A program made the translations under genes and the position numbers. Source: Candidatus Omnitrophota bacterium (GTDB lineage: Bacteria; Omnitrophota; Gorgyraeia; Duberdicusellales; 4484-171). Taken from it: a stretch of 64,000 bases of DNA. This document shows, piece after piece, positions 1 through 64,000 of this stretch (position 1 is its first letter; each line of letters starts with the position of its first letter). The DNA lies in assembly GCA_018818105.1 (NCBI GenBank), contig JAHISK010000055.1, positions 4,781 through 68,780 on the forward strand. The letters are read 5' to 3'. The notes under the pieces were generated by a model, which saw only the letters and a list, made by a program, of their open reading frames with translations, made no database searches and was not told the DNA's origin.

Positions 1-3000
1 TTTCCTCCCTTGCTGTCATCGACATAATCCTGAGCCTGCGCGCTGCCGGCTAACATCCATTTAGCGTCTTGGTCAGGAACAACAATTAAAGCGGAAGGAT
101 TAAACTGTTTTAACGCGTAAGGAAGCGCGTCATAGGGAAGGTTTGCCTTTATCATCGCCTGAGTCGCGGCGTCAAAATGAAAAATCATTTCTTCTGACTT
201 AACGTCATATTCATATTTAGTAACACCTAAAGAATAAATTTTCTTATCGAAATTAACTGAAAGGTTAGCAAAAACAGGATGCGTTCGCATGAACGTTTGC
301 GCGAATTCTTTTTCGTTGGCTAAATTATCTTCGTGAGATTGTCCTAAATAAGCGCCAAACTCATGAATAAAAGAAAGGGATAATTGGAAGGGATTTTCTG
401 TTTCTTTTTCGTTGATAAACCATCCTTTACCGGGGATAAACGCGGAATGTAAATACTCAGACGGTCCCGCTCGTGTTTTACCGCTACGGCTTACATATTC
501 CAAGAAACTACTTACTTCGTTATGAGAATATTTAGTTAACAACCAATCTATCGCTAGCGTAAAATTCTTATTAATCTCATTAAAATCTACGATTTTTAAT
601 GAACTCCATTGGCTTGCCTTAGTATTGGCTTCTTTCTCAGCTACATTAAGCGCGACTCCCGGCATCGCCCGATTATAATCTATTGCCCTACCCATATATC
701 TCGATTCTGAAGCTGAAACATTTTCTATCCATTCTTGGTTCACTTCATAAACATTTTCTATCCATTCTTGGTTCACTTCATAAACATTTTCTATCCATTC
801 TTGGTTCACTTCATAATTATCTAATTCATTCTGCCAATACTCAACTTCTTCTTCCACCACCTCTGTTTCCGGTAAAACATTCCTGATGCCAATATTCTCT
901 TTCCTACTTCTCTCTTCCCTAAACTTATCCCCCATAATATTACGCAACCTGGAATAAATATAGGCCTGCCAATAATTTACCGGCTCAAAAGATACCGCGG
1001 CTTGAGCGTCCAACATAAACTCAACACTATCAATACCCTCATCAGAACAAAATATTATCCGGCCATGGCTGGCGCCAACACCTTTATGGCTATTACTGTT
1101 AAAGACTTCATTTAAATATGGAACTTCTTCCCAATCATTCTTTGAAACATCACTCCTATTACATTTGATTCGTATCAGCCCGCGTTCACTGTTATTCAAT
1201 TTAATATCGCTATCTGTTTTTATCTCATCCTTCAATACCTTAGAAATCAGCATATCCACAGCTATTTTTCTATTACTAGTTTCTAAGTATAATTCTGCTA
1301 CTTCCAAATCCCAAGAAACAGATTCTAGCGCTTCTCCATCTTGAAGAGTAGGTTTATAACTTATAGGATTTTGATGATCTTTATATACAAGAAAACCATC
1401 CTGACCCAATGAAAAAGATAATCGTCCTAAATATTTTTCGTCATCATAATATATTTTATAACACGCTACGCCTAAATCACAATCAACCTGCATAACTCCT
1501 ATGACATTTCTCCTATTATCCGCCTCAACATCAACGTCATCCTCCGCATCCTCTAAAGGTTTTCTTATCACACTACTGGCGCCTAAATTTATAATTATAT
1601 CCTCTGTATTAGTATATCCATAAACTTTTGCCCCAACGACAACCACATTTATTAACTCATCCCCATTGGAAACATTATACCTCTGAGGCGATGACATATA
1701 TTTCTCAATCTCAATCCATCCGTCTGGGCCTAGCTTATAATTAACATCCGCGTATACTCCTTTCTGGGAAATCATCTCCGAACATACACCAGACATATCC
1801 CGATTATCATAATCTGCCAACTTTACAGCTTCTCCCGGCCCCGCTTCGGCGCTACCAACAAAACTAAAAGCCCAATTAATAATACTCGCGATCTTCCCTA
1901 ATACCGAATTGGCCTTAGATTGTTTTTCCTCTTTCTCTCCAGCAAACACGCCTAACTTATAAAGCGCTTCTTCCTGAGAAACGACTCTAACCGCGTTACA
2001 CTTAACGCTGTTCCACATATTATCGTTATCACCATCTACCCTCATAAAATCTTCGGCTGTCCGTCCTTTTCTCTGGCTTAACATACTCATCGCGGCAGAA
2101 GGCCCATTATAAAAAGCATACGTCCAGAAATCTCTCTCTATCGCTGACATCCTTGAAACTTGCCCTTTACCTAAAATACGCTCAGCGTTTTTAACAAACT
2201 TCTCTCCTCTATAAACTAAAAACGCCGCTAAAATATCCAACGCTTCCTGCCCTGTCTTAAACTGCGACCCAGGTATATCTTTTGTGACCTGAACATCCTT
2301 ATCCAATAATCCTACAGCTTTAACTTCCCCTAACTCAACTTGAATGCTATCCAACCAATGATGCATACCGATCATATCGCTAATTTCGGCCCAATATTCG
2401 TTTTTATCGGCGAACTTATAATATCCTTTGGTATTCATACGCAGCCCAAACCCTTCACCTATCGCCGCTGAATAAAGAAACGCCGGCGATATTCTAGTCT
2501 CAAACCCTAACTTCTGAGATCTCTCATTAATTTTATCAGCGGCGTTAATAACCCATTGCGCCACGGCAAGTTCTTTAGGAGAATCTATCCATCCAAAAAT
2601 CTTTCTTACGCGATAATTATAAGAATCGCCTAACTCTTCATATATACGGCTGACTACTAAAGGACTATTTTCTGACAAACAAACCAGCACAGATTCAATA
2701 TTATTCAACAACGTAATTCTTTGCCCTCTTGAGACAATTTCTCGCGCGCTTATAACACCTTTACTTAATAACGTTTTTTTCCAGTCACTAACATTTTGTT
2801 TGTAAACTTTTAATAATTTCGCGACTGCTTCTTCACTCAACTGCTTAGCCAACTCCGGCCTAGCCTCAACTGTTCGCGCTAAAGATAAATATACTTGGTT
2901 GCTGCCATCTTCTAATACAGCTCTGTCGAGAAGACTAATCACCTGATCTTGACCATGTTTATCTATTAAATTATTCACGTCGGCGTTATCGTTTCTGTAC

Positions 3001-6000
3001 TCTTCGAATTCTTTCAATAATCCCTCTATTGTAGGTATGCCGACTTTTTCATCTCCCTGTTTTAAAAAGACTACTTTTTCAATATTAACCTGACAATCCA
3101 AATCTTCAATCATTGCTTTCCTTCCCTCTTCAATACCTAAATAAGCGCCTCTTGATAAAGAGTCATCGCCAATACCTAACCCAATATGGACTACCCGAGA
3201 TTTATCAAAATCAAACAAGCGATAGATATCTAATTTCTTAAGATCAAAAACAAAACAATCACCTTCCAACTCCCCCTTAACACTGGCAGCAACAATATCA
3301 AACCTATTCCACTTATCATCAAAAAACATAAGCCGCGCGCGAGGAATGCCTAACTTATCCTTTTCGCTATTAAACTTAACATACACTTTCACGAATTCAT
3401 CACCTGATATATCAATAGGGCTCTTTAACGACATCACGACACTTGCCCACCCTAAAGATTCTCTACCTAAAGTTATAGGAAATACATTTTCAGATACTTT
3501 TTCTTTTGCTGACCCATAAAATCCTACGTGGTTAATATCTTCAGAGGAAATCATTCTTTGTTTCTTATCTTTTCCTTTAAATAAACCTGCCGCTACACTA
3601 CTAATAAAACATGTCGGCATCCTATCTTTAAAGGAATCCCATAAAACGCCTACGGTACAATCGCCTGAATCATCTTTTACTGGCTGATTGGGCAATGAAA
3701 CGCCCCCCTTCTCCCTTATTGATACATACTGACTTTTCCATACCGCAAAAGATTTCTCTTCGATTTTTAATCGTTCATCAACACCGGCTATCATTGATTC
3801 TATTTCCGACAGCCACTCAGAAGGAACTTCCTTTTTTCTTCTCTCAAGCCTTGACTTTAATTGTCTTAAATTATTACAATTCTGCCCAAACGATAACTGC
3901 TCCATATACGCCCGCCGCAAAGCCGAATTACCAATATATTTATCTTCCATCACTCTATCTTTAATAGCAAACCATACGTTGCCGCCAAACTCATGACCTA
4001 AAGCGGACATTAAATATTCGAATTTATCTTCAGCGAAAATTGATTGATCCAGTAAAACAATAATTAATTTACCCTTAACATCTCGCCCTTGACCTAACCG
4101 CGCTCCCCCTATAGTCAAAGCGTCTATATACTCATAAGAAACTCCCGGATCTAAAATTCTCATCACTTCTTTCATATCGCAAGCAAGAAAAGTTATTTTG
4201 GCCTTAGCATCGATCGCTTCTTTAAGTGTATTGCCGGAAATATCCTCGACGTCTTCTACTCCATTTGTATTTTTTATATTTTCTCCAGCAATTTCATCCC
4301 ATATCGCGAAAGCTTCATGAAGACTGCTTTTTTCCGGCCCAGATAAATCTCTCGTAATTTTTAATACTTCTTGCAACTGAGTAAGTTCAAAAGAGTTGAC
4401 AACTTTACTTTCCGGCTGAGCATGAGTTGAAAAATAAAAACTTCCGGACTCAACCTTATTTGGGGAGGTTGGAATGGTGAGCCCGGAAATATTAATCGGC
4501 TTTCTGCTGTCTGCTGTCTGCTCTCTGCTGCTATTATTCGTATTTATTTCTTGCTGAGAGCTGATAGCTGACGACTGACAGCTATTATTACTAACTCCAG
4601 ACCCGTCCCCATAACGAGTACCACTTGGGAAAGTGGTAGATGTACCGTTACCAAAGGTAACGGGCCCGGAAATATTTCCATTATTACCTGTCTGTATATC
4701 TGAAACCTGATTATCTATTAAACCTTGTTCCAAACCCGCAGTGGAACATAGGTCAGTGGAACATGGGTTTGCGAGAATATTAGGCCACCCGTACCCGCCG
4801 CCCATATTCCCTGAATAATCATACACTCTTGACAAATCTAAAATAACATGGTACACTTGTGGCAATAACAAAAAGGAGAGTAAATTATGACCGTTATAGC
4901 CCTTCCCAAAATCCTTCGTGAGAAACTCACCGATGCCGGAGCCGATGCTTTCGTTGAAATCCTCGATAAGGTTGAAGAACGCAACCAAAAAGTTACGTTG
5001 GAAATCGCTGAGGAGCGGTTTGAAAGACGGATCGCAGATTTGAGAACTGAAATTGCCGGGACCAAAGCTGAACTTATCAAATGGATGTTCATCTTTTGGA
5101 TTGGGCAGATTGGCGTTACTACGGCTATTTTTTTCACCTTCCTTAAACGGATCTGAATTCATCTTATCCTCGCCGGAAATCATCCATTCTAACGCCGCCA
5201 AACTCTCTAATTTCAATATTTTGTTCGTTATCTCTTTGTCATATCCCGCTAAAAACGCCATCCGCACTTCTCTTGCTTCAAGATGAGGTTTTCCAGTTTT
5301 TTCCAAATACTCCTCCAAAATCACCGCCGCTAAAACAACCGGCAGTTCTTCGCCTGAAAAATTCTGCTTTAAATATTCAACTACCGCCGGCGAACAACAG
5401 ATAATTAATTTATCCGGCTGAGAAGAATCATCTACGCGGTTAATAAATAGCTGAACCCCAGCAACGGTGCCGTATCTGAATTCTATATCTTCAGGAACCA
5501 AACCATACTTAGTTAACAATCCAACCGCTTTCTCTTTATTATTATTAAATTCCGTGATAGGATCACCCGACGTAACTTCCCAATTAACCCTGAAAAAGCT
5601 GTTGTCTTTTTTATAAAAACAATCTATCGGCCAATACAGAATACTGCTAATCTCATCGGGAGAAACCATCAGATAAGAAACAGGACTGTATATCCGCTCA
5701 ATAATATTCATCTCTTTATATGCCTTGGGAACAGACAGCATAAAACCATTGAGCCTCAAACGATAAGTAATAAGAAGCTGCCTTAAAAAGTCTCCAAATT
5801 TCATATTGGGATATCCCCTGACAATATCTACAGCGGAATCAGAAAAAGTATTTTCATCTATAGGATGACTTTCTATCCATTCGAGCTGGGCAAAAGCTGT
5901 TTCATATTTTCCCGTAACCATAGAATTTCCCTCTTTCGCCACACTATACATTCCATACAAAGAGACTTTCTCCCAAGCTTCTATGATAATTTGATTTTCG

Positions 6001-9000
6001 ATTAATTTAAAAATGTTTAAATTGTGAATAACTTGCCTAGCTACTCTCTCTGCGACAAATTCATGAATAGCATCATCCACATGACAAGAAATAAATGAGT
6101 GGGCCTGCTCATGGCTCAATAAAGCGATAAAAATACCCTTTGATAACTCGTCATATTCCTCGATAGACAAACCTGCCTCAACAGCAAATTTTTGCATAAA
6201 ATTAATATATACTTGTATTGCGCCAATGCCCATTTCAAAAAGATGATTTATCTCATAAGAATCACTAAAATGAGAAAATAATAATATTCTATCTACCAAC
6301 GCCGTATATTCTTCTTTACTAAAACGAAAAGTTAAATTCTGATAAAATAATAAGACGGCTAATTGATAAATCTTATATTCTTTTTCTGCGAAAGGACTTT
6401 TTATTAAATTATCTAAACTTGGCATATGGCTTAATATCTCCTGAGCTTTATCTAATCCGGGTATTCCTAAATTATCAAAAATATTGTCTATATCCATCAG
6501 GTAAGCATAACATTCCTCTATTCCTTTTATATCCGCCGCTATATCTCTAATTATTTGTCTATCTTTCTCAACTTCCGCGTAGAAAATGTTAATAAACGCG
6601 CCAAACCCATATTTCTCAATAACATTAAGCACTCTTTTCTTTCCAAAGGGATATCTCTCAAATAATTCCTCAAACTTATCCCTAAATTTGTCAAAATCGA
6701 GCAAAACTACAATATATGTCTTAACATCTTTTTCCCACGCGCTATCCACAATATCTCTACCTAAAATTTTCTCTAAAGAACCTATAGCGCTACCTGCCGT
6801 TTCCAAAAATTCATCAACAAACTTCATTAAATCCACGCCAATAATTTCAACTACCTGAGCAAAGTTTTCCAAAAACACACAAGCCTTATCTAAATCCTTG
6901 AATAACTCTACTAATAAACCAAATCTATTTACCCCTATTTGCTTAATTAAACTTGCTGGAATCTTCTTATCTGAAGTTTCTATCCACGGCAACCTGATTT
7001 CTGGCGGCACTATCCCCCTGGGGCCATTTCTGACATTCCCATATTTTGCTAAATATTCTCCAATAGAATTAGGACTTCTGACATCTGACATATATTTTAC
7101 AATATATAATTTACCATCTATATCAATTGCAAAATTTGTTTCCTTTGTTGTTTCAACATAATACTCTATTTTCGACTCATTACTAAAATATTTCCCTCCG
7201 GAAACCTCCATAGCCTTTACAGGCTGCACATCTTCTCCAAAAGAATTACTTAAAACCAAAGTAACGACCCCATTGGAATCCACCCCTAACACAGCGTATA
7301 TCGGCATTAAAACAACATTGGGGTTCATACTTAAATAATCCCTCATCGCTTTACTTACAACAACAAATAAATCTTCTCCTTTTACAGGAGCAGATTCAAA
7401 TTTTAAAACATTGGCTATTATATAGGAAAGGAAAGATATTCTATTAACCGCATTTGAGGATACGATATTATCATTTTCATGGGAAGGAAGAATAAAAACA
7501 TTGGCAAATTCTCTACTCTGTTGACTATCAACTTTTGTACATAGACTATTCCCCGGAGGTCCATTAATAAATAAACCTGCCATTATTTTTTGTAATTTTT
7601 CATAAACAATATCTAAATTATCAATTAATACCTTTTGGTTCTCTGAATACACCTTATCTAATAAAACAAAAATAACCGGATTACCTCCCACTCCTTTTAT
7701 CGTTTCACCATTCACTGCTATCGCTGGTAAATTTTGAGGAATCCGCGAAACAGCCGCTCCACCTAACAACGCCACTACTACTATTTTATCTTGAATAAAA
7801 GGGATTTTCTTACTTCCAACACTACCATCCACCGAATTAGCGGCTACATCATCTTGATCTGCTTCTAAGTTCCCTGCTCCTTCAACACTTAAAACACCCT
7901 TACTTATTGAATCAACAAATTTAGCTAACTTCCCAGGGTTTTCCGTTTGAAAACCACTAATTGCTATTGTCTTACCATTACAGCTAACATCATTAGTACC
8001 TTGTGGAAATTCCAGGCTCCCGGCCCATATAATAAGGGGCTTATTATTGGGGTTTTCTTGGGGTTTTGAGCTTAAGAGCCCGGAATTATCACAAGAATCA
8101 TCTAACTTATTTAAAAAACAAATAATCGCGCAAACTGCCTTATTAATCATCTGATTATTATCCGTAGATACCATTGCTTTTACTAACTCTTGCGCTAACA
8201 TCGTCGACATTATCTCATTCTCATTTTCACTGCTATTTTTTTCATCTTTATTTTCCGTTTTATTCGACGTGTTTTTCCCAACTAAATTTTCTTTAGATGA
8301 ATCACCATTCCTATCCTTAGAAGAATAATCTGAATAAACACTTTCGCGAAAAGAAGATCCCGCTAATAGTTTATAGAATCTCCCCATTTTTTCACCAAAA
8401 ATAACCAAAGAACATATCGACTGACCTTTATCATTCTCAATAACTGTATTCACATCAAACTTATAATCTCCTTTACGGCTCAATAATACAGCATTTAAAA
8501 CTCTTTTTAAAATTTTAAGATCTTCTTTTTTATCATTCTTCGGAACATTAACTGAAACTGTTTTTGCTTTTTCTTGTTTAACAGAGTCCGTTGTTTCAAC
8601 CTCATCAAAACCATCAACAATTTTATTCGTATCATTTACTAACTGTTCAAAATCATCAATTAATTCATCCCCATCAGAAACACTATATCCAATCATCATA
8701 TTAATATTCTGTACCGCTATTTCTACTAAATAGCCCACAACTATATCTCCAAATGAACCCTGATCTACCACCTGACTAACATGGTAAGTAATTTCTGAAT
8801 CCTGGCCGCCAAAAATACTATCAATATAAGCGACTATACTTTCTAAATAAGTATCACCATTAACTCCCTCTAATTTATTTAAATTATTTATCGCCCAATT
8901 TGTTATATCTCCAATATCGCTACTATCATTAATAGAAGGCAAATCACTCTCTATGCTATTTGGACCTATTACTTGAGTTGTGCCCCTCATTTTCGACGGT

Positions 9001-12000
9001 AAAAAATTAACAACCGGTATCAACAACGGTATTTCTACCCTCGCATCAGATTCTTCATCATTTTCATTATACCCCTTCTGAGGGTTACCATTTAGCAATT
9101 CGTTTATTCTATTATCCGGATCATCCTCTTTATCATTAACCCCATCATCTATTTTTCTTCCTCTTACATTTGCCATAGCCTCCTCATCAAGGTTTTCCGC
9201 TTTACCTCTAACCGCAATTTCTTTATCCTTACTTATTAACGCGTTACCTGTCCAAAGTTCTAAAAACTTATCAAACTCAACTATTTTAGTTTTTCCGTTA
9301 TCTAAATATATAACGTTGCCTTCACTATCTACCCCTAAAAAAGTCACAAAGTGATCATCAAAATGAGCGATAAACGGCCCAATTTCTACTAAGACAGCTA
9401 ATAACTCTTGTTTTTGTTCCGTGGTAAGATTTTCTGTATTAAACTTTTTGCCGGAAAGGTCTATTCCCAACTCTTTAGCGGCGTTAAACATGCCTAACAT
9501 AGATATAGAAAACGACACTTGGCCATCTTCACCAACAACCTCTTCTGTAAACTCTAAAAGTAAATCAACTAAAACAGCCGGTAATTGGTCAGCGCTAACG
9601 CCTAAATCGCCGCCATTAATAATAAGGAAAGCGGATAAGGCGTTTACAGCGCAGTTATATCTCTTATCACCGACTTCGATTTTAAGCGTACGGCTAAGTT
9701 TTATATAATCCAACTGCGCGGCAATTGCTTGCGATTCTGTAGGTTGAGATTCATGAATGAAAAGTAAAACTATAAACTCATCTATTTCTTCCCGCTTATA
9801 TCCCGCGGCGTCAAGAACTTCTCGAATTTGTGACATATCTATATTAAAAACAATACGCCCCTCTTCTGTACGATAAAACGGAGGCGAGTTATTGCTAAGC
9901 CCTGTGTTATAATAATACTCTTCTAACGCCGCCAGCATTGTGCACCAATCTAATAATACTACCTTTGATTCATAATCCGGGTCATCTATCGCCACTATCC
10001 CAATTTGGTCTCTTATCTTTTGCGAATCAGCTAAATGCGCGATTGCCCCCTCTTCTTCAGGTATAAAAGCCACATTATCCGGTACGGGAACTGTTAAATC
10101 CGTATCTTTAGGCAGACGCGGATTAGAATCTTTATCAAACATAGCCGCGACCAATTCCCCTCCTTTACTTAATCCCGCGACAACCGCGGTTAACGGAGAA
10201 AGTATACGCATTAACAACGACGCTTTATACGCTGGGCCATAATTAATGTAATCGCCAGCCGCCTGCATTTGTACAGAAGTAAATACACCCATGCCCTGTT
10301 TATACCCTGTTACTACTTCTAAATGCTTATAAAACAATCCTTCCCATATATCTAAAATCTCTTCTTTATCAAAAATACCTTCAGCAGATAATTTATCGTT
10401 TAACTCAGCCGGTCCGCTAAATTTGTTCCATCTACCTGCACCTTGACTGCTGTCTGAAGCGTCTAAAACAATCACGCCGCAAGCGCAAAGCTGTTCCCAC
10501 TGACCTCTTTTGATAAAATAATCCCTGGAAACAAACATGTTTTCCGTAACAACGTCAGCTATAGTTTTTAAAGTAACTATACCTAAAATACTTTTCAGCC
10601 GCGGATTACTCTTAATATTTTTATTAACTAATTGTTTAAGCTCGTTTGAAGCAGCCGCAATTCTTTCCTGGCTTTCAGGGGAAATACCGCCGGAAACCAA
10701 TGAACTCGAAAACTCGGTCTTAATCACAAAAGAATAATATAATATCGCGAAGTAAGGCGCGATCTTTTCTCTAATATCATAACTAAGTTCTGGGAACAAC
10801 TTCTCATCGCCTAAAGCAGTGGCCAAATTAAAATGTTTACCGTCTCTCTCTGCTATCTGCCCTAATACCCCTACATAATTTTCAATATCACTTACCGCCA
10901 CAGTAGACACTCCTAACTCGCATAATTTATAAGCTATATCGGAAAACACATCCTGATATCCCTGATAAATACCTGTCATATTAGTTCCAAACTCTCTATT
11001 CTCAGGATATACGTCTGAATCCATCATATAAGCAACCACGCTTTGCCCCCAGGCGCTATACAGCTGCCGCGGTTCATATTCTTCTTCCGCCCTCTTATCC
11101 ATATCGATAGAATATTCAGGAATTGTCCTGCCAAACTGGCGAAGAACATCTCTCATCTGCGGAGTAATACCAGGAAATACTTCATTCACTGTCTTAATAA
11201 CTGGCTGCCCGCGATCATTCAAATCAACATAACAGGCATATTCAGTTTTATCAAAAATAATTGGCATTCCCCGCGGCGCGGGTTTTGCCAGAGCACCGGC
11301 GACATCAGTTTGAGATTGACTAACCGTCTCCGTAACTGAAATAGCCGACTTTAACCTCTCAACATCAGGCCGAGGTTCAACTATAGCAAACTCGCTTATA
11401 TCTCTTCCAAAAAAGACGTATGTCTTAATTGAACTATTTCTGGTATTCATCAACACGAAATCATCCGCGGCGGCAACTTTATCAATGACAATGATCTCAC
11501 CAAAACTAAACCTTACTTCTTCTTTACCGTCAATAGTCACTGTCTTCTTTAAAACTTCTCTAACTTCTAAATTACCCCTGCTGGTTTCACCGGTAACCTG
11601 CCACATTCTTGATACACTTAAATCCCCAGGATACTTACTGTATCCATAGGCAGCGTTAGATATAAGGCTTCCTATATTAATATTCTTTTCTAAATTCAAC
11701 TCGGGTCTTAAATATCTGCTGACAACAGTGATAATCGGGTTTTCTTCTTCCTGATAAAAATCATAATACCCGCTATCAAAATCAGGATGAGCAATTACAC
11801 CCGCCGGAACCCCTCCTTCCAACACAGCGCTTCCCGGCCCGGTAAGAACTGTCCCATCGCGTAAGGTCATAATAAAATTCATTACCCATCTTCTTAAAGC
11901 ATCAAGCCAATCTTCTCCAAAAAACCCAAAATAACTGCCTGTTCCCCGCTTCTTACTGCCATTCTGAGATAATAATAACCGCGTTGAATCATAATAACTG

Positions 12001-15000
12001 CTGCCGACAGTATAACTAGGATTATACGGCTGCCCCGCGCTCATTAAAATGCCGGTTTTTTCTGGCTTATTCTTACTATCTTTATCGTCAAAACTTTCCG
12101 CTAAATATCTTTCAAAATTACTATCTACAAACTTAAGCATCCCTTCAAAATCAATCCAAGCAACTCCTGAGGCCGGTTTAAACTCTTTTGACTCAACGGT
12201 TTTAACTACCAATTTACCTTCACTGTCCTCTGTTAAATAACTGGTTTGTCCGCCATTAATACCTAACACTAACACTTTGCGCCCATTTATCTCAACGTAT
12301 GTACCGCCAATAATACCTGCTATTTTATCCGCCGGTATTTTCTCCTTCACAGGTCCTTCCTTCCCCGCTCTAAAAATAGTAATACCATCATCATCCACAG
12401 ACACAACCGCCGCTTCTATTAATACACCATCCTGACTTATAATTAACCGTGCCGGATTCTGAGCAAGAACATTTCTCAATTTCTTCCCCGCGGTTTCACT
12501 TAAAGCGACCGCGCAATATGTACCGTCAATTTCTAAACTGCTGTTAAATGTATTTTTACCCCTAACTCTTTCTTTATAATTCCGCGCTGCTTGTTTTAAA
12601 TCTTGCGTTTTCTCACTACCATTAATATCCCTGTACACAAACTCAAACTTCGCCGTTTCCCAAAGACTCAAAATAGCGGCAACTTTATCCACGCTTAACT
12701 CACCCTGCCCAACAGCCGCTAACAAAACATCCGCGTCTCTTAACCTAGCAGTTAAATCCTCTCGCGTAAGAACACCGCTAATATTCCATAGAATAAACTC
12801 TTGACCGGCTTTCCCTTCAACCACTCTAACTACACCGCTATTAATTAACGCAGTTAATTCATTTTCTGTAATACTAGTTTTGTCGCAAAAATATTCTTTA
12901 TCATAATATTCAGCATTCACATCTATCACCGTGTTATTAAAAAATAAATCTAATCTTTTACCTTCACCGCTACGAGCCGGCGGCGGGTTGTATTTCCATT
13001 CACCATTATGGTAAGCCATTTCAAACAAGGCGGTAAACAATTCCTGACCGCTGCCGCCAATAGATGACGACGCTTTCACAAATCTGTATTGGCCAAAATT
13101 CGAAGAATTCGAATCAACATCTAACACAAACATCGGAGCCGTAATTCCTTCATCCACAGCAGATGAAATCAAACCGCGCCAAAATCTATTTTCCGGACGA
13201 TTTTTTCTTTCATTTTCACTCATCACCCCTTTATCATTCGTACCCCATTTATAATGAATTCCGTCAATAGTTTCTTCATTCACATACAAATCCGCGGCCG
13301 TAGGATCTTCTACCTCTGCCGCGCTAATAAGCCAATCTGTCAATAGAGTAGTACAATAACTCTGAAAGAAGTTAACAAATACATAGCCCAAGGTATCCTT
13401 TAAATATGTTTCCGTAATACTCGGCTTTTCATACCCTGCCATCTCAAGCTCAGCATTTTCTTTAACAAGGCTTTCACGATCTCTAAAAATAATTTCCTGA
13501 CCGTTATTATTAGAATCTATCTTAACCATCATATCATTAATTAACGCCTGAACTAAAACCATAGCAAATATGCGTAAAGCGTCATTATCCATTTCTTCGG
13601 CTAAATACATACCCGCGCCCTGCACTAAACCGGCTTGAATAATTTCTCCCCACAACTGGCTTAACTGCGCACCGTTTGCCGCCTGCATAGAAAGATTTCC
13701 GCCCGCAGGTCCAACACTGTAAGATATCCTCGCGAAAGCGTTAGAAAACCTTTCACTCCAAGGCCCTTCCGATACAGATAAACCAGCTTTTTCAGTTCCT
13801 TTCGGCGGTTTTTGATCATTATCAGTAGAAGCCAACATATAATTATTAACAGCCTCGATACACCACCTCAGGCCCCAAATGCCCATTCGTAACACTTGCG
13901 CCAGAGCCGCCGGTAAATAACTTAAATAAGCAAAATTACCCGCGTTGCTAACACAGGCTTTTACTATTTCATCTAAAAATTCAATTAGCTGAGTTAAAAT
14001 CTCGGCTATTCCATTAAGTATCTCTGAGACGATTTTATATACCCCATCAATAATTTCTCCTACAACAGGAATCATCCGTAATATAGTCATTGCTATAGTT
14101 ATAATCCAGCTATCGCCTGACTGATATATCGAATCCATAAACCCATCACCAAACGCTTCCCACATACTATCCGGTTTATCGTTTTCCTCTTCCAACCTAT
14201 GATCGTTACTGCCAGCCTCAACCGCATCTGAAGCGCTATCATTATCAAACTTATGCTGTATGTTATATGTCATAGCAGCTTTAGTTCCGGCAACCACCGC
14301 CGAAAACAGCGCCGCGCACAACGCCCCCACTAAAGCCGCCATCGGCGCCCCTAATGTTCCCGCGCTATAAATGGTAACTACCACCGCGATAACAATCGCG
14401 ACAATTATAATAATTATTGTCCATACCCACCACATAAGACCTTTATCAACATCAATGTTTTCCTCTTCATAATCAATCATATCTTTATCACTTTGAACAC
14501 GCGTAGTTTCAGCGCTGGAAGAAACAAATCCGCCTTCCAAATATGAAATAAACGATAACGGAAACAGCACAACACCAAGACAAAGGACTATCGCTGTCTC
14601 TGCTAAATCACCAATTATTTCTCCTAAATCACCGCCAATAAAATCTTCTACGGCTTCACCCAAATCATCAAAATCAACACCTAAAAACGTAGAGCTTGTC
14701 TCCTGATTCGAATAAGTATCAATCTCCTGACTGCAAATAGCTCCGCCTATATCCATAAAAGTCTCAGTTATTACATCCTGAACTTGAGTAGTAGTTTTCT
14801 TCGTAATACCTAAAAACCCGCTCTCTGTCTGTTTTCCATAATAATGGTTATGAGCATTCATCCACATAGCACAAAGAACAAGCGTGCCGAAGAAATACTT
14901 AAACTCCTGAACCGACTGATACCACAAATGATCATTAGACATACTTCCCGGACGGTAATACATCATCGTCTCAACCGCGGATTTACGCGGCCCGTTAAAC

Positions 15001-18000
15001 TTCACAAAATTATGGGCAATATGAGCCCTTTCTTTATCATCCGTTTGAATAGTAGCGTAATACGCCGCTTCTTTTCCGCTAAACGAATTACGCAGCATGC
15101 CAAACTGAACCGAAGGTTTCTCTTCTTCCAGCCTAGCCCTATCCGCCCGTTCTGTTATACCGCGCCAAGCATTAGCCGCGGCTGTTGAATCACCAGCTGC
15201 TATCGCTTGGCAATATTCTTCAGTGTAATTATTGAACTTCTCATCTTCATCGGCAAAAACCACATCTTCACTGCCAACTTTCACTTCCACGCCGCTGCCG
15301 CCGGGAGCGATAGAAATTTGCGCATCACCATTTTCAATCGCGCGCAATAACTTATTATAATAATCCACTTTAGCCGTATCATACCACGCGTGATGAGCCG
15401 CTAAATCAGCTATCTGCCTTGTCACCCAATCAACAGCTTCATCTAAATTATCAAAGTTACCCCTAAGATACGGTTTATCAGCCCAACTCCAGGTCATAAC
15501 AGAAAAACCAGCTACATCTAATATCTCCCAACGAATTGAAGATACCGTTCCCCAGCGAGGATCCCTTCCTACGGCTTCATCAACATACCCTTCCGTACTG
15601 CTAAGAACTAATCTATAATTACCTGTCGATAATACTGATTCCGTAATATGCGTAAAAATTTTACATCCATACGGTCCATACTCTTCTAATCCTTGATATT
15701 TATCAATAAGGCCTTCTTCAACAAACCGGTCATGATTAGCGTGCATAAACCGAACAAGACTAATCCAATTATAAGCCCCTGTTCCATAAGGTCCTAAATT
15801 ATATTCACTAGATTTTTCTTCGCCGTCATCACTAGACCGCGGATTCAGCATAAACGCCTGTTTAAGATTATTCCATGCCTGATCAATTTTTGTATAATTT
15901 CCAACAAGCTCATAATATGTTGTATCATACTCTTGCGTCTCTTGGTTATACTGATACTTCACCGCGTAAAAATGCTTAATTGTCAAAGTTGTAGTAGCTC
16001 CAACCACTTTCTTAATAGTTCCCCCGTTGCTGTCTAGAACTAATTCATATTGTAAAGTTATCTTGCCATCCCTCACATAAACAGATCCGTCATAAGATTC
16101 ACTGTACGTACCTAACTCATACCGTTTTCCTGTATTTTCATCTATATACCAGAAAGTATACGACCCAAGGTCAGTTTCACTACAATATGGCGGCGGATTA
16201 TATTCAAACTGAAGATTAACCGTTCTTTCTTCATTCCCTATCACTAAAATTGGCCTATCGGCAGGATCTGTAAGCACGTATTCTGATTGATATGGCATAT
16301 ATGTTACTTCCTCAGCGTTCTCATCAATAAACTTGGGAGAAATCTCAAAAACAGGCGACACAATATATATATCCTGAACCGTCATGCGCCGGGAACTTAC
16401 CGGCTGGCCAACAAACATATTCTTAATCGAGGTAAAATCTCCATCTCCAATTTCCCAATAACACGCCTTACCGGCCTTATCATAAGTAACCGCGTAATGA
16501 TGAATAGATTTCGTCCCATCTTCTTCTAAAACATACCCTGTAACTAAAACTCCTCTCCCGGAAGCGTCACATAAAACCTGTTCTTTTTCTTCAAGAGCGT
16601 CTATTTCCTCCGGTAAAGTTTCTGTCTTATTTATGCTATCAACCGCTAACGCGTTATCATTTGCCGCCACACCATCGCTATCATCACTAACAAACAATAC
16701 CGGTATTGTTCCATCAGGATTTGTCATCTCAACAGCATCATCATTCCACATTTCCAGTAGATCTGAATTAACCCCAAAATACGGTTTAGATTCATATCTA
16801 TCTTTTTTCGTACTCAAATATTCTCCGTACTCATCATAGATAAAAGTAATATGATTTTTCTCTATATAATGTTCTTCAGGTAAATCTACCACGCTATCAT
16901 TAAATTTTTGACCAAATTGATCTTCCGTTTCCACATAAATAGTTTCCTTATAACTGGCAATTTTCTCCCCTCTCTTACTGCCTTGTCCAACACGGCGATA
17001 TTTACTATCTTCTACAATTCTCCATGTCGCCGAACCTACTCCCACTATCTTATCTTGACTAACTTCATTATACGCCCCTAAGATAGCTTCTCTATTCTCA
17101 ACCCCGGCATCAATTAACTTTTCTTCTAAATCCTTACTATCAACAACATTCCAGACAATATAATCATTATAATCCCGAGGTTTTTCAATTATTTGCTCTT
17201 CCGTTAAAATATCAATATCTTCTTGAGAAATACCTCTATTTCCAAATTCCTCTTTAAGCGTAATTTTCTTTTCTTTAAATTCCTCACTTTTTGTCCTTGA
17301 AGAAACTACTTCAAACTTATCATCAAAATTAACATACTTAATATCATAAGTTGTATTTCTTTCTCTAATACAGCCTTCATTATTATCTCCCTTTAAACTT
17401 AAATCATAATTTAACGTAACCATTCCGCCGTCTTTATCGCTGTTAAACATATTATTATCATTATCAATATCTGTTGTGATATCTAATCCATTAACCTTTG
17501 CTACGATATACGCCATTGGACTAGAAAACCAAGTAGACTTAATTTCTGTTATCTGAAAAGCCTGACCCTCAAATTCACCCTCATCTTCATCCGTAGAAGA
17601 ATAATACTGATTAAATAAAAATTTAGTTTCGATTTTGTTATCTCTCTTACTTTTATAAGTTCTTAACCTTGTCACCTTAGTAGAACTACCCCATAATCCA
17701 CACTTTCTTCCCGTTCCCCCAGTATGTGAACTAGATACCCCTACACATACACCCGCTTCCGGATCACTTATACTGCTTTCATACATATCCCTAACATCTC
17801 TTGCGGAAATTGCTCCTTGAGATTCTGACCAATACTGATACTCATGAGTATCTGAATGACAAAAATGCTCCGTTGTTATATCTTTAGTATAATCATCCGT
17901 CATAATCATATACATCGGACTTTGTTCAGTCACCACGCAAGAAAGTAAAGGTTTCGTTGAATCTGGATCAGCCGCGCCTAGATTAGCATACATATCATTT

Positions 18001-21000
18001 CTAATTTTATCATCTGCCTCACCGGTAATCGCTTTTACTCCGGCAATGATTTCCGCCTCATTAGCTTTTATCTCATCTATAGAAAAATAATTATGCCCTT
18101 TAAGGGTTTTCGAATCAATAACAACTAAATTATAGTCACGCGATAAAAAATACTTAGTTTCCTTTTCTTGATAATCAACTAATCCGCCGGCATCATTATA
18201 CGTATACTCTATACTTTCTGAATAGGTAAACTCTCCTATATTACTCATTGCTTCCACTAACCCCATATTTAAATCCGCGGCATTATTTAAATTTAAATAC
18301 GGATTTGCCCCGGATAAAATTTGACTAAACGGTGTATGTTCTTCAATAACACCCCCGTCTTCTTCTTCAGAATTTACAAATTCAATAACTTCTGAATTAT
18401 TAAGCATATAACCAATCACTGCCTTAAAATCACTAATTGTCATATTTTTAATAGTTTCTTCAAAATCAGCAAATCCCGGATGAAAATCTTCTTTCACCTG
18501 AGCCAACATTGCCGGTAATTCATTTGCAAATCTCTGCAAACTTAAATCAATTTTGTTATAATTCTTTACATCCGGATCATCTGACAACTCTTCCACAAAT
18601 ACCTTATAACAATCTATATTATCAATTCCGGTTTGTCCTCCCGCTACCCACAATACATCCCCTTTCTGTTCAATTGCACCCAAACTAGTGCTTGACCACC
18701 TCACATTACGCCGAAACGGTTTACCTTCCGGCGCAAATTCTATCCCTAAATAAACCAAATATGATAACATATTAGTTATCTGTCTCGATAATTTGCTCCT
18801 AGTTAACAAATCTTTAACTTCCTGCGGCCAATTCGCCTCATCTTCAGGAAAAAACTGCTCTCCATTAAAATGCTCACTTACTCTAGCTGTCAACGCTAAA
18901 ACAATAGGCCCATAATCAATATTAAAGCTTAATTTTTTATTATCTATAATTGCTCCTAAATTATTAAACTGAACATATTTCCAAGTTTTAGCAATAAAAT
19001 CTGATTGCCATATACAAACATCAATTTTAAACTCTTCTTCTCCCGGCGTACCGCTCAAAAGATAAGTTTCCTGCAAAAAATCATGCGGACGCTCAACAAT
19101 TGAAACCATCTTCCCTCTACTATAATTCCTATCCCACATAAACTCTTGACCCAAAATATAACCTTCTTCTTTATTAATTCCCTGCTTCACTAAAAAATCT
19201 TTTACATAATCTAAATCACTTTGATCTGCCTGCGTACCTTCTTGAATTCCTCTTAACATTAAAAGTAAAAGATCTAAATTCCCCATATCTGTTCTTGACT
19301 GAAGACCTTCGTTATCCAACTCATTAAAAAAACAACTAAAATCAACGACATATAATTCACCATCAATAAAAATAAAAGCCGTAATATAACGCATATCATT
19401 TATTGAAATTTCATAGCTAAAATAATCATCCAGCCAATTTGACGTAGTATATCCCGGATCCATACCCCAAGCATCAGTAAATACAATATTCACATTTGAG
19501 CCAACCGCTCCGGCTTTTATATCTTTCATTTCAGGATTAGTAAGTTTTCTCGGTCCTGCTTCCGATTCCTTTACACTGCCGCGAGTTGCTAACCCTGTAC
19601 CCTGCCAATAACAAGTATCTCCCTCTTCAGTAGTAAAACGGTAAGAAATATTACCTTCATCAGTAGTAACCGTATCAGCAATGGCTTTAACTTCTTCGCC
19701 ATTACTTATATAGGTAAAAGCGCCTGTTTCTAAATTAACATCAACTACCCTGATATAATGCCCACGGCCATCAGCAAGAGTAACATGAGCTATAAATACA
19801 CCGTCTCGTGCTAACGTATCAGCAATATTTTCCAGATTTAAACCTGTAAATCCGTCTAAATCATACCCTAAAATACCCGCGTTTTCCTGTAGATTATCCA
19901 TAGTAGTCATGCCATCGCTGTCAATCAAAGGATTGGCGGCAACTGGTAAGTCTCCATTAGGAGTTAACCCCTCTAATATATAGGTAGCACAATTTGCATC
20001 ATTTACATTGAAAATAGTAGTTATAGGATTTATGGAAGTGCTTATAGGAAGAGTATCATTAACTGTATCATTAGTAGGCGGTCCGCGGGAACTAATACTA
20101 GTATAGGTAATCTGATTAAGAACCGTATCAGGATTTAAACCAAAGCTTCCCTCTGGACAATCATTATTTACTTCATTTAGATAGAAGAATAGAGTTGTTT
20201 GGTCGTTGGCAGGATTAACTGTATCAACAATATCAAAAACAATATCATTTTTTTGAGGAAGTTCGCTGGCAGGAGGACCATTACTAGGCATTATATTGTT
20301 ATATATATCAATTGGTTTTTTACTATCTGTGTTTTCTATTGTAAAAAGGCTATTTGTGTTCAATACTGGAGAATACCCTTGAGAAACCATATCATATTGA
20401 GAACCAGCATATTCCTGCTGATATCCGCCGATATCATCGCTGATAGGAACCTCTGATACACTCGCTCCCACACCGACTAAATTATCAACAATATCATCAT
20501 TATTTGAATTGGCCAATACGTCTTCATTTGCCGGCGCAATATCTTCATAAACTACTGATTCCGGCTCTACTGTAATAACAGGCACCTCTGTATCAGCATC
20601 AGCAACAATCTGCTCAGCCGCTTCCACAACACGCTGATCTTGGCAATAATAAAAATACGTTGTTAATACTTCTAAATAATCATTAATTACACCTTGATTT
20701 TGAGTTAAGACATTATCATTTGTAATAATACTACCATCAGAAACATCAGTATCACCAACAGTATCATCATTCTCTTCTATGCCAAATTCGCCCTGTTTTC
20801 CTCTAATCGGAGCCACAGGCAAAACCGCGACAAAAGGCTCAGAGGTCGGTAAAACTGCTGTGGTTGCCTGATTTTCTACATCAGAAACTTGTGTATCAAT
20901 CCCATAAATCCTAGCAACGAATTCCATAAAATTAGTTCGTTCCTGCGCGGAAAGGTCAATAACAACCGGGGACTGCTTAATTTGTGTAATCACAGCTTCC

Positions 21001-21515
21001 GCGGCTATTGTGCTAGGATCACCATTTAACTGTCTCATTAATCGCCACATAACCGTATCATCAGCACTTGCCGACGGAAGAAGAAGATTTATAATTCCCT
21101 GAAACAATCCTTTTAAACTGCTTTTATTCGTAGATGCCTTCGGCGAAAAACGTTCAGAAAGCTGTTTATATACTTGAAATAAAAGTTCGGGATTAGTCTT
21201 TAATTCTGTGATTTCTTCTTGCGTAAAGGGTAATTTAGATAATTCTTCAATGATTTTATCTATTGGAAGGAGATTCTTTAAATTCTGAATATTGGCCTTT
21301 GCAAGAAGAGGAATATCTAAACTGCCGCTTCTAGCCCAGGCAACATTAGATATAATAAGCGAAAAAGACAAAAATAACGCGATAATCCTCATCCAAGGTT
21401 TAACCCGCGGTTTCTGCAAATCGCTTACAGACAAAAAGCCGTCCTCTTGATTATTCTTATTAGAAAAATCTTGAGGATTTAAATTATTTATATTATTAGG
21501 TCTTCCCTCGCCCAT
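1..21515 (-). CDS. Giant secreted/membrane protein, partial (C-terminus beyond window start; >=7,170 codons in window). N-terminal signal peptide (MRIIALFLSFSLIISNVAWA), internal TM helices encoded ~14285-14460, C39-like papain-fold peptidase domain encoded ~9270-9720
   Basis: The ORF track lists no minus-strand ORF between 1 and 22657, only short antisense plus-strand ORFs. My own reverse-complement read from the ATG at 21515 (MGEGRPNNINNLNPQDF...) stays open over the N-terminal ~460 codons, and spot checks of the same phase at 3-122 and 4500-4540 show no stops; continuity across the remaining ~20 kb is inferred from the track, not read codon by codon. A GGAAG ribosome-binding site lies upstream. 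An alternative start at internal MRII... would give a classical signal peptide. The TM segment WWVWTIIIIIVAIVIAVVVTIYSAGTLGAPMAALVGALCAALFSAVVAG is read from 14285-14460, and the C39-like motifs ...KRYNCAVNALSAFL... and ...IAHFDDHFVTFLGVD...YLDNG... from 9270-9720. Confidence 0.7.
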   Translation of the reverse strand, partial: MGEGRPNNINNLNPQDFSNKNNQEDGFLSVSDLQKPRVKPWMRIIALFLSFSLIISNVAWARSGSLDIPLLAKANIQNLKNLLPIDKIIEELSKLPFTQEEITELKTNPELLFQVYKQLSERFSPKASTNKSSLKGLFQGIINLLLPSASADDTVMWRLMRQLNGDPSTIAAEAVITQIKQSPVVIDLSAQERTNFMEFVARIYGIDTQVSDVENQATTAVLPTSEPFVAVLPVAPIRGKQGEFGIEENDDTVGDTDVSDGSIITNDNVLTQNQGVINDYLEVLTTYFYYCQDQRVVEAAEQIVADADTEVPVITVEPESVVYEDIAPANEDVLANSNNDDIVDNLVGVGASVSEVPISDDIGGYQQEYAGSQYDMVSQGYSPVLNTNSLFTIENTDSKKPIDIYNNIMPSNGPPASELPQKNDIVFDIVDTVNPANDQTTLFFYLNEVNNDCPEGSFGLNPDTVLNQITYTSISSRGPPTNDTVNDTLPISTSINPITTIFNVNDANCATYILEGLTPNGDLPVAANPLIDSDGMTTMDNLQENAGILGYDLDGFTGLNLENIADTLARDGVFIAHVTLADGRGHYIRVVDVNLETGAFTYISNGEEVKAIADTVTTDEGNISYRFTTEEGDTCYWQGTGLATRGSVKESEAGPRKLTNPEMKDIKAGAVGSNVNIVFTDAWGMDPGYTTSNWLDDYFSYEISINDMRYITAFIFIDGELYVVDFSCFFNELDNEGLQSRTDMGNLDLLLLMLRGIQEGTQADQSDLDYVKDFLVKQGINKEEGYILGQEFMWDRNYSRGKMVSIVERPHDFLQETYLLSGTPGEEEFKIDVCIWQSDFIAKTWKYVQFNNLGAIIDNKKLSFNIDYGPIVLALTARVSEHFNGEQFFPEDEANWPQEVKDLLTRSKLSRQITNMLSYLVYLGIEFAPEGKPFRRNVRWSSTSLGAIEQKGDVLWVAGGQTGIDNIDCYKVFVEELSDDPDVKNYNKIDLSLQRFANELPAMLAQVKEDFHPGFADFEETIKNMTISDFKAVIGYMLNNSEVIEFVNSEEEDGGVIEEHTPFSQILSGANPYLNLNNAADLNMGLVEAMSNIGEFTYSESIEYTYNDAGGLVDYQEKETKYFLSRDYNLVVIDSKTLKGHNYFSIDEIKANEAEIIAGVKAITGEADDKIRNDMYANLGAADPDSTKPLLSCVVTEQSPMYMIMTDDYTKDITTEHFCHSDTHEYQYWSESQGAISARDVRDMYESSISDPEAGVCVGVSSSHTGGTGRKCGLWGSSTKVTRLRTYKSKRDNKIETKFLFNQYYSSTDEDEGEFEGQAFQITEIKSTWFSSPMAYIVAKVNGLDITTDIDNDNNMFNSDKDGGMVTLNYDLSLKGDNNEGCIRERNTTYDIKYVNFDDKFEVVSSRTKSEEFKEKKITLKEEFGNRGISQEDIDILTEEQIIEKPRDYNDYIVWNVVDSKDLEEKLIDAGVENREAILGAYNEVSQDKIVGVGSATWRIVEDSKYRRVGQGSKRGEKIASYKETIYVETEDQFGQKFNDSVVDLPEEHYIEKNHITFIYDEYGEYLSTKKDRYESKPYFGVNSDLLEMWNDDAVEMTNPDGTIPVLFVSDDSDGVAANDNALAVDSINKTETLPEEIDALEEKEQVLCDASGRGVLVTGYVLEEDGTKSIHHYAVTYDKAGKACYWEIGDGDFTSIKNMFVGQPVSSRRMTVQDIYIVSPVFEISPKFIDENAEEVTYMPYQSEYVLTDPADRPILVIGNEERTVNLQFEYNPPPYCSETDLGSYTFWYIDENTGKRYELGTYSESYDGSVYVRDGKITLQYELVLDSNGGTIKKVVGATTTLTIKHFYAVKYQYNQETQEYDTTYYELVGNYTKIDQAWNNLKQAFMLNPRSSDDGEEKSSEYNLGPYGTGAYNWISLVRFMHANHDRFVEEGLIDKYQGLEEYGPYGCKIFTHITESVLSTGNYRLVLSSTEGYVDEAVGRDPRWGTVSSIRWEILDVAGFSVMTWSWADKPYLRGNFDNLDEAVDWVTRQIADLAAHHAWYDTAKVDYYNKLLRAIENGDAQISIAPGGSGVEVKVGSEDVVFADEDEKFNNYTEEYCQAIAAGDSTAAANAWRGITERADRARLEEEKPSVQFGMLRNSFSGKEAAYYATIQTDDKERAHIAHNFVKFNGPRKSAVETMMYYRPGSMSNDHLWYQSVQEFKYFFGTLVLCAMWMNAHNHYYGKQTESGFLGITKKTTTQVQDVITETFMDIGGAICSQEIDTYSNQETSSTFLGVDFDDLGEAVEDFIGGDLGEIIGDLAETAIVLCLGVVLFPLSFISYLEGGFVSSSAETTRVQSDKDMIDYEEENIDVDKGLMWWVWTIIIIIVAIVIAVVVTIYSAGTLGAPMAALVGALCAALFSAVVAGTKAAMTYNIQHKFDNDSASDAVEAGSNDHRLEEENDKPDSMWEAFGDGFMDSIYQSGDSWIITIAMTILRMIPVVGEIIDGVYKIVSEILNGIAEILTQLIEFLDEIVKACVSNAGNFAYLSYLPAALAQVLRMGIWGLRWCIEAVNNYMLASTDNDQKPPKGTEKAGLSVSEGPWSERFSNAFARISYSVGPAGGNLSMQAANGAQLSQLWGEIIQAGLVQGAGMYLAEEMDNDALRIFAMVLVQALINDMMVKIDSNNNGQEIIFRDRESLVKENAELEMAGYEKPSITETYLKDTLGYVFVNFFQSYCTTLLTDWLISAAEVEDPTAADLYVNEETIDGIHYKWGTNDKGVMSENERKNRPENRFWRGLISSAVDEGITAPMFVLDVDSNSSNFGQYRFVKASSSIGGSGQELFTALFEMAYHNGEWKYNPPPARSGEGKRLDLFFNNTVIDVNAEYYDKEYFCDKTSITENELTALINSGVVRVVEGKAGQEFILWNISGVLTREDLTARLRDADVLLAAVGQGELSVDKVAAILSLWETAKFEFVYRDINGSEKTQDLKQAARNYKERVRGKNTFNSSLEIDGTYCAVALSETAGKKLRNVLAQNPARLIISQDGVLIEAAVVSVDDDGITIFRAGKEGPVKEKIPADKIAGIIGGTYVEINGRKVLVLGINGGQTSYLTEDSEGKLVVKTVESKEFKPASGVAWIDFEGMLKFVDSNFERYLAESFDDKDSKNKPEKTGILMSAGQPYNPSYTVGSSYYDSTRLLLSQNGSKKRGTGSYFGFFGEDWLDALRRWVMNFIMTLRDGTVLTGPGSAVLEGGVPAGVIAHPDFDSGYYDFYQEEENPIITVVSRYLRPELNLEKNINIGSLISNAAYGYSKYPGDLSVSRMWQVTGETSRGNLEVREVLKKTVTIDGKEEVRFSFGEIIVIDKVAAADDFVLMNTRNSSIKTYVFFGRDISEFAIVEPRPDVERLKSAISVTETVSQSQTDVAGALAKPAPRGMPIIFDKTEYACYVDLNDRGQPVIKTVNEVFPGITPQMRDVLRQFGRTIPEYSIDMDKRAEEEYEPRQLYSAWGQSVVAYMMDSDVYPENREFGTNMTGIYQGYQDVFSDIAYKLCELGVSTVAVSDIENYVGVLGQIAERDGKHFNLATALGDEKLFPELSYDIREKIAPYFAILYYSFVIKTEFSSSLVSGGISPESQERIAAASNELKQLVNKNIKSNPRLKSILGIVTLKTIADVVTENMFVSRDYFIKRGQWEQLCACGVIVLDASDSSQGAGRWNKFSGPAELNDKLSAEGIFDKEEILDIWEGLFYKHLEVVTGYKQGMGVFTSVQMQAAGDYINYGPAYKASLLMRILSPLTAVVAGLSKGGELVAAMFDKDSNPRLPKDTDLTVPVPDNVAFIPEEEGAIAHLADSQKIRDQIGIVAIDDPDYESKVVLLDWCTMLAALEEYYYNTGLSNNSPPFYRTEEGRIVFNIDMSQIREVLDAAGYKREEIDEFIVLLFIHESQPTESQAIAAQLDYIKLSRTLKIEVGDKRYNCAVNALSAFLIINGGDLGVSADQLPAVLVDLLLEFTEEVVGEDGQVSFSISMLGMFNAAKELGIDLSGKKFNTENLTTEQKQELLAVLVEIGPFIAHFDDHFVTFLGVDSEGNVIYLDNGKTKIVEFDKFLELWTGNALISKDKEIAVRGKAENLDEEAMANVRGRKIDDGVNDKEDDPDNRINELLNGNPQKGYNENDEESDARVEIPLLIPVVNFLPSKMRGTTQVIGPNSIESDLPSINDSSDIGDITNWAINNLNKLEGVNGDTYLESIVAYIDSIFGGQDSEITYHVSQVVDQGSFGDIVVGYLVEIAVQNINMMIGYSVSDGDELIDDFEQLVNDTNKIVDGFDEVETTDSVKQEKAKTVSVNVPKNDKKEDLKILKRVLNAVLLSRKGDYKFDVNTVIENDKGQSICSLVIFGEKMGRFYKLLAGSSFRESVYSDYSSKDRNGDSSKENLVGKNTSNKTENKDEKNSSENENEIMSTMLAQELVKAMVSTDNNQMINKAVCAIICFLNKLDDSCDNSGLLSSKPQENPNNKPLIIWAGSLEFPQGTNDVSCNGKTIAISGFQTENPGKLAKFVDSISKGVLSVEGAGNLEADQDDVAANSVDGSVGSKKIPFIQDKIVVVALLGGAAVSRIPQNLPAIAVNGETIKGVGGNPVIFVLLDKVYSENQKVLIDNLDIVYEKLQKIMAGLFINGPPGNSLCTKVDSQQSREFANVFILPSHENDNIVSSNAVNRISFLSYIIANVLKFESAPVKGEDLFVVVSKAMRDYLSMNPNVVLMPIYAVLGVDSNGVVTLVLSNSFGEDVQPVKAMEVSGGKYFSNESKIEYYVETTKETNFAIDIDGKLYIVKYMSDVRSPNSIGEYLAKYGNVRNGPRGIVPPEIRLPWIETSDKKIPASLIKQIGVNRFGLLVELFKDLDKACVFLENFAQVVEIIGVDLMKFVDEFLETAGSAIGSLEKILGRDIVDSAWEKDVKTYIVVLLDFDKFRDKFEELFERYPFGKKRVLNVIEKYGFGAFINIFYAEVEKDRQIIRDIAADIKGIEECYAYLMDIDNIFDNLGIPGLDKAQEILSHMPSLDNLIKSPFAEKEYKIYQLAVLLFYQNLTFRFSKEEYTALVDRILLFSHFSDSYEINHLFEMGIGAIQVYINFMQKFAVEAGLSIEEYDELSKGIFIALLSHEQAHSFISCHVDDAIHEFVAERVARQVIHNLNIFKLIENQIIIEAWEKVSLYGMYSVAKEGNSMVTGKYETAFAQLEWIESHPIDENTFSDSAVDIVRGYPNMKFGDFLRQLLITYRLRLNGFMLSVPKAYKEMNIIERIYSPVSYLMVSPDEISSILYWPIDCFYKKDNSFFRVNWEVTSGDPITEFNNNKEKAVGLLTKYGLVPEDIEFRYGTVAGVQLFINRVDDSSQPDKLIICCSPAVVEYLKQNFSGEELPVVLAAVILEEYLEKTGKPHLEAREVRMAFLAGYDKEITNKILKLESLAALEWMISGEDKMNSDPFKEGEKNSRSNANLPNPKDEHPFDKFSFGPGNFSSQICDPSFKPLLSDFQRNFLVAFFNLIEDFNESIGSGIGEFLTKDFGKGYNGHNLLSFLLLPQVYHVILDLSRVYDYSGNMGGGYGWPNILANPCSTDLCSTAGLEQGLIDNQVSDIQTGNNGNISGPVTFGNGTSTTFPSGTRYGDGSGVSNNSCQSSAISSQQEINTNNSSREQTADSRKPINISGLTIPTSPNKVESGSFYFSTHAQPESKVVNSFELTQLQEVLKITRDLSGPEKSSLHEAFAIWDEIAGENIKNTNGVEDVEDISGNTLKEAIDAKAKITFLACDMKEVMRILDPGVSYEYIDALTIGGARLGQGRDVKGKLIIVLLDQSIFAEDKFEYLMSALGHEFGGNVWFAIKDRVMEDKYIGNSALRRAYMEQLSFGQNCNNLRQLKSRLERRKKEVPSEWLSEIESMIAGVDERLKIEEKSFAVWKSQYVSIREKGGVSLPNQPVKDDSGDCTVGVLWDSFKDRMPTCFISSVAAGLFKGKDKKQRMISSEDINHVGFYGSAKEKVSENVFPITLGRESLGWASVVMSLKSPIDISGDEFVKVYVKFNSEKDKLGIPRARLMFFDDKWNRFDIVAASVKGELEGDCFVFDLKKLDIYRLFDFDKSRVVHIGLGIGDDSLSRGAYLGIEEGRKAMIEDLDCQVNIEKVVFLKQGDEKVGIPTIEGLLKEFEEYRNDNADVNNLIDKHGQDQVISLLDRAVLEDGSNQVYLSLARTVEARPELAKQLSEEAVAKLLKVYKQNVSDWKKTLLSKGVISAREIVSRGQRITLLNNIESVLVCLSENSPLVVSRIYEELGDSYNYRVRKIFGWIDSPKELAVAQWVINAADKINERSQKLGFETRISPAFLYSAAIGEGFGLRMNTKGYYKFADKNEYWAEISDMIGMHHWLDSIQVELGEVKAVGLLDKDVQVTKDIPGSQFKTGQEALDILAAFLVYRGEKFVKNAERILGKGQVSRMSAIERDFWTYAFYNGPSAAMSMLSQRKGRTAEDFMRVDGDNDNMWNSVKCNAVRVVSQEEALYKLGVFAGEKEEKQSKANSVLGKIASIINWAFSFVGSAEAGPGEAVKLADYDNRDMSGVCSEMISQKGVYADVNYKLGPDGWIEIEKYMSSPQRYNVSNGDELINVVVVGAKVYGYTNTEDIIINLGASSVIRKPLEDAEDDVDVEADNRRNVIGVMQVDCDLGVACYKIYYDDEKYLGRLSFSLGQDGFLVYKDHQNPISYKPTLQDGEALESVSWDLEVAELYLETSNRKIAVDMLISKVLKDEIKTDSDIKLNNSERGLIRIKCNRSDVSKNDWEEVPYLNEVFNSNSHKGVGASHGRIIFCSDEGIDSVEFMLDAQAAVSFEPVNYWQAYIYSRLRNIMGDKFREERSRKENIGIRNVLPETEVVEEEVEYWQNELDNYEVNQEWIENVYEVNQEWIENVYEVNQEWIENVSASESRYMGRAIDYNRAMPGVALNVAEKEANTKASQWSSLKIVDFNEINKNFTLAIDWLLTKYSHNEVSSFLEYVSRSGKTRAGPSEYLHSAFIPGKGWFINEKETENPFQLSLSFIHEFGAYLGQSHEDNLANEKEFAQTFMRTHPVFANLSVNFDKKIYSLGVTKYEYDVKSEEMIFHFDAATQAMIKANLPYDALPYALKQFNPSALIVVPDQDAKWMLAGSAQAQDYVDDSKGG
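717..824 (-). repeat. Perfect 3 x 36-bp tandem repeat inside the giant ORF, encoding (VYEVNQEWIENV) x3
   Basis: The unit aacattttctatccattcttggttcacttcata is repeated three times head-to-tail. The antisense ORF 683..886 shows the same periodicity. Confidence 0.9.
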
Positions 21516-21534
21516 ATCTTTTTTACTTCCGGCA

Positions 21535-21572
21535 TAAAAAAAAGCCGGGTTACCTTTTGAGGTAACCCGGCT
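21535..21572 (-). terminator. Intrinsic terminator / attenuator hairpin (perfect 12-bp stem AGCCGGGTTACC/GGTAACCCGGCT, loop UUUUGA, then U8) about 20 nt upstream of the giant-gene start codon
   Basis: Plus strand reads aaaaaaaagccgggttaccttttgaggtaacccggct. On the minus strand this is a hairpin followed by TTTTTTTT and then ATGCCGGAAGTAAAAAAGATATGGGC. Confidence 0.6.
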
Positions 21573-21599
21573 ATCCTGAATCAATTTTGTACCGAAAGA

Positions 21600-21740
21600 C
21601 GATAGATGTCCGTTCTCTACATCGCTCGGACGATAAACGTTCTTATACTCTCGTTTTTCGTCCTTCGTCTTACATCCTTCGTTACTAGGACCCGTGGCTT
21701 TGCGCCTCCCGATTACTCGAGATTTGCCATTTCTGAAAAA
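21600..21740 (-). ncRNA. Candidate c-di-GMP-I (GEMM) riboswitch aptamer in the 5' leader of the giant gene
   Basis: The minus-strand leader reads AAAUGGCAAAUCUCGA-GUAA-UCGGGAGGCGCAAAGCCACGGGUCC. This resembles the remembered Vc2 consensus GGCAAACC-stem-GNRA-stem-GGGACGCAAAGCC-nCGGG, including a 6-bp stem capped by a GNRA tetraloop. A terminator lies immediately downstream. Not run through a covariance model. Confidence 0.35.
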
Positions 21741-21777
21741 GCGTTAAACTCTAATTATTGTTGTCAAATCGTAGTTA

Positions 21778-21806
21778 AATATACCACACTAATCTAATGT
21801 TTTCAA
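21778..21806 (-). promoter_or_regulatory. Sigma70-like promoter for the giant-gene leader (-35 TTGAAA, 17-nt spacer, extended -10 TGgTATATT) on the minus strand
   Basis: The reverse complement of 21761-21810 reads ttgcTTGAAAacattagattagtgTGgTATATTtaactac. Confidence 0.4.
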
Positions 21807-21839
21807 GCAAAAATAAGCTTTTTTTTAAAAAAAATTCAA

Positions 21840-21920
21840 TATTTTACTAAATGATATTGTTATGATTCGGCTTGATATCGTTATGATATTGTTATGATAT
21901 CATTGTGATGCTGTATCATA
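21840..21920. repeat. Array of ATGATAT / GTTATGATAT iterons and ATGATATCAT palindromes between the divergent giant-gene and RAYT promoters
   Basis: Sequence reads aaatgatattgttatgattcggcttgatatcgttatgatattgttatgatatcattgtgatgctgtatcata. Confidence 0.5.
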
Positions 21921-22065
21921 CAAATTCACCACCTAAAAAGATCCTCATATAACCATATCATAACCATGGTAGACGTCCCTAAAGGAGGGCCCTATAAAAA
22001 ATTTTAAAAATTTGAAAGAAAAACACCTTCTCATTCGTCTATTATATAAGAGGGTGAAATTCACA

Positions 22066-22617
22066 ATGAAAAACAGAAAAAAGAACAGATTGCTTGGATA
22101 TGATTATCGGCAATATGGCTATTATTTTGTAACCATTTGTAGCAACAATAGGATCAAATGGTTTGGAAATATTGAAAATAACCATATGGTTTTAAATCTA
22201 TCTGGGCAAATTGTTCGACAACAATTGCAATGGTTAGAAAAAAGGTATTCGTATATAAAATTAGATGAATACATTATTATGCCCAATCATATACATGGAA
22301 TAATAATTATAAAAAATTATGTAGGGAACGGTCGCGACCGTTCCCTACAACAAATAAAATCATTATCATCAATAATAGGCGCGTTTAAAACAACGTCGTC
22401 AAAATTAATCCATCGAAATAAATTATTAGAATTCAAATGGCAAAAATCATTTCATGATCATATAATCAGAAACGATAAATCATTACACCAAATCCGCGAA
22501 TATATTATAAATAACCCTCTGAATTGGAATAACGATGAAAATAATATTATTCCAAAATATAGTAAGGACGGTATCTCCAAAAAGCCCCTCCCGACAATAA
22601 AAAACCGGCTATTTTGA
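22066..22617 (+). mobile_element. RAYT / IS200-like HuH tyrosine transposase (Y1 transposase, TnpA_REP-like)
   Basis: HuH motif NHIHGII and catalytic tyrosine in IREYIINNP. Core reads YYFVTICSNNR. The start is chosen at the internal Met with an AGAGGGTGA ribosome-binding site; the track ORF starts at 22012. Confidence 0.65.
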
Positions 22618-22632
22618 AATAGCCGGAATTAT
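22598..22632. terminator. Bidirectional terminator hairpin (CCGGCTATTT-TGAA-AAATAGCCGG) between the convergent RAYT and WD40 genes
   Basis: Perfect 10-bp stem. The minus-strand reading is followed by TTTTT. Confidence 0.5.
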
Positions 22633-22656
22633 AATCATCTAGTTTTAGGTATAATT

Positions 22657-23838
22657 TTAATTTGGCTGGAGATATTCAGATATTACGTTTTCTTTAGGAT
22701 TAGCTTCCTGAACCGCTTCCACTCCCGATTCAGATATTAAATCCCGCCAGTTATAAATAAATACTTTTCCTTCTTTTCCCGCTACGGCTAAGTATTTACC
22801 ATTATTAGAAAAAGCAAAATCAAATATCGGCTGACTTGAAAACACAGGTATCAATTTAATCAATTTCATTGTGGAAAGATCCCAAATACGTAAATCACCA
22901 AACTGACTCGATGTAACAAAAAACTTATCATCTCTAGAAAAACCTACTCTGGTCACCCATCCCTTATGAATATAATACAGTATCGGCTCATCTGATAGAA
23001 GCAATTTTCCTTTCTTGAAATCTAGGCGCCAAAGATTAGCAATATTATCCGCGCCGCCGGAAGCAAGAAACCCTCCCTTGGGAGAAAATTTGGCGTCTAA
23101 CACTATATGCATATGCGCCTCTAAGATTTTTTGCGTATCTTTAGTTCCTATAGGCCATATACGTATTTCTTTATCTTTACCTGAAGAAACTAAATATTTA
23201 TTATTTGGATGAAACGATACCGAATACACACTACCTTGATGTCCCGTTAAAGACGTGACATGATAAAACCCGCCATCTTTAGCCTCCCAAAGCTCAATTA
23301 AATTGTCTAAATTAGCTGACGCCAATATACTATTATCCGGCGAGAATTGAAGAGCATCTATCGTTCCTGTATAAGCGCGAATTGTTTTTACCAAACTTTT
23401 ACTGGCAATATCCCAAACTTTAATAAACTGGTCTGCCCCGCCGGAAGCAAGATACTTACCGTCGGATGAAAACGCGACAGCATAAGCTTCTTTAGCGTGT
23501 CCCGCTAAAGTAAAACCTAATGAAAACCGCTTCTTAGTTTCCCACAATTTTATGCCACCACTTCTATCGGCTGTAACTAAAAATTCATCATTTTTGGGAG
23601 AAAACGCTACTGCCAATACAGGAAAATCTAACGTTACTTCTCCTACATGAGGAATTTTTCGTAAAATCCCCGCTTCAGCCATTATTGTATCCAAGCTTTG
23701 TTTTCTAGCCGCGCCGACAACTGTGTCCCCAGAATCTTGAGAAAACACTCCTCTCTCTGAAAGCAAAAAAAAGAGACTGACCAATATACCGATAAAAACA
23801 AACAAAAATATGTTTTTTCTAATCTTATAAATTTCCAT
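22657..23838 (-). CDS. Secreted or membrane-anchored WD40 beta-propeller repeat protein
   Basis: N-terminal hydrophobic segment IFLFVFIGILVSLFFLL. Repeated WD motifs: LAGHAKEAYAVAFSSDGKYLASGGADQFIKVWD, LTGHQGSVYSVSFHP..., IRIWP. Confidence 0.75.
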   Translation of the reverse strand: MEIYKIRKNIFLFVFIGILVSLFFLLSERGVFSQDSGDTVVGAARKQSLDTIMAEAGILRKIPHVGEVTLDFPVLAVAFSPKNDEFLVTADRSGGIKLWETKKRFSLGFTLAGHAKEAYAVAFSSDGKYLASGGADQFIKVWDIASKSLVKTIRAYTGTIDALQFSPDNSILASANLDNLIELWEAKDGGFYHVTSLTGHQGSVYSVSFHPNNKYLVSSGKDKEIRIWPIGTKDTQKILEAHMHIVLDAKFSPKGGFLASGGADNIANLWRLDFKKGKLLLSDEPILYYIHKGWVTRVGFSRDDKFFVTSSQFGDLRIWDLSTMKLIKLIPVFSSQPIFDFAFSNNGKYLAVAGKEGKVFIYNWRDLISESGVEAVQEANPKENVISEYLQPN

Positions 23839-23865
23839 ACCACCCCTCCATCTTTTTCAATTCTT

Positions 23866-23900
23866 CCGTCTTCTGGTTTCTATACTCTGGTTTCTGATTA
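23866..23900. repeat. REP-like GAAACCAG-family repeat (CTGGTTTC orientation), single copy
   Basis: Sequence reads ttctggtttctatactctggtttctgatt. Confidence 0.5.
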
Positions 23901-23907
23901 CTCTATA

Positions 23908-25296
23908 TTATATCCCATACTCTTCCAATCCTAAAATTCTTAGTTTTCTTCCGTCTTCTACTTCCCCATGAGCCTCTAAAACTATAATATCCGATTCCTT
24001 TATGCCGCTTAAAATCTGAGTATAATCCGGACCCATATAACCTATTTTCACTTCTCTAAAGGTTATAGTTCCACTGCCTTCTCCTCGTTTAATTTTTTCT
24101 AAATCAATACCTTGATCTAATTTAACCACAGGAATAACAACAACATCCGGCGTCATTTGTAACAAGCTCATTGTTGGAACCATTATTTCTGAATCGAATT
24201 TTGCTAGAAGAATCGAAACCTGCGCGAACATCCCAGGAAGAAGAACTTTTTCTTCATCCACAATATTAACCTCGGCTTTCATTGTCCGGCTTCTTCCTTC
24301 AACAATAGGATAAAGATTACCTACTTTACCAATGAATTCTTTATTAGGATAAGCGTCTACTTTAATTACCGCTGTCTGTCCAATAGAAGCTTTATGAATA
24401 TCACGTTCCACAACACCAACCTCGGCATATACATCTTTAAGCCCTAACAAGTTTACTACAATATCCCGCGGTGTAAAAAATTCTCCCTCTTCAGCATCCC
24501 GCGATCCAACTATACCGTCTATCGGCGAGCGTAACTCTGTTTTTTCTAGCGAAGACGTGGCCATCTTAAATTCCTCTTGAGACACTCTTACCTTAGCCCG
24601 TTCACTTTCAATCCGTAGCTTAACTTCTTGTAATTTGCTTTCTATTATCGCTCCTTTGTCATATAATAAAGTATTTAACTCCAGCTCCTTTTCAGCTGCC
24701 CCTAACGCCGCGGTATCAGAGTCCAGTTTACCTTGAGCACGAGCTATCGCTAATAGTGAATCCTTCTTATTAAGTATCGCGATAATTTCTCCTTCTTTTA
24801 CGCGGTCGCCTTCTTTTACCATAATTTTATCAATAACCCCTTCTTTTTCAAACCTCATCTTAATTTCTTTCGAGCTTTTAATATCTCCCGTTACTGGTAA
24901 CGCGTTTTCATACCTTACCTTTTTCACGTTAAATACCCTCGCCGGCAAAGGCGGTTCCTGACTAACTTCTTCTCCCTGCTGCAACAGCTTACCCAAAATA
25001 CCCTGAATTTTTTCTTCTTTCGAGGCTTTTTCATCTTCATGATATTTTTTTTGTTCCTCTAGCATCTCCAGCAAAGAAATATCCTCTTCTCCCTCGCCAT
25101 TTGTTTCATCCGCTAAATTAGAGTCTTCTTCTACCACGTATCCCGAAGCATATTCTTCAGTGTCAACTGAAACAGATTCTATCTCTTTTCCCCTATTTAC
25201 TCGTTGAGCCCTTTGAGATGAATCCCATAAAACTAACACCGCAAAAATAACTATAATCACCACAAAAACAAAAAATAATTTCTTTTTCTCATTCAT
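23908..25296 (-). CDS. Efflux RND transporter periplasmic adaptor subunit (HlyD/MFP family)
   Basis: N-terminal TM helix, coiled-coil hairpin region and a beta-barrel/lipoyl-like region (...RSPIDGIVG..., ...LLPGMFAQV...). Confidence 0.7.
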   Translation of the reverse strand: MNEKKKLFFVFVVIIVIFAVLVLWDSSQRAQRVNRGKEIESVSVDTEEYASGYVVEEDSNLADETNGEGEEDISLLEMLEEQKKYHEDEKASKEEKIQGILGKLLQQGEEVSQEPPLPARVFNVKKVRYENALPVTGDIKSSKEIKMRFEKEGVIDKIMVKEGDRVKEGEIIAILNKKDSLLAIARAQGKLDSDTAALGAAEKELELNTLLYDKGAIIESKLQEVKLRIESERAKVRVSQEEFKMATSSLEKTELRSPIDGIVGSRDAEEGEFFTPRDIVVNLLGLKDVYAEVGVVERDIHKASIGQTAVIKVDAYPNKEFIGKVGNLYPIVEGRSRTMKAEVNIVDEEKVLLPGMFAQVSILLAKFDSEIMVPTMSLLQMTPDVVVIPVVKLDQGIDLEKIKRGEGSGTITFREVKIGYMGPDYTQILSGIKESDIIVLEAHGEVEDGRKLRILGLEEYGI

Positions 25297-25324
25297 AACT
25301 TTTCTCTCCCTTAAATATTACTGA

Positions 25325-27397
25325 TTAATCTTTCTTACAGATTTGTGTATTTTCAACAAACGGGAATAACCCTAAGGAATAAGATGTGGTATTATCTAAA
25401 CTCGCTAAAGAAATCAGATAACTTACCTTAGCACGAATTAATGCCAATCGCTTACGTATATAATCCGCCCTAGCCTTAACTATTTCTGAAAGATTGGCTT
25501 TTCCTATTTTAAATGCTTCTTTTTTTAAATCTAAATTCACACTGCTAAATTTAGCCTCAAATAAAGCAACCTCATATTCATCATAAGACTGCTGATACTC
25601 TAAAAAACTTTTTCTAGTATCAAAAACTACTTCCTGTTTATTCCTAGATAAATTACTCAAATTTTGAGAGTACGCGATATCGGCTTCTTTTTTCTGCACA
25701 TAATACTGTAACTTATCCATAATACCTAATTTTGCCGAATACGTTGTTGACGCGACTTTTCGAGAAATCTCTGTTACGTCTTTAGAACTTATTCTTTCAT
25801 CAGAACTGGATACTTCAAAAGAATTACCGCCAAACAGCCATGTAACAACGCCCATCATCTTCCATTCTTCACCTAAATTTAAATCTTGCTCAGAAAAAGC
25901 CTCACCTGAAGCGCCATAAGAAGTAACAACATCAAACCGGGGCGCGCTTTCACTACTGGCAATATCTCTAGCGTATTTCGCTGATTCTAAACTTATTTCC
26001 CACAACTTAACATCAGGTTTATTTTCTAATGCTAGCTTTATACACCGGTCAACATCAATATCTATTTCCCCCAACAATGGGATTTCCTTCTCTATAAAAG
26101 CAATCTTTTCTTCCGGCGGTAAATTCATAGCCGCGCGCAACTTTGCTTTTGACAATATAAGTTCATTATTAGTTTGTCCTATCATGTTTAAGGTTCGTTT
26201 ATTTTCTGCTTCTATTTCCATAAACTCAATTCGGGAAATAGCTTTGACTTCATAAATATCTTTAGCTAAATTAAAATCACGGCTGATATTTTCTTTAAAA
26301 GAAGATAACTCTTCCAACTCTTCATTCTTTCCTAAAATATTAACATAAGACCTAACAACCTCTAATTTCAATTCCTGCAAAGTCTTTTTATATTCATTCT
26401 CCGCTACTTCAAGATTTAATTTTTCTTTACGAAAAGTTTTAGCGGTTTTACCTCGATCATAAAGATTATGTCTTAATTGAATAGCATAAGCCTGGCTTTC
26501 ATAAGGATCGGTTATAGTATTGCCTTCGGAAACACTATACTGCATTTCCATTTTTGGAAATAAATTTCTCCTAGATTCATTTATTTTCAAACGCGCTAAG
26601 CCCAACTGCTGCCGCGCTACTTTCGCGGGATCAGACTTATCTAACGCTTCCTTGAATAATCTTTCAGCTTCCGTAACTACTCCTCTTATTTTACCCTCCT
26701 CTCCTATAAATTCTCTACCCACAGAAGTTTCGGATAACATCATTTCTGGTTGTCCACTGGGTTTACTCTTCCCAACCTTTGCGCTGATATCTACCTTATG
26801 TTCTCCCGAATCTATCATAGATTGATCATTCATCTTGATATCGCTTTTACACCTCGCTTTCTCAATTTCATCATCTATTAGCTTCTTTCTTCTACTTTCG
26901 TCTTTCCCTTCTATCTCTATCTCCCCTGCCCCTATTCTCTCTTCTCCATCTCCTCTCCTATCTCCTATCTCCTGCTTGCCCTCCGTAGCCTTGGCGAAGG
27001 AGGGTCTTCGGTCTTCAGTCTGACATCCCACAACTTCTATAGGCAACCTCATTGTTAACTTAGTTCCTTGGGAAGCCGGCAACGGTGGATATGGTGATAA
27101 CGCTTTGACCAAATTCTTAGCTTCCCAATCAAAATCGGGTACGCCGGAACTGTTTACCACTCTGACTAAATATATCTTGCCGCTAGATAAAATGCTAACC
27201 TCTAAAACAGTACGTATTTTACCCGCGGGAATAGTTGAGTGAGGAAACTGACTATATTGGATATGATTAGCTATTCTTCGCGAAACCGTAGATACATAAT
27301 CAGTTACATCATCTTCGGCAAAAGATAACGACATACCGCCTAAAAAAACAAAACCAGTAACCGCCAGAACAATAAAAGCATTCTTTATTTTTTTCAT
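25325..27397 (-). CDS. TolC-like outer membrane efflux factor with an N-terminal TonB C-terminal-like domain
   Basis: Signal peptide, then YLVRVVNSSGVPDFDWEAKNLVKALSPYPPLP (TonB_C-like), a low-complexity linker, then outer-membrane-factor coiled-coil/barrel repeats. Confidence 0.6.
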   Translation of the reverse strand: MKKIKNAFIVLAVTGFVFLGGMSLSFAEDDVTDYVSTVSRRIANHIQYSQFPHSTIPAGKIRTVLEVSILSSGKIYLVRVVNSSGVPDFDWEAKNLVKALSPYPPLPASQGTKLTMRLPIEVVGCQTEDRRPSFAKATEGKQEIGDRRGDGEERIGAGEIEIEGKDESRRKKLIDDEIEKARCKSDIKMNDQSMIDSGEHKVDISAKVGKSKPSGQPEMMLSETSVGREFIGEEGKIRGVVTEAERLFKEALDKSDPAKVARQQLGLARLKINESRRNLFPKMEMQYSVSEGNTITDPYESQAYAIQLRHNLYDRGKTAKTFRKEKLNLEVAENEYKKTLQELKLEVVRSYVNILGKNEELEELSSFKENISRDFNLAKDIYEVKAISRIEFMEIEAENKRTLNMIGQTNNELILSKAKLRAAMNLPPEEKIAFIEKEIPLLGEIDIDVDRCIKLALENKPDVKLWEISLESAKYARDIASSESAPRFDVVTSYGASGEAFSEQDLNLGEEWKMMGVVTWLFGGNSFEVSSSDERISSKDVTEISRKVASTTYSAKLGIMDKLQYYVQKKEADIAYSQNLSNLSRNKQEVVFDTRKSFLEYQQSYDEYEVALFEAKFSSVNLDLKKEAFKIGKANLSEIVKARADYIRKRLALIRAKVSYLISLASLDNTTSYSLGLFPFVENTQICKKD

Positions 27398-27453
27398 ATT
27401 ATAAATTTATTTTATCCAGATATCGCCCACATGTCAATCTCATCGACGTAAAA

Positions 27454-27485
27454 AGAAACCAGTAACCAGTTTACAGAAACCAGAA
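27454..27485. repeat. REP-like repeat AGAAACCAGTAACCAGTTTACAGAAACCAGAA; left arm of the inverted pair flanking 4HB gene 27497..27853
   Basis: Identical copy at 29112-29143. Reverse-complement partner at 27880-27914. Confidence 0.7.
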
Positions 27486-27496
27486 AATTGCCCAAA

Positions 27497-27853
27497 TCAA
27501 CTATTTAATAAACCTCTCAGCATACTTGTAATTTCTCTAACAGCTAACCTTAACTCTAAATAACATTGTTCCTCTATCAAATTCTGTCTTTTTAAAACAT
27601 TAAGAACAGACGCACATTCTCTTGCAGAATCAGAAGAAATATCAAAATATCTATTCTTTTCTTTTTTAGATTTCTTACCATTTCCCTCTGCTATATTATT
27701 AGCAATAGATAATGCCGCTCTAATAAAATTATTACCAATAGAATATTTATAATCGATTTTTAATCGTTTATATATTTCAAATACTTTGTCTATAAAAACT
27801 AACGTCTTCTGATATACTTTTAAATTTTCAAAATCAAATCTAAACTCTTCCAT
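27497..27853 (-). CDS. Four-helix-bundle protein (23S rRNA intervening-sequence protein family, TIGR02436-like)
   Basis: YQKTLVFIDKVFEIYKRL...AALSIANNIAEGNGK...ECASVLNVL is typical of this family. Confidence 0.75.
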   Translation of the reverse strand: MEEFRFDFENLKVYQKTLVFIDKVFEIYKRLKIDYKYSIGNNFIRAALSIANNIAEGNGKKSKKEKNRYFDISSDSARECASVLNVLKRQNLIEEQCYLELRLAVREITSMLRGLLNS

Positions 27854-27855
27854 TC

Positions 27856-29088
27856 CTATTTGCTCTCTCTTCTCTCTTGTTCTCTGGTTTCTGTACTCTG
27901 GTTTCTGGTTTCTAATAAAAAATATCTCCCCGGCCCAGAAGGGCCATGCGGCATTATAAATCCTTTATCCTGCATTTCCTTTAAATCACGCGCCGCTGTT
28001 GGAGTAGAAACATCAAATTTATCAGAATACTCTTTTCTTGTAATTTTTTGATTTTCTTTTAAATATTCTAATGTTTTTCTTTGTCGGTCATTTAAATCTA
28101 AGATTCGCGTAGCCTCATTTTTACTAACTTCAGCCACCGGAGATTTTTCTTCTAGCACAGGTTCATTTACTGATTCCTTACTCTGAAGTTGTTTTCTTAA
28201 AGATTCTATTTCCCTATTTAAATCCTCAATCTTTTTTGACAATTCTTCATTTTTTTTAATCATTTCCTCATCTACCGACTCTTGGATAGGTTGCTCTTCT
28301 CTTTCTTTAATCTGCCGCTGTAATTCATCATTTCTACCCACAGCTTCCTTTAACTTAGCCGCTACTTGCTCAAGCTTTACCGCCTGTTCCTTTATTTTCT
28401 GTTTGCTCTGCTCCGGATCCGGCGCTTGCGCTGCCTGAGCTTGGTAATCTTTAATTTTTTCGTCTTTATTTTTTAACTCTTCTCTTACTTTATCCAGCTG
28501 ACTCTGGCTTTCCTGAATTTTTGCCTGCATTAAGTCCTCTTTCTTAATAAGTAACTCTTTTTCTTCTTTTAATTTCGCTGACGCGATCTGCGCTTCTTTC
28601 GTTCTTATCTCTAACTCGCTCAATGCTTTACGTAACTCTTCCTCTTTAGTTTTTAACTTGTCGACGGTAGTTTTAAGCTCAGTTTGTAGAGAACCTAATT
28701 TAGAATCAAATCCTGCTTTATTAGCGTCTATTTTATTTAATTGATCCTGAAGCTGGATAACTTTAGCTTCATGAGAATTCTTCTCAACTGTTACATCCTG
28801 AAGTTGATTCCTTAAATTATCTACATTCAAATTAGCATCGTTACATGCTTGATCTTTTTCCTGTAGCTGCTTCTTTAGTATTTCTAATTCCTCGGATAAA
28901 GAATTTATTTGCTCTCCAGCCGCTGATTCCTGTTCATTATAAGATTCTTTCGTTTCTTCTCGAGCATGTTTTATATTATCTTCCCGCGAAGACTCCCTTT
29001 CCTCAGCAGATTTCTCTTCGGGGAAAAAAATATAGTACAACATAACAATCGCGCCCGCCCCAACTAATAATACAAGAATAAAAAACAA
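27856..29088 (-). CDS. Membrane-anchored long coiled-coil protein with C-terminal winged-helix DNA-binding-like domain
   Basis: N-terminal TM helix MFFILVLLVGAGAIVMLYYIFF, then about 300 aa of K/E/Q-rich coiled coil. C-terminus reads ITRKEYSDKFDVSTPTAARDLKEMQDKGFI...GRYFLL. The 3' end of the ORF reads through a GAAACCAG repeat. Confidence 0.55.
   Translation of the reverse strand: MFFILVLLVGAGAIVMLYYIFFPEEKSAEERESSREDNIKHAREETKESYNEQESAAGEQINSLSEELEILKKQLQEKDQACNDANLNVDNLRNQLQDVTVEKNSHEAKVIQLQDQLNKIDANKAGFDSKLGSLQTELKTTVDKLKTKEEELRKALSELEIRTKEAQIASAKLKEEKELLIKKEDLMQAKIQESQSQLDKVREELKNKDEKIKDYQAQAAQAPDPEQSKQKIKEQAVKLEQVAAKLKEAVGRNDELQRQIKEREEQPIQESVDEEMIKKNEELSKKIEDLNREIESLRKQLQSKESVNEPVLEEKSPVAEVSKNEATRILDLNDRQRKTLEYLKENQKITRKEYSDKFDVSTPTAARDLKEMQDKGFIMPHGPSGPGRYFLLETRNQSTETREQERRESK
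27880..27914. repeat. REP-like repeat (CTGGTTTC orientation); right arm of the inverted pair flanking 4HB gene 27497..27853
   Basis: Sequence reads ttctctggtttctgtactctggtttctggtttctaa, the reverse complement of the 27454-27485 family. Confidence 0.7.
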
Positions 29089-29111
29089 AATATTTTTCCT
29101 TTTCTTTTTAT

Positions 29112-29208
29112 AGAAACCAGTAACCAGTTTACAGAAACCAGAATTAAATTTTTATTAATTTCCTCTGGTTATTCTTTCTTCTTTTACATTCTCTGGTTTC
29201 TGGTTACT
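29112..29208. repeat. REPIN-like doublet: GAAACCAG-family repeat (29112-29143) and its inverted partner (29191-29208) separated by about 47 nt
   Basis: agaaaccagtaaccagtttacagaaaccagaa ... ctctggtttctggttact. Confidence 0.65.
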
Positions 29209-29274
29209 TAACTACATTCTACCCAACAACTTACACCTTATCAATCAAAAAATATATTTTATTATTATTTTTAA

Positions 29275-32200
29275 TCAAAGAGATCGAGGCTTAATGAAAG
29301 AAAATATCTTTTTTATATCCTCTGCCATCATATAAATAGATGGAATAATAAAAAGCGTTAAAAAAGTAGAAGTTATCATACCCCCTACAACTGTTACTGC
29401 CAACGGCCGCCAAAGAGAAGAAGTTCCTCCTCTTTGAAAAATTAACGGAATCATTGTTAAAATGGTAGTTAAACTTGTCATAAGAATCGGGCGCAGCCGC
29501 CAAACGACTGCCTTAATTATAGATTCTCGCGCTCCAAAAAAACTATTATTTTTTAAACCTTTATACGCGCCTACGCCGCGCAGCCGGTTAATATAATCTA
29601 TCAGAATAATAGCATTGTTTACTACTATCCCTATAAGAATAACCGAGCCTATATATACGCCTAAACCTATAGGTTCTCCTGATAAACGCAACCCTATTCC
29701 TACCCCAATTATAGCCATGGGCACAGAACTTAACACAATAAATGGTTGAGTATATGATTCAAACACAGAAGCTAATACAAGATATACTAAAAATAGCGCT
29801 AAAAACATCGCCTGAGTTAACTCTCGTTGATTACGTATCATTTTATCGTAATCACCGCCAAAACTATAATGATAATCTTTAGGAAAATCCATTCCGGCAA
29901 GCGCCTCATTTACTAAATCAGCGGATTCACTCAATGACAGCTTACCTGAATCAGCGCTTACCTGAACCATTCTTTCTTTATTTTTACGCCAAATTTCCGC
30001 GGGACCAACGCCAGATTTCACCTCAGCTATCTGCTGTAAATATACCATAGTATTATCCTTTCCTCTCAATGAAAGGTTATAAATATCAGTTAACGTGTCT
30101 CTAAACCCTTTTTCCAACCGCGCTATAGTTTCAATTTGACGCGTCCCTTCGCCTTCAAAGCTGCCAATTCCTCCCATCGCCGCGGAAAGTTTTTTAGTCT
30201 CCTGATGAACTAACTCGTTTCCGTAATTTTTTATCGTGGGTAAATTCTTAACTTCCGAACTCTGCGTCTTAAGCATTACTCCTTCGGCGGATGAAGCATG
30301 AAACCGTGTAGCAATCAACCCACGCAATTTAGCGTGCAAAATATTAGAAACATCCAGCATTGTAAGACCGTATAAAGCTAATTTATTTCTATCAAACAAA
30401 ATATGAACTTCCGGCCGGCCGCTGCGCATCCTTAACTTAACATCATTAAACTTACCCGTACTCTGAATTAATCCTCCTATTTGCTGGGCTAAACTTTTCA
30501 GCAATTCATAATCCGGGCCAAAAACTTCAACCATTATTTCCTTTCTACCAACAGATTCCGGCTGCTGCGCGTATACAAACGCCGGGTCCATATCTTTTGT
30601 TTTCTGTCGTATCTCTTCAATAATCTCATCAACCCCGCGCTTAGAGGAAGAAGGTTTTAACTCAACATAAATTTGTGAAGACCACCCTTTAATTCTTGAA
30701 GTGTGATTTTTTATTTCCGGGATACTATCTAAAATCGCCTCAACTTTCGTTACTACATCGTCGGAAATCTCTATCTTTGTACCTGACGGCATCTGAACGT
30801 ACACAGTAAACCTACTCTGTTCGGCTATCCCTATAAACTCACGTCCCAACCGAGACATCTGAATAAATACTATTATTAGTAAAATAACTGTTCCCGCGAT
30901 AAATAGATATCTTTTTCCTAACACAAAATTTATGCATTTCTTATATCCTCCTACTAAATCATTAAAACGATATCGTTCTATAATTTTGTAAATTTTGTGA
31001 AACCAAATTTTACTGTTTTTTCTCTCATCATTATTAGGTTCAATGACTTGTAATAATTCTTTATCCTCTCTTTTATTTTTTCTTCCCAAATTACCCTTCT
31101 TTGTTGATATTCGAGAAGCCAACAAAGGAACCAGTGTAAAAGAAAAAAATAAAGACGCGAATAACGAGAACACTACCGTTAACGCCAACCCACTGTACAA
31201 ACGTTTAATTTCTTTATTCACAAAAAATAAAGGTAAAAACACAACAATAGTTGTAAGCGTTGAAGCGGCTATCGCGATTAATACTTCGCTGGAACCTTCT
31301 TCAGCGGTTGTTTTTAAATCCTCTGATTCGCTCTGTTTATCAGCTTCCCTTAATTCCTCTCTTTTTTTAAAAATGTTCTCAAGAACAACAATGGAACTAT
31401 CCACTAATATTCCTATCCCTAAAGCTATTCCGCTTAAAGTAACAACATTAATACTAATTCCGCTAAGATACATTAAAGAAAAGGCCGTTATTACTGAAAA
31501 AGGAATAGTTAAAGCGACGACTAAAGTATATTTGAAGTTACGTAAAAAAAGCCATAGCACAATCATCGTTAAAAACGCGCCGATATATAAAGCGTGACGC
31601 ACGGTCGTAATTGCCTGTTTAATGTAATCAGCATGATTAAAATATGGGCGCGTATTTACATCTTGGGGCAAACTTTTCTTCAATTTAGCTAACTCTTTTT
31701 CTACTTCTTCAACAACTTTAATAGTGTTGGCTCCCGACGCTTTTTGAATATACAATGATACTGACGGTTCAGAATTCACTCTTGCCAAAGCATGAGGATC
31801 TAAATAAGAAACACTCACCTTAGCCAAATCTCTTATTCTAACCATATGAGCTTCCCCGCCGGGATTAATTGGCAAATCTTTTATGTCATCTAAAGAAACA
31901 AACTGTCCTACAGTTCTTACTAAATATGTTGTTGAACCGCGTTTTACGTCTCCCGCGACTAAATTCAAATTATTTACGTTTAGCGCCTGGATAACATCAT
32001 CTATGGTAATTCCGTGAGACCGTAACGCGACTTCGTTTAACTCAACAAAAATTTTCTCTTCCCTTCCTCCACCAACCTCAACTTTCGCCACGCCCTCAAT
32101 ACGAGAAAAACGGCTTTTCATTTTGCTTTCGGCTAACCGACGCAACTCCTCAACCGTTCTTATAGGACTGGTTACACCCAAAATAACTACCGGTACCTGT

Positions 32201-32604
32201 GAATACTCATATTTAGCTATAACGGGGCGCTCAACTTCTTTAGGCAAACTCTCCTGCACCTGAGAAAAATGCTCCCTTACTTCTACTACCGCGTAATCTA
32301 AATTAATTTCCGGTTTAAAATAAAGGATAATTCGGCACTCGCCTTCTTCTGAAATTGTAATAATATCTTCTAACCCATCGATAACTGATAACGCGTCTTC
32401 TAAAGGCTTTGCTATTCTATCCTCTACTTCCTGAGGGCTAACCCCTCCTCTAATACGTAAATCAACAGAGATATTTCCAATTTCTACATTAGGTTTCAAT
32501 TCTACCGGCAGGCGAAAAAGAGCAAAGAGCCCTAAAAGAAGAAAAATCAAAAACACCATGGAAATGGCAATTGGTCTACGTATAGATAATTTAGGTAGAT
32601 TCAT
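29275..32604 (-). CDS. RND efflux transporter permease subunit (AcrB/MdtB/C family), copy 2
   Basis: 1109 aa, 12-TM RND architecture. N-terminus MNLPKLSIRRPIAISMVFLIFLLLG... Confidence 0.8.
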   Translation of the reverse strand: MNLPKLSIRRPIAISMVFLIFLLLGLFALFRLPVELKPNVEIGNISVDLRIRGGVSPQEVEDRIAKPLEDALSVIDGLEDIITISEEGECRIILYFKPEINLDYAVVEVREHFSQVQESLPKEVERPVIAKYEYSQVPVVILGVTSPIRTVEELRRLAESKMKSRFSRIEGVAKVEVGGGREEKIFVELNEVALRSHGITIDDVIQALNVNNLNLVAGDVKRGSTTYLVRTVGQFVSLDDIKDLPINPGGEAHMVRIRDLAKVSVSYLDPHALARVNSEPSVSLYIQKASGANTIKVVEEVEKELAKLKKSLPQDVNTRPYFNHADYIKQAITTVRHALYIGAFLTMIVLWLFLRNFKYTLVVALTIPFSVITAFSLMYLSGISINVVTLSGIALGIGILVDSSIVVLENIFKKREELREADKQSESEDLKTTAEEGSSEVLIAIAASTLTTIVVFLPLFFVNKEIKRLYSGLALTVVFSLFASLFFSFTLVPLLASRISTKKGNLGRKNKREDKELLQVIEPNNDERKNSKIWFHKIYKIIERYRFNDLVGGYKKCINFVLGKRYLFIAGTVILLIIVFIQMSRLGREFIGIAEQSRFTVYVQMPSGTKIEISDDVVTKVEAILDSIPEIKNHTSRIKGWSSQIYVELKPSSSKRGVDEIIEEIRQKTKDMDPAFVYAQQPESVGRKEIMVEVFGPDYELLKSLAQQIGGLIQSTGKFNDVKLRMRSGRPEVHILFDRNKLALYGLTMLDVSNILHAKLRGLIATRFHASSAEGVMLKTQSSEVKNLPTIKNYGNELVHQETKKLSAAMGGIGSFEGEGTRQIETIARLEKGFRDTLTDIYNLSLRGKDNTMVYLQQIAEVKSGVGPAEIWRKNKERMVQVSADSGKLSLSESADLVNEALAGMDFPKDYHYSFGGDYDKMIRNQRELTQAMFLALFLVYLVLASVFESYTQPFIVLSSVPMAIIGVGIGLRLSGEPIGLGVYIGSVILIGIVVNNAIILIDYINRLRGVGAYKGLKNNSFFGARESIIKAVVWRLRPILMTSLTTILTMIPLIFQRGGTSSLWRPLAVTVVGGMITSTFLTLFIIPSIYMMAEDIKKIFSFIKPRSL

Positions 32605-32616
32605 AATTATTTAAAA

Positions 32617-32645
32617 GGGTCAAGGGGCAGGGGGCAAGGGGCAAG
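32617..32645. repeat. GC-rich TTGMCCC/GGGKCAA-family repeat; left arm of the inverted pair flanking 4HB gene 32652..33041
   Basis: GGGTCAAGGGGCAGGGGGCAAGGGGCAAG; about 25/28 complementary to 33059-33087. Confidence 0.7.
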
Positions 32646-32651
32646 AAAAAT

Positions 32652-33041
32652 TTAAGATTTCAAAGACTTAATTAACCCCTTTAATAACCGGCCTACTTCT
32701 TGACGTCTATCATTAATCATTTTGTATATTTCAATATTTATATAACCTAAATCTTTAGAAAATAAAAAATACGTTTCCACTTCACCTAATGACCCTTTTG
32801 CTATCATCAAAAACTGAATATATTCTTTACGATACTGCCTTTCATACCCCTCTGCTATATTAGCAACAACCGATATAGCGGCCCTTCTCAATTGAGAAAC
32901 TAAACCATACTGTTCACTCCTAGGATAATCACGCGTAATTTTATATACTTCTAACGCCAATTCATATGCTTTCTTCCATACAATTAACTTCTTAAAACCC
33001 TTCTCCATTTCTTTCTCTCTATATTTTTCTCTCTTAACCAT
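32652..33041 (-). CDS. Four-helix-bundle protein (23S rRNA intervening-sequence protein family), second copy
   Basis: KKLIVWKKAYELALEVYKITRDYP...QLRRAAISVVANIAEGYERQ...MIAKGSLGEVETY. AAGGAAGAAG ribosome-binding site upstream. Confidence 0.8.
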   Translation of the reverse strand: MVKREKYREKEMEKGFKKLIVWKKAYELALEVYKITRDYPRSEQYGLVSQLRRAAISVVANIAEGYERQYRKEYIQFLMIAKGSLGEVETYFLFSKDLGYINIEIYKMINDRRQEVGRLLKGLIKSLKS

Positions 33042-36000
33042 CTCTATATTCTTCTTCCTTGACCCTTGCCCCCTGACCCTTGCCCCTATTTATAAATGCT
33101 GTAACAGAATCATACAGCACAGGGACGAACAAAAGCGTTAGGAACGTGGACGAAAGCAAACCTCCAATTACAGTAATAGCCATAGGAGCCCGTAATTCAG
33201 AACCTTCACCAATACCTATAGCAAGAGGTATCATTCCTAAGACAGTGGTGAAAGTCGTCATAAGAATAGGACGTAGCCGATGCTGACTGGCTTCTAAAAT
33301 AACTTCTTTTAAAGGCAAATTCTTTTTCTTTAAATGGTTCATATAATCCACTAAAACTATCCCGTTATTTACAACAATCCCGCCCAACATAATAGCGCCC
33401 AAAAGAGCGACTACATTCAAAGAAGTAGAAGTTAACTTCAACGCGACGCTTATGCCTATAAGAGAAAGAGGAACTGTAAACATAATAATAAACGGCTGCC
33501 ATAACGACTCAAATTGCGCCGCCATAATCATATAAATTAAAAGAATCGCTAATAAAAAAGCAAACTTCATGCTGTTAAATGATTCCCGCATACGAACGCT
33601 CTCACCAGAAAGGCCTACGTTATATCCTAACGGAATATTTAATTTCTCTACTATACCGGTTAACTGCGTATTAATTTCGCTAACACTGCGTCCATATAAA
33701 TTAGCATTAACAGATATTGTACGGCGCTGGTCTATCCGTTTAATTTCTGTGGGGCCTCTGCCTTTCGCAAGACGGGCAACCTGATAAAGAGGAACCATAA
33801 CATTCCTATACGCCGTCCTAATACCTAAAGATCTGATTCGGGATAAATTCTTTCTATCTTCTTCCTGCAAACGTACTCTAATATCTATAGGATGCGTTAC
33901 ATCCTCCTTAAACTTAGTAAAAACTCTTCCCTTAATGGCAGTATGCGCGGTTAACGCGATATCCTGAGTAGATAAACCTAACAAAGAAGCTTGGTCTTTA
34001 AGTATATATATTTTTGTTTCGGGAGAAGAAGGGACCCTATCATCTTCTATACTATAAACGCCTTTTATCGAAGATAGTTCTTTTTTTATCTGATCAGCTA
34101 CATCGCCCATCTGTAAAAGGTTCTCCCCTTTTATTTCAATTTGAATAGGTTTATCCTCAAACGCTTCCTTCAAAACACTTTCCTGCAAAACATACTCTAA
34201 CTGAGCGCCGATTAAATGTTTTTCTTTCATAATATCCCGCAAACGTTGAATAACGTCTTGCGTGGAAAACAACGAAACAGCTTCCTTTTCCTTTAATTCT
34301 TTATAGGAATACAGCTTCACCATAATTTCGCCCTCATAAGAAGCCAAAGTTTGCACCGCTTTTTCCGTGGGGTTATCTTTATCCGAACCTACTTTTATAC
34401 TAACATCTTTAACTTCTTTTATTTCATTGAGAAGAACTTCCTCCACCATACGCACAGCGTTATCAGTAACTTCTAAACTTGTTCCCGGCTCCATGGTAAG
34501 TTTTATTATAAACTGCCGCTGATCAAGCCGAGGCAAAAATTCGCTGGGCACAGTTTTTAAAATCACCAAGCTTAAAAGAAATAATCCTATAACAACAAAT
34601 ACAAGAATCGCTTTATTATCTAAAGTTTTTGATAAAAGACGGCGGTATAAATTATCAATTCCATTAAAAAGGAGATCAACTTTTGCTTGGCCGTCTTTGC
34701 TTTCTTTAATTCCACCGCCTAAAGAAGAAAGCATCGGCACCAACATCAACGCTATCAATAACGACGAAACCAAAGAAAAGGTTACCGTAAACGCCAATTG
34801 CTTAAAAAGCTGTCCGGCTATACCGGAAAGAAACATCATCGGAAAAAATACGCACACTGTTGTGAGAGTGGAAGAGATAATTGCTCCTTTCATCTGAAAA
34901 GACGCCTGAGACACAAGCGATAACGCTTCTTGCTTTGAGAGTTTTTTGTCCTGTTTTGATCTTTCCTGCTGCCGGCGAAAAATATTTTCAAGAACAACAA
35001 TAGAGTTATCCACTAACATTCCTACTCCTAATGCCAACCCTCCTAAAGAAATCATGTTCAAAGAAATATTCCTGGAAAACATCAATATAAACACACCCAT
35101 AATTGATATAGGAATAGCTGTAGCAATAATTAAAGAAATCTTAAGGTTCCTTAAAAAAACGAGTAAAACTAGAAAAGCCAAAACCCCGCCGCCTATGGCA
35201 GCGTTCCTAACTCCTTTTATCGAATTCGCGACATACACCGACTCATCATAAGCAATATCCAACTTTACGTCTAAAGATGGATTTTTATTCATTCGATACA
35301 CTTCTTCTTTAACCCTCTCACAAACGTCTATTACATTAGCGCCAGACTGTCTCTTAATTGAAATAGATATGTTTTCAACACCATTATGGCGGGAAATACT
35401 TTCTTTTTCTTTAGCTACATTTTTTACCTGAGCGATATCACTTAGCCGAACTAACCGGGCAGTTTTCTCCTGAAGCTCATCCTTAATGCCAAGTTGGCGT
35501 TCTCTCTGCTCTTCTTCAGTTTCAGGAACATCCACTAAAACTGTTAACTCACTGATTTCATCTAACGTCTCAAACTCACCTATTGTTCTGACCAAATGCT
35601 CATAAAAACTTCCCTTTATCGACCCCGCGGGATAATTAATATTTGATTTTTTTATTACCGAGCCTAAATCCAACAAAGAAAGGCCTGAAGCCTGTAGCCG
35701 TGACTGATCAACCTCTATTAGAATCTCCCGCCCAACTCCTCCTGTAATAACCGCGGCGGCAACACCTTTTAACTTTTCTAAATCATCTTTCATTTGCCGC
35801 TCACAAACTTCCCTCAATTCTAACAAAGACTCTTTTCCCGTCACGCTTAACACAATAACCGGTTTCTCAAAGGGATTATACTTCATAACAATCGGTTCAC
35901 CGCAATCCCTCGGAAGGCGTTCCTTAACTAAATCTATTTTTTCACGCACCTCCAAAGCGGCTAAATCCATGTTCGTTCCCCAGTCAAAACGCACCATTAC

Positions 36001-36291
36001 CATAGATAACGCTTCCCGGGAAATTGAGCTAATCTGTTTAACCCCGCTTATCGCCCCGCCCGATTCTTCTAAAATTTGAGATATTAAACTTTCAACTTCT
36101 TCCGGGGCCGCCCCTTCATAGGGTGTCAAAATTGTTATTTGAGGATACGATATGGAAGGAAATAATTCCTGAGAAAGGCGGGACAAAGAAACCATTCCCA
36201 TAACTACAACCGCTAAAAAAATCATAGCCGTAGTAACAGGGCGCATTATGAAGATACTAATCTTTTCCAGTTTCTTTCTTCGGTCTTTCAT
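33034..36291 (-). CDS. RND efflux transporter permease subunit (AcrB family), copy 1. The start is probably ATG at 36291; the track start 36333 reads through a repeat
   Basis: MRPVTTAMIFLAVVVMGMVSLSRL...PYEGAAPEEVE; 12-TM RND fold. Confidence 0.8.
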   Translation of the reverse strand: MKDRRKKLEKISIFIMRPVTTAMIFLAVVVMGMVSLSRLSQELFPSISYPQITILTPYEGAAPEEVESLISQILEESGGAISGVKQISSISREALSMVMVRFDWGTNMDLAALEVREKIDLVKERLPRDCGEPIVMKYNPFEKPVIVLSVTGKESLLELREVCERQMKDDLEKLKGVAAAVITGGVGREILIEVDQSRLQASGLSLLDLGSVIKKSNINYPAGSIKGSFYEHLVRTIGEFETLDEISELTVLVDVPETEEEQRERQLGIKDELQEKTARLVRLSDIAQVKNVAKEKESISRHNGVENISISIKRQSGANVIDVCERVKEEVYRMNKNPSLDVKLDIAYDESVYVANSIKGVRNAAIGGGVLAFLVLLVFLRNLKISLIIATAIPISIMGVFILMFSRNISLNMISLGGLALGVGMLVDNSIVVLENIFRRQQERSKQDKKLSKQEALSLVSQASFQMKGAIISSTLTTVCVFFPMMFLSGIAGQLFKQLAFTVTFSLVSSLLIALMLVPMLSSLGGGIKESKDGQAKVDLLFNGIDNLYRRLLSKTLDNKAILVFVVIGLFLLSLVILKTVPSEFLPRLDQRQFIIKLTMEPGTSLEVTDNAVRMVEEVLLNEIKEVKDVSIKVGSDKDNPTEKAVQTLASYEGEIMVKLYSYKELKEKEAVSLFSTQDVIQRLRDIMKEKHLIGAQLEYVLQESVLKEAFEDKPIQIEIKGENLLQMGDVADQIKKELSSIKGVYSIEDDRVPSSPETKIYILKDQASLLGLSTQDIALTAHTAIKGRVFTKFKEDVTHPIDIRVRLQEEDRKNLSRIRSLGIRTAYRNVMVPLYQVARLAKGRGPTEIKRIDQRRTISVNANLYGRSVSEINTQLTGIVEKLNIPLGYNVGLSGESVRMRESFNSMKFAFLLAILLIYMIMAAQFESLWQPFIIMFTVPLSLIGISVALKLTSTSLNVVALLGAIMLGGIVVNNGIVLVDYMNHLKKKNLPLKEVILEASQHRLRPILMTTFTTVLGMIPLAIGIGEGSELRAPMAITVIGGLLSSTFLTLLFVPVLYDSVTAFINRGKGQGARVKEEEYRDG
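33059..33087. repeat. GC-rich TTGMCCC-family repeat; right arm of the inverted pair flanking 4HB gene 32652..33041
   Basis: TTGACCCTTGCCCCCTGACCCTTGCCCCT. Confidence 0.7.
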
Positions 36292-36304
36292 AAAAATATT
36301 TTGT

Positions 36305-36662
36305 AGGGTCAAGGGGCAGGGGTCATGGGTCAAAGAATTAGAAAGCTAACCAATCCTTTCACCAAAAACCTAATTTTATATCTAAAAACGAAACTAAATA
36401 CCCCTTATTACAACTTAATATCTATTTTAAAGATAAAAACAAATATTGAAAGATATTTTTATCTCTTACCCCATTTTCTTATCTTGATTTATCTTTTTCT
36501 ATCTCCCCTCTTCATCTATGGACTATGGTCTATCGACTATGGACGAATTATTCTCCCTTCTCCCCTTTCTCTAACTTTGCTTTCTCCTTAACCTAAAACT
36601 TAAAACCATTTTTCCTTGCCCCTTGACCCTTCTTCTCTTAATTCTTCCTTGACCCATGACCC
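36305..36662. repeat. Inverted pair of TTGMCCC-family repeats (36305-36334 and 36612-36662) enclosing about 270 bp with no convincing gene
   Basis: GGGTCAAGGGGCAGGGGTCATGGGTCAAAG ... CCTTGCCCCTTGACCC...CCTTGACCCATGACCCAT. The interior contains ctatggac x3. Confidence 0.55.
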
Positions 36663-36780
36663 ATATCATTTACCATTTATCATTTATCATTTTAAATTAT
36701 TATATATTTTTCCTCTTAAGCAAATGCTAATTTTAAAATGTTAATTGGTAAATTTAAAATTTCTATCCCTTGACCCTCTT
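36647..36780. repeat. About 150-bp dispersed repeat element, copy A, with (CATTTAC/T) x3 tract; it abuts the stop codon of gene 36781..38631 and lies upstream of the RND locus
   Basis: More than 90% identical to 44555-44710 outside the heptad tract. Both ends carry TTGACCC boxes. Confidence 0.8.
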
Positions 36781-38631
36781 TTACATCTGCTCCACCATCT
36801 CCACATACTCCTGCCCCCAATCTTTCACTAAATCACCAAAATTATCCGAAATAAAACTTTTTAATTCGTCAGGGTCTTCATTAATAGGAATGCTTACTTC
36901 ACCAAAACTTTGATTATCCACTATCTTTTCTAGAGCTTGAACTTTTAAACTTAACATCCTAAGATAAACTTTACCTAATTCTGTATCTAAATCAATTAAA
37001 TCTTGCTGATACGTTTCTTGAAACTTATCAAACATATCTAAAACTTTACCATTTTCACCCCACTCTAAATAATTCTGAGCTTGACTACGCATAAAATTAG
37101 CGTCCGCGGCAGCAGCATCAACCTCTGACGCGGTTATTGTGAAATCTATATCATCTACAAAAGTAATCTCAATCAAATAAATATCTTCTTTATTCAAAGC
37201 GGCCGCGGATAATCCATAACTTGCTCTAGCAAACATTTCAACTCCGGCTTTATTCATTGTTTTATATTCCTGAATAACATCATAAATCGTACCGGCAACA
37301 TCCTCAGTTGTATGGAAAAAATCCCGTAACTGCTCAACATTCATATCCTGAACTTGATAAAAACATACATACCTTTCCTGCAAAAGACTATCCCCTATCT
37401 CAAACACCACTTTATCTCCGTCTTTATACATATCATTAATCCAATCCTGATTAAATTCATTAACTTCCAAACCTATGGAATCCATCCCTCCCTCAACAGT
37501 ATATGATATATATTTACCTGAATAAACCGATTCCCCGGTAGCTGAATCAAGACTAAGCTCCCAAGCCTTCACATGTAAACTTCCTTTCCACTCATGAACC
37601 CAACTGGCATATTCAGTACCATCATCATCAATAACCCCCTGTTCAGCTATGCCGAACGCATTATGTTTTTCATAAGTTCCTTCAAAATAATTTATCACTT
37701 TAACTAAATGATGATTCTCCCAAAGATAGGTTATCTTTAACGCCCCAAACCTATCCCGCGTCTCATACATTTCGCTTCCCCACTTATCAAACTTGGTAAC
37801 ATCACCGTCAACCATTTCATACTGAAACATTTTTCCGTCTTTTAAAATAGGATTATCCTCCTCATCAACAACTAAAATACTTATCTTCTCAATTCTCAAT
37901 AAACTATCCCCTTCCTGCCGCCAATAAGCTACTAATTCTCCATCCTTAGACCCTTTTCTTTCTTCTATGGGACTGCCGTTATTATAGCGTTTCCAAACTT
38001 GAGTGGCAAGATTATGCTCCCAATATCCTGTTCCCGACTGATCATATTCATAGATATGCGTAATATTATGATGGCTATCATTCCTTTCCATAAGATTATT
38101 TCTCCAGTACCGTTCATATTCTAAAACATCACCCCATTCATTCGTCACCCTACATTCAATTACTTTACTACCATTCTGTTCCCCTACCGCATACCAATCA
38201 TATTTCCTTATCGCGAGTTTCTCATCAAGACGCCATCCATTAGCCTCAAATGTTTCCGCGTCCATCTTAAACGCTTTTTTACCGCCTCTAAACCGAATAA
38301 CATCTCCATTCCGTTCAATCCGCAACTCAGGTTTACCATTAAAATAGAAAGTTTTGTTACCATATTTATCAACAATTATTGAAGGATATTTTGACGCGAT
38401 TTGAGGAATTTGAACGTTTAAAGGATAAGCCACTTCAGCATAATTACTTATTTGTTTCCACTGCGGTATTATACGGGGATCACCGGGATCAGTATGAAAA
38501 GCGGACCCGGGAAGAACCATCATGTCTTGAGCAAAACTTAGTAAAGGAAAAATAACGATAAAGACAAAAAGTATTCCTTTAAAATACTTATTGAAATTAA
38601 TTCCTTTTATAATTTTTTCTATATGATTCAT
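36781..38631 (-). CDS. Secreted protein of unknown function (616 aa from ATG 38631; signal peptide ILFVFIVIFPLLSFA)
   Basis: AAGGAAGAAG ribosome-binding site before ATG 38631; the track start 38781 overlaps the upstream gene. W/Y/E-rich beta-type sequence, no motif recognised. Confidence 0.6.
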   Translation of the reverse strand: MNHIEKIIKGINFNKYFKGILFVFIVIFPLLSFAQDMMVLPGSAFHTDPGDPRIIPQWKQISNYAEVAYPLNVQIPQIASKYPSIIVDKYGNKTFYFNGKPELRIERNGDVIRFRGGKKAFKMDAETFEANGWRLDEKLAIRKYDWYAVGEQNGSKVIECRVTNEWGDVLEYERYWRNNLMERNDSHHNITHIYEYDQSGTGYWEHNLATQVWKRYNNGSPIEERKGSKDGELVAYWRQEGDSLLRIEKISILVVDEEDNPILKDGKMFQYEMVDGDVTKFDKWGSEMYETRDRFGALKITYLWENHHLVKVINYFEGTYEKHNAFGIAEQGVIDDDGTEYASWVHEWKGSLHVKAWELSLDSATGESVYSGKYISYTVEGGMDSIGLEVNEFNQDWINDMYKDGDKVVFEIGDSLLQERYVCFYQVQDMNVEQLRDFFHTTEDVAGTIYDVIQEYKTMNKAGVEMFARASYGLSAAALNKEDIYLIEITFVDDIDFTITASEVDAAAADANFMRSQAQNYLEWGENGKVLDMFDKFQETYQQDLIDLDTELGKVYLRMLSLKVQALEKIVDNQSFGEVSIPINEDPDELKSFISDNFGDLVKDWGQEYVEMVEQM

Positions 38632-38702
38632 TTTGTCTTCTTCCTTAGTAATTATTAGGACAGACTGTTCTCTTTTAACTGATCCCCATACAGCTAAAAG
38701 CA

Positions 38703-38740
38703 TGGAAGGGAAAAAGAAAAAGAGGGGGATAGCCCCCTCT
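38703..38740 (-). terminator. Intrinsic terminator (AGAGGGGG-AUAG-CCCCCUCU, then U-rich tract) after gene 38760..41789
   Basis: Perfect 8-bp GC-rich stem. The minus-strand reading is followed by TTTTTCTTTTT. Confidence 0.6.
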
Positions 38741-38759
38741 TTTTCTAATGTTTTCTTTA

Positions 38760-41700
38760 TTACATAAGTAAATCTTGCCAACCGACATGAGCTTGAAAAT
38801 CACCGCTGTTAAACCCTAACATATACACGTATACGCCAACACCGGAAGCATCACCTTCTCGCGCCTCGCTCTGTAACCCGTAACATGTTAACGGATTTGC
38901 CGCCGGATCTGTTAACGTATTTTGTATTTGAGTAACAGCTTCTGCTCTCTCATATCCTTCCACATACCGAAAATCTACTGTAATTTTACTTACTAATACA
39001 GCTTCCGGGTTCTCTTCCTCATTATAAAACTGTTTTACTGCCGGTTTTTCACCCGCCGCTAAATTAGCATTACAATTAGCGATTTCAGCATCAAAGGCAT
39101 TACGTTGATCCTGAGTTATTAGATTATTCCACCAATACTGATCCACATGAACCACATTCTCTATATCAGTCCAATACCATACCGCAGCATCAACCCTTAT
39201 CCGATCTAACCCGTTAGCCGGATCTTTATACTGTTCTAAATTTGAACTAGTTAACGCAACCCCCTGCTCATCAGTAACCCCAAGAACATATGATGTATAC
39301 GCCGGATCACCACCGTCTTGAATAGCCATTGCTAACTGATCCAAATTAATACTCAATATCTGATTCTCCTTAGGTAATTCCTTGGTAAAATCTTCACCGA
39401 CAAGATTAACATTTTTTAAAGTACCTTGCATGGAAACTCCCGAAATATAAACGTTCACTTTTGCTAAATTATTCAGAAATGTTTGGTCATAAGTTATCTC
39501 TGCCGCGGCAGAATCCCTCAGTCTTAAAAAATCAGCCTTTACAATAGAAGCATCATACGCAATAACATTATCATTATTATATTGAGTACTTTTTACTCCA
39601 TTAGTATCGACTGTTTCTTCCCCAATCCATAGCCTAATCTCGCCGTTCTCTTCTAAAAAATTCATGCATATTCTTTCTCCATCCTCACCAAAAAATCTAG
39701 TGTCAGATCTATTCAATACAACACCCTCCGGATTACCGTTAACAAGGTTAAATAAAAAATCAACTAACTCCCGCTTATCTTCCATACTCATGCTTTTCAA
39801 CTTACTCCGAGTACTCGCATCTAAACAATAGCTTGTATGGTAATCTTTTTTGTCAGCTATATAATTTATAATAGCATCTATATTCTCATCTGTAAATTCA
39901 AGATTACCATAAATAACACTCTCTAATGTATTGTTTTCAGCGGCATTGGTTTTGCCGAACATAATATGCGTAGTCCTTTCTCTGCTAAGACTAAGACCTA
40001 CTTCCGGAGCAAGAGAGCATAATGTATCAGCGTAAACCGCTTTCGCATTATCTAGATCTTCTTCTGTTAAATTAGGATTTAACATCCACTCATAACGGCT
40101 GGCACTTGTCTCATCACCTACTTCAACCATTACTTTTTTCTTATAAACTTTTAAATAACCTTTGTATTTACCGATAACTTCTCCTGTTGCCACATCTAAT
40201 TCAATCTCTTCAATATTAATATCAGCGATTGTCTCAATATCACCGCCTAAACCTATAACCATATACTGATATGTCCCATCACTAATAAGGCTTCCCGCTA
40301 AAAGGCCATTCACTCCAAAAAGTTCTTCTAACCGCTGATCTAATCGGCCTAAAAGAAGATCTAAGTTCGTAGGGACATAATCTATAATCTCTATCATCGC
40401 GACAGCAGTATCTTCTATACTCAAATACTCATGATGATACGTATTTGGATCTATAACATCCCCATTCTCATCCAAATAAATAATTGTATCTACCCCTCCA
40501 GCAAAATATCTTTGCCTTAAAGATCTAATTTGAAAATCCGTAAGTTTAACCGCATTAAGTTGTCCGGACCTTGCGCCCCATACATGCAACCGTTCTAATA
40601 TAACTGAATAATCCGCATAATTATCACCTGCAGTGCTAGCATCAAAAAGCGTATATAACTGATAATATATCGGTGTTTTATTGCCGTCAGCATCAACTAC
40701 CGCTACATTAGTTATTATATTTTGTTCCAATATTTCCCGATCGGCAGACGCAAGCCTATCTACCAACTCATTGACCGACTCTGCATCTTTAAAAAACGCG
40801 TCTACATCATTTAGTTTATTCTTAATAATAGCTCGAGCACGATTAATCGATGTACCTTCAGCATCTGTATCACTATCATTAGCAAGCAACCCTAACTTCA
40901 TAGTACTATCCGGATACGCTGGATCATCATACCGATAATCCATAATCGCATTAACTACAGCTATAAATTGCTCTGCTCCGGCAAGATTATTCAAATATGC
41001 ATCTAACCCGCCGTCACTTACAGTATTCGGAGTTACCGCATTTATCGCATCAATAATCATATTTTCATCCGCATGCATCGCCTTTATTGCCTCTCTTAAA
41101 TTTCCTATCTCTACGAGATCCTCGCTCGCAATAATACTTTCTATTAAATATTCTATGCTGACAAGCCCCAACGCCTGTTTTCTTACGTCTTTAATATCAA
41201 CTATAATTTTTTGCTCATTTGATCCTGTTAAGCAAAATTGTCCATCAATAAATTCTAAATTAATAGCATCCGGCCCCGCTTTTATAAACAAATCGTTAAC
41301 CCACTTGACAATTTTATAATCATTTGGCGTATTATCTGATAAAGCTATTCGGAAAGTGGGTTGTCCAAACTCATCAAATAAAGTCCATACATTGTTCATT
41401 TCTATTGATCCATCTTCATTCATAGTAAAAGAAACACTATAAATAGGTTTATTCCCTTCATAAATTATTGTTGCAATTTTATACATAGCTCCGCTTTCTG
41501 CATCCCAAATAAAAGTAAAAAGAGTTTTACCTCCCGGACTTGTGATATATTCCCCCTTATTATTAACAGTTAAGCTTACATCCCCGCGGGAATCCTTAAG
41601 CTGGATAGAATTCAGACTATTAGTATTAAGATCATTTAAAGCACGCAAAATACCCCCGGTTTCTATATAAGCCCCTATCATTCTAAACGCCGTATTCTTA

Positions 41701-41789
41701 TCAGCGCCGCTCAGCGTTTCCGCATCCACGCGTATCCCAAAAGAACAAACTAACCCAACTAACACAAAAAGTTTAAACATCCTACTCAT
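38760..41789 (-). CDS. Large secreted protein of unknown function (about 1009 aa from ATG 41789; signal peptide MSRMFKLFVLVGLVCSFGIRVDA)
   Basis: GGGAGG ribosome-binding site 9 nt before ATG 41789. The track's extended start 41906 reads through a polypyrimidine, repeat-rich leader. Confidence 0.6.
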   Translation of the reverse strand: MSRMFKLFVLVGLVCSFGIRVDAETLSGADKNTAFRMIGAYIETGGILRALNDLNTNSLNSIQLKDSRGDVSLTVNNKGEYITSPGGKTLFTFIWDAESGAMYKIATIIYEGNKPIYSVSFTMNEDGSIEMNNVWTLFDEFGQPTFRIALSDNTPNDYKIVKWVNDLFIKAGPDAINLEFIDGQFCLTGSNEQKIIVDIKDVRKQALGLVSIEYLIESIIASEDLVEIGNLREAIKAMHADENMIIDAINAVTPNTVSDGGLDAYLNNLAGAEQFIAVVNAIMDYRYDDPAYPDSTMKLGLLANDSDTDAEGTSINRARAIIKNKLNDVDAFFKDAESVNELVDRLASADREILEQNIITNVAVVDADGNKTPIYYQLYTLFDASTAGDNYADYSVILERLHVWGARSGQLNAVKLTDFQIRSLRQRYFAGGVDTIIYLDENGDVIDPNTYHHEYLSIEDTAVAMIEIIDYVPTNLDLLLGRLDQRLEELFGVNGLLAGSLISDGTYQYMVIGLGGDIETIADINIEEIELDVATGEVIGKYKGYLKVYKKKVMVEVGDETSASRYEWMLNPNLTEEDLDNAKAVYADTLCSLAPEVGLSLSRERTTHIMFGKTNAAENNTLESVIYGNLEFTDENIDAIINYIADKKDYHTSYCLDASTRSKLKSMSMEDKRELVDFLFNLVNGNPEGVVLNRSDTRFFGEDGERICMNFLEENGEIRLWIGEETVDTNGVKSTQYNNDNVIAYDASIVKADFLRLRDSAAAEITYDQTFLNNLAKVNVYISGVSMQGTLKNVNLVGEDFTKELPKENQILSINLDQLAMAIQDGGDPAYTSYVLGVTDEQGVALTSSNLEQYKDPANGLDRIRVDAAVWYWTDIENVVHVDQYWWNNLITQDQRNAFDAEIANCNANLAAGEKPAVKQFYNEEENPEAVLVSKITVDFRYVEGYERAEAVTQIQNTLTDPAANPLTCYGLQSEAREGDASGVGVYVYMLGFNSGDFQAHVGWQDLLM

Positions 41790-41919
41790 ACTACCGTACC
41801 TCCCTCTTTTTTCTACAATATTATTATTCTTATTATTACCTACTCTCTGTTTTCTCATCCTTCGTCCTTCTTCCCTCATCTCTCGTTTCATCTTCATCCT
41901 CCCCATATTTATTTATATC

Positions 41920-42390
41920 TATTATCTCCAATCTCCCATCTATAATCTGCCATCTAAAAAAAAGCCGGGTCACCCAACTTTTCTGTTCGGCAACCCGGCT
42001 CCTAAATACGTAGAAACGCGACTAAAAATACTTTAGCAATCACATTTCCACTATCTACGCCGTGGCTTTCCCCTCTTACTCTAAACGAATAAGAAGAGCT
42101 TTTTCGTAGAAAGTCAAAATTAACTTATTCCCTTCAAAGAACCTTTATTTCACCCACTTACCACCTCGTAGGTGGTAAGTATCTGCTATCTGAAATCTCC
42201 CATCTCCCATCTAAAAAAAAGAAACCGGGCCACCTTCTATTCGGCAGCCCGGCTAAACTAAATGTAGAAATGCGCATGTATCTAAGAGAAAAACCTCCCC
42301 TCATCAACTGCTACCTTCTACTCCCGTGGCTTTCCCCTCTTACTCTAAACGAATAAGAAGAGCTTTTCGTAGAAAGAAAACTAAGAAAAA
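41920..42390 (-). repeat. Two tandem ~264-bp leader units, each ending in a GCCGGG hairpin terminator (41955-42000 and 42212-42253), upstream of secreted-protein gene 38760..41789
   Basis: Conserved block ccgtggctttcccctcttactctaaacgaataagaagagctttt(t)cgtagaaag at 42060-42114 and 42324-42376. AATCTCCCATCT repeats sit before each A-tract plus hairpin. Confidence 0.65.
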
Positions 42391-42711
42391 AATAGCCCGA
42401 CTAAATAACTATTTTCCTCTATTATAATAAAGAACTGTTAAATTCCTAATTACCCTAATTGTTAAATACTTATTGAAAATATTGATCTTATGCCTCCCCT
42501 TTGGCATGTTACACATATATACCATATATTTACCATATTTTTCAAGCTTTTCTAGCATTTTTTTTCAAAAAATTCATCTTCTTTCATAACTATTTGATAA
42601 TCAACCAGTAATGAACCTCAAAAATAGAGAATTTTTATATTTATTTTCCCGTATCTTTAAATAAAGCATATTTTTCACGCATATTAGCCTCTTCGGTATA
42701 AAATAGTTCCC

Positions 42712-42745
42712 TGCCCCCCTTTTTCAAAAAAAAAAAGGGGGGGGA
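42712..42745. repeat. Homopolymer hairpin CCCCCCTTTTT-CAAAAAA-AAAAAGGGGGGGG, about 70 nt upstream of the HTH-MNT promoter
   Basis: C6 and G8 tracts are unusual in this AT-rich context. Confidence 0.5.
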
Positions 42746-42809
42746 GGAGATAGTTGTGGTTTTTCCATCTTTCACGATATCTACAAACATTCACCCAACA
42801 GAAAATTAC

Positions 42810-42864
42810 TTGACAAACACCCTAATGTAAGATATATTTTACACATGTAAACAAAAATTTACAT
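42810..42864 (+). promoter_or_regulatory. Near-consensus sigma70 promoter (TTGACA-17-TATATT) plus palindromic operator ATGTAAA-N6-TTTACAT, upstream of the HTH-MNT/HEPN/PIN operon
   Basis: ttgacaaacaccctaatgtaagatatattttacacATGTAAAcaaaaaTTTACATaattATG. Confidence 0.5.
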
Positions 42865-42868
42865 AATT

Positions 42869-43498
42869 ATGCAAAAACTACTCGACAATATCTTAAATAC
42901 TCCGGTAAAAGTGAAAATATTACGCTTGCTCACCTACAGGCCCCCCACTTACTTAGTCTCTGGACGAGAAATTGCCCGATTAATACATGTTAGCGCGCCC
43001 ACCGCGCATGCCGCGCTAAAAGAATTATATAATACTGATATTTTGCAATTAGAAATCATTAGCAGAAACCATATCTATCGGCTAAACATAAAGAATAGAA
43101 CCGTTAAAGATATTATTATTCCTATGTTTAAAAAAGAGGAGTCTCTAAAACAGGACATTATTACTTTTATAAAAAAACAGATTACATCTAACAATATAAA
43201 AAAGAACATTATTTCCCTCATTCTCTACGGAAGCTTTCAAACAGAAACAACCACTGAAAAAAGCGACATCGATATAGCAATAATTGCTGAGTCTAGCGCG
43301 GCTACACAAAAAATCGAAAAAACATTCAGTAAAGAGATAACAGATAAATTTCATGATTATTTCGGTATTCATCTCGATATTTACATAAAAACTAAAGAAG
43401 AATTTATAGAGCGGCTCAAGAAAAATTTACCGCCAGTTTCGACATTAATAAAATCTTACTATATAATTTATGGTAAAGATCCTTTGGATTTAAAATAA
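42869..43498 (+). CDS. Winged-HTH + minimal nucleotidyltransferase (MNT, Pol-beta superfamily) protein; antitoxin-like partner of HEPN
   Basis: N-terminal wHTH (LVSGREIARLIHVSAPTAHAALKEL). NTase motif LILYGSFQTETTTEKSDIDIAII. Confidence 0.65.
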   Translation: MQKLLDNILNTPVKVKILRLLTYRPPTYLVSGREIARLIHVSAPTAHAALKELYNTDILQLEIISRNHIYRLNIKNRTVKDIIIPMFKKEESLKQDIITFIKKQITSNNIKKNIISLILYGSFQTETTTEKSDIDIAIIAESSAATQKIEKTFSKEITDKFHDYFGIHLDIYIKTKEEFIERLKKNLPPVSTLIKSYYIIYGKDPLDLK

Positions 43499-43499
43499 A

Positions 43500-43907
43500 A
43501 TGTCTCCTAAAAAAATTAAAATACGACAAGAAGAAAAATCAGCAGCGGCAGATTACCTTAAAAAAGCTGAAGATAATCATGCTGAAATGATACTTGCGTT
43601 ACAAAATAAAAATTATAACGCGGTAGGAACATTAGCCATACAACGCGCTATCTCATCCGCCGATGCTATCTGTGTTTATGAAAAAGGAATAAGATCTATC
43701 TCTGAAGTCCATCTTGATGTATGTGAACTTTTAAAATCTCTGCCCCTTCCAGACGCGAAAGATAAAAGTAATATTTTAAAACGGATTATTGCCAAAAAAA
43801 ATATCATCCAATATGAAAGGCGAAGTATTTACGAAAAAGAAGCACATGAAATAGCTAAATCCGCTAATAGACTTTATCAATGGGTTATTATAGTGCTGAC
43901 AAAATAA
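43500..43907 (+). CDS. HEPN-domain protein; candidate RNase toxin of the HEPN/MNT pair
   Basis: 135 aa, all-alpha, R-x7-H-like motif in ERRSIYEKEAHE. A 1-nt gap to the MNT gene indicates translational coupling. Confidence 0.55.
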   Translation: MSPKKIKIRQEEKSAAADYLKKAEDNHAEMILALQNKNYNAVGTLAIQRAISSADAICVYEKGIRSISEVHLDVCELLKSLPLPDAKDKSNILKRIIAKKNIIQYERRSIYEKEAHEIAKSANRLYQWVIIVLTK

Positions 43908-43954
43908 CATTTAAATATATTGCGAAAAATATACCCTTGCATTACAATAAAAAC

Positions 43955-44545
43955 ATGACAAAAAAAATAATAAAGATCATCCTCGACACCAGCATATTCG
44001 TTAACCCTGACTCCCGGCACTTTTTCGGCAATAAACCCCATGAGGCCCTCGATAATTTCTTAAGTTTAGTTAAAAAAACAAATCACATAACCTGTTATAT
44101 CCCCCCTTCTGTATATGAAGAACTGATGAAATTCATGGAAAAGCCTATTTCTGCTAAAAAAGCCATACTTATCAATAAAAAACCGCCAGCTTCTTATAAA
44201 ACGCCGATACCAGCCCTTTTTCTATATGAATTTATTGAAGAAATGCGGCAGCGCTTAAATAAAGGCCTGCGAATTGCCGAAAAGTACGCCCGTAAAAGTT
44301 CCGGGGGCAGTAAAACAACCCCTCACGATAGCATCATTAAAAGCCTTCGTGAAGAATACCGAGTAGCTTTACGGGAAGGAATTCTCGACAGTAAAGAGGA
44401 TTTTGACTTAATTCTTCTTGCTTATGAGCTCGGCGCTCACTTATCTACTTCTGATAACGGCCTCATAAAATGGGCGCAAAAACTAGGCATCCCCTGTCTA
44501 TCCGCGGAAGAACTGAAAGAAATAATCAATCAGACTGAAGACTAA
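43955..44545 (+). CDS. PIN-domain nuclease-like protein (196 aa from ATG 43955)
   Basis: IILDTSIF... N-terminal acidic motif, ...YEEL..., and DFDLILLAYELGAHLSTSD C-terminal acidic motif. The track start 43880 overlaps the HEPN gene. Confidence 0.5.
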   Translation: MTKKIIKIILDTSIFVNPDSRHFFGNKPHEALDNFLSLVKKTNHITCYIPPSVYEELMKFMEKPISAKKAILINKKPPASYKTPIPALFLYEFIEEMRQRLNKGLRIAEKYARKSSGGSKTTPHDSIIKSLREEYRVALREGILDSKEDFDLILLAYELGAHLSTSDNGLIKWAQKLGIPCLSAEELKEIINQTED

Positions 44546-44554
44546 ATCTTTTCT

Positions 44555-44710
44555 TCGTTGACCCATGCCCCATATAATTTACCATTTACCATTTACCATT
44601 TACCATTTACCATTTACCATTTTAAATTATTAAATATTTTTCCTCTTAAGCAAATGATAATTTTAAAATGTTAATTGGTAAATTTAAAATTTCTGACCCT
44701 TGACCCTTTT
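44555..44710. repeat. About 150-bp dispersed repeat element, copy B, with (CATTTAC) x5 tract, between the convergent PIN and CNNM genes
   Basis: Aligns with 36647-36780; differs in heptad copy number and about 6 substitutions. Confidence 0.8.
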
Positions 44711-44714
44711 TATA

Positions 44715-45689
44715 TTATATCTTAATAATCGACGTAAGAATCTCGCGAATTAAATCCTGCAGAGTTACTATTCCATATACTTTTTTATCTTTAATCACTA
44801 AAGCTATACTTTCTTTTTTAGATTTGAGCAGCGTAAATGCTTCATAAAGTTTTTGGTTAGCATTTATCTTTGTTAGCGGACGAATAAACTTTTTCCAATC
44901 ACAGAGAGGGTTATAAAATAAATCATATATATTAATGTATCCAATAATTTCTTTATTCTTTTCTTTCGATGAAAATACCGGATAGCGCGTTAACCCACTC
45001 TTCTTTGCTATTTTTAATATATGGTCATAAGAATCGGAATAATTCACGGTAACCACTTTCTCTAAATCCATGCTGACATCCCTAACATTATCTACCCGAA
45101 AATCAAAAACGTCCTCGATCGCCTGTTGTTCACCTTTATCAATACCCCCTTCTTTCTCTATCTCTTTTATAATAAACTTAATTTCCTCCTTGGTGACAAA
45201 CAAAGATTTCCTTTTCACTTTACCTATAAAAGTTTTTACTAAAAATTTAGTGACCCCATCAATACTCCTTACTCCCAGAAAAAAAAGTTTTTCAAAAAAA
45301 GTAAGTACTCTGCTAACTCGACAATTAAACTCTTCCCTAAAAAGACGGCCTATATTCTTAGGGATAAGCTCCGCGAAAATAACAATTACCGGCGTGTATA
45401 AAAGAGTAATCCACACGTTACTGTTTCCCACTCCTATTTTTATCAAAAAAAATGTGAGCAAACTTGAACTAATTACTAATGAAATATTTGTGCCTATCAA
45501 TGTGGTAGCCAAAAATCTTTCCGGCTCCAGCATAAGACGGTAAACCTCCTCCGCGCGCCAATCCCCTTTAGCCTGGCGATGCCGCAGTTTTATAAGCCGC
45601 GATGAAATAAAACTAATCTCACTAGCGGCGAAAAAAGCCTGTAGCAATATGAAAAATACGCATCCTATTATATAAAAATATATCATCAT
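44715..45689 (-). CDS. CNNM/DUF21 + CBS-pair hemolysin-family (CorC/TlyC-like) membrane protein
   Basis: Four N-terminal TM helices, then CBS pair. Confidence 0.7.
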   Translation of the reverse strand: MMIYFYIIGCVFFILLQAFFAASEISFISSRLIKLRHRQAKGDWRAEEVYRLMLEPERFLATTLIGTNISLVISSSLLTFFLIKIGVGNSNVWITLLYTPVIVIFAELIPKNIGRLFREEFNCRVSRVLTFFEKLFFLGVRSIDGVTKFLVKTFIGKVKRKSLFVTKEEIKFIIKEIEKEGGIDKGEQQAIEDVFDFRVDNVRDVSMDLEKVVTVNYSDSYDHILKIAKKSGLTRYPVFSSKEKNKEIIGYINIYDLFYNPLCDWKKFIRPLTKINANQKLYEAFTLLKSKKESIALVIKDKKVYGIVTLQDLIREILTSIIKI

Positions 45690-46897
45690 TTTTGCAAAAT
45701 TACACTAAGAATTCTTCGTTTAGTCGCTTTTTCCACAAAGAAGATTAGATTACCATACTTAAAAGTATCTCCTTTTTTAGGGATTTTCTCCATAGCCGAC
45801 AATAAAAATCCTGCCACCGTATCCTCTTCTTCGGGAAGACCTAAATCCAATTCTAAATTTAAAGTCTTTATCGGTTCTTTACCGTGCACCCGCCATTTAC
45901 CTTCATCTATTTTTTGTAAAAGTTGGCGCGGAGTCTCAAACTCATCATAAATCTCGCCAAATATTTCCTCTTGAATATCTTCTAACGTAACTAGGCCTTC
46001 TGTTCCGCCATATTCATCCAGAACAATCGCCGCGCGTTGTTGTTTTTCTTTGAATATTTTAAGAAGGTCATCAATCCTTTTACTTTCAGGAACAAAGATA
46101 ACCTCTCTTAATAATTTACGATAATCTTTACTGGGATTAAGAAAAACATCTTTAGCATAAAGAATTCCTATAATATTATCTAAAGATTTATCGTATACGG
46201 GAAACTTAGAATGTTTCTTTTCCCTCAATATGTCAAAAACCTCTTTTTGAGAATGAGTACTGTCTATACCTTGAATATCAATACGCGCTGTAATAACCTC
46301 ACTAACCCAAGTATCCTTAAACTCTAAAACATAGCTAATCATTTCCTCTTCAGCGGCGGTAATTTGCCCTTCCTTTTTACCTAAAAATAACACCGTCTTT
46401 AGCTCTTCATCACTAAACGTTACTCTCGTTTTATATCGATGAATAAACAAAGATAAAAACCACTCTACCACCTTCTCCATAGTAACAATAAAAGGAGCGA
46501 AAATTTTAGAAAAAATTGATAATACCGGTGACGAACCAAGAGATATTTTTTCTGCTAAATGAATCGCGATAGTTTTAGGAAAAATTTCCCCAAGATAAAG
46601 AATAATCGTACCACTACCAATTATCGCTAGAATCATGCCGGGTTTACCCCAAATTTTCACGCAAATAGCCACGGCTAACGATGAAAGACCTATATTAACA
46701 AGTATATTGCCAAAAACAAGCGCCGAAAGTAGACGCGCGGGACGATTAAGTAACTTTTCAATAATTTGAGCTTGAGGATACTTTTCTTTAAGCCGTTGCA
46801 GACGTAACTTACCTAGAGAAAATATAGCAGTTTCCGAAGCGGAAAAAAACGCGGAAAGAATAATAAACGTAATAAAAATAAATATATTAAGTATCAT
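45686..46897 (-). CDS. CNNM/DUF21 + CBS + CorC_HlyC transporter-associated domain protein; paralog of the downstream gene
   Basis: 403 aa; DUF21 TM region, CBS pair and C-terminal CorC-like region. Overlaps 44715..45689 by 4 nt. Confidence 0.7.
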   Translation of the reverse strand: MILNIFIFITFIILSAFFSASETAIFSLGKLRLQRLKEKYPQAQIIEKLLNRPARLLSALVFGNILVNIGLSSLAVAICVKIWGKPGMILAIIGSGTIILYLGEIFPKTIAIHLAEKISLGSSPVLSIFSKIFAPFIVTMEKVVEWFLSLFIHRYKTRVTFSDEELKTVLFLGKKEGQITAAEEEMISYVLEFKDTWVSEVITARIDIQGIDSTHSQKEVFDILREKKHSKFPVYDKSLDNIIGILYAKDVFLNPSKDYRKLLREVIFVPESKRIDDLLKIFKEKQQRAAIVLDEYGGTEGLVTLEDIQEEIFGEIYDEFETPRQLLQKIDEGKWRVHGKEPIKTLNLELDLGLPEEEDTVAGFLLSAMEKIPKKGDTFKYGNLIFFVEKATKRRILSVILQK

Positions 46898-47048
46898 CTC
46901 TCAATCAAAACATTTTCCTTAGATTCTTGCCCTAAACCACGCTTACGAAATAAACTCTGGTTAGGGGGGTCGTTAAATTATACCATCCTTCACTCTAAAA
47001 AGAAATCATATTTCCACCCCTATATTCTGAGCTAGGATTAGAGCATGA

Positions 47049-47942
47049 TTAAAAAATACATTTATTATGTATAAACAATAGGCTGTTTATAGGTAAAGAT
47101 AAAAATTCACTTACCGCCGGACATTTTGATTTAAAAAGATAAAAAATATCCTTATCCCCCCTAAACGCCTCAAAATTCCCCTGGCCCTTACTTATAACAA
47201 AATCCGCGTTTTTATAAACCTTCTTAAAGTAATCAGAAGTCTTTGATAAAATTAATCCTGGATAATCACACCCGGAAGAAAACACTTTAGCCACAGCATG
47301 CAATCCAACGCGCTTAGCGTCTGAAATCAAAATATCATTTATAATAGGCGCTGACCTGACCGCGTAAAAAATTTTTATTCGCGGATTATCCTTCAAAATA
47401 GCTTTTATAAAAAACTTATCAAAAAACGCTTCCCCGCAATTATCCCCCACAATTAAAACATTTTTGGCGGTATCTAACTTATTTATAAAAATATTAAAAT
47501 GATCAATTCTCAACTTGGCTCTTTTAAGTTCCTCAATAAGCTTATCTAGCTCAGGAATTTTACCCACGCCAAAATCTATAGCATTAGCGGCGCAACTCAT
47601 TCTGGCGGTAGTATGCAAAAAATTTCCTCCCGTTTTAAATAACCTCTCTATTTCATCCGCTGACTTTATTAAATAGTTTTCAATTCTTAATTTTTCTTTG
47701 AGGAAAATATCTTTTACACCGCTGACTTTAGATATACTTCTATATATTGTCCTGCCAAAAACAACCGGCGGCTGATCAAAGTCAAAAGTTAACAACTTCT
47801 TAGTCAAAATACTAAATAATTCTTTTCTTTTCGATTTAGTAAGCTTAATTAAAGAAGCGGTAACATCTGCCTGCCTTAGAAAACAACTAATACATTTAGA
47901 AGAAGTCTTCATAGCCCAATTATCATACCAACTAATTTTCAA
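47049..47942 (-). CDS. DUF89 / ARMT1-like damage-control phosphatase family protein
   Basis: DNxGE motif in VGDNCGEAFFDKFF; Cys-rich N-terminus. Confidence 0.55.
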   Translation of the reverse strand: MKISWYDNWAMKTSSKCISCFLRQADVTASLIKLTKSKRKELFSILTKKLLTFDFDQPPVVFGRTIYRSISKVSGVKDIFLKEKLRIENYLIKSADEIERLFKTGGNFLHTTARMSCAANAIDFGVGKIPELDKLIEELKRAKLRIDHFNIFINKLDTAKNVLIVGDNCGEAFFDKFFIKAILKDNPRIKIFYAVRSAPIINDILISDAKRVGLHAVAKVFSSGCDYPGLILSKTSDYFKKVYKNADFVISKGQGNFEAFRGDKDIFYLFKSKCPAVSEFLSLPINSLLFIHNKCIF

Positions 47943-48154
47943 TTTGCAACCTTCTTATCGGAAACAAAAACAAAAGACTTCAGACATTTGACATCCGACT
48001 ATAGACAGAAAAACAAAGACTCCAATCTATTGTCTGTGGTCAGCTATCTAAAGTCGATAGTCTTGACTTGGCTTTTTCATGAATTTTTGATAAGATAGAA
48101 AACCATGAAAAATAATCTATTTATAGGAACCAGCGGCTATAATTATAATTAAAA

Positions 48155-50107
48155 ATGAAAAATTACGAACTAAAACCTTTCACGGGAGATTCAACTTTCA
48201 ATTACAAAAAAAATCTAAATCCTCAACAAATAAAAGTTATTGAAGAAGCCGACGGACCCTGCCTAGTCTTAGCGGGAGCGGGCAGCGGTAAAACAAGAAT
48301 ATTAATTTACCGCCTAGCCTATCTGCTAAATCAAGGAGTTTATCCGGAAAATATTCTCTTAGTTACTTTTACTAATAAAGCGGCGCTTGAAATGATTCAC
48401 CGCTCAGAAGCGCTTATGAACTCAACTCTATCAAAATTATGGGCGGGAACTTTCCATCATATAGGAAACTTAATCTTAAGAAAAGAAGCCCCTCTAATTG
48501 ACTATACATCCAACTTCACAATCGCCGATACCGCTGACGCCTGCGATTTAATTGATGATAGTGTGCAGGAACTGGGCATTTTTAATAAAGACAAACTTTT
48601 TCCCAAGAAAAACATTATTTATAATATCCGCAGCCTCGCCGATAACACGCAGAAAGATGCGGAAGAAATCATAGACGAATTCTATCCTTACGTTGGGGAA
48701 TACACTCCTTACATTAAAAAAGTCCTAACTCATTACGCGAAAAAAAAGAAAGAGGCAAATGTCATGGACTTTGACGACTTACTCATCAACTGGCTCAAAC
48801 TCCTCAACATAGACCAAGTCTGCCAGCGATACTCTCAGTTATTTCGATATGTCATGATAGACGAATATCAGGACACTAACAAATTACAGTTTAAGATCTT
48901 GCAGAAACTATCGTCTTACTATAAAAACATCCTTGCCGTAGGAGACGACGCGCAATCAATCTATTCTTTTAGAGGAGCTGACATTAAGAATCTATTAGAT
49001 TTCCCCCGTGTTTTTAAAAACGCGAAAATTTTCAAACTGGAAACAAACTATCGGTCAACGCCACAGGTACTTTCTCTGGCTAATGAAGTAATAGCCCGCA
49101 ACATTAATCAGTTCCCTAAAAAACTTCAGGCGGTTAAAGAATCTGGCGAAGCGCCTATGGCAATTAAAGCTAAAGACGTTTACCAACAGGCAAAGTTTGT
49201 CGGTCAACGCGTTATAGCACTGCATAATGAAGGAATCCCCTTAAAAGAAATGGCAGTATTATTTCGATCCCGTTTCCAGGCCCTAGAACTGGAAGTTGAA
49301 CTTCTAAAAAGAAATATTCCTTACGTTGTAAGAGGCGGCGTACGTTTTTTTGAACAAGCTCACATTAAAGATGTCCTCTCCTATCTTAAAGCCTTAATTA
49401 ACCCAAAAGATGAACTTGCATTTAAAAGAGCTTTATCTTTACACAAAGGTATCGGCAGAGGGTTCGCTCATAAAATATGGGGGGAAATGACAAAAGAAAA
49501 TAAAAGCCTCTCTGAAATAGAAAAAACTCTTCCTAAAAGAACAAAGGAAGGATTCAACCACTTTGCCTCAATCATGGAAACCCTTAAACAATCAACCACT
49601 CCTCAAAAAGCGATAACTGAAATACTAAAGTTTTATAAAGACCATTGCTACTTATCCTTTGAACGGCCGGAAGACCGAATTCTTGATTTGGAAGAACTAT
49701 CAAAAATGGCCGCGCGGCAATCTTCAATTAAGAGTTTCGTTACTGACTTAGACGCCTTTGAATCGTTTAAGGGGCAATCTTTTACTTCGACCACAGATAT
49801 TGAAGACCTTCTCATTCTATCCACAATTCACCAGGCTAAAGGACTGGAATGGGAAACGGTTTTTATCATTGGATTCAGCGACTATGATTTCCCTCACCCC
49901 AAAGCGTTAAACTCTAAGGAATCCATGGAAGAAGAACGGCGGCTATTCTACGTAGCCAGTACGCGGGCAAAATCCTTACTGCACATAGTGTATCCGGAAC
50001 AAAAACAGACTTTTAAAAATGGGCTAGTTATTACGCGGGCGTCACAGTTTTTGCATGAACTGCCCAAAGAAACTTACGAAGAATACGATTTAGTAGAAAA
50101 CAGATGA
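48155..50107 (+). CDS. UvrD/PcrA/Rep-family ATP-dependent DNA helicase
   Basis: Walker A GAGSGKTRIL; helicase motifs (…TFTNKAA…, …VGDDAQSIYSFRGA…, …TNYRS…, …TIHQAKGLEW…). Confidence 0.85.
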   Translation: MKNYELKPFTGDSTFNYKKNLNPQQIKVIEEADGPCLVLAGAGSGKTRILIYRLAYLLNQGVYPENILLVTFTNKAALEMIHRSEALMNSTLSKLWAGTFHHIGNLILRKEAPLIDYTSNFTIADTADACDLIDDSVQELGIFNKDKLFPKKNIIYNIRSLADNTQKDAEEIIDEFYPYVGEYTPYIKKVLTHYAKKKKEANVMDFDDLLINWLKLLNIDQVCQRYSQLFRYVMIDEYQDTNKLQFKILQKLSSYYKNILAVGDDAQSIYSFRGADIKNLLDFPRVFKNAKIFKLETNYRSTPQVLSLANEVIARNINQFPKKLQAVKESGEAPMAIKAKDVYQQAKFVGQRVIALHNEGIPLKEMAVLFRSRFQALELEVELLKRNIPYVVRGGVRFFEQAHIKDVLSYLKALINPKDELAFKRALSLHKGIGRGFAHKIWGEMTKENKSLSEIEKTLPKRTKEGFNHFASIMETLKQSTTPQKAITEILKFYKDHCYLSFERPEDRILDLEELSKMAARQSSIKSFVTDLDAFESFKGQSFTSTTDIEDLLILSTIHQAKGLEWETVFIIGFSDYDFPHPKALNSKESMEEERRLFYVASTRAKSLLHIVYPEQKQTFKNGLVITRASQFLHELPKETYEEYDLVENR

Positions 50108-50802
50108 TGAAAAAAAACGACTATATATCAATCAATAACTGGCCTAAAGATGACCGTCCCAGAGAAAAACTACTTAAATACGGAGAACATACCTTAAACA
50201 ACTCTGAATTACTGGCAATTCTTTTAAGAAGCGGGGTAAAAGGACAAAGCGCCCTTGACCTAGCGCGGGCAATATTAAAAAAGTTTAAAACTTTGCGAGA
50301 TTTATCCCACACCGACTCCTGTGACTGGAAAGAGTTTAAAGGTCTAGGCAACGCGAAAATCGCTCAAATTAAAGCGGCAGTTGAAATCGGAAGAAGATTT
50401 ATAGAAGAAGAAACAAAAGAAACCAAACCTAAAATAACATCATCCAAAGACATCGCGAAAATTTTTATCCCCCGAATGAGAGATTTAAAAAAAGAGATAT
50501 TTAAAGTCCTGTTTCTTACCTCTAAGAATCAAATTATTGATATATTAGAAATGGCTGAAGGAACAGTTAATCAAGCTAACCCTATAATAAGAGATATTTT
50601 TCAGAAAGCGCTGCAAAACTTTGCCGTCTCAATTATATGCGCGCATAATCACCCTTCGGGAGATCCTACGCCAAGTACAGAAGATAAAGAATTCACCCAA
50701 CAACTAACCGCCGCGGGCAAAACATTACAAATTCAAATGCTTGACCACATAATAATCGGCAATAATACCTACTTTAGTTTCGCTGATAAAGGATTGATTT
50801 GA
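50104..50802 (+). CDS. radC: RadC-family JAB/MPN domain protein
   Basis: JAMM motif AHNHPSGDPTPSTEDKEFT; N-terminal helix-hairpin-helix-like region. Confidence 0.8.
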   Translation: MMKKNDYISINNWPKDDRPREKLLKYGEHTLNNSELLAILLRSGVKGQSALDLARAILKKFKTLRDLSHTDSCDWKEFKGLGNAKIAQIKAAVEIGRRFIEEETKETKPKITSSKDIAKIFIPRMRDLKKEIFKVLFLTSKNQIIDILEMAEGTVNQANPIIRDIFQKALQNFAVSIICAHNHPSGDPTPSTEDKEFTQQLTAAGKTLQIQMLDHIIIGNNTYFSFADKGLI

Positions 50803-50804
50803 TT

Positions 50805-51030
50805 AAGCTTTCAGCTGTCGGCTATCTGCTTTCAGCTTAAAAAATATAAATGGTATCGCACTTTGCGATACCATAACCAGTTAAATTAACAACATCAATC
50901 TCTTGAACTGGCCGCTTTTTGCGACCAGTTCATTCTCTTCCTCTTTAATAAACTGAAAGCTGATGACCGAAAGCCAATAGATTCACTATTCTAATCTCCA
51001 TTAAACCCTATCTTTCGCTTTGGCGCTTTC
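50805..51030. repeat. Cluster of GCTTTCRG / CYGAAAGC REP-like motifs and perfect hairpins (ATGGTATCGCA-CTT-TGCGATACCAT; GAACTGG...CCAGTTC) between convergent radC and the ORF6N gene
   Basis: Read directly; probably convergent terminators plus REP-like repeats. Confidence 0.5.
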
Positions 51031-51170
51031 GGCTCTACTATAAGTTGATGAATTACATTAAAAATATCTTGAATTGATCTATCATGTTTCCCTATTCGTT
51101 TTTCTAACTCCCGCAATTTATATAATAAATCTTTATGAGCATAAATCATTTCCTTAAGTCGGACAAAAAC

Positions 51171-51539
51171 TCACATAATAGCAATATTCATCTGTATCGC
51201 TTTTTTACTAGATAATACACTTGAAAGCATAGCAATTCCTTGTTCTGTAAATACCATGGGCATATATCTTAATCCTTGCTTGATTTCTTTGGAGATGCCA
51301 AATTGGCACCTCCAATTTTCAAATTCTTGTTTTGATAATACCCACATAAAATCTGCTGGAAAACGATCATTATTTCTTCTAACTTGTCTTTTCAACTGCG
51401 CGGTTACTACTCCATACAGCATCGCCAAATCTCTATCCAACATGACCCTTTTCCCCCTGACTACAATTATCTTTTCCTCAATGGTTTCCTGCTGAAGCAT
51501 ACGATCATTCCCTTTCATTCTCTTACTCATAAAATTCAC
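51171..51539 (-). CDS. ORF6N-domain protein (phage antirepressor / KilA-like DNA-binding family)
   Basis: VRGKRVMLDRDLAMLYGVVTAQLKRQVRRNNDRFPADFMWVLSKQEFENW is the ORF6N signature. Confidence 0.65.
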   Translation of the reverse strand: MNFMSKRMKGNDRMLQQETIEEKIIVVRGKRVMLDRDLAMLYGVVTAQLKRQVRRNNDRFPADFMWVLSKQEFENWRCQFGISKEIKQGLRYMPMVFTEQGIAMLSSVLSSKKAIQMNIAIM

Positions 51540-51608
51540 CTCCTTTTCGATAGTGTAGAGCGTTTAGCGGATAGCGTATAGTTTTTTCTAAACGCTGCCC
51601 GCTAAGCG

Positions 51609-52007
51609 CTATCCGCTAATCTTTAGTATTAAACATATTTTTCTATACAGGTTGTCAAACTTAAACGGTTTCTGCAAATATTGATCACTATCGCTTGCAT
51701 AAGGCACAATTTCCCGCACATGCCCCGGGATACAAAAGATAATGGGTATATCTTTAATGCTTTCATCTGTCCTTATTCCCTCACAGATCATCATTTCATC
51801 GACGCCCCACCTTTCAATATCTAAAATAATTATATCCGGATTGTTATCCTTTATTACCTTTAAAGCCTTTACTTCAATGCTCATGTACTCCGCATGGAAT
51901 CCTCTTCGAACTAACATTATTCCTAGAATTTCGTTTATATCTTCATTTTTACCAATAAGTACTACTCTTATTTCTTTTTCTGCCATCATTGCCTCCTTAT
52001 GATTCAT
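51609..52007 (-). CDS. Stand-alone response-regulator receiver (CheY-like) domain protein, with atypical N-terminal acidic pocket
   Basis: Phospho-acceptor-like Asp in IIILDIERW; conserved Lys in QKPF. NED replaces the usual DD. Confidence 0.55.
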   Translation of the reverse strand: MNHKEAMMAEKEIRVVLIGKNEDINEILGIMLVRRGFHAEYMSIEVKALKVIKDNNPDIIILDIERWGVDEMMICEGIRTDESIKDIPIIFCIPGHVREIVPYASDSDQYLQKPFKFDNLYRKICLILKISG

Positions 52008-52009
52008 TT

Positions 52010-52140
52010 TTAATGATATGATTTACTAAAAAAATATAGCCCCCTCAGGCTATATTCCATGTATATCACCAAAAATGATATATGTCAAGAAAGTTTTCAC
52101 ATTTAATGAATTTAATTTATTTGATTTTTCAGTTAAGATG
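52010..52140. promoter_or_regulatory. Divergent promoter region with three ATGATAT boxes and a perfect hairpin ATATAGCC-CCCTCA-GGCTATAT
   Basis: aatgatatgatt ... aaatgatatatgtc ... agatgatataaag. This is the same motif as the iterons at 21840-21920. Confidence 0.4.
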
Positions 52141-52156
52141 ATATAAAGTTGTATTA

Positions 52157-52762
52157 ATGCATTTAGGTGAGAGAATCCGACAATTACGAAAAAAACACAG
52201 CTGGCAGCAAAAAGAACTCGCCTTAAAGCTTAATTGCCCTCAATCCACAGTTTCAATGTGGGAAACAAAAAAGCAAGAGCCAAATCCTTCCATGCGTAAA
52301 AAAATCTGCGCGATATTCGGTATAACTCAAGCAGAACTATTTGCTGACTCTTGCATAAAAGAAACCTGCTCCACGCAAAGCGCTCCCGTATTAAACTGGA
52401 ACCAACTAAACCAACTCGCGCCGCTTAAAGACTCCCTCCCTAAAAACAGCTCTAATAACTATATTTACACGTCCGTGAAAGGAAATAATATATTCTCTTT
52501 GGAAATCAATGACGACCGCATGTCCCCTGAATTCAAAGAAGGCGACACGATTATCATTAATCCCAACGCCCAAATAAATCCTAATGACTATATTATTATT
52601 TTAGATAAAGAATCAGAAACTTCATCTATCACGCAGTTCAAAAAATACGGCGACAAAATAATTTTCCATCCCCTAAATCCTAAATATCACGATTTAGAAA
52701 TGATCGATAAAAGCCAATATATAGTTGTTGGAAAAGTAGACGAAAAAATTAAAAAGTATTAA
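52157..52762 (+). CDS. XRE-family HTH + S24 (LexA/cI-like) peptidase-domain repressor
   Basis: N-terminal HTH LGERIRQLRKKHSWQQKELALKLNCPQSTVSMWE. C-terminal S24-like beta domain (DDRMSPEFKEGDTIIINP...VVGKV). Confidence 0.65.
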   Translation: MHLGERIRQLRKKHSWQQKELALKLNCPQSTVSMWETKKQEPNPSMRKKICAIFGITQAELFADSCIKETCSTQSAPVLNWNQLNQLAPLKDSLPKNSSNNYIYTSVKGNNIFSLEINDDRMSPEFKEGDTIIINPNAQINPNDYIIILDKESETSSITQFKKYGDKIIFHPLNPKYHDLEMIDKSQYIVVGKVDEKIKKY

Positions 52763-53317
52763 TTACTTCTTTATAAGGCTCATTGCCTCCTGGCGAGTTT
52801 TTGAATTAGTTCTAAATACACCACGTACAACTGAGGTAACAGTTACTGTTCCTGGTTTTTTTACTCCTCTCATAGTCATGCAATAATGCTCGGCTTCAAC
52901 CACTACCATAACCCCTTTAGGTTTCAATTTTTTCATGATAACATCAGCAACTTCAGTAGTAAGGCGTTCCTGCACTTGAAGCCGGCGGGAAAGGACTTCT
53001 ACAACTCTTGCGATTTTACTTAAACCAGTGATTCTTTTATCAGGGATATAAGCAACATGCGCCTTACCAACAAAGGGAAGCATATGATGCTCACACATCG
53101 AATAAAGAGGGATATCCCGTAGAAGAATAATTTCATCGTGCTTATGTTCTAAAATTACTTCCAGTTCATCTTCGGCTTTCTTAAACTGGCCGCTTAAAAT
53201 CTCTTCATACATATCAGCCACCCTGGCAGGAGTAGCAGCGATATCTTTCTTTTCTAAATCGGCGCCTACCGCCTCCAATATCATCCTAACGCCCTTCTCT
53301 ATCTTCCTCTTATCCAT
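52763..53317 (-). CDS. folE: GTP cyclohydrolase I
   Basis: [19 protein letters not shown] and HYCMTMRGV motifs. Confidence 0.9.
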
Positions 53318-53329
53318 TTTTTCCTCCGT

Positions 53330-54784
53330 TTATTTACCTATACAAAACTTACCAAAGATGTTCTCTAAAATTTCTTCCGATAAAACTTCGCCGCTCAACT
53401 TACCTAAATTATCCAGCCCTTCTCCTAACGCTAAATTTACAAAATCTATAGTATACCCTTCCTCTAAAAGCCTAGCGGCCTTAGTGAGACTATCTCTGCT
53501 ATTGGCCAAAACCTGACGCTGATACTGATTGAGAAAAACTATATCCTGTCTATCTAAGCCCTCTTTACAAATACTATTATAAATCGCTTCTTCTAAACTT
53601 TGAAGGCCAATATTCTTTAACGCGCTAAACTTCACCTTAGGCCCCTTAAAATTAGGAATATTACTAAGGCTTAATTTCTGTTTGCGGTCAGCCTTATTAA
53701 TTACCATAACTGCCGTCTTATCCTTAATCTTTTCCAATAAAAACAAATCATCTTTATTAAGACAATGCGTCCCATCTAAAACAAAAATAATTAAATCCGC
53801 TTCATTAAATAACAGCATTGTACGATCTATTGCCTGCGCCGTAACAAAATCTTGAGGTTCCAGCAACCCGGCGGTATCATAAATCCGCAGCGGCAATCCC
53901 TTTATAGTTAGAACCTCCTCAATTACATCTCGAGTCGTACCCGGCATCTTACTTACAATTACACGCTCCTGCTTTAGAAGACAGTTAAAAAGAGTTGATT
54001 TACCAACATTAGTCTTTCCGCAAATCACGCATCGAGCACCTTCTTTTAAAACCTGGGCCTGCTTACTTCCTTCTAAAAGACGCGAAAGTTGGTTTTCAAT
54101 CGCTGTTACTGTTGTTTTTATTTTTCCCGCGGCGATATTAATTTCATCTTCAGGAAAATTTATAAACGCCTCTGTCTGAGTGAACACATCTTTTAGCTGT
54201 TCTTTAATTTTTCTAATTTTCTGTGACGCTTCTCCCTTCAACTGCAACGCCGCCAAACTTAAACCATCTTGACTCTTCGCCTCAACAATACTAAGAATAC
54301 CCTCTGCCTGCAATAAATCTATCCTTCCCTTAACCAACGCTCTATAAGTAAACTCTCCCGGCAAAGCAAGCCGCCCACCTTCTCCTAAAACTAATTCCAG
54401 AATTTTATTTATAACAACCGCGCCGCCATGAGAAGATATCTCAACAACATCCTCACGAGTATAAGAAGCCGGCCCCCGCATAACGCTAATCAAGACCTCA
54501 TCAATAATAGTTGGGAGTTTTTGATTTTTCTCTTGTGACTTTTGTTTTTTCTGTGGACTATGGACTATGGACAATGGACTCTCTATGATCCATCCATAAT
54601 GAAGGGTGTGACTTTTTACTTTCTTAATATTTTTCTTGCGCCTGGGAAGAAAAACTCTAGAAACAATATTAATTGCCTGTTTTCCTGAAATCTTAATTAC
54701 ACCCAAGGCAGACCGCCCAGGATACGTCGCCGGCGCGGCAATAGTATCAGCCAAATTATAATCTTTTAGTTTAAAATTATTCAT
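53330..54784 (-). CDS. mnmE: tRNA modification GTPase MnmE (TrmE), carrying an in-frame insertion encoded by a heptamer repeat
   Basis: N-terminus DTIAAPATYPGRSALGVIKISG; G1 motif GKTNVGKSTLFN; C-terminal CIGK. The insertion SPLSIVHSPQKKQKSQEKNQKLP is encoded at 54510-54590. Confidence 0.85.
   Translation of the reverse strand: MNNFKLKDYNLADTIAAPATYPGRSALGVIKISGKQAINIVSRVFLPRRKKNIKKVKSHTLHYGWIIESPLSIVHSPQKKQKSQEKNQKLPTIIDEVLISVMRGPASYTREDVVEISSHGGAVVINKILELVLGEGGRLALPGEFTYRALVKGRIDLLQAEGILSIVEAKSQDGLSLAALQLKGEASQKIRKIKEQLKDVFTQTEAFINFPEDEINIAAGKIKTTVTAIENQLSRLLEGSKQAQVLKEGARCVICGKTNVGKSTLFNCLLKQERVIVSKMPGTTRDVIEEVLTIKGLPLRIYDTAGLLEPQDFVTAQAIDRTMLLFNEADLIIFVLDGTHCLNKDDLFLLEKIKDKTAVMVINKADRKQKLSLSNIPNFKGPKVKFSALKNIGLQSLEEAIYNSICKEGLDRQDIVFLNQYQRQVLANSRDSLTKAARLLEEGYTIDFVNLALGEGLDNLGKLSGEVLSEEILENIFGKFCIGK
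54541..54572. repeat. GTCCATA / CTATGGAC heptamer tandem repeat inside the mnmE coding sequence
   Basis: ctgtggactatggactatggacaatggact. The same motif occurs at 36500-36560 (tctatggactatggtctatcgactatggac). Confidence 0.7.
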
Positions 54785-54823
54785 ATCTGTACTTCGCCCT
54801 ACTTCCCTGCCCCCATCTGCAAT

Positions 54824-56221
54824 CTACAATCTATTCAATGCCTTTTTTGCCTCCGCGCCTAAAAAAAACGAACCGGCAATAAGTATCAACGAATCCTTAT
54901 TATATAACCGCTTTGCTATTTTTAAAGCGTTACTTACATCTCGCGTAATATGCGCCTCCTTTAATCGGAATTTCTTTTTTATGTCTTCGGGAACGGCCGA
55001 CCGAGAATTATTAAATCTCGTTAATATAAGATGTTTATACTTAATTATCTTTAACATTTTACCTATATTCTTATCTTGCGCTGCGGCAAAAATCAGAACA
55101 ATCTCTTTATTAGGAAAGTATTCTTTTAAATTATCTTTTAAAACATCAAATGATGACTGATTATGCGCTATATCAATAACAATAATAGGATTCCTTTTTA
55201 CTACTTCAAATCTGCCCTCAATAGAAGTTAAGTTTATCCCAGAAAAATTAATCTCTCTCTTCAAATCTCCGCTATCTTTCAATAACTTAACCGCCGCCAT
55301 CGAAAGGCAAGCATTATCCACCTGACATCTTCCCTTAAGTCTAACTTTTATATTTTTACGGCTAACCTCGTTGAATTTAAAATCAAATTTGGTATAGCTA
55401 TTTTTTAGTTTAACGCTGGAAGCATTAAAGTCTTTTTCTAAAACAAACAACTTAGAATTCATCTCTTTGCATTTTTTCTTAATAACATTATAAACGCTTC
55501 TTTTCTGATCGGCACACACAACTAAGCTATTTTCTTTTATAATCCCCGCTTTCTCATAAGCTATATCAGCTAATTTAGTGCCCAGTTTATCAGTATGATC
55601 ATATCCAATTCTTGTAATTATACTAACTAACGGATTTACAACATTTGTCGCATCAAGCCTGCCGCCCATGCCGGTTTCTAAAACAGTAAAATCAACCTTT
55701 TTATCAATAAAATATTTCAAGGCAACAGCTGTATACACTTCAAAAAAAGTCAGACATCCAAACTTTTTCCTATCACGCCACTTCTCTAAATACGACCTCA
55801 TATTCTCAACTATCTCAACTACAGCCTTTCTTGCAATTAACGTAGTTTTTATTTTTCCCGATTCCCTATCATCCCTCGTCTTTCGTCTTTCGTCCTTCGT
55901 TTTCAACACGATTCGCTCTCTAAAATCAAAAAAATGAGGTGAAGTATATAACCCTATTTTATACCCACTTCCAGCAAGCAAATCCGCGCACATTGTAGCT
56001 GCTGACCCTTTACCTTTTGTACCCGCGACATGAATAACTTTCAAATCTTGATATGACAATCCCAAATCTCTCAAAAAACATTTTACTCTTTCTAATTTAA
56101 AAGATTCTCCATATGAAAAGGCAACATTATTTTCGTAATTTATGAACGACTCCAAATATGCCTTTATCTGCTGATATTTTTCCATACGAGAATTCATACA
56201 AATCTTTGCCCAATTATCCAA
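54824..56221 (-). CDS. folC: Bifunctional folylpolyglutamate synthase / dihydrofolate synthase (Mur-ligase family)
   Basis: P-loop IHVAGTKGKGSAATM; Mur ligase middle and C-terminal regions. Confidence 0.8.
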   Translation of the reverse strand: MDNWAKICMNSRMEKYQQIKAYLESFINYENNVAFSYGESFKLERVKCFLRDLGLSYQDLKVIHVAGTKGKGSAATMCADLLAGSGYKIGLYTSPHFFDFRERIVLKTKDERRKTRDDRESGKIKTTLIARKAVVEIVENMRSYLEKWRDRKKFGCLTFFEVYTAVALKYFIDKKVDFTVLETGMGGRLDATNVVNPLVSIITRIGYDHTDKLGTKLADIAYEKAGIIKENSLVVCADQKRSVYNVIKKKCKEMNSKLFVLEKDFNASSVKLKNSYTKFDFKFNEVSRKNIKVRLKGRCQVDNACLSMAAVKLLKDSGDLKREINFSGINLTSIEGRFEVVKRNPIIVIDIAHNQSSFDVLKDNLKEYFPNKEIVLIFAAAQDKNIGKMLKIIKYKHLILTRFNNSRSAVPEDIKKKFRLKEAHITRDVSNALKIAKRLYNKDSLILIAGSFFLGAEAKKALNRL

Positions 56222-56247
56222 AATCTATTATAGACATCAGATATCCA

Positions 56248-56296
56248 ATGTCTATTGTCTGATGTCTGTTGTCTGTTGTCTTCGGTCTTCGGTCTC
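56248..56296. repeat. TGTCTG / GTCTTCGGTCTTC short tandem repeats between folC and purH
   Basis: tgtctattgtctgatgtctgttgtctgttgtcttcggtcttcggtctc. Related copies at 62186-62208 and 27008-27022. Confidence 0.6.
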
Positions 56297-56297
56297 T

Positions 56298-57812
56298 TTA
56301 ATGCCGAAAATGGCGGATGCCGGTAAAAAGCATTGTTATCCCCAACTTATCACAAAGCTCTATAATATCTTTATCCTTTATAGAACCTCCCGGCTGGATT
56401 ATAGCTTTAATACCCTTTTTATAAGCAGATTTAATAGAATCCTCTTTAGGAAAAAATCCGTCAGAAGCTAACACCGCCCCCTTAACAAGCTTGTCTGCCT
56501 TACTTATCGCGATTTTCACCGAACCAACTCTAGACGGCTGCCCCCCCCCGATGCCTAAAACCGAAAGATTTTTCGCGATAACTATAGCATTAGATTTTAC
56601 ATGCTTAACCACCTTCCAAGCAAAAATAAGGTCTTTACGCTCTCTATCCGTCGGATTCCTTTTAGTAACCACTGTTAATTTATTCTTATCTAACTTTACA
56701 GAATCATTATCCTGAATAAGATATCCAAATTGTGTCGCCCGGATATCTTTAAAGTTATTCTTAGCAAGAAAATCAACCTCCAATACCCTCAAATTCTTTT
56801 TCGAGGAGAACATTTTTAACGCCTCTTTAGAATAAGAAGGCGCGGCAATACATTCTTTAAACTCACTCTTTAAAATTTGGCTCGCGGTATCTTTATCTAC
56901 CTTTCGATTAAGACCGATTATTCCTCCAAAGCTGGAAATAGTATCTGTTAAATATGCTTTTTTATATGATGCCGATAGCTTTTTATCTATCCCCACACCA
57001 CAAATGGAAGCGTGTTTAACAATCACTGCCGCGGGATCTAGAAACTCTTTTACACAGGCAAGCGCGGCATCTAAATCAAGAATATTATTAAATGACAATT
57101 CCTTACCCTGCAGCTTGTGAAACTTCACATTACTAGACTCAAGCTGTTTATATAAATCTGCCTTCTGATGCGAATTCTCGCCATATCGCAACGATAATTC
57201 TTTTTCCAAATTCCAGGTTATAACTTCTTTTCCTTTAAAATAGTTGTAAACACAATTATCATATTCTTTAGTAAGGTAAAAAGCTTCCTGCGCCAGGTAT
57301 TTTAAAGTATCCTGAGACATGAATCCTTTATTCTTTTCTAATTCTCCTAAAACAGCCTTATATTGGCTAACATCACTAACGGCAGCCACATTCTTAAAAT
57401 TCTTTGCCGCGGCCCGTAACATCGACGGTCCACCAATATCAATATATTCTATCATTTCCTCCCAACCTAAATTATCCTTCATCTTCTCAGGAAAAGGATA
57501 AAGGTTAACGATAACCATATCAATCGGCTGTATCCCTAAATTCTTTATTTCCTCCATATGAAGGGGATGCTTTTTATTAGCAAGGATACCACCAAATACT
57601 TTAGGATGTAAAGTTTTAACTCTACCTGAAAGAATCTCCGGAAACGCCGTTAGCGTCGCGACTTCCGTAACTTTAATATCATGCCTTCTTAACAAAGCGG
57701 CTGTCTTGCCTGTTGAGATTATCTCAATATTTAAATCTGATAACCTCCTCCCTACCTCAGCGATTCCTTTCTTATCCCACACGCTAATAAGCGCTCTTCG
57801 TATCTTTACCAT
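56298..57812 (-). CDS. purH: Bifunctional AICAR formyltransferase / IMP cyclohydrolase
   Basis: N-terminal MGS-like domain ALISVWDKKG...ISTGKTAALL...VKTLHPKVFGGILA; C-terminal AICARFT region. Confidence 0.9.
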   Translation of the reverse strand: MVKIRRALISVWDKKGIAEVGRRLSDLNIEIISTGKTAALLRRHDIKVTEVATLTAFPEILSGRVKTLHPKVFGGILANKKHPLHMEEIKNLGIQPIDMVIVNLYPFPEKMKDNLGWEEMIEYIDIGGPSMLRAAAKNFKNVAAVSDVSQYKAVLGELEKNKGFMSQDTLKYLAQEAFYLTKEYDNCVYNYFKGKEVITWNLEKELSLRYGENSHQKADLYKQLESSNVKFHKLQGKELSFNNILDLDAALACVKEFLDPAAVIVKHASICGVGIDKKLSASYKKAYLTDTISSFGGIIGLNRKVDKDTASQILKSEFKECIAAPSYSKEALKMFSSKKNLRVLEVDFLAKNNFKDIRATQFGYLIQDNDSVKLDKNKLTVVTKRNPTDRERKDLIFAWKVVKHVKSNAIVIAKNLSVLGIGGGQPSRVGSVKIAISKADKLVKGAVLASDGFFPKEDSIKSAYKKGIKAIIQPGGSIKDKDIIELCDKLGITMLFTGIRHFRH

Positions 57813-57862
57813 CTCTAATCACACTCCTATAATAAATTTAGCGTTTAGGGTTTCCCTATACG

Positions 57863-58561
57863 CTATACGTTAAACCTTATTTCAATAATATCGCCTTCGC
57901 TCATAATATAATCTCTATCCACAAGCTTAACAAGCCCTTTAGCCTTTGCTTGGGTCATATTAAAAAAATCATCCAGCTTATCACAATTAACCACGTCCGC
58001 TTTTATAAATCCTCTGGCTAAATCACTGTGAATTCTACCCGCCGCTTCTAAAATGCTCTGTCCCTTTTTAATGTCCCAAGCGCGAACTTCTTTTTTCCCC
58101 GCGGTAAAAAACAAAACAACACCGCTTTTTTCTATAATTTTCGTGATTAATTCGTTCATCTCCCCAACCTGACTTACTCCCACAGACGGCTTATACGTAA
58201 CAGGAGCCAACGGTTTTAAAATCACGTGTTCACTTTCAGAAAACTCAGCATCGCATAACAACGTCTCTTTTTCCAACAGTTCTTTAACTTTATCAAGTAG
58301 TTTTTTTTCCTCATCGCTTTCTGCCCGGGAAAGTCGTTTATCAATTTTTTCTAAATCAATAAACACAAAATCAAATTTTTTATTAATATCGAATACAACC
58401 GCGTCGGTTTTATCGAAGTCTTCTTCTAGAAACTCTATAGTATACGGAGTAGTTTTCCCCGGCAAAAACTTCTCTACTAATTTATCAAAATAGACGTTTT
58501 TATATTTATACTTGCCCGGCTCAATATCTAACCCAAAAGTTGAAACTTTCATAAAAACCAC
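57863..58561 (-). CDS. YchF-like protein lacking the P-loop G1 motif (coiled-coil plus C-terminal TGS domain retained)
   Basis: C-terminus GKKEVRAWDIKKGQSILEAAGRIHSDLARGFIKADVV...GDIIEIRFNV matches the YchF TGS domain. No GxxxxGKS/T motif at the N-terminus. The upstream 180 nt is non-coding. Confidence 0.5.
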   Translation of the reverse strand: MVFMKVSTFGLDIEPGKYKYKNVYFDKLVEKFLPGKTTPYTIEFLEEDFDKTDAVVFDINKKFDFVFIDLEKIDKRLSRAESDEEKKLLDKVKELLEKETLLCDAEFSESEHVILKPLAPVTYKPSVGVSQVGEMNELITKIIEKSGVVLFFTAGKKEVRAWDIKKGQSILEAAGRIHSDLARGFIKADVVNCDKLDDFFNMTQAKAKGLVKLVDRDYIMSEGDIIEIRFNV

Positions 58562-58740
58562 TTCTCCCTAATAATTATTACCAAACGATTATTAAATCCC
58601 AAATCGTAATTTCAAAAATTATAAATAATCAATCATCAATCTTTAGCGGTTCAGGCAGGCCTGAACTCTACAGGATTGGAACATTGGAATTTGGTGCTTA
58701 TTTGTTATTTGGTACTTGGAATTTGTTATTTCAATATTCT

Positions 58741-60732
58741 TTACTCCTCTTTCTGATCACTATTCGCCTTCTCAATAATACTCTGGGCGAGTCGGGCAGG
58801 AACGATATCATAATGCGAGAAACTCATCATATATGAACCTCTACCTCCTGTAACAGACCGCAAATCTGAGGCGTATTTAAACATCTCTGTTAAAGGAACT
58901 AGCGCTTTGACAACTTCATTTTTCCCTTTGACTTCCATACCTAAAATTCTTCCTCGTTTAGAATTTATATCTCCTGTAACTTGCCCCATAAACTCTCCCG
59001 GGACAGATATCTCCACACGCATTATCGGTTCCAGAATCACACTACCAGCTTCCTCCAACGCCTTCTTAAACGCCATGGTCGCGGCAATTTGAAAAGCAAT
59101 ATCAGAAGAATCTACCGGATGATAGGATCCGTCATATAAAATCACCCTTATATCTGTAACAGCAAGACCGGCTAAAATTCCTGTCGCCATTGCCTTGCGA
59201 ACACCTTTTTCAACAGACGGAATAAAGTTACGCGGAATTGCGCCGCCTACTACTTTATTTACAAACTCAAAGTTCTTACCTCGTTCTAGAGGCTGAACCT
59301 CAATCCAACAATCTCCGTACTGACCGCGTCCACCGCTTTGTTTTTTATGTCGGCCCTGGACTTTAACCGATTTAGTAATCGTTTCCAAATAAGGAACTTT
59401 TGGCTTTCCTAAATCTACATCGGCATCGTACTTCTTACGCATCCTTTCAATGATCACATGAAGATGCAGCTCTCCCATTCCGGCAATTATTAATTCCTTA
59501 GTTTGAGCATCTCTAGAAATTTTAACAGTCGGATCTTCCGCCATCAACCGAGACAACGCAGTCGAGATCTTTTCTTCATCATGCCGTGTCTTTGGTTTAA
59601 CTGACGCCGAATATGCCGGTGATGGAAAATCTAAAGTTGGCAATTCTATTCCTTTTATAGCACTGTCACAAAGAACATCTAATGTATCTGTATCTTTCAA
59701 TTTAGCTACTGCTCCTATTTCTCCCGCGCATATCGCGTCTTGAGCCAACTGTTGTTTACCCTGTAAATGGTACAAAGTACCGATTTTTTCATTACTGTCT
59801 TTAGTTGTATTACAAACCTCGCTGTTAGATGAAATCTTACCGGAAAAAACTTTAAATATACTTAACTGACCTACGAAAGGATCAATAATTGTCTTAATCA
59901 CTTGCGCCACTGCCGGCGCGTCTATCTTAGGCTCAATAGTAATTTCCTGACCCTCCTTGCTGCCTTTTCGAAAACAAGACACAGCAACTGACGGCATATC
60001 CTCTACAATAAAATTTAAAACATCTTCTATTCCAACATTTTGAGTAGCAACCCCGCACATTACAGGAAAAAGGAGAGAATTAATTATCGCTGCCTTTACA
60101 ACAGGCACAAACTCACTCTCATCCAATGTTCCTTTCTCTAAATATTTCTCAAGAAGCGCGTCATTACTTTCGGCAACTGCCTCTACAATTTGACCATAAT
60201 ACGGGCTGTTTTTATCCTTTAAAACACATTTCACGACTCCTTCTTCAAACACAGAGAAAGGAATCGCTTTTTTTGTCAAAGACTTTATATCATCTAAAAT
60301 ATTATCGTAATTTGTATTCGCTTTATCTAATTTATTTATAAAGAAAAGACAAGGAATATTTTCTTTTCTTAAAATATCCCATGCTTTTTCTGTCCCTACT
60401 TCCACGCCTGCCGTGGCATCAACAACAATTATCGCGAAATCAGCAGCACGGCTGGAAGCGATTAGTTCTCCTATAAAATCTAAATATCCCGGAACATCAA
60501 TAAACTGTAAAAAATTACCTTTATATTCCGCGTGAAGAACAGATAGATTAATAGAACTTTTTCTATCCTTCTCATCATCTTCATAATCACTTACCGACGA
60601 TTCATCATCAACTTTTCCTAACCGCGTAACTACTCCGCTTTTAAAAAGAAATCCTTCCGAAAGCGAAGTTTTTCCTGATTGAGCATGACCGCAAAGAATA
60701 AAGGATCGCTTTTTTGTTAAATCCTCTCTCAT
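58741..60732 (-). CDS. Elongation factor G-family translational GTPase (EF-G paralog); start at ATG 60732 with an AAGGGGGAG ribosome-binding site
   Basis: G1 GHAQSGKTS, G3 DVPG, G4 NKLD. Domains IV/V read ...GSYHPVDSSDIAFQIAA... Confidence 0.75.
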   Translation of the reverse strand: MREDLTKKRSFILCGHAQSGKTSLSEGFLFKSGVVTRLGKVDDESSVSDYEDDEKDRKSSINLSVLHAEYKGNFLQFIDVPGYLDFIGELIASSRAADFAIIVVDATAGVEVGTEKAWDILRKENIPCLFFINKLDKANTNYDNILDDIKSLTKKAIPFSVFEEGVVKCVLKDKNSPYYGQIVEAVAESNDALLEKYLEKGTLDESEFVPVVKAAIINSLLFPVMCGVATQNVGIEDVLNFIVEDMPSVAVSCFRKGSKEGQEITIEPKIDAPAVAQVIKTIIDPFVGQLSIFKVFSGKISSNSEVCNTTKDSNEKIGTLYHLQGKQQLAQDAICAGEIGAVAKLKDTDTLDVLCDSAIKGIELPTLDFPSPAYSASVKPKTRHDEEKISTALSRLMAEDPTVKISRDAQTKELIIAGMGELHLHVIIERMRKKYDADVDLGKPKVPYLETITKSVKVQGRHKKQSGGRGQYGDCWIEVQPLERGKNFEFVNKVVGGAIPRNFIPSVEKGVRKAMATGILAGLAVTDIRVILYDGSYHPVDSSDIAFQIAATMAFKKALEEAGSVILEPIMRVEISVPGEFMGQVTGDINSKRGRILGMEVKGKNEVVKALVPLTEMFKYASDLRSVTGGRGSYMMSFSHYDIVPARLAQSIIEKANSDQKEE

Positions 60733-61039
60733 AATCTCCCCCTTGCTTCTCGCCTCAGATATAACTGTTCGGCTCATCTTAGAGTATTAGGTTATCTTTA
60801 AATTAATATAAAGGTTTATACCATATTACCGATGAAAAACCTTATAACTATCCCTAGATTTGATACTCACTATCACCGTTAGAAAAAGTCCTTGTCTGTA
60901 TTCTTTTCAAAAAGCAAATGCCACCATGATACGTTCCGTATATATTGTTAGGTAATATTATAGTAGAAAGGCCCCATTTAGTCAACAAACATCGGACATT
61001 TTCGCCATAACTAATTGGGAAATATAGATTTATGAACTA

Positions 61040-62089
61040 TTAAATAATCAGGGTGGCGTCGCCAAAACTGTAAAACCGAAAATTCTTATCAATGGCATAC
61101 TTATAGGCAGTCGCTACTAAAGGACGCCCGCAAAAAGAAGAAATAAGGATAAGATTAGTCGAATATGGCGTATGAAAATTAGTAATAACACCATCAATAA
61201 TGTTAAATTTGTATCCCGGAGTAATATAAAGGTTAGTTTCTCCAAAAAAAGGATTAATATACACATTTTTACAAGAATCAAGGGAAGCCGCGCTCTCTAA
61301 AGACCTTATCGCCGTTGTTCCTACAGCTATTATACGGCGCGATTGGCTTTTGGCTTTATTTATAATTTCCGCGACGGCAGAATCAACCTCAATCCATTCC
61401 GATTCAATCTTATGATCACGAATATCAGATGTCTTTACCGGTTTAAAAGTTGCCAACCCGCAATGAAGAGTAATATATATAATCTTTACTCCTTTATCTT
61501 GTATTTTTTTTAATAAGCTTTCTGTAAAATGCAATCCCGCTGTAGGCGCGGCAATCGCGCCCTCATTCTTAGCGAACACTGTCTGATATTTACTAGAATC
61601 ATCAATATCTTTTTTAATGTACGGCGGTAAAGGAACTTGCCCCAATGAATCTAACGAATCATCGAAATCTTCAGGAACAAATTTTAATATTCGTCCACCG
61701 GCAGGAGTATGATCTAAAACTGTCGCTTTTAATTTACCCTCGCCGCCAAAAACAATATTATCACCGATTTTCGCTCTTTTCCCAGGCTTAACTAACACCT
61801 CCCATATTCCCTTTTCTATTTTTTTTAAAAGTAAAACCTCAAATTTAGCACCGCTGGTTCTTCTCGCGATTAGCCGCGCTTTAATTACTTTTGTGTTATT
61901 TAAAACAAGGACGTCTCCTTGACGCAAAAAATCCACGATGCCGCTAAACCGGCTTTCGCCAATAGCCCCTGTTTGCCGATCTATCGTAAGCAACCGGCTA
62001 CTATCCCGCGGAGAAACTGGAACTTGCGCGATAAGTTCCCCAGGAACACCAAAATCGTAATGTTTTCGGTCAAAAATGTCCTTCTTCAT
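61040..62089 (-). CDS. queA: S-adenosylmethionine:tRNA ribosyltransferase-isomerase
   Basis: YDFGVPGELIAQVPVSPRDSSRLL matches the QueA N-terminus. Start at ATG 62089 with a GGAGAAG ribosome-binding site; track start 62131. Confidence 0.8.
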   Translation of the reverse strand: MKKDIFDRKHYDFGVPGELIAQVPVSPRDSSRLLTIDRQTGAIGESRFSGIVDFLRQGDVLVLNNTKVIKARLIARRTSGAKFEVLLLKKIEKGIWEVLVKPGKRAKIGDNIVFGGEGKLKATVLDHTPAGGRILKFVPEDFDDSLDSLGQVPLPPYIKKDIDDSSKYQTVFAKNEGAIAAPTAGLHFTESLLKKIQDKGVKIIYITLHCGLATFKPVKTSDIRDHKIESEWIEVDSAVAEIINKAKSQSRRIIAVGTTAIRSLESAASLDSCKNVYINPFFGETNLYITPGYKFNIIDGVITNFHTPYSTNLILISSFCGRPLVATAYKYAIDKNFRFYSFGDATLII

Positions 62090-62297
62090 ACTTCTCCAGA
62101 AGTCAGAAAACAGACGACGGACAACAGACATCTAAATACAGAAAATATTTTTACCGCATTGAATTTTCAAGCGCCAGTCTTCTGTTATCTGTCTTCGGTC
62201 TTCAATGACCGGATTATTTTACCACACAAACATTCCAAGTAAACCAAAGAATAGTTGGGATATTTCAGATTGTAGATTGCAGTAAAAAACACTATTT

Positions 62298-62365
62298 TCC
62301 ATCTCCCATCCATTCTCTATCTCTAATCTGCCATCTGCCATCTATTCTCTATCTCCCATCTATTA
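62298..62365. repeat. ATCTCCCATCT / ATCTGCCATCT tandem repeats upstream of the GGDEF gene; the same motif precedes the terminator hairpins at 41925-41955 and 42195-42212
   Basis: ccatctcccatccattctctatctctaatctgccatctgccatctattctctatctcccatcta. Confidence 0.55.
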
Positions 62366-62390
62366 ACCATCTTGACTTTTATCCCTAAAT

Positions 62391-63587
62391 ATGTTATCTA
62401 TTAGGTTACATATGAAAAACGAAATAATAAGATTAAAAGAAGAACTGGAAAAAGCGCGTTGGCACCTATATATCTTTTACGAACTCACCAAAGCAATGCA
62501 CACAACCCTACATTTAGAAGAAATATCCTATATTATACTTACAGGATTAACCGCGCATCAAGGTCTTGCCTTTAACCGTGCCATACTTTTTCTTAGCGAC
62601 ACCACCACTAACACTATCAAAGGATTTATGGGAGTAGGTCCAATGGATAACCATGAAGCAACTGAAATCTGGCAGAATATAGAAGAAGAAAAAAAAGGTC
62701 TCTATGACTTAATAAAAACTTACCACCGCATAAAAGAAGGTAAAATAAAAGTTAAATTTATGGATTTTATTCAGTCCTTATCTTTCTCCCAATCAAAAGA
62801 AAGCGGATTTATTTCTAGCGCTCTTTGTGAAAAAGAACCACTTCACATAAAAAAAGACGATCCAAGAATACCCGAAACCGATCCCTTAAAGCGATTACTT
62901 CAGTTGGAAGAATTTCTTATCGCGCCATTATGGATAGAAGGCAGAAATAGCGGGTTGATTATTGTTGATAATTACGTCACAAAAAAACCAATCATAGAAG
63001 AAGACATAAAAATATTTAATATGTTTGTAGACCAATCTAGTGGGGCGATAAAAAATTCTCAATCCTTCGAAGACACTCTCATAAAAGCGCAAACCGACCC
63101 GCTAACAGGATTATGGAACTACAGGTATTTCCAGCGCCAGCTAGATGCCGCTATAAAAACAGCTAAAACTCAAAACCAAAATATCTCGGTAATGATGATA
63201 GATATTGATAACTTCAAGAAATTCAATGATACCTGCGGCCATATACACGGCAATTTAGCATTACAGGAAATAAGTAAAATCCTCAAAGATACCTGCCGTA
63301 AAATAGATACCCTTTGCCGATATGGCGGTGAAGAATTTTCTCTTATCCTGCCTCACTCAAGCAAAGAAAACGCCCATCTACTGGGAGAAAGAATCAGACA
63401 ATGCGTAGAAACAACTCCTATCCTAGATAACCACGCCTTCACAATAAGCATAGGAATTTCTTCTTTCCCGCAAGACGGAGACAACAAAGAAACCTTACTT
63501 CGAAAAGCCGACGAAGCCCTTTATGCGGCAAAAAGGAATGGCAAAAATCAAGTTGTTTTAGCTGATTTCATCCCCCAACCCATATAA
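62391..63587 (+). CDS. GAF-like sensor + GGDEF diguanylate cyclase (GGEEF active-site motif); alternative start at 62412
   Basis: ...RYGGEEFSLILP... and the inhibitory-site-like motif KIDTLCRYGG. Confidence 0.8.
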   Translation: MLSIRLHMKNEIIRLKEELEKARWHLYIFYELTKAMHTTLHLEEISYIILTGLTAHQGLAFNRAILFLSDTTTNTIKGFMGVGPMDNHEATEIWQNIEEEKKGLYDLIKTYHRIKEGKIKVKFMDFIQSLSFSQSKESGFISSALCEKEPLHIKKDDPRIPETDPLKRLLQLEEFLIAPLWIEGRNSGLIIVDNYVTKKPIIEEDIKIFNMFVDQSSGAIKNSQSFEDTLIKAQTDPLTGLWNYRYFQRQLDAAIKTAKTQNQNISVMMIDIDNFKKFNDTCGHIHGNLALQEISKILKDTCRKIDTLCRYGGEEFSLILPHSSKENAHLLGERIRQCVETTPILDNHAFTISIGISSFPQDGDNKETLLRKADEALYAAKRNGKNQVVLADFIPQPI

Positions 63588-63604
63588 TTCGCGAAACTAT
63601 CATA

Positions 63605-64000
63605 TTAGGCGGGAACTTCTTCCTGGGGGGTTTTCTGAGCCGATTGGGCGGCAAATTTTACCGATACTACTTTCGAAACGCCTTTCTCCTGCATAGTAAC
63701 CCCATACAAAACATCAGCGTTACTCATTGTTCGTTTATTATGCGTGATAATGATAAACTGAGAAACCGAAGAAAACTCCTTCAATAGCTGGTTAAACCTT
63801 ACCACATTCGCTTCATCTAGGGGCGCGTCAATTTCATCAAGCACGCATATTGGTGAAGGTCTTACTCTAAAAATAGCAAAAATTAACGAAATAGCGGTTA
63901 ACGCTTTTTCTCCGCCGGAAAGAAGAGAAACGTTCTGCAGTTTTTTACCTGGCGGCTGAACTTCAATTTCCACCCCTGACTCCAACACATCTTCAGGATC
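63605..64000 (-). CDS. smc: Chromosome segregation protein SMC, C-terminal ABC-ATPase part only (N-terminus beyond window end)
   Basis: Signature motif [18 protein letters not shown]; Walker B/D-loop [14 protein letters not shown]; ...[11 protein letters not shown]. Confidence 0.8.

Follow-up and report, generated by a model that had tools for sequence, protein, structure and literature searches.

Why an RND efflux operon should carry two genes for '23S rRNA IVS proteins' (S23p; PF05635/TIGR02436), each between inverted repeats, is the question raised by a 64,000-nt stretch of Candidatus Omnitrophota DNA (GCA_018818105.1, contig JAHISK010000055.1, 4,781–68,780 forward), analysed as a whole and hereafter called the window. 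Our analysis indicates that each of these four-helix-bundle (4HB) genes is probably the cargo of a compact 460–480-nt cassette with inverted heptamer arms, which would form an RNase III-type stem when transcribed.

Two 4HB genes are enclosed by inverted heptamer arrays

Profile matches to the permeases, adaptor and outer-membrane protein bear out the RND efflux operon that an earlier, sequence-only reading had given as the setting of both cassettes (Table 1). Both 4HB genes lie on the minus strand, and their proteins exceed the curated cut-offs of PF05635 (33.8 bits) and TIGR02436 (24 bits) for the whole ~106-residue domain, confirming the family assigned to them. For 4HB-2 the gene stood but not its proposed extent (32652–33041): public annotation starts at the ATG at 33008, and the ATG at 33041 is an in-frame alternative. 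The 4HB-2 protein is 100% identical to an annotated Omnitrophica protein (P0001) and matches the five-chain PDB entry 2GSC (E 2e-19). The 410-aa HTH protein is a conserved member of the operon in relatives, the true start of AcrB-1 is likely the ATG yielding MKDRRKK..., and a promoter-like TTGACA-17-TAAAAT lies at 27437→27409, in the gap between cassette 1 and the outer-membrane efflux protein gene.

Table 1 Features of the efflux operon, its cassettes and neighbouring heptamer repeats (window coordinates)
Feature	Position	Strand	Details
RND periplasmic adaptor (membrane-fusion protein, MFP)	23908..25296	-	TIGR01730 179.6 bits
Outer-membrane efflux protein with TonB_C domain	25325..27397	-	domain matches
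Cassette 1 3′ arm	27454..27487	-	pyrimidine-rich complementary array; closes minimum-free-energy fold
4HB-1 gene, 118 aa	27497..27853	-	PF05635 E 8.2e-26, 90.7 bits; TIGR02436 81.9 bits
Cassette 1 5′ arm (transcript)	27880..27913	-	purine-rich AGAAACC AGAAACC AGAGUAC AGAAACC AGAG; period 7
410-aa coiled-coil protein, C-terminal winged-HTH domain	27856..29088	-	orthologues in L081–L084
AcrB-2, RND permease	29275..32604	-	PF00873; orthologues 67–75% identity
Cassette 2 3′ arm	32606..32648	-	CUUGCCCC UUGCCCC CUGCCCC UUGACCC
4HB-2 gene, 118 aa as annotated	32652..33008	-	PF05635 E 8.1e-39, 132.6 bits; TIGR02436 128.6 bits
Cassette 2 5′ arm	33055..33097	-	GGGGCAA GGGUCAG GGGGCAA GGGUCAA plus AT-rich outer pairing
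AcrB-1, RND permease	33034..36291	-	PF00873 E 2e-239; orthologues 71–77% identity in L081–L084
Solo AT-family heptamer array	23866..23896	-	between adaptor (MFP) gene and WD40 gene
Gene-less AT-family hairpin	29112..29208	-	AcrB-2/410-aa ORF gap; fold −27.2 kcal/mol, z = −3.4
Gene-less GC-family heptamer array pair	36305..36662	-	encloses ~300 nt, 5′ region of AcrB-1; RNA fold computed

The inverted repeats of ~30 nt proposed around both genes were found in place, with arms of 34 nt in cassette 1 (88% complementary, 392 nt apart) and 43 nt in cassette 2 (81% complementary, 406 nt apart). As had been noted, the two repeat families are unrelated in sequence and share one architecture; the correction is that both are tandem heptamer arrays, all four arms having period 7 in TRF, with (AGAAACC)n in cassette 1 and (GGGGCAA)n in cassette 2. 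The heptamer periodicity, the purine-first polarity and the way in which arm families co-vary with protein clades, described below, were absent from the earlier reading. When an upstream-versus-downstream inverted-repeat score was computed for each ORF, both 4HB ORFs scored 48 and the other 33 scored window ORFs at most 24, leaving the two 4HB ORFs as the only bracketed ones among 35.

The arms abut the neighbouring coding sequences closely. The 5′ arm of cassette 1 is embedded in the 3′ end of the 410-aa ORF, whose tail ...ETRNQSTETREQERRESK* reads across the arm and whose stop codon is followed 2 nt later by the 4HB-1 ATG, while AcrB-1 runs through the 5′ arm of cassette 2 for 16 extra codons (...FINRGKGQGARVKEEEYRDG*). 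The 3′ arms begin 3–9 nt past the 4HB stop codons, and that of cassette 2 stops 1 nt short of the AcrB-2 start codon at 32604. Ribosomes on the upstream ORFs that cross the 5′ arm would open the duplex, a counterpoint to stem formation.

In predicted folds, the arms of cassette 1 form a 30-bp duplex of −46.1 kcal/mol (shuffled 3′ arms, −13.5 ± 3.7) and those of cassette 2 a 37-bp duplex of −59.5 kcal/mol (shuffled, −27.0 ± 3.9), and the whole-cassette RNAs fold into structures closed by these stems (z = −5.1 and −3.6), in agreement with the long flank-joining stem anticipated from the sequence.

The related operons have empty sites

The syntenic RND operons of two related Omnitrophota genomes, L081 and L082, have neither a 4HB gene nor paired arms, thereby providing the empty sites that had been proposed as a check, and no 4HB gene was found in L081–L084. 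Their flanking genes are 4–12 nt apart or overlapping: the AcrB-1 stop and the AcrB-2 start are separated by 4–12 nt in both, and AcrB-1 of L081 ends ...KFKNR*, exactly at the position where the window arm starts. The junction between the HTH protein and the outer-membrane protein is clean in L082, with a TTGACA at the equivalent position, while L081 retains there a 5′ array alone, homologous to the 5′ arm of cassette 1, which suggests a trace of cassette loss. Judged by this synteny, the cassettes are shown to be independent insertions at the AcrB-1/AcrB-2 and HTH protein/outer-membrane protein junctions of a conserved Omnitrophota RND operon, though the relatives share just 67–77% AcrB identity with the window, so gain and loss cannot be timed.

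The cassettes belong to a class found in many phyla

We compared 105 related 4HB loci from at least 15 phyla with non-adjacent ORFs of the same loci, whose 95th percentile served as the bracketing threshold. About 70% (71%) of the 4HB genes exceeded this threshold, versus 5% of control ORFs. The median inverted-repeat score was 33 for 4HB genes versus 18 for 281 neighbouring ORFs (p = 3e-20), and at 76 loci the upstream/downstream median was 32.5 versus 16 with permuted flanks. About 30% of the sampled 4HB genes fell below the threshold, and all eight low scorers inspected have heptamer arrays on both sides. The systematic flanking of 4HB genes by inverted repeats, on which the sequence-only reading had staked its proposal, thus survived the comparison.

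Across the arms of related loci, the best period was 7 in 51 of 63 and 8 in a further 8; among the 5′ arms, purines predominated in 45 of 63 and pyrimidines in 2. With a median upstream array of 4.4 units and a median length of 473 nt, the common design is a purine-rich array of 4–5 heptamers, a spacer, an ORF of ~118 aa and a complementary array. These data show that the window cassettes belong to a class present in at least 15 phyla and on cyanobacterial plasmids; our literature search found no published description of a general association between 4HB genes and inverted heptamer arrays.

The more similar two proteins are, the more arm 6-mers they have in common (in a Mantel test, none of 2000 permutations reached the observed value), and among cross-phylum pairs 54% shared arms at ≥60% protein identity versus 3% below 50% identity. 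Where dS was measurable, dN/dS was 0.04–0.12, showing that the class ORF is under purifying selection; dS was saturated in 87 of the 112 pairs that still share arms. Even with synonymous sites saturated, the heptamer family is thus shown to go with the protein clade and not with the phylum of the host. Relatives of 4HB-1 at 60–71% identity have the same arm family; in other organisms this cassette clade, with arms of the ACAGAGA type, is located between grpE and dnaK. Two cassettes with different arm families occur together in the window and at three other loci (L072, L053 and L024).

The 84 neighbouring proteins have matches to 128 different Pfam families, indicating no conserved partner. No target-site duplication was detected (between outer flanks, the longest common substring averaged 3.9 versus 3.8 when permuted), and neither the cassettes nor the window yielded a recombinase, transposase or reverse transcriptase, so these data single out no mechanism of mobility. 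With no target-site duplication and no transposase in the cassettes, we rejected a MITE or IS-type element.

Other heptamer repeats in the window

Both gene-less elements reported earlier, the GC-family pair (arms 36305–36337/36609–36662) and the AT-family doublet (arms 29112–29143/29191–29208), are real inverted pairs, and the 32-nt 3′ arm of the doublet, 29112–29143, is 100% identical to 27454–27485 of the cassette 1 3′ arm. HMM searches found no 4HB remnant in either element, which leaves descent from cassettes conjectural. No fewer than 8 distinct heptamer families occur in the window. Their tandem 7-nt units, intergenic location and variable copy number (3 versus 6 units in two copies of a nearby element) match those of STRR-like heptamer repeats.

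A model for the cassettes and its rivals

In the model that we favour, a cassette comprises, 5′ to 3′, a purine-rich array of 4–5 tandem heptamers, a 25–45-nt spacer, the ~118-aa ORF and a pyrimidine-rich complementary array, and would be transcribed in sense within its host operon. In each case the upstream reading frame continues across the 5′ arm, and its stop codon precedes the ATG of 4HB-1 by 2 nt or the annotated ATG of 4HB-2 by 25 nt, so translational coupling to the 4HB gene would be possible. Wherever the RNA is nascent or untranslated, its two arms would pair as a 30–37-bp duplex, a putative RNase III-type substrate; by analogy, cleavage of this duplex would release the cassette RNA and divide the operon mRNA. 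Such cleavage is plausible with the Coxiella 23S rRNA IVS as the model. Arm mismatches showed no G:U excess (59 G:U versus 70 A:C, p = 0.38); they thus give no independent support for RNA-level selection for pairing, and a DNA-level process could have produced the complementarity. More speculatively, the pentameric 4HB protein may recognise its own 4–5-unit array, and nearby gene-less hairpins of the same family may be non-autonomous relatives of the cassettes.

The strongest rival shifts the emphasis to such recognition by the pentamer: the arms may mainly bind the 4HB pentamer itself, as RNA or as single- or double-stranded DNA, rather than serve as RNase III sites, with the stem being secondary. 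Such binding could serve autoregulation, protection or array maintenance and spread, with TRAP on triplet repeats and RAYT on REPINs as analogues. The arm sequence itself, beyond its complementarity, is kept with the protein clade across phyla past synonymous saturation, the arms lack the G:U signature of RNA-structure selection, and arrays of the same family are over-represented around cassettes (47 sites versus 12.7 expected). The narrow array length of 4–5 units also fits the five chains of the solved homologues 2GSC and 2RLD, but Xanthomonas arrays mostly have 4 units, not 5 (PMC4692102); that genome has 186 GGGAATC arrays, one of them at its 4HB gene. For the Avd pentamer, the ligand is a specific RNA stem-loop (10.1101/2023.10.23.563531), yet within the family binding is known for DGR Avd only, and at least 6 heptamer families of the window have no cognate 4HB gene within the 64 kb. 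We consider a mainly pentamer-binding role possible but doubtful; it is compatible with RNase III processing rather than exclusive of it.

The remaining explanations fare far worse. Heptamer arrays of many families, including gene-less inverted pairs, occupy most intergenic regions of the window, as expected if 4HB genes merely fell by chance between the STRR-like simple-sequence repeats of a repeat-rich genome. Such coincidence is very unlikely, given that only the two 4HB ORFs of the 35 scored are bracketed, that the association holds over 105 loci of many phyla against within-locus controls, and that arm families sort by protein clade and not by genome.

Mobilisation of REPIN-type elements by a RAYT-like tyrosine transposase is highly improbable as well. 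The RAYT gene placed at 22066 by the sequence-only reading corresponds to an existing RAYT-like ORF (22012–22617), and inverted doublets resemble REPINs in outline, but its matches are weak: PF01797 at E 7e-5 (23.4 bits against a cut-off of 23) and NF047646 at 65.8 bits against a curated cut-off of 80. This ORF is flanked by neither heptamer families nor an inverted repeat (score 16), and the repeats upstream of it recur every 11 nt. The cassettes have tandem arrays for arms rather than REP palindromes, many unrelated families lie side by side, and the cross-phylum association is with the 4HB gene, not RAYT genes; together with the missing target-site duplication, these findings leave the suggested RAYT link unsupported.

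That the 4HB genes encode DGR Avd-type accessory proteins, suggested by weak bAvd/DivGenRetAVD matches, or that the efflux operon is regulated through G-quadruplexes formed by G-rich arms, suggested by four G-tracts in the GC-family arm and by G4 formation of GGGAATC repeats in vitro (PMC4692102), is scarcely credible: NF033474 scores of 27.3 and 38.2 bits fall below the Avd equivalog cut-off of 80, the window has no reverse transcriptase or template/variable repeat pair, and the AGAAACC arms of cassette 1 and most families at other loci lack G-tracts, so G-quadruplexes cannot be the general principle.

Returning to the cassette model, we tentatively put forward a broader synthesis, which we regard as rather less likely than not to hold in full: that 4HB (S23p/IVP) genes with their inverted arrays are pan-bacterial, self-contained and horizontally spreading cassettes of ~470 nt, whose pentamer would be sequence-specific for its own 4–5-unit array; that the classical 23S rRNA IVSs would be such cassettes in rRNA; and that intergenic heptamer repeats, such as cyanobacterial STRR, Xanthomonas GGGAATC and the window arrays, would be gene-less, non-autonomous relatives. 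If so, the relationship would be RAYT/REPIN-like but built on a non-enzymatic RNA/DNA-binding ring, and long-unexplained intergenic heptamer repeats would gain an origin as cassette relatives.

Comparison with known systems

The 4HB proteins share a homologous pentameric four-helix-bundle fold with DGR Avd (bAvd, PDB 4DWL), of which RNA binding is a feature, the Avd pentamer binding an RNA stem-loop (10.1101/2023.10.23.563531). Unlike DGR loci, the window has no reverse transcriptase, template or variable repeat, and both 4HB proteins score well below the Avd threshold.

In the Haemophilus influenzae hmw 5′-UTR, a transcribed heptamer hairpin is cleaved by RNase III, and transcription and RNase III affect repeat number (PMC12721329). 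As predicted for the cassettes, a heptamer array in mRNA pairs with a complementary arm (G-rich in hmw) into a long hairpin; by contrast, the hmw element is a single-locus regulatory 5′-UTR with no enclosed ORF and no 4HB gene.

With REPIN/RAYT systems and MITEs, the cassettes share dispersed intergenic inverted doublets, a gene-carrying form beside many gene-less ones, and empty and filled sites. They differ in having heptamer arrays for arms instead of REP palindromes or terminal inverted repeats, in showing no target-site duplication, and in carrying a non-catalytic four-helix bundle rather than an HUH or DDE enzyme, and the window's RAYT-like ORF is unlinked.

The Xanthomonas GGGAATC and Nostoc GGGGAYT arrays consist of tandem, intergenic 7-nt units, typically ~4 (PMC4692102), and, like cyanobacterial STRR, often form convergent inverted pairs in operons, e.g. 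groES-groEL. A GGGAATC ×4 array lies at the start codon of the Xanthomonas 4HB protein XCC0516 (supplement of PMC4692102). These repeats have been studied as simple-sequence repeats or G-quadruplex motifs with no 4HB link, whereas in the present loci they form the two arms of a cassette with a gene inside, and arm sequence varies in step with the protein.

The closest likeness is to the 23S rRNA IVS of Coxiella burnetii and Leptospira, which confirms the IVS-like layout proposed from the sequence. The Coxiella IVS is a 428–444-nt element with a 28-bp terminal stem; its S23p ORF is preceded by tandem heptamers, and the first repeat is where RNase III cuts (PMC4990558). Shared features are a size of ~430–480 nt, a stem of ~30 bp built by terminal inverted repeats (30- and 37-bp predicted duplexes in the window), 5′-arm heptamers before a sense PF05635 ORF in the loop, and sporadic presence or absence among relatives. 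RNase III excision is established for bona fide IVSs (PMC4990558) and would extend to the window cassettes by analogy. True IVSs lie in helix 25 or 45 of 23S rRNA, while the window cassettes lie at gene junctions of a polycistronic mRNA, with protein-coding ORFs running through the 5′ arm; Rfam detected no rRNA in the window, and conserved 23S motifs occur in 0 of 105 related loci. By location, the cassettes are therefore not 23S rRNA IVSs in the strict sense. The Coxiella ORF is reported as decaying and untranslated, whereas the 4HB ORFs here are intact and under purifying selection. We read the protein-encoding 23S rRNA IVS, as documented for Coxiella, as the rRNA-borne special case of this cassette class.

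Results

Two genes for four-helix-bundle (4HB) proteins, of the family named for 23S rRNA intervening sequences (IVSs; the proteins are also called S23p or IVP), lie in an RND efflux locus in which every gene from 41906 to 22657 is on the minus strand. Both products, 4HB-1 and 4HB-2, match PDB 2GSC (five chains as deposited) and share only 26% identity with each other. Annotated proteins of a Candidatus Omnitrophica/Omnitrophota MAG match the sequence at 100% identity. No third 4HB copy was detected in the window by tblastn, no rRNA or tRNA was found there, and PADLOC gave no defence-system match for either gene.

Features of the window, with RND operon genes numbered in operon order
Feature	Position	Strand	Match or description
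1-2, 1048-aa and 666-aa proteins		minus	function not assigned
3, AcrB-1		minus	PF00873
4, 4HB-2	32652-33008 (as annotated)	minus	PF05635/TIGR02436, E 8e-39
Arms of cassette 2 (GC family)	32606-32648 / 33055-33097		43 nt, 81% complementary; repeat finder rank 1
5, AcrB-2		minus	PF00873
6, 410-aa coiled-coil protein		minus	winged-HTH domain
7, 4HB-1	27497-27853	minus	PF05635/TIGR02436, E 8e-26
Arms of cassette 1 (AT family)	27454-27487 / 27880-27913		34 nt, 88% complementary; repeat finder rank 3
8, outer-membrane efflux protein		minus	TonB_C domain
9, periplasmic adaptor		minus	TIGR01730
10, WD40 propeller protein		minus	
Sigma-70-like promoter match	27409-27437	minus	TTGACA-17-TAAAAT, 11/12 positions
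RAYT-like ORF	22012-22617		borderline family scores
11-nt repeat upstream of RAYT-like ORF	21851-21909		5.5 copies of ATGATATCGTT
Giant ORF	3-21743	minus	>7,247 aa, extends past window start
c-di-GMP-I riboswitch match	21558-21738	minus	RF01051, 54.7 bits
~135-nt dispersed element, two copies	36650-36780; 44560-44710		
Intergenic region with two ~260-nt units	41907-42868		962 nt
44-nt blocks of the ~260-nt units	42060-42103; 42324-42367		100% identical
Gene-less hairpins	51560-51605; 56230-56295; 57840-57862; 29112-29208; 36305-36662		purine/G-rich arm first

The placement of both 4HB genes between inverted repeats in the sequence-only reading is confirmed, and the bracketing pairs, the arms of what we call cassettes 1 and 2, stood out against the rest of the window, with a best upstream-versus-downstream inverted-repeat score of 48 for both 4HB ORFs against at most 24 for the other 33 scored ORFs. 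Minus-strand RNA folds across cassettes 2 and 1 closed on these arms as long stems (z = −3.6 and −5.1), with predicted arm duplexes of 37 bp at −59.5 kcal/mol (shuffled partners, about −27) and 30 bp at −46.1 kcal/mol (shuffled partners, about −13.5), respectively. All four arms consist of tandem heptamer arrays (TRF period 7), a feature overlooked in that reading: the 5′ arm of the transcript is AGAAACC AGAAACC AGAGUAC AGAAACC in cassette 1 and GGGGCAA GGGUCAG GGGGCAA GGGUCAA in cassette 2, each with a complementary 3′ arm; the purine-rich arm leads in both. Both upstream arms fall within the 3′ portions of the ORFs that precede them. AcrB-1 continues past ...FINR for 16 more codons through the cassette 2 arm, stopping 25 nt short of the annotated 4HB-2 ATG, and the 410-aa ORF reads ...RYFLL, then ETRNQSTETREQERRESK, through the cassette 1 arm, stopping 2 nt before the 4HB-1 ATG. 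A scan for intrinsic terminators and promoters inside the cassettes did not rise above shuffled expectation; its one notable site is the TTGACA-17-TAAAAT match, immediately downstream of cassette 1.

The PF05635/TIGR02436 family is very large, with at least 7,990 proteins at E ≤ 0.001 among the matches of one search, and has no assigned function. Using a one-genome-per-species scan with a 4HB alignment, we collected 80 loci from more than 15 phyla, and a metagenome scan with 4HB-1 added 25; sampling rested on similarity to the two window proteins, taxon labels came from sequence-record titles and control ORF calls were heuristic. The median inverted-repeat score around 4HB genes was 32.5, compared with 16 when flanks were permuted between loci, and within the same loci it was 33 compared with 18 for 281 neighbouring ORFs (p = 3e-20), with 57% of 4HB genes but 4% of neighbouring ORFs scoring at least 30. 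Flanking by inverted repeats is systematic across these phyla: 71% of 4HB genes exceeded the 95th percentile set by non-adjacent control ORFs (5% of controls by definition), and in 8/8 low scorers inspected by eye heptamer arrays flanked the gene on both sides. Taken together, the cassette architecture is a property of the 4HB gene family.

The dimensions of the element were similarly regular. Among related loci, the best arm period was 7 in 51/63 and 8 in 8/63, the 5′ arm was purine-rich in 45/63 and pyrimidine-rich in 2/63, and the median arm length was 30 nt, while upstream arrays had a median of 4.4 units, with 4 to 5 units in 25 of 48. A median of 31 nt separated the end of the 5′ arm from the start codon and 10 nt the stop codon from the 3′ arm, within cassettes of 473 nt (median; interquartile range 448-511). 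Cassettes were co-oriented with their two neighbours in 83% and 79% of cases and tightly packed between them, and the upstream ORF ran into the 5′ arm in 14/49. The 84 neighbouring proteins with Pfam matches fell into 128 families, including GrpE/Hsp70, ThiI, topoisomerase, UvrC, CheW and MacB, and no conserved functional partner was found among them. Cyanobacterial plasmids carry the same design, with GGGTGTA arms in Calothrix and GGAGTCA arms in N. punctiforme. On Nostoc PCC 7120 plasmid alpha (L110, 3776-4126), a 4HB gene has a 3′ CTCTGCC array only, and its 5′ arm may have been removed by IS insertion, since transposase sequence occupies the upstream side. No 23S motif was found in any of the 105 loci, a search in which true IVSs are under-sampled because MAGs often lack rRNA operons.

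Arm family and protein varied together. Protein identity correlated with shared arm 6-mers (Spearman 0.35, a value reached by 0/2000 Mantel permutations), and arms were shared by 88% of pairs at least 70% identical but at most 3% of pairs below 50%; between phyla, the shares were 54% (at least 60% protein identity) and 3% (below 50%). Together with its protein clade, the GGGNCAA family of 4HB-2 is found again in Nitrospirota, Nitrospinota, Zixibacteria, Geobacter and Omnitrophota. Relatives of 4HB-1 (60-71% identity) have ACAGAGA-type arms like cassette 1, with homology to cassette 1 extending no further than the outer arm edges and no RND genes in their loci. Four metagenomic loci (L086, L088 and L090, ~1900-2460; L089, ~800-1370) carry 4HB-1-clade cassettes at the grpE-dnaK junction, the GrpE ORF running into the 5′ heptamer arm, which makes a heat-shock operon a further host context. 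The window itself serves as a natural experiment, in that one operon contains two cassettes and each has the arms typical of its respective protein clade, as also seen in loci L072, L053 and L024. A dN/dS of 0.04-0.12, where dS was measurable, indicates that the 4HB ORFs are under purifying selection. In pairs of at least 60% protein identity dS was saturated in 87/112, and the arms nonetheless share 6-mers. Because arms and protein co-vary across phyla and past dS saturation, we infer that the heptamer sequence itself, beyond complementarity, is constrained or actively homogenised.

Syntenic operons revealed empty sites. No relatives came up when AcrB-2 alone was used for a metagenome scan; protein search and contig look-ups yielded AcrB-2 orthologues 75%, 73% and 67% identical, in fully syntenic operons of Omnitrophota loci L081, L082 (a 1.5-Mb contig, CP070797.1) and L083/L084, and no 4HB protein genes were found in L081-L084. 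The AcrB-1 stop lies 4 nt (L081) or 12 nt (L082) from the AcrB-2 ATG, without 4HB gene or repeat. In L081 the AcrB-1 C-terminus ...KFKNR* is encoded by AAT AGG TAG, and in the window these AAT AGG codons run straight into the heptamer arm, with loss of the ancestral stop codon. At the junction between the HTH and outer-membrane protein genes, L082 shows a clean 44-nt spacer, and L081 keeps, as part of a protein tail, a homologous purine-rich array (GAGAACA AAGTACA GGGGACA GAGAACA) without 4HB ORF or 3′ arm, which looks like a remnant of cassette loss. By this comparison with relatives, cassettes 1 and 2 are insertions. Neither a target-site duplication nor mobility machinery was found.

In L083, both junctions carry gene-less inserts of 500-550 nt (9426-9932 and 14696-15246), the former a different insert from that in the window, with heptamer arrays at its edges and other palindromic repeats of type GTCATTGCGAGGAGCGAACGAAG...CGAAGCAATCTC; insertions appear to land repeatedly at the two operon junctions. 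Cassette 1 and the outer-membrane protein gene are separated by a stretch with a strong promoter match, and as the L082 empty site (14490-14530) also has TTGACA at the equivalent position, this suggests a conserved internal promoter that cassette 1 left intact.

Further repeats accompany the cassettes in the window. The gene-less GC-family pair and AT-family doublet described in the sequence-only reading are both real by repeat finder and folds. In the transcription direction, the five unambiguous gene-less hairpins, a small sample judged by eye, are oriented like the 4HB cassettes, and profile HMM searches of six-frame translations found no 4HB remnants in 36290-36700, 29089-29274 or the L083 inserts (all E > 0.9). 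The two copies of the ~135-nt element, each directly 3′ of a minus-strand stop codon, have 89% mean column identity over 172 aligned columns and are near-identical outside an indel; GGGTCAA units mark their bounds, and (GGTAAAT)n inside has 3 units in one copy versus 6 in the other, which shows a recent change in heptamer copy number. Both tandem ~260-nt units are built from the same components (ATCTCCC-type heptamer array, A8 run, GC-rich hairpin and 44-nt block), with no Rfam match; the two look like terminator-ended small transcripts on the minus strand. The true start of the giant ORF is placed downstream of the overlapping riboswitch because the RF01051 match covers 21558-21738 on the same strand, and a gene of 21,878 aa neighbours the same RND operon in L081.

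Discussion

The cassettes are compact, were acquired as units and lie in sense at operon gene junctions, with arms able to pair as a predicted duplex of at least 30 bp. We propose that the RND operon transcript would be cut at both stems, thereby releasing the cassette RNA, that 4HB translation may be coupled to upstream ORFs that now stop at its start codon, and that a 4HB pentamer might recognize its cognate 4-5-unit array. In the H. influenzae hmw 5′-UTR, a transcribed heptamer array forms a long hairpin that is cleaved by RNase III (PMC12721329). However, ribosomes passing along the 5′ arm would unfold the stem, and arm mismatches across related loci, tested as a sign of RNA-level stem selection, showed no excess of G:U over A:C (59 vs 70). 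The alternative to be taken seriously would have the arms serve mainly as 4HB-binding sites, given that the pentamer of Avd, the homologous accessory protein of diversity-generating retroelements (DGRs), binds an RNA stem-loop (10.1101/2023.10.23.563531); this reading is compatible with RNase III processing and does not exclude it.

Other explanations fared worse. Heptamer arrays of at least eight sequence families, often in inverted pairs, occupy most intergenic regions of the window, and coincidence of the 4HB genes with such genome-wide simple-sequence repeats is excluded by the within-window and within-locus scores. REPIN-type mobility through RAYT, proposed in the sequence-only reading, fails on every defining feature tested: the arms are heptamer arrays, and the RAYT-like ORF has borderline family scores and neither a flanking inverted repeat nor flanking heptamer arrays, with a short GC hairpin following it. 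A DGR role is rejected, with no reverse transcriptase in the window and Avd model scores below threshold, and a G-quadruplex is ruled out as a general principle because AT-family arms lack G-tracts.

23S IVSs, bacterial heptamer repeats and '23S IVS protein' genes in unrelated operons have so far been treated as separate matters. In Xanthomonas, a GGGAATC x4 array overlaps the start codon of the 4HB gene XCC0516 (PDB 2GSC), 6 nt after accB/bccP, and the genome has 186 such arrays, 70 in convergent pairs, one of them between groES and groEL; arrays and gene were not connected in that paper (PMC4692102). A metagenomic survey interpreted 18 IVP genes within cas operons as Cas-associated (PMC3936711), for which passenger cassettes are probably the simpler explanation, and 4HB genes in cas, chaperone, acc and efflux operons are probably passengers rather than functional partners. 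In the literature covered, full-text searching found no account of heptamer-bracketed 4HB cassettes outside rRNA, an older or TIGRFAM-comment mention being possible. Our observations suggest that one object underlies the function and origin of 23S IVSs, the over-representation of intergenic heptamers and the scattered 4HB genes, namely a compact cassette, arms and protein inherited together, that inserts at gene junctions of transcribed operons. Such cassettes give upstream ORFs artefactual C-terminal tails in annotation and may segment operon mRNAs at their sites; cultured carriers include Xanthomonas campestris (XCC0516), Nostoc punctiforme, Flavobacterium and Neorhizobium.

The analogy with IVSs drawn in the sequence-only reading is correct and goes deeper than proposed. 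In CPR bacteria, IVP ORFs occupy several insertion sites of 16S and 23S rRNA genes (PMC11270868). At 428-444 nt, the Coxiella 23S IVS has a 28-bp terminal stem and tandem GACAGAT heptamers, variable in number by strain, upstream of the S23p ORF, and RNase III cuts at the first repeat (PMC4990558). The window cassettes share this design in size, terminal stem, heptamers and S23p ORF and differ in the host RNA, an mRNA operon instead of 23S rRNA; the element is an IVS-type 4HB cassette residing in mRNA operons.

Follow-up and report, generated by a model that had tools for sequence, protein, structure and literature searches.

Extragenic hairpin repeats of bacteria include MITEs and REPINs as well as the Correia, RUP and ERIC elements. 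The SDRs of Nostoc punctiforme (Elhai et al. 2008) are reportedly 21-27 nt long, mobile and hairpin-prone, in a heptad-rich genome. Proteins of family PF05635 are abundant, but we know of no function for them outside diversity-generating retroelements, and to our knowledge the four-helix-bundle protein is no known recombinase. Nor do we know of any explanation so far for the origin of bacterial heptanucleotide repeats. In bacteria no other long simple-sequence repeats are so over-represented (reviewed in PMC4679880 and PMC4692102). The heptads occur between genes as GGGAATC in Xanthomonas (PMC4692102) and as TAACTGA in Beggiatoaceae (PMC4679880), and they are sometimes arranged as inverted pairs able to form stem-loops (PMC4692102). 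The 23S intervening sequence of Coxiella has a 28-bp terminal stem and an S23p ORF and is excised by RNase III; it also contains GACAGAT heptamers whose number varies by strain (PMC4990558).

Here we analyze a heptad-rich repeat in a 64,000-nt window of Omnitrophota DNA. The window corresponds to ENA contig ERZ27247128:k141_1760481 in reverse orientation, and the same DNA is found in MAG GCA_043811225.1 and in Logan SRR6514274. Protein names assign it to Candidatus Omnitrophota. A sequence-only reading had proposed two copies of a dispersed repeat, more than 90% identical across about 115 nt. Both copies were confirmed, as a 55-nt core pattern has two exact matches in the window versus none in 100 shuffles. 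The ~115-nt core common to copies A and B is 98% identical, with two differing positions in the plus-strand alignment, and a direct-repeat search gave 118 nt at 93% identity (36664-36781 and 44594-44711). While the copies are real, their extents had to be corrected to about 36642-36780 and 44551-44714. Read 5' to 3', both run on the minus strand and consist of the following parts.

36781-36783, minus strand: TAA stop of the 640/666-aa gene adjoining copy A
36642-36780, minus strand: copy A, whole element, beginning just past the stop
36764-36776, minus strand: 5' flank heptads of copy A, GGGTCAAGGGATA
36721-36763, minus strand: conserved 5' arm of copy A, GAAATTTTAAATTTACCAATTAACATTTTAAAATTAGCATTTG, with degenerate heptads and stops in three frames
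36695-36720, minus strand: loop of copy A, CTTAAGAGGAAAAATATATAATAATT, resembling the four-helix-bundle gene leader at 33020-33037
36664-36694, minus strand: 3' arm of copy A, the decayed heptad tract TAAAATG ATAAATG ATAAATG GTAAATG ATA
36642-36663, minus strand: 3' flank heptads of copy A, TGGGTCATGGGTCAAGGAAGAA, forming an outer inverted-repeat arm with 36320-36337
44715-44717, minus strand: TAA stop of the 324-aa CNNM/CBS gene adjoining copy B
44551-44714, minus strand: copy B, whole element, occupying the convergent CNNM/PIN_5 spacer
44651-44693, minus strand: conserved 5' arm of copy B
44625-44650, minus strand: loop of copy B
44573-44624, minus strand: 3' arm of copy B, the (GTAAATG)5-6 heptad tract, with a fold z of -3.47

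Each copy adjoins the stop codon of a minus-strand gene and copy B lies between the convergent genes CNNM and PIN_5, both as the sequence-only reading had described; the conserved arm follows the stop after 17 nt (A) or 21 nt (B). The genes upstream of A and B, encoding a 640/666-aa protein without Pfam match and a CNNM/CBS transporter, are unrelated, and so is the sequence around the two copies outside the element. On the plus strand copy A contains one CATTTAC and two CATTTAT heptads and copy B five CATTTAC and one AATTTAC (6.6 copies at 100% by TRF). The period-7 tracts reported by TRF span 36664-36692 (A) and 44577-44622 (B), with heptad numbers of 3 versus 5-6. The copies therefore do differ in heptad number, and slippage is supported as the source of the length difference. 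TTGACCC-type heptads flank copy A and copy B alike, but these boxes belong to genome-wide heptanucleotide arrays.

The family is larger than this pair. At least five copies (A-E) are present in ~85 kb of one Omnitrophota MAG, GCA_043811225.1, the additional three being located in a further 21 kb of the window's MAG (locus L011).

L011 9796-9960: copy C, between a ptsN-like gene and glgC, found by a metagenome scan
L011 14954-15051: copy D, diverged, found with a profile HMM of the core
L011 16217-16325: copy E, diverged, found with a profile HMM of the core

Copy C, located on a separate contig within the ENA assembly and NCBI MAG of the window, is near-identical to A and B, and these three form one subfamily. 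Across all five copies the 36-nt 5' module shows at most 3 mismatches and element length ranges from 98 to 165 nt. A pattern specific for the A-C core had no match in the genome collection, and in the metagenome scan copy C was its sole match. Viral contigs (scanned) and plasmids (blastn) gave no match to the element, which is also absent from 53 kb of two relatives. Logan contigs terminate inside both A and B, as expected of a repeat. Compared with the ENA (L011 16217-16320) and JGI assemblies, copy E of the NCBI MAG (L012 13874-13976) carries two substitutions, T>A and C>A, in its 5' arm and has an equal heptad number, which points to strain-level variation in the arm.

Only 8 kb separate A from B, and no other pair of copies is as similar, as a simple segmental duplication of one intergenic region would predict. 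We give this explanation practically no credence, as the flanks are unrelated past the element. The sequence-only reading had named the existence of only two copies as the result that would speak for it; the near-identical copy C on another contig and the two diverged copies, all in the same MAG, exclude it.

On the gene strand the element is composed of a GGGTCAA-type flank (A-C only), arm, loop, TTTAAAAkG, (RTAAATG)n and a second flank, GGGnCAnGGGTCAAGGAAGAA, which follows 3' of the heptad tract in A-C. The AT-rich 5' arm of 43 nt consists of six degenerate heptads (nnCATTT-like) with the conserved consensus GAAATTTTAAATTTAnCAATnAnCATTTTrAAATTAnCATTTr, and the loop measures ~26-30 nt across copies. 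The heptad register is continuous through core, tract and flanks, with an identity of 0.47-0.54 at lags 7 and 14 versus ~0.25-0.3 at other lags. RNAalifold joined the 5' arm to the heptad tract by 21 pairs, with 96% of cells paired compared with 33-50% when the 3' partner was slid. In this model the variable heptad tract is the 3' arm, and the core the 5' arm, of a long imperfect AT-rich hairpin with almost purely A-U stems. Of the heptads in the 5' arm, ATTTACC (A-C) or ATTTATC (D-type) is the one whose pairing partner is expanded in the tract. Since the variable tract is one strand of the hairpin, slippage alters the length of the stem.

Folded as single sequences, copies B, C, D and E gave z values of -3.5, -2.0, -2.4 and -2.5. 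Copy A, with its decayed tract, folded no better than shuffles (z = +0.18); earlier folds of copy A by itself had yielded z = -0.56 and -1.35, and the hairpin was evident after adding the diverged copies. D and E have terminal inverted repeats, with ATTT[T/C]AAATTTAnCA at either end. One compensatory pair was detected, with ACCA/TGGT in A-C and ATCA/TGAT in D, a result matched by 203 of 500 shuffles. RNA-level selection on the hairpin is not demonstrated, as one such pair is too little variation. Two candidate mini-ORFs, MLILKC (core) and MVNGKW* (heptads), were dropped, as TAA occurs in every frame and the heptad differences are non-multiples of 3.

All copies lie between protein-coding genes, and Rfam detected no rRNA gene in the window. 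Five of five copies are co-oriented with the upstream gene and located 0-21 nt past its stop, so that the conserved relation to gene ends proposed for two copies extends to the family. The arm begins 20 nt (C) or 10 nt (E) behind the stop, in D it overlaps the stop, and in four of five copies a co-oriented gene follows downstream. Every copy abuts a stop because each reading frame of the 5' arm contains a stop codon, which ends the upstream ORF at or before the element. This consistent position and orientation past stops would also suit a functional cis-regulatory or sRNA module under selection, such as a 3'-UTR stabiliser, processing site, mobile promoter or sRNA gene, for which the repeat character is secondary. 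The co-oriented downstream genes, the hairpin z as low as -3.5 and sigma-70-like hexamers (TTTAAA-17-TAAAAT) in the 5' arm on the gene strand agree with such a module. Yet we regard it as unlikely: Rfam 15 contains no match to the element at the gathering threshold, nor at E<=1 over 36250-36850, and neither region contains a terminator-like site, GC-rich stem or U-tract. The promoter-like matches are weak (9/12) and the DNA around them is very AT-rich, copy B would have nothing to drive because the gene it faces is convergent, the covariation is insufficient, and the same junctions in relatives lack the element.

The closest complete relative, CP070797.1, shares 79-84% amino-acid identity in the compared proteins (CNNM 79%, GlgC 84%) and is syntenic at three sites. 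There the ptsN-glgC spacer is 53 nt versus 202 nt with copy C, the convergent CNNM/PIN_5 spacer 13 nt versus 169 nt with copy B, and the gene-to-RND spacer 107 nt versus 447 nt with copy A and more heptad arrays. In a second relative (L009), def and DUF6485 share a 4-nt ATGA overlap, compared with a 111-nt spacer containing copy D. Relative to these genomes, the copies appear to be insertions at extreme gene 3' ends or gene junctions, as judged from spacer comparison. The clearest case is copy D, which has a 15-nt terminal inverted repeat (TIR) and a perfect 8/8 direct repeat, ATTAAGAA, on its flanks. Deleting D and one repeat in silico gives def the C-terminus LLKKIKKRRKE* and the ATGA overlap (the relative has LLKKIRRSK*); def now ends with ...KKF* on a TAA from copy D. 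A target duplication (TSD) is clear at D only, and A, B, C and E show ambiguous, unconvincing purine-rich 5-6-mers. The sequence-only reading thus stands in part: a MITE/REP-type element is supported by at least five dispersed copies, inverted arms, empty orthologous sites and TIR plus TSD at one copy, and slippage is supported as well. There is no support for a terminator module, given the missing GC-rich stem and U-tract, or for a known small RNA, given the lack of any Rfam match even at E<=1 and the single compensatory pair.

Site A is more complex, as it contains a further inverted array.

36306-36335, minus strand: TTGACCC-type array just 5' of the RND start, inverted partner of the GGGTCAA arrays at 36614-36662

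The inverted pair of GGGTCAA (36614-36662) and TTGACCC (36306-36337) encloses ~290 nt. Within this stretch, the ancestral spacer upstream of RND can still be recognized by its homology to the 107-nt spacer of CP070797.1. Outer arms that bracket an ancestral spacer, and no imported cargo, are not accounted for by a simple cut-and-paste cassette, and the arrangement hints that heptad arms are able to arise or spread apart from cargo.

The window contains two PF05635 genes, each located between inverted heptad arrays. In an inverted-repeat ranking over the scanned 21-64 kb their flanks are the two longest inverted repeats, and the arms of the element come next.

32617-33086, minus strand: cassette 1, with the PF05635 gene at 32652-33041 and GGGGCAA/GGGTCAA versus TTGCCCC/TTGACCC arms of 43 nt
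27454-27913, minus strand: cassette 2, with a four-helix-bundle gene at 27497-27853 and AAACCAG/CTGGTTT arms of 34 nt
29112-29207, minus strand: ORF-less hairpin with AAACCAG/CTGGTTT arms, downstream of the RND gene stop

The 32-nt CTGGTTT-type arm of the hairpin at 29112-29207 is 100% identical to 27454-27485, and on this match we interpret the hairpin as a putative second gene-less counterpart of a cassette. Cassette 1 is missing in CP070797.1, where the two RND genes are 12 nt apart, and it supplants the final ~5 codons of the RND gene upstream of it. In this RND protein the C-terminal ~17 residues (..NRGKGQGARVKEEEYRDG*) are derived from the cassette arm and leader (33034-33090); the relative ends with ..QILEKINKK*.

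The element shares sequence with such cassettes. The A-C loop, TTAAGAGGAAAAATATA, matches the leader of the window's PF05635 gene, between 5' arm and ORF, with one indel (0.28 matches expected per shuffled window). The leader stretch at 33020-33037 is not coding, since most homologues have 117-118 aa. Moreover, a scan for the AT-type arm motif in one genome per species (185,579 species) gave a single match. It is an inverted-repeat arm beside a PF05635 gene between gatA and gatB in an unclassified MAG (L015), and this cassette has the same junctions as the element, CATTTG ... [ORF] ... TAA-ATTTAAAATG. Its removal in silico restores an ATGA overlap. Homology to a gene-carrying AT-armed cassette rests on this one locus in another MAG. 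A gene-carrying master copy with AT-type arms was not found in the ~85 kb read of this genome, and homologues of the window's four-helix-bundle protein included cassettes with GGGTCAA-type arms (L022) and none with AT-type arms. Many close homologues of this protein are on contigs shorter than ~2 kb, which fits assemblies breaking at flanking repeats. Kinship with the four-helix-bundle genes was overlooked in the sequence-only reading, as were the heptad periodicity of the whole element and the role of the tract as 3' hairpin arm.

Overall, the analysis demonstrates a multi-copy family with hairpin architecture, insertion at 3' ends, one TIR with TSD and sequence links to PF05635; from the shared sequences we infer loss of the ORF as the origin of the element. 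Our favored interpretation, which we hold to be probable, is that A-C are a subfamily of ~100-165-bp non-coding MITE-like elements, ORF-less derivatives of PF05635 hairpin cassettes, inserted at gene 3' ends.

In order to place the cassettes in a wider context, we surveyed 15 PF05635 loci from Omnitrophota (4), an unclassified MAG (1), cyanobacterial plasmids (7), Gemmatimonadota (1), Alphaproteobacteria (1) and Bacteroidota (1). Heptad arrays are present on both flanks in 14 of the 15, covering at least six phyla, and are inverted-complementary in 11. When the flanks of nine inverted loci were shuffled, 0 of 200 shuffles were as good. The genes are typically co-oriented between tightly packed genes, e.g. 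cas6/cas4 and queE/queF. In 50 kb of pNPUN02, examined as a control, there are only about four real period-7 arrays, one of them at the PF05635 gene; another period-7 pair is inverted and ORF-less. In this MAG, 28 period-7 arrays are found in the 64-kb window and 14 in the 21 kb of L011, compared with 1 in 21 kb and 0 in 11 kb at the relatives' loci; the stretches read of these relatives also lack PF05635 genes. The intergenic DNA of this MAG contains period-7 arrays with more than 20 different unit sequences. Apart from the Coxiella 23S intervening sequence, the literature searched contains no report of a link between PF05635 and heptamers. The 15 loci suggest that the tie between PF05635 and heptads may be general. 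We propose, tentatively and with less than even confidence, that PF05635 genes with inverted heptanucleotide arrays form widespread undescribed hairpin cassettes at gene junctions and rRNA in many phyla and, together with ORF-less miniatures, are a major source of STRR heptamers.

Alternatively, STRR-type heptad arrays may have grown in place by replication slippage, the likeness between copies resulting from recurrent expansion without mobility. The many period-7 units of the window and L011, the heptad periodicity throughout the element and the heptad arms surrounding an ancestral spacer at site A are in line with this explanation. It is nevertheless quite improbable, because three unlinked loci share, at 98% identity, a 43-nt arm of six different heptads and a non-repetitive loop of 26 nt, which independent slippage cannot yield, and because the TIR and 8-nt duplication at D are left unaccounted for. 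Slippage in place accounts for the tract but not for the identical arm and loop. Heptad number also varies among copies (3, about 6, 5, and 5 in E), as expected of a phase- or length-variable contingency switch whose heptad number tunes expression of the neighboring gene. Such control has a precedent in the Haemophilus hmw genes, in which heptanucleotide SSRs are reported to act on expression via 5'-UTR structure and RNase III (PMC12721329). Here, however, the tract is outside any ORF and outside the -35/-10 spacer of any recognisable promoter, and the neighbors are unrelated housekeeping genes. No copy differs in heptad number among the ENA, NCBI and JGI assemblies, which all come from one sample. 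A switch is thus very improbable.

Elsewhere in the window, the sole Rfam match is a c-di-GMP-I riboswitch (21558-21738, minus strand, 54.7 bits) directly 5' of a giant gene of 13,326 codons (window 1 to ~21515). A perfect 33-nt x 3.1 tandem repeat at 716-816, with 11 codons per unit, is apparently within this giant gene. At 41907-42400 (minus strand) there are two tandem ~260-nt units with an exact 44-nt repeat (42060-42103 and 42324-42367), each closed by a GC-rich hairpin with a T-run, after which come ATGGGAG-type heptads; the units lie upstream of a 1048-aa gene and are candidates for tandem small-RNA genes or for terminators. Between PIN_5 and the 1048-aa gene, an NTP_transf_2/Polbeta nucleotidyltransferase and an adjacent 135-aa gene (42869-43907) form a toxin-antitoxin-like pair. 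The genes listed for CP070797.1 at the syntenic position do not include a pair of this kind.

If A-C are ORF-less derivatives of PF05635 cassettes, as we favor, a small non-coding heptad-armed hairpin would insert at the extreme 3' end of a gene or at a gene junction, where the stops in its 5' arm would close the upstream ORF at the element or shortly before it. The element, transcribed together with the upstream gene, would form its predicted AU-rich stem. By analogy with rRNA intervening sequences, RNase III might cut this stem, or the stem might shield the 3' end of the upstream mRNA. Element and cassettes would then be mRNA-embedded counterparts of ribosomal intervening sequences. One genome ties heptads to PF05635, as the same hairpin architecture occurs with and without the gene. 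This PF05635-heptad association is the part most worth pursuing: if the tie is general, it would give STRR-type repeats a testable origin, extend the concept of intervening sequences from rRNA to mRNA operons, and define an insertion class that rewrites gene 3' ends and breaks translational coupling of neighbors. For annotation, it would account for odd C-terminal extensions and assembly breaks at element sites.

Like MITEs, the element is short (98-165 nt) and non-coding, with all frames closed by TAA, and present in five dispersed copies in ~85 kb. It also has inverted ends, as D and E carry terminal repeats and the arm of A-C pairs with the heptad tract. MITEs are further characterized by target duplications and empty sites; here A, B, C and D have empty sites, and a perfect 8-nt duplication occurs at D only. 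Where a MITE has a parent element, the larger relatives found here carry a four-helix-bundle gene and no transposase, and no transposase was found in the gene tables of the loci examined. With MITEs and REPINs (PMC3116915) the copies share being extragenic hairpin repeats with insertion polymorphism, often right after stops. Unlike REP and REPIN sequences, their arms are heptanucleotide arrays instead of a unique palindrome, one of them being a slippage-prone tandem array. Furthermore, the arm starts GAAATTTT and ATTTTAAA have no GTAG/CGTC tag, and neither a RAYT nor an IS parent was found in the gene tables of the loci examined.

The STRR heptads of cyanobacteria are similar in that both form intergenic period-7 tandem arrays that vary in copy number and are built from many kinds of unit within a genome. 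The element differs as an arm-loop-arm composite copied between loci at 98% identity in an Omnitrophota host. The SDRs of Nostoc punctiforme are likewise reported to be very small, mobile and hairpin-prone repeats, with unrelated sequences. The rRNA intervening sequences of Coxiella and Leptospira (PMC4990558) have terminal inverted repeats forming a long stem, tandem heptamers of variable number in the stem or leader, and PF05635 cargo, and are deemed selfish. The PF05635 genes of the window show the same stem-plus-ORF layout, and the element shares arm and leader sequence with cassettes of this kind. In contrast to the 23S intervening sequences, the copies are between protein-coding genes and not in helix 25 or 45. 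A and B retain the stem but carry a leader-like remnant in place of an ORF. The element is therefore best described as a heptad-armed miniature hairpin, related to MITE/REPIN-like repeats, to STRR heptads and to rRNA intervening sequences.

Follow-up and report, generated by a model that had tools for sequence, protein, structure and literature searches.

Tandem aptamer and terminator units resembling c-di-GMP-I riboswitches in the leader of an Omnitrophota secreted-protein operon

An orphan secreted-protein operon and its leader

We analyzed a 64-kb stretch of DNA, referred to here as the window, from an Omnitrophota metagenome-assembled genome. A 1.08-kb divergent intergenic region in this window separates a nucleotidyltransferase/HEPN/PIN gene set, which starts at 42869 on the plus strand, from a long run of genes on the minus strand, which starts at 41789. 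All features described below lie on the minus strand (Table 1). The product of the first gene of the minus-strand run (gene 1) is 100% identical to NCBI KKF54_03305, its only database relative, and matched nothing in Pfam, NCBIfam or PDB. The product of the second gene (gene 2) likewise showed no family match in Pfam, NCBIfam or PDB sequence searches, and AlphaFold2, run on the single sequence of the 640-aa protein, gave a model of too low confidence to use (pLDDT 31.8). Downstream of these two genes follow, on the same strand, two AcrB-like genes, one gene each of the HTH, OEP/TonB_C, HlyD-like and WD40 types, and then the riboswitch of a giant gene. A look-up of the gene at the window end, made for contig extension, gave no match.

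The initial annotation had placed a pair of repeated units directly in front of a 1009-aa secreted-protein gene starting at ATG 41789. The position of the units and the secretory nature of the product stand: the units lie in sense orientation 166 nt 5′ of a gene whose product begins with a signal peptide, and ATG 41789 is preceded by a ribosome-binding site, GAGGGAGG. In addition, the motif AAAAGAGGGAGGTAC..ATG is common to gene 1 and a second Omnitrophota chromosome (CP070797.1, hereafter L004), which was found by a core-pattern genome scan and is the only orthologous genome found. However, in-frame ATGs occur further 5′ (41906) and the NCBI version of the protein is 1043 aa long, which makes ATG 41789 a provisional start of gene 1. 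Except for a possible N-terminal extension of gene 1, the interval 41920-42400 contains no open reading frame of at least 60 aa.

The two units are arranged head to tail with a period of 263-264 nt, in agreement with the tandem units of ~264 bp that had been proposed. The shared block resolves into a 44-nt segment that is 100% identical between the units (42060-42103 versus 42324-42367) and a 13-nt segment that matches after a 1-nt indel (42101-42113 versus 42364-42376). Folding recovered a terminator at both units, as expected from the earlier description of a minus-strand hairpin followed by U8 at the end of each. The same hairpin family had also been noted at 21543-21572, in the leader of the giant gene, and its distribution in the window is indeed restricted. 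The arm AGCCGGGYTRCC occurs 5 times in the 64 kb, where 0.33 occurrences are expected, and every occurrence belongs either to the two units or to the giant-gene leader. Similarly, exact copies of AAAGCCACGG were found in the window only at 21692, 42060 and 42324, one in each of the three leaders.

Exact identity over 44 nt could also be produced by a repeat that is selfish and dispersed, by faulty assembly or by chance similarity devoid of any regulatory role. An independent ENA assembly from the same population contains the identical leader and differs from the window over 22 kb by one SNP and the length of one T10/T11 tract. The last 310 nt of the leader are also present in a Logan assembly. 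Because the sequence is identical in independent assemblies, the tandem repeat is not an assembly artefact. Nor are its copies dispersed: rather than lying at random positions, they are found only in the leaders of secreted-protein genes. A two-gap specific pattern had no match in viral contigs, where matches to a 15-nt motif were attributable to chance only. Together with the orthologous pair and the covariation found in the second genome (see below), these observations effectively refute the selfish-repeat, artefact and chance readings.

The giant-gene leader provides an internal reference. What had been called a candidate riboswitch there is a bona fide c-di-GMP-I riboswitch, and it is the only RNA family that the window yields at Rfam gathering thresholds. 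The 5′ arm of its terminator is the 3′ strand of P3. It resembles the two units in the P3 base, the GCCGGGUURCC terminator arm, the U8 tract, the way in which aptamer and terminator overlap, and the enlargement of distal P3. Unlike the units, it is present in a single copy and has a canonical P2 (GGCAAA, a GUAA loop and GGCGC, with a C44 equivalent).

Table 1. Positions of genes, predicted RNA elements and their parts in the window
Feature	Position	Strand	Details
Palindrome (perfect), TTGATTATCAA	42594..42604	-	In a block conserved with L004, ~50 nt 5′ of the -35 element
Putative leader promoter	42516..42545	-	TTGAAA 42545-42540; 18-nt spacer; TGgTATATA (-10 at 42521-42516); consensus-type match
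Unit A aptamer (distal)	42232..42378	-	RF01051 20.9 bits, whole model; fold z -2.76; consensus structure
Unit A, P1 5′ strand	42375-42368	-
Unit A, J1/2	42367-42363	-	AAAAG
Unit A, P2	42362-42334	-	12 bp, loop GUUUA
Unit A, J2/3	42333-42332	-	AA
Unit A, P3	42331-42246	-	Long distal extension
Unit A, J3/1	42245-42244	-	GC
Unit A, P1 3′ strand	42243-42234	-
Unit A intrinsic terminator	42213..42254	-	Stem 42254-42223; -23.2 kcal/mol; z -3.25
Unit A terminator, 5′ arm	42254-42243	-	AGCCGGGCUGCC
Unit A terminator, loop	42242-42235	-
Unit A terminator, 3′ arm	42234-42223	-
Unit A terminator, tail	42222-42213	-	UCUUUUUUUU
Unit B aptamer (proximal)	41978..42115	-	RF03167 21.0 bits, whole model; fold z -4.36
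Unit B, P1 5′ strand	42112-42105	-
Unit B, J1/2	42104-42099	-	AAAAAG
Unit B, P2	42098-42070	-	Same as unit A
Unit B, J2/3	42069-42068	-
Unit B, P3	42067-41992	-
Unit B, J3/1	41991-41990	-
Unit B, P1 3′ strand	41989-41980	-
Unit B intrinsic terminator	41956..42000	-	Stem ~42000 to 41964; -29.8 kcal/mol; z -6.3
Unit B terminator, 5′ arm	42000-41989	-	AGCCGGGUUGCC
Unit B terminator, 3′ arm	41975-41964	-	GGGUGACCCGGC
Unit B terminator, U8 tract	41963-41956	-
Ribosome-binding site and ATG of gene 1	41787..41806	-	GAGGGAGG at 41806-41799; ATG 41789
Gene 1 (predicted to be regulated)	38760..41789	-	1009-aa orphan protein, signal peptide
Gene 2 (predicted to be regulated)	36781..38781	-	Conserved protein, ~600-640 aa, signal peptide or transmembrane segment
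Giant-gene c-di-GMP-I riboswitch and terminator (canonical)	21536..21738	-	RF01051 54.7 bits (gathering score 35)
Giant-gene aptamer	21738-21558	-	102-nt insertion in distal P3
Giant-gene terminator, arms	21572-21561, 21554-21543	-
Giant-gene terminator, U8 tract	21543-21536	-
Giant gene, ATG	21515	-

The aptamer units and their departures from GEMM-I

The type example of c-di-GMP-I (GEMM-I, RF01051) is Vc2 of Vibrio cholerae. Both in single-sequence minimum-energy folds and in an RNAalifold consensus, the units form a three-way junction in which the P2 and P3 hairpins are closed by P1. The junction strands match the GEMM-I consensus in length and sequence at J1/2 (A(A/U)AAAG), J2/3 (AA) and J3/1 (GC). 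Along each unit, ACG-A(A/U)AAAG precedes P2 and is followed in order by AA, AGCC-A-CGG, AG-CCGGGYU, GC and CGAA. The units thus share with RF01051 and Vc2 the three-helix junction with its AAAG end of J1/2, the P3 base AGCC-A-CGG / AG-CCGGGYU, a terminator platform overlapping P3 and P1, and a location 5′ of secreted- or surface-protein genes. In Vc2, c-di-GMP is contacted by G20, A47 and C92 (PMC4744006). Alignments to RF01051 and to RF03167 placed equivalents of all three nucleotides in all four units of the window and L004, with G20 at the end of J1/2, A47 as the first nucleotide of J2/3 and C92 in the GC of J3/1.

The two window units are identical at 29/29 positions of P2, which suggests local gene conversion; the distal P3 of unit B is unrelated in sequence to that of unit A. 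The aptamers are accompanied by conserved flanking motifs, GUUCUUUGAAG and a hairpin with a GGA loop, and the leader also contains repeated AGAU/GGA-rich tracts and conserved 5′ leader hairpins.

In contrast to the junction, P2 and P3 differ from GEMM-I. P2 of the units is a continuous helix of 11-12 bp with a 5-nt loop, GUUUA or GUAUA; three ordinary pairs stand where a canonical P2 has its AAA/GAC internal loop. Neither a GNRA tetraloop on P2 nor a receptor motif at the matching place in P3 was found. The G83 equivalent, in an AG bulge, is present. The position equivalent to C44 is occupied by G in both window units and in the second unit of L004 (L004B) and by A in the first (L004A); it is paired inside P2 and covaries with its P2 partner (C-G to U-A, RNAalifold alignment columns 21/45), so that the interhelical C44-G83 pair cannot form. 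That Watson-Crick pair has been described as universally conserved among GEMM riboswitches (PMC4744006), and the G83C and C44G/G83C mutants of Vc2 do not bind ligand (PMC11705072). In our collection of 120 distinct core-sharing elements, 111 had C at the C44 position. P3 of the units carries an A/U-rich internal loop of 8-11 nt on its 3′ side beside the AG bulge, together with a long distal hairpin, an extension of 50-60 nt. The kinship with the giant-gene leader thus goes beyond the earlier impression that the units are reminiscent of it, since the ligand-pocket junctions are shared, but does not extend to P2, which in the units has neither the internal loop nor the GNRA loop and no equivalent of C44.

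These departures are reflected in the Rfam scores. The gathering scores are 35 bits for RF01051 and 59 bits for RF03167, the c-di-GMP-I-GGC variant. When riboswitch models were searched, as the initial annotation had advised, the giant-gene leader scored above the gathering score, whereas both window units gave full-length but sub-threshold matches: unit A matched RF01051 with 20.9 bits (E 0.21 in a 1.2-kb search with relaxed thresholds) and unit B matched RF03167 best, with 21.0 bits. L004A matched RF03167 with 30.2 bits (E 5e-5), also below threshold, and L004B had no Rfam match with E up to 1. The unit scores are low because P2 and an insertion of 53-54 nt in P3 lose score. RF03167 is the best Rfam model for unit B, L004A and the elements of two metagenomic loci described below (L034 and L043), all with scores far below 59. 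In addition, the position after P2 is A in the units (GGAAAGCC) and G in the RF03167 consensus (GCGAAGCC). Because of the changes in P2 and P3 and the missing C44-G83 pair, we did not assign the units to RF01051 as ordinary members; they are a structural variant of the RF01051 fold with an intact pocket.

Since the contacts on which Vc2 relies are missing, ligand binding by the units is something that we infer; continued selection on the junctions and helices argues that sensing of a ligand has been retained, with c-di-GMP the most probable candidate. The same fold and the same serial antitermination could instead serve a different ligand, whether another dinucleotide (cyclic or linear) or an unrelated molecule, or c-di-GMP at a very different affinity through new docking between P2 and P3. 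This alternative would account for the loss of both interhelical contacts that serve docking and binding in Vc2, for the rarity of elements that lack C at the C44 position (9/120), for the acquired internal loop and long extension of P3, and for the alternation of the best Rfam model between RF01051 and the variant RF03167. Yet none of the three nucleotides that determine specificity in the pocket has changed, and the G20 equivalent is G rather than A, the nucleotide of cGAMP-selective relatives (PMC9481103). The post-P2 A is that of c-di-GMP-I rather than the G of RF03167, and the genomic context is typical of c-di-GMP control. We therefore consider a different ligand or a very different affinity unlikely, and c-di-GMP remains the preferred ligand.

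Conservation and covariation of the tandem pair

L004 contains the same tandem pair, in which each unit comprises an aptamer and a terminator with a U-tract. Upstream, a promoter-like element (TTGAAA-18 nt-TGgTATATA) and the palindrome TTGATTATCAA are nearly invariant between the window and L004. Downstream, the L004 units are followed by a signal-peptide gene, only weakly similar to gene 1, and by a homolog of gene 2 (L004 2062-3786, 35% identity, E 2e-114). Of the neighboring genes, only this two-gene cassette is common to the window and L004. Protein searches for further orthologous operons, one of them with a profile of two sequences, found nothing beyond the cluster of the query itself.

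An RNAalifold alignment of the four units from the window and L004 yielded three helices: P1, with 8 bp and an AA bulge; P2, with 11-12 bp; and P3. Two-sided changes preserved pairing at eight positions, five of them in P2, and both P1 and P2 of L004 show compensatory base changes. In the distal part of P3, unit A of the window matched unit A of L004 at 36/44 positions but unit B at only 17/44. The distal P3 of unit A is thus orthologous across the genomes, which indicates that the duplication predates the split of the two lineages and was kept in both.

The genome-wide pattern scan returned 26 loci, 24 of them outside Omnitrophota. None of these 24 matched R1, a covariance model that we derived from the four units, and none of those scanned against Rfam matched a family; they were treated as chance. 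When metagenomes were scanned with the core pattern, most matches were canonical c-di-GMP-I elements, with a P2 base of CC/GG. Plain-P2 elements in the metagenomes were one in L034 and two in L043, all below the Rfam threshold.

When the units and their nearest relatives were aligned (nine sequences, fitted to the model), 94.7% of the cells were paired, compared with 41-53% when the partners were slid. Double changes were present in 25/41 pairs, a number that was reached in 0/500 shuffles; compensatory changes affected 6/8 pairs of P1 and 11/12 pairs of P2. The invariance of the P3 base and J2/3 in this alignment is due in part to the search pattern, which required both. J1/2 and P1, which lay outside the search pattern, were nevertheless conserved or covarying, including J1/2 in L034 and L043. 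The elements of L004, L043 and a further locus, L001, also lie in sense orientation in the 5′ leaders of signal-peptide genes; in the window and in L001, L004 and L043, a signal peptide begins the product of every gene directly 3′ of a GEMM-I or GEMM-I-like element.

R1 was of limited use in the reciprocal direction. With filters off, it scored the canonical giant-gene aptamer at 3.9 bits and did not recover it. A plus-strand match of 16.9 bits was a terminator hairpin misread as P2. With an effective sequence number of 1.13, the model is too narrow, and the reciprocal search says little either way. Two candidates for a third copy were rejected. An A/U-rich hairpin with a U-run 5′ of unit A (~42385-42420) has no aptamer core and is absent from L004. 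An apparent inverted relic at 42700-42811 on the plus strand (R1 score 16.3 bits) aligned no better than shuffled sequences, which reached its local alignment score in 28/300 trials against unit A and 67/300 against unit B.

Predicted serial switching and its implications

In each unit, the 5′ arm of the terminator (AGCCGGGYUGCC) runs from the P3 3′ strand through J3/1 into the first nucleotides of the P1 3′ strand, the remainder of which forms the terminator loop. The aptamer and terminator folds compete for this strand and are mutually exclusive. When all four units and the giant-gene riboswitch were folded at full length, the terminator was part of every minimum-energy structure (-59 to -70 kcal/mol), and blocking the terminator 3′ arm gave the aptamer fold (-44 to -50 kcal/mol). 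A promoter scan found no promoter-like site between the units; the conserved promoter-like element lies 5′ of unit A. Its position points to a transcription start near 42509, and the palindrome may be an operator.

The leader would accordingly contain two complete, independent transcriptional riboswitches in series. Because the terminator fold is the more stable, the predicted default without ligand is that transcription stops either at unit A, ~300 nt into the transcript, or at unit B, ~560 nt into it. A ligand, most likely c-di-GMP, would hold P1 and P3 closed and keep the terminator from nucleating, so that the polymerase reads through and each unit acts as an ON switch. With two units in series the read-through probabilities would multiply; since both units must be read through, lower leakiness and a steeper response are expected.

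A pair of this kind could also have lost its sensor. Decayed aptamers that bind nothing would leave attenuators that are constitutive or controlled by a protein, for example an antiterminator that binds RNA or a general termination factor, and that hold expression of the operon at a low level. Sub-threshold Rfam scores, loss of a contact essential in Vc2 and terminators much more stable than the aptamer folds are all compatible with this reading, and GUUCUUUGAAG and the GGA-loop hairpin could be protein-binding sites. Decay would, however, be expected to erase features that have been maintained here: the junction strands are conserved in two genomes and in the unrelated metagenomic loci L034 and L043, compensatory changes preserve the helices, and an old duplication was kept in both lineages. 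We regard decay of the aptamers as quite improbable.

Some terminated riboswitch transcripts are reported to act in trans as small RNAs. The strong terminators of the leader should yield abundant short RNAs in the OFF state, namely a transcript of ~300 nt ending at 42213 and/or the unit B RNA, and the AGAU/GGA-rich tracts and 5′ leader hairpins could serve as interaction sites. No complementarity to a target was identified, though, and the syntenic sense position directly 5′ of the gene already explains an action in cis, to which a function in trans would add without replacing it. A trans-acting role of these transcripts seems very unlikely.

Taken together, the shared aptamer architecture, the shared overlap of aptamer and terminator and the conservation in a second genome bear out the original proposal of tandem cis-regulatory attenuators, akin to the giant-gene leader, at surface-protein genes. 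We consider it probable that the units are serial ON switches responding to c-di-GMP, where the ligand, its binding, the direction of the switch and its sharpness are predictions. We are more confident in the broader claim that they function in cis as regulatory terminator switches of one kind or another. A more tentative possibility is that the simple-P2 elements (the units of the window and L004 and those in L034 and L043) form a distinct functional subclass of GEMM-I. Such a subclass would have discarded both interhelical contacts, would recognize c-di-GMP with different docking and affinity or would recognize another ligand, and would gate Omnitrophota orphan secreted-protein cassettes located beside giant genes.

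Tandem riboswitches are a well-known way to sharpen a genetic switch, and c-di-GMP is commonly linked to surface proteins. Published c-di-GMP-I tandems comprise 347 doublets and 12 triplets (PMC9481103). They have been described as giving a more digital response (PMC9481103, PMC4759541, PMC12452182), which was shown experimentally for the Bc3-5 triple riboswitch of Bacillus thuringiensis (PMC4759541). These systems have two or more aptamer and terminator units of the same class in one 5′ UTR ahead of a surface or secreted target. The leader likewise carries two such units, and the predicted behavior, serial ON switches that are sharper and less leaky, is also the same. The differences lie in the Omnitrophota host, a phylum for which our literature search found no riboswitch report, and in the divergent simple-P2 aptamers. 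The tandem terminator-type arrangement of c-di-GMP-I is already well known; the uncommon part is a sub-threshold aptamer that lacks both interhelical contacts.

Because the simple-P2 aptamers are so divergent, Rfam surveys at the gathering score would not count this pair, and such surveys probably underestimate how many c-di-GMP-I riboswitches, in tandem or alone, candidate phyla contain. Should the units fail to bind c-di-GMP, they would be an ordinary attenuator pair of riboswitch descent. If they do respond to it, control by c-di-GMP riboswitches extends to Omnitrophota, a poorly understood phylum, and the giant surface-protein gene would answer to the same signal as the orphan secreted-protein operon ~20 kb away, an initial clue to when these enigmatic proteins are produced. 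Responsive units would also offer a natural test of what the GEMM-I fold requires for ligand recognition, because their pocket is intact and both long-range contacts thought necessary for docking are gone.

Related c-di-GMP-I elements and the genes they precede

The leader of the giant gene contained a bona fide c-di-GMP-I riboswitch, which scored 54.7 bits and carried a 102-nt insertion in the distal P3, and its terminator was followed by an ORF of >7000 codons (ATG 21515, minus strand) that continues past the window start. The N-terminus of the product is a hydrophobic signal-like segment, and a Pfam search with its first 1500 aa returned no matches.

Elements on other contigs were also found ahead of signal-peptide genes. 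On another Omnitrophota contig (loci L001 and L045), the P2 of a 37.6-bit c-di-GMP-I element was expanded into a multi-hairpin domain, composed of the canonical P2 plus the CCCCUUCGGGG and CCAGAGUAAAAUCUGG hairpins, and a signal-peptide gene lay downstream; the same contig held a second, canonical copy (64 bits). On an 8.5-kb activated-sludge contig (L043), all three GEMM-I-like elements were followed by a signal-peptide gene, two of these genes being paralogous. Two of the three had the plain P2 seen in the window units, and one was near-canonical (54.5 bits vs RF03167).

Features of the tandem leader, its surroundings and related elements
Feature	Position	Strand
Giant-gene c-di-GMP-I riboswitch	21558-21738	-
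Its terminator	extends to 21536	-
Genes downstream of the regulated cassette	22657-36333	-
12-bp UACG-loop hairpin between units A and B	42150-42178	-
Motif GUUCUUUGAAG	42133-42142; L004 6849-6858, 6650-6659	-
5′ leader hairpin	42490-42507; L004 about 6917-6932	-
Extended -10 promoter	42516-42545	-
Palindrome TTGATTATCAA	42594-42604	-
L004 counterpart of palindrome and promoter	about 6960-7030	
Homopolymer hairpin	42701-42755	
Divergent genes	42869-44545	+
Expanded-P2 element	L001 2262-2402; L045 981-1124	+
Canonical copy, same contig	7013-7092	
GEMM-I-like elements	L043 2762-2868, 6446-6577, 8184-8310	-

Flanking genes and the divergent intergenic region

Downstream of the regulated cassette, the same strand encoded two AcrB-like RND proteins, an HTH protein, an OEP/TolC-like protein carrying a TonB_C domain, an HlyD-like protein and a WD40 beta-propeller protein; ENA gene calls added two small 23S_rRNA_IVP/bAvd-like genes. 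Divergent from the leader lay genes for a MarR-like/nucleotidyltransferase protein, a HEPN protein and a PIN_5 ribonuclease. The first two, as a nucleotidyltransferase/HEPN pair, are reminiscent of a toxin-antitoxin module. In the divergent intergenic region, upstream of both promoters, lay a hairpin of homopolymer tracts, which reads C8 T11 ... A6 G6 along the minus strand. Its T-tract (about 42726-42736) was T11 in one and T10 in the other of two assemblies of one population, and is possibly phase-variable.

Sequences after and between the two units

Runs of AGAUNNN heptads lay directly 3′ of both terminators on the minus strand, after unit A (42212-42178; AGAUGGG AGAUGGG AGAUUUC AGAUAGC AGAUACU) and after unit B (41955-41914; AGAUGGC AGAUUAU AGAUGGG AGAUUGG AGAUAAU AGAUAUA). 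GGA was abundant in these runs, which appeared only as weak rows in TRF and were absent from L004, the CP070797.1 locus with the same tandem pair. The heptads could form a protein-binding array or have no meaning. The perfect 12-bp hairpin between the units (ACUUACCACCUACGAGGUGGUAAGU), which has no U-tract 3′ of its stem, was likewise absent from L004.

Conserved putative promoter, palindrome and 5′ leader motifs

Motif GUUCUUUGAAG was conserved ~30 nt upstream of the aptamer in three of the four tandem units of the window and L004. At the 5′ end of the leader, a conserved hairpin, AUGCC-[AAAGGGGA]-GGCAU, has GGA in its loop and is followed by the conserved AAGAUCAAUAUUUUCAA; the feature is reminiscent of a CsrA-type binding site. 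The putative extended -10 promoter (TTGAAA-18-TGgTATATA) and the palindrome were almost invariant between the window and L004. This near-invariance in two Omnitrophota genomes suggests that a DNA-binding protein adds a further layer of transcriptional control.

What the first reader, a model, noticed from the sequence alone, without database searches (positions are those of the whole stretch)
42810..44545. Three-gene wHTH-nucleotidyltransferase / HEPN / PIN module with consensus promoter and palindromic operator
The MNT protein (GS...DID motif) carries its own N-terminal winged HTH. It is followed after a 1-nt gap by a HEPN-domain protein, and 47 nt later by a PIN-domain protein of about 196 aa. 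A near-perfect TTGACA-17-TATATT promoter and an ATGTAAA-N6-TTTACAT palindrome lie between -10 and the start codon, the typical autoregulated toxin-antitoxin layout. HEPN/MNT pairs are known TA or abortive-infection modules in which MNT AMPylates or neutralises HEPN. An additional co-transcribed PIN nuclease and a DNA-binding domain on the MNT make this a less common three-component arrangement. The module is bounded on the right by the 150-bp repeat element.
Basis: partly seen in the sequence, partly recalled or inferred. Interest (0 to 1): 0.5.

Follow-up and report, generated by a model that had tools for sequence, protein, structure and literature searches.

The report
Self-regulated toxin-antitoxin pair beside HARP gene
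The supposed three-gene module is a self-repressing two-gene nucleotidyltransferase/HEPN cassette of the toxin-antitoxin type that has landed just upstream of an unrelated, conserved RNase gene (a protein-only RNase P homologue), so it is a fairly ordinary mobile cassette plus a neighbour.

Summary
These are a 209-aa wHTH-nucleotidyltransferase (g1), a 135-aa HEPN protein (g2) after a 1-nt gap, a 196-aa PIN protein (g3) 47 nt later, a TTGACA-17-TATATT promoter and the palindrome. The three-component reading fails.

In 43 complete g1 copies from other genomes, g2 follows directly in 41 and g3 never does. The surrounding genes are otherwise unrelated. g3 is a HARP (RNA-free RNase P, PIN_5, also called "RNA ligase partner"). 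It is 60-79% identical across Omnitrophota and keeps its own synteny (HARP convergent with CNNM genes) in 5 of 6 independent loci. None of those loci has MNT or HEPN nearby. HARP also keeps its own promoter, which is conserved in position and lies inside the 47-nt gap. Comparison with genome CP070797 shows g1-g2 as a roughly 1.26-kb insertion.

The operator is richer than reported. Two tandem 20-bp palindromes sit over and just after the -10 box, and their positions are conserved in about half of 46 loci.

g1 has an exact GSx10DxD motif. g2 has a HEPN fold of the PF05168 type but lacks the canonical RφxxxHxY motif, so a type VII (AMPylation) mechanism is inferred, not shown. g1 matches the untested PADLOC candidate PDC-M05A. 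I rate this a new member of a known kind, of modest interest.

The parts
42650..43915 (+). Approximately 1.26-kb insertion relative to the closest genome without the cassette (CP070797, L051). The boundaries are approximate.
   Evidence: blastn and alignment of the window against L051. Homology on the left ends near 42625-42650 and resumes at the HARP promoter near 43915. The corresponding stretch in L051 is only about 110 nt.
42810..42838 (+). Sigma-70-type promoter of the cassette: TTGACA, 17 nt, TATATT.
   Evidence: The promoter scan scores it 11 of 12. A TTGAC -35 element is present upstream of g1 relatives in 46 of 49 regions.
42825..42844 (+). Operator O1: ATGTAAG-N6-TTTACAC, a 20-bp palindrome that spans the -10 box.
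   Evidence: The half-sites at +16 and +28 from TTGACA recur at the same offsets in many loci.
42845..42864 (+). Operator O2: ATGTAAA-N6-TTTACAT, a perfect 7-6-7 palindrome between the -10 box and the start codon.
   Evidence: half-sites at +36 and +48. The half-site sequence differs between subfamilies and between paralogues on one contig.
42869..43498 (+). g1: wHTH (aa 12-72), linker helix (aa 77-107) and minimal nucleotidyltransferase (aa 114-202) with GSx10DxD. Predicted repressor and antitoxin.
   Evidence: Pfam and NCBIfam. AF2 model with Foldseek: the N-terminal half matches ArsR/SmtB repressors and the C-terminal half matches MntA 7bxo and HI0073 1no5. PADLOC PDC-M05A at E 1.6e-13. Motif position.
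43500..43907 (+). g2: HEPN-domain protein of the PF05168 (HEPN-T) type. Predicted toxin or effector.
   Evidence: 37 of 37 family members hit PF05168. AF2 pLDDT is 90, and the top Foldseek hits are 1ufb, 2hsb, 1wol, 3o10 and 1o3u. g2 follows g1 in 41 of 43 complete copies, with gaps of -3 to +8 nt.
43920..43948 (+). HARP's own promoter, TTGCGA-17-TACAAT, ending 6 nt before the ATG. It belongs to the neighbouring gene, not to the cassette.
   Evidence: TTGCnn-17-TAnAAT ends 6-9 nt before the ATG in the window, L051, L052 and L054; L056 has a TTTACT-16-TACAAT site at the same place.
43955..44545 (+). g3: HARP (RNA-free RNase P homologue, PIN_5, TIGR03875 'RNA ligase partner'). An independent, syntenic chromosomal gene.
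   Evidence: Pfam 196.5 bits and TIGR03875 197 bits. PDB HARP structures 7e8k at E 4e-46, plus 7e8j, 8ssf, 7f3e and 7og5. Catalytic residues D145, D149 and D167 correspond to PbHARP D151, D155 and D173. Synteny.
44551..44711 (.). Dispersed repeat of about 160 nt with a (CCATTTA)n array, lying between HARP and the convergent CNNM gene. It is not a boundary of the cassette.
   Evidence: It matches 36642-36781 at 90-93%. The HARP-CNNM gap is 13 nt in L051 and 169 nt here.

Best explanation
Positions 42810-43907 hold a self-contained, horizontally mobile two-gene cassette, wHTH-MNT (g1) followed by HEPN (g2). It is inserted between the leader region of a divergent gene and the promoter of an unrelated chromosomal HARP gene (g3).

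Shown: the g1-g2 pairing, its autonomy from neighbouring genes, the insertion, the conserved promoter and operator layout, the folds, and the intact GSx10DxD motif.

Inferred:
1. g1 dimers bind the two tandem 20-bp palindromes O1 (over the -10 box) and O2 (just downstream) through the ArsR/MarR-like wHTH, and so repress the bicistronic, translationally coupled g1-g2 operon.
2. The MNT domain neutralises the HEPN protein, most likely by nucleotidylylation as in type VII HepT/MntA. The invariant Y105, at the end of helix 3, is the most plausible acceptor.
3. When g1 activity, g1 level or ATP falls, unmodified HEPN arrests growth, probably through RNA.

HARP is transcribed from its own promoter. 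Because no terminator separates g2 from g3, it may also receive read-through transcription from the cassette, but it is not a component of the cassette.
For: Pairing: 41 of 43 complete g1 copies are followed by g2 within -3 to +8 nt.

Autonomy: no other neighbour cluster occurs in more than 6 of 50 loci. Some contigs carry two copies (L011; L040 and L041). In L007 three classic MNT/HEPN pairs follow directly. The loci come from MAGs labelled Omnitrophota, Aminicenantes, Elusimicrobia and others, at 40-63% identity.

Insertion: shown by comparison with CP070797.

g3 independence: there is no PIN_5 in any cassette locus (best tblastn E 1.1). HARP-CNNM synteny holds without the cassette, and the HARP promoter is conserved.

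Operator: half-sites sit at fixed offsets and are about 12-fold enriched. The same wHTH and operator layout also head Zeta-toxin-like fusions. The paralogues L040 and L041 differ in both half-site and recognition helix.

Enzyme: GSx10DxD is exact and D170 is invariant. The structure matches MntA and HI0073.

Precedent: the Shewanella MNT antitoxin represses its own promoter at palindromes (PMC4621449), and MntA oligo-AMPylates a Tyr next to the HEPN motif (PMC13000451). The MNT-first gene order marks the antitoxin (PMC3710099).
Against: g2 is not a DUF86/HepT protein. At the canonical site (the end of helix 3) it reads K100-N-I-I-Q104-Y105-E106-R-R108 rather than RφxxxHxY. Its only R..H pair (R65-x5-H71) lies in the insert between helices 2 and 3 (motif position as given in PMC3710099). 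RNase activity and Tyr-AMPylation are therefore unproven.

g2 has no PADLOC hit and no sequence relative in the PDB. No toxicity, DNA-binding or modification data exist for any member of this family.

The residue mapping rests on the secondary structure of a predicted model, not on a 3-D superposition. Taxon labels of several TPA MAGs are unreliable, so the apparent cross-phylum spread may be overstated.
Confidence: 0.72

Rival explanations
1. g1, g2 and g3 form one three-component toxin-antitoxin or abortive-infection operon in which the PIN nuclease is a second effector.
For: All three genes are on the same strand. The g2-g3 gap is only 47 nt with no terminator-like site. Three assemblies of this lineage share the arrangement. 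PIN domains are common TA toxins.
Against: None of 38 informative cassette loci has a PIN_5 gene. None of 6 independent HARP loci has MNT or HEPN. g3 is an orthologue of structurally and biochemically characterised HARPs. The HARP promoter is retained in the gap. The cassette is an insertion relative to CP070797.
Confidence: 0.05
2. g1 and g2 form a non-toxic, two-subunit regulatory nucleotidyltransferase, like HI0073/HI0074 or the kanamycin nucleotidyltransferase. HEPN would be the substrate-binding subunit, and the wHTH would couple enzyme state to transcription.
For: g2 lacks the canonical HEPN RNase motif. Its best structural matches are HEPN-T proteins and sacsin HEPN rather than HepT. 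g1 matches HI0073. PMC3710099 describes such domesticated MNT-HEPN pairs. Conservation is unusually high: g2 is 50-76% identical across loci and database relatives.
Against: The genomic contexts vary, copies are multiple and divergent within a genome, and the cassette co-locates with classic MNT/HEPN arrays. It also shares its wHTH and operator head with Zeta-toxin-like fusions. Tight self-repression is typical of addiction and defence modules. PMC3710099 notes that HEPN proteins without the motif still scored as toxins in a genome-wide screen.
Confidence: 0.18
3. The roles are reversed. The nucleotidyltransferase is the toxin, as in AbiEii and MenT, and HEPN is its antitoxin.
For: NTase toxins exist (AbiEii, MenT; PMC10435456). 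This was the original prediction for MNT-HEPN pairs, as cited in PMC3710099.
Against: The DNA-binding autoregulatory domain and the 5' gene position are both on the MNT. Both are hallmarks of antitoxins (PMC3710099, PMC4621449). g1 resembles MntA and not DUF1814-type NTases.
Confidence: 0.05

Closest known systems
[quoted passage not shown]
   Same: The MNT gene comes first and the HEPN gene abuts it. The NTase motif GSx10DxD is present. The promoter has palindromes near the -10 box and is repressed by the MNT protein (PMC4621449). g1's C-terminal half matches MntA 7bxo_A structurally.
   Different: g1 carries a dedicated N-terminal wHTH, which MntA lacks. g2 is of the PF05168 (HEPN-T) type and not DUF86/HepT. 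It lacks RφxxxHxY, and its TM-score to HepT 5yep_C is only 0.56.
PADLOC candidate defence system PDC-M05 (nucleotidyltransferase + HEPN)
   Same: g1 matches model PDC-M05A over its full length (aa 3-193, E 1.6e-13). The two-gene architecture is as described in PMC12988326.
   Different: g2 matches no PADLOC model at E <= 1. PDC-M05 is reported as enriched in Archaea, and its antiviral role is unconfirmed (PMC12988326).
HI0073/HI0074 and other classic MNT/HEPN(PF05168) dyads
   Same: A small MNT plus a four-helix HEPN-T partner. There are structural matches to 1no5 (HI0073) and to 2hsb, 1o3u and 1wol. An alternative conserved His lies in the helix 2-helix 3 insert, as reported for AF0298-like HEPN-T proteins (PMC3710099).
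   Different: Classic MNTs are about 100-110 aa and have no wHTH (for example L007 7133-7459). hhalign of the g2 family against classic HEPN from L007 aligns only helix 1.
AbiE (AbiEi/AbiEii) type IV TA / abortive infection
   Same: A wHTH repressor that binds inverted repeats in its own promoter, combined with a nucleotidyltransferase in a two-gene module.
   Different: In AbiE the wHTH is on the antitoxin and the NTase (DUF1814) is the toxin on a separate protein, and there is no HEPN. This comparison rests on general knowledge and was not tested here.
HARP (homologue of Aquifex RNase P, Aq_880; PIN_5; TIGR03875), for g3 only
   Same: Both family cut-offs are passed. g3 aligns end to end with solved HARPs at E 1e-38 to 1e-46. 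The catalytic Asp triad is conserved.
   Different: No Rnl3 RNA ligase is nearby, either among the window ORFs scanned or within 5-6 kb in six other loci. The host is a mesophilic candidate phylum, not one of the extremophile groups listed in PMC12153264.

Membership tests
Type VII HepT/MntA TA | MNT antitoxin with the GSx10DxD nucleotidyltransferase motif | tested here: met
   G121-S122-x10-D133-x-D135 is present in g1. The motif is invariant in 26 aligned relatives.
Type VII HepT/MntA TA | HEPN toxin of the DUF86/HepT type with RφxxxHxY at the end of helix 3 | tested here: not met
   No DUF86 hit was found. Only PF05168 is hit. The canonical site reads KNIIQYERR, and the R65..H71 pair lies in the helix 2-helix 3 insert (PMC3710099).
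Type VII HepT/MntA TA | MNT gene directly upstream of the HEPN gene, and co-transcribed | tested here: met
   The gap is 1 nt here and -3 to +8 nt in 41 of 43 relatives. Co-transcription is inferred, not measured.
Type VII HepT/MntA TA | Oligo-AMPylation of a HEPN tyrosine neutralises toxicity | not testable with these tools
   An invariant Y105 exists next to the degenerate motif. There are no biochemical data.
MNT/HEPN (PF05168, HEPN-T) dyads / PADLOC PDC-M05 | HEPN fold and PF05168 membership of the partner protein | tested here: met
   g2 alone scores 16.9 bits, below the cut-off of 22. However, 37 of 37 family members hit PF05168 (best E 5.5e-9), and the fold search returns HEPN proteins at probability 1.00 with TM-scores of 0.64-0.77.
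MNT/HEPN (PF05168, HEPN-T) dyads / PADLOC PDC-M05 | Both subunits match the PDC-M05 profiles | tested here: inconclusive
   g1 matches PDC-M05A at E 1.6e-13 over its full length. g2 matches no PADLOC model.
   PIN_5 follows the cassette in 0 of 38 loci with at least 1 kb beyond g2. MNT or HEPN is present in 0 of 6 HARP loci.
HARP / PIN_5 / TIGR03875 (g3) | Scores above the curated family cut-offs | tested here: met
   PF08745 scores 196.5 bits against a cut-off of 27. TIGR03875 scores 197 bits against 95.3.
HARP / PIN_5 / TIGR03875 (g3) | Catalytic Asp triad (PbHARP D151, D155 and D173) | tested here: met
   g3 residues D145, D149 and D167 align with the triad (residues from PMC9051087).
HARP / PIN_5 / TIGR03875 (g3) | Pre-tRNA 5'-leader cleavage; oligomeric assembly | not testable with these tools
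   Some bacterial HARPs are inactive on pre-tRNA in vitro (PMC12153264).
HARP / PIN_5 / TIGR03875 (g3) | Co-localised Rnl3 RNA ligase (frequent but not defining) | tested here: not met
   No ligase domain was found in the window ORFs scanned (22-64 kb) or within 5-6 kb in L051-L056. The rest of the genome was not examined.

The most novel reading that the evidence does not exclude
The wHTH-MNT/HEPN-T pair may be a mechanistically distinct branch of enzyme-antitoxin (type VII-like) systems. Its HEPN partner has lost the canonical RφxxxHxY site. It would act through the invariant R65/H71 insert together with the K100-N-x2-Q-Y-E-x-R108 cluster, and g1 would control it by nucleotidylylation of Y105 or of S66/S68. 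In this lineage, read-through from the self-repressed cassette promoter would also tie expression of the cell's protein-only RNase P homologue to the state of the TA system.
Probability: 0.12. Interest if true: 0.55.

Novelty: new member of a known kind. Interest (0 to 1): 0.3.

Why it matters
The main value is as a correction. A tidy-looking three-gene "module" turns out to be a mobile two-gene cassette next to a housekeeping-type gene, and comparative context shows this cleanly.

Two modest positives remain. First, the cassette family has an unusually well-defined and phylogenetically conserved dual-operator promoter, and its DNA-binding domain is recognisable. That makes it a convenient model for how MNT antitoxins autoregulate, because Shewanella MntA binds DNA without any recognisable DNA-binding domain. 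Second, its HEPN partner lacks the canonical RNase motif yet is very strongly conserved. This bears on the open question of how motif-less HEPN-T proteins act.

Separately, HARP appears to be a conserved, syntenic gene across Omnitrophota with no adjacent RNA ligase. The published distribution surveys I could read do not mention this.

Tried and rejected
1. A PDB sequence search with the g2 family profile gave only a spurious hit at E 1.3. The fold search was needed instead.
2. hhalign of the g2 family against the classic PF05168 HEPN proteins of L007 aligned only helix 1 at low probability. The canonical motif therefore could not be mapped by sequence. I mapped it from the model's secondary structure and the description in PMC3710099, which is weaker than a 3-D superposition.
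3. A strong promoter-like site inside g1 (TCGACA-17-TATAAT, 43439-43467, 11 of 12) could have driven g2 separately. It is present in only 2 of 42 loci, so I treat it as chance in AT-rich coding sequence.
4. I tested for tRNA-linked integration of the cassette. Only L001 has a tRNA (Gly-CCC) directly upstream, so there is no general association.
5. The exact-sequence look-up of the window's HARP protein (P0121) found nothing on record. I used relatives instead.
6. PADLOC gave no hit for g2 and only a marginal hit for g3.
7. Rfam at the gathering threshold found nothing in 41.8-44.8 kb. The E-value search gave only sub-threshold hits.
Full report
**1. What is in the sequence**

- g1 lies at 42869-43498 (209 aa).
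- g2 lies at 43500-43907 (135 aa), one nucleotide after the g1 stop codon.
- g3 runs from the ATG at 43955 to 44545 (196 aa), 47 nt after the g2 stop codon.

A longer 221-aa reading of g3 starts at 43880 and overlaps g2. Some gene callers chose it. However, homologues are 187-206 aa and the identical NCBI protein is 196 aa.

The promoter TTGACA (42810)-17-TATATT matches 11 of 12 consensus positions. The palindrome ATGTAAA-N6-TTTACAT is exact at 42845-42864.

**2. Domain checks**

g1 passes the Pfam cut-off for NTP_transf_2 (E 9e-9). Its N-terminal HTH hits are weak. An AlphaFold2 model built on 26 relatives (pLDDT 87) shows three parts: a winged helix at aa 12-72, a long linker helix at aa 77-107, and a minimal nucleotidyltransferase at aa 114-202. 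In Foldseek the N-terminal half matches ArsR/SmtB-type repressors. The C-terminal half matches the type VII antitoxin MntA (7bxo_A) and HI0073 (1no5). No solved chain covers both halves. The motif G121-S122-x10-D133-x-D135 is exact and invariant in relatives.

g2 alone falls below the Pfam HEPN cut-off (16.9 bits against 22). All 37 aligned family members nevertheless hit PF05168 (best E 5.5e-9). Its model (pLDDT 90) retrieves HEPN proteins as its top hits: TT1696, AF_0298, ST0689, sacsin HEPN and TM0613, with TM-scores of 0.64-0.77. HepT scores only 0.56. The HEPN call therefore holds, of the HEPN-T (PF05168) type.

g3 is PIN_5 (E 4e-58) and passes TIGR03875, "RNA ligase partner protein".

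**3. The two-gene cassette is the conserved unit**

A scan of species-representative genomes returned 50 loci with g1 relatives. Most are Omnitrophota. Others are labelled Aminicenantes, Elusimicrobia, WOR-3 and more.

Of 43 g1 copies with a complete C-terminus, 41 are followed by a g2 homologue, with a gap of -3 to +8 nt. Thirty-eight of those loci extend at least 1 kb beyond g2. None contains a PIN_5 gene, and the best tblastn E-value is 1.1.

Clustering all neighbouring ORFs showed that no other gene family occurs in more than 6 of the 50 loci. Some contigs carry two divergent copies (L011; L040 and L041). In L007 three classic short MNT/HEPN pairs follow directly.

The full-length wHTH-MNT architecture is common. 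It gives 175 clusters at 50% identity with E <= 1e-10, most aligned end to end. g1 also matches the PADLOC candidate model PDC-M05A over its full length. PDC-M05 is described as a nucleotidyltransferase plus HEPN pair whose antiviral role is unconfirmed (PMC12988326).

**4. g3 is an independent gene, a HARP**

g3 aligns end to end with solved "RNA-free ribonuclease P" structures: 7e8k at E 4e-46, and also 7e8j, 8ssf, 7f3e and 7og5. Its residues D145, D149 and D167 align with the catalytic D151, D155 and D173 of PbHARP.

Homologues 60-79% identical fill the list of the 120 best hits, and every hit that carries an organism name is from Omnitrophota. In five of six independent loci, including two complete genomes, HARP is followed convergently by the same two CNNM/CBS genes as in the window. 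None of the six has MNT or HEPN within 5-6 kb, and none has an RNA ligase.

A promoter-like element of the form TTGCnn-17-TAnAAT ends 6-9 nt before the HARP ATG in the window (43920-43948) and in L051, L052 and L054. L056 has a TTTACT-16-TACAAT site at the same place, and a TAnAAT box can be read at the same place in L053 and L055. This suggests a leaderless or near-leaderless mRNA and shows that the 47-nt "gap" is HARP's own promoter.

blastn against the nearest genome that lacks the cassette (CP070797, L051) aligns the divergent upstream gene and its duplicated leader up to about 42625-42650. Alignment resumes at the HARP promoter near 43915. The stretch between is about 110 nt in L051 and about 1.26 kb in the window. 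The cassette is therefore an insertion.

Three assemblies of this same lineage share the arrangement, so it is real but lineage-specific.

**5. The regulatory region is richer than reported**

The pattern search shows a second, imperfect copy of the palindrome directly abutting the first. O1 is ATGTAAG-N6-TTTACAC at 42825-42844 and spans the -10 box. O2 lies at 42845-42864.

I examined 49 regions upstream of g1 relatives, and 46 contain TTGAC. When these are anchored on the -35 element, TGTWAR and YTWACA half-sites pile up at +16, +28, +36 and +48, exactly as in the window. The mean is 2.8 half-sites per locus against 0.24 in shuffles. A second subfamily keeps the same 20-bp periodicity further downstream.

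The half-site sequence varies between subfamilies. The two paralogues on one contig differ in both half-site (CCAAACAC against CCTAACA) and recognition helix (CVSVTHGSLK against SVPSAHESLK). This is anecdotal, but it fits cognate recognition.

The same wHTH and operator layout head fusions to a Zeta-toxin-like kinase domain in L042-L045. Autoregulation by the g1 wHTH is thus well supported by comparison, although binding is not shown.

**6. Mechanism**

Established knowledge on the related systems is as follows:
- In MNT-HEPN dyads the 5' MNT is the antitoxin (PMC3710099).
- Shewanella MNT represses its own promoter at palindromes, although it has no recognisable DNA-binding domain (PMC4621449).
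- MntA oligo-AMPylates a Tyr adjacent to RφxxxH in HepT (PMC13000451).

g1 has the catalytic motif, so neutralisation by nucleotidylylation is the most likely mode.

g2 differs from HepT. According to PMC3710099 the Rx4-6H motif sits at the end of helix 3. In the g2 model that place (helix 86-104 plus the following loop) reads K100-N-I-I-Q104-Y105-E106-R-R108, and K100, N101, Q104, Y105, E106 and R108 are invariant. The only R..H pair (R65-S-x-S-x-x-H71; H71 invariant, R65 conserved in at least 90% of relatives) lies in the insert between helices 2 and 3. That is where AF0298-like HEPN-T proteins carry an "alternative" histidine.

RNase activity is therefore uncertain. Y105 is a plausible acceptor by analogy only. 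The rival reading, a non-toxic two-subunit nucleotidyltransferase, keeps appreciable weight (about 0.18).

**7. Things that led nowhere**

These comprise a PDB sequence search for g2, hhalign against classic HEPN, an internal promoter-like site that is not conserved (2 of 42 loci), a test for tRNA association (1 locus), and PADLOC for g2.

**8. Verdict**

- Observation: confirmed.
- Interpretation: partly supported. The autoregulated MNT/HEPN pair stands, and the three-component module does not.
- Novelty: a new member of a known, catalogued but uncharacterised kind.
- Interest: modest (0.3). It rests mainly on the clean dual-operator architecture, the motif-less but highly conserved HEPN partner, and the side observation about HARP in Omnitrophota.

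Noticed in passing
window 43955-44545; L051-L056: HARP (protein-only RNase P homologue) looks like a conserved, syntenic gene across Omnitrophota. Homologues are 60-79% identical, it is usually convergent with CNNM genes, and no Rnl3 ligase lies within 5-6 kb. Its -10 box ends 6-9 nt before the ATG, which suggests a leaderless mRNA. A 2025 survey (PMC12153264) lists bacterial HARPs as restricted to a few mostly extremophile orders and does not mention this phylum. No paper in the library links Omnitrophota with HARP. Whether these genomes also have RNase P RNA was not tested.
   Followed up: partly
window 3-21743 (- strand): A stop-free reading frame of 7,247 codons runs off the left end of the window. 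Its first Met is at 21515, so the ORF exceeds 7,170 aa. It is preceded by a c-di-GMP-I riboswitch at 21558-21738 (54.7 bits, above the gathering score).
   Followed up: partly
window 41923-42373 (- strand): A tandem duplicated leader of about 260 nt lies upstream of the 1048-aa gene, which has no Pfam hit. Each unit gives a sub-threshold hit to the c-di-GMP-I clan (about 21 bits) and carries a G+C-rich hairpin followed by a T run; only the one at 42254-42223 was called by the terminator scan. Both units are also present in CP070797 (L051 5319-5715). This may be a pair of divergent tandem riboswitches.
   Followed up: partly
window 44551-44711 and 36642-36781: A dispersed intergenic repeat of about 160 nt (90-93% identical) contains a (CCATTTA)n array and TTGACCC-like heptamers. 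Related heptamer arrays lie at 32605-32644, 33052-33102 and 36294-36333. The HARP-CNNM gap is 13 nt in CP070797 and 169 nt here, so this copy is an insertion.
   Followed up: partly
L053 5644-7085: In another Omnitrophota contig an AbiEii gene, with an adjacent 210-aa gene, sits between HARP and the CNNM genes. The same neighbourhood has therefore collected a different TA-type cassette.
   Followed up: no
L042 158-1063; L043-L045: Proteins of about 295-300 aa share the g1 wHTH and the same promoter and operator layout. They carry a Zeta-toxin-like P-loop kinase domain in place of the MNT, and no HEPN gene follows them.
   Followed up: partly
L040/L041 (one contig, MHHG01000031.1): Two paralogous cassettes lie about 6.5 kb apart. 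They differ in operator half-site (CCAAACAC against CCTAACA) and in recognition helix, which would insulate them from cross-repression.
   Followed up: partly
window 27497-27853 and 32652-33041 (- strand): Two genes of the 23S_rRNA_IVP (bAvd-like) four-helix-bundle family are interleaved with RND efflux pump genes.
   Followed up: no
window 42700-42760: A hairpin made of homopolymer runs (C6 T5 ... A11 G8) lies in the left part of the inserted segment, about 60-100 nt upstream of the cassette's -35 element. Its function is unknown. It may act as a bidirectional terminator or insulator.
   Followed up: no
window 22012-22617: An ORF with a marginal hit to the IS200-like Y1 transposase family (23.4 bits against a cut-off of 23) lies next to the riboswitch and giant-gene region.
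   Followed up: no
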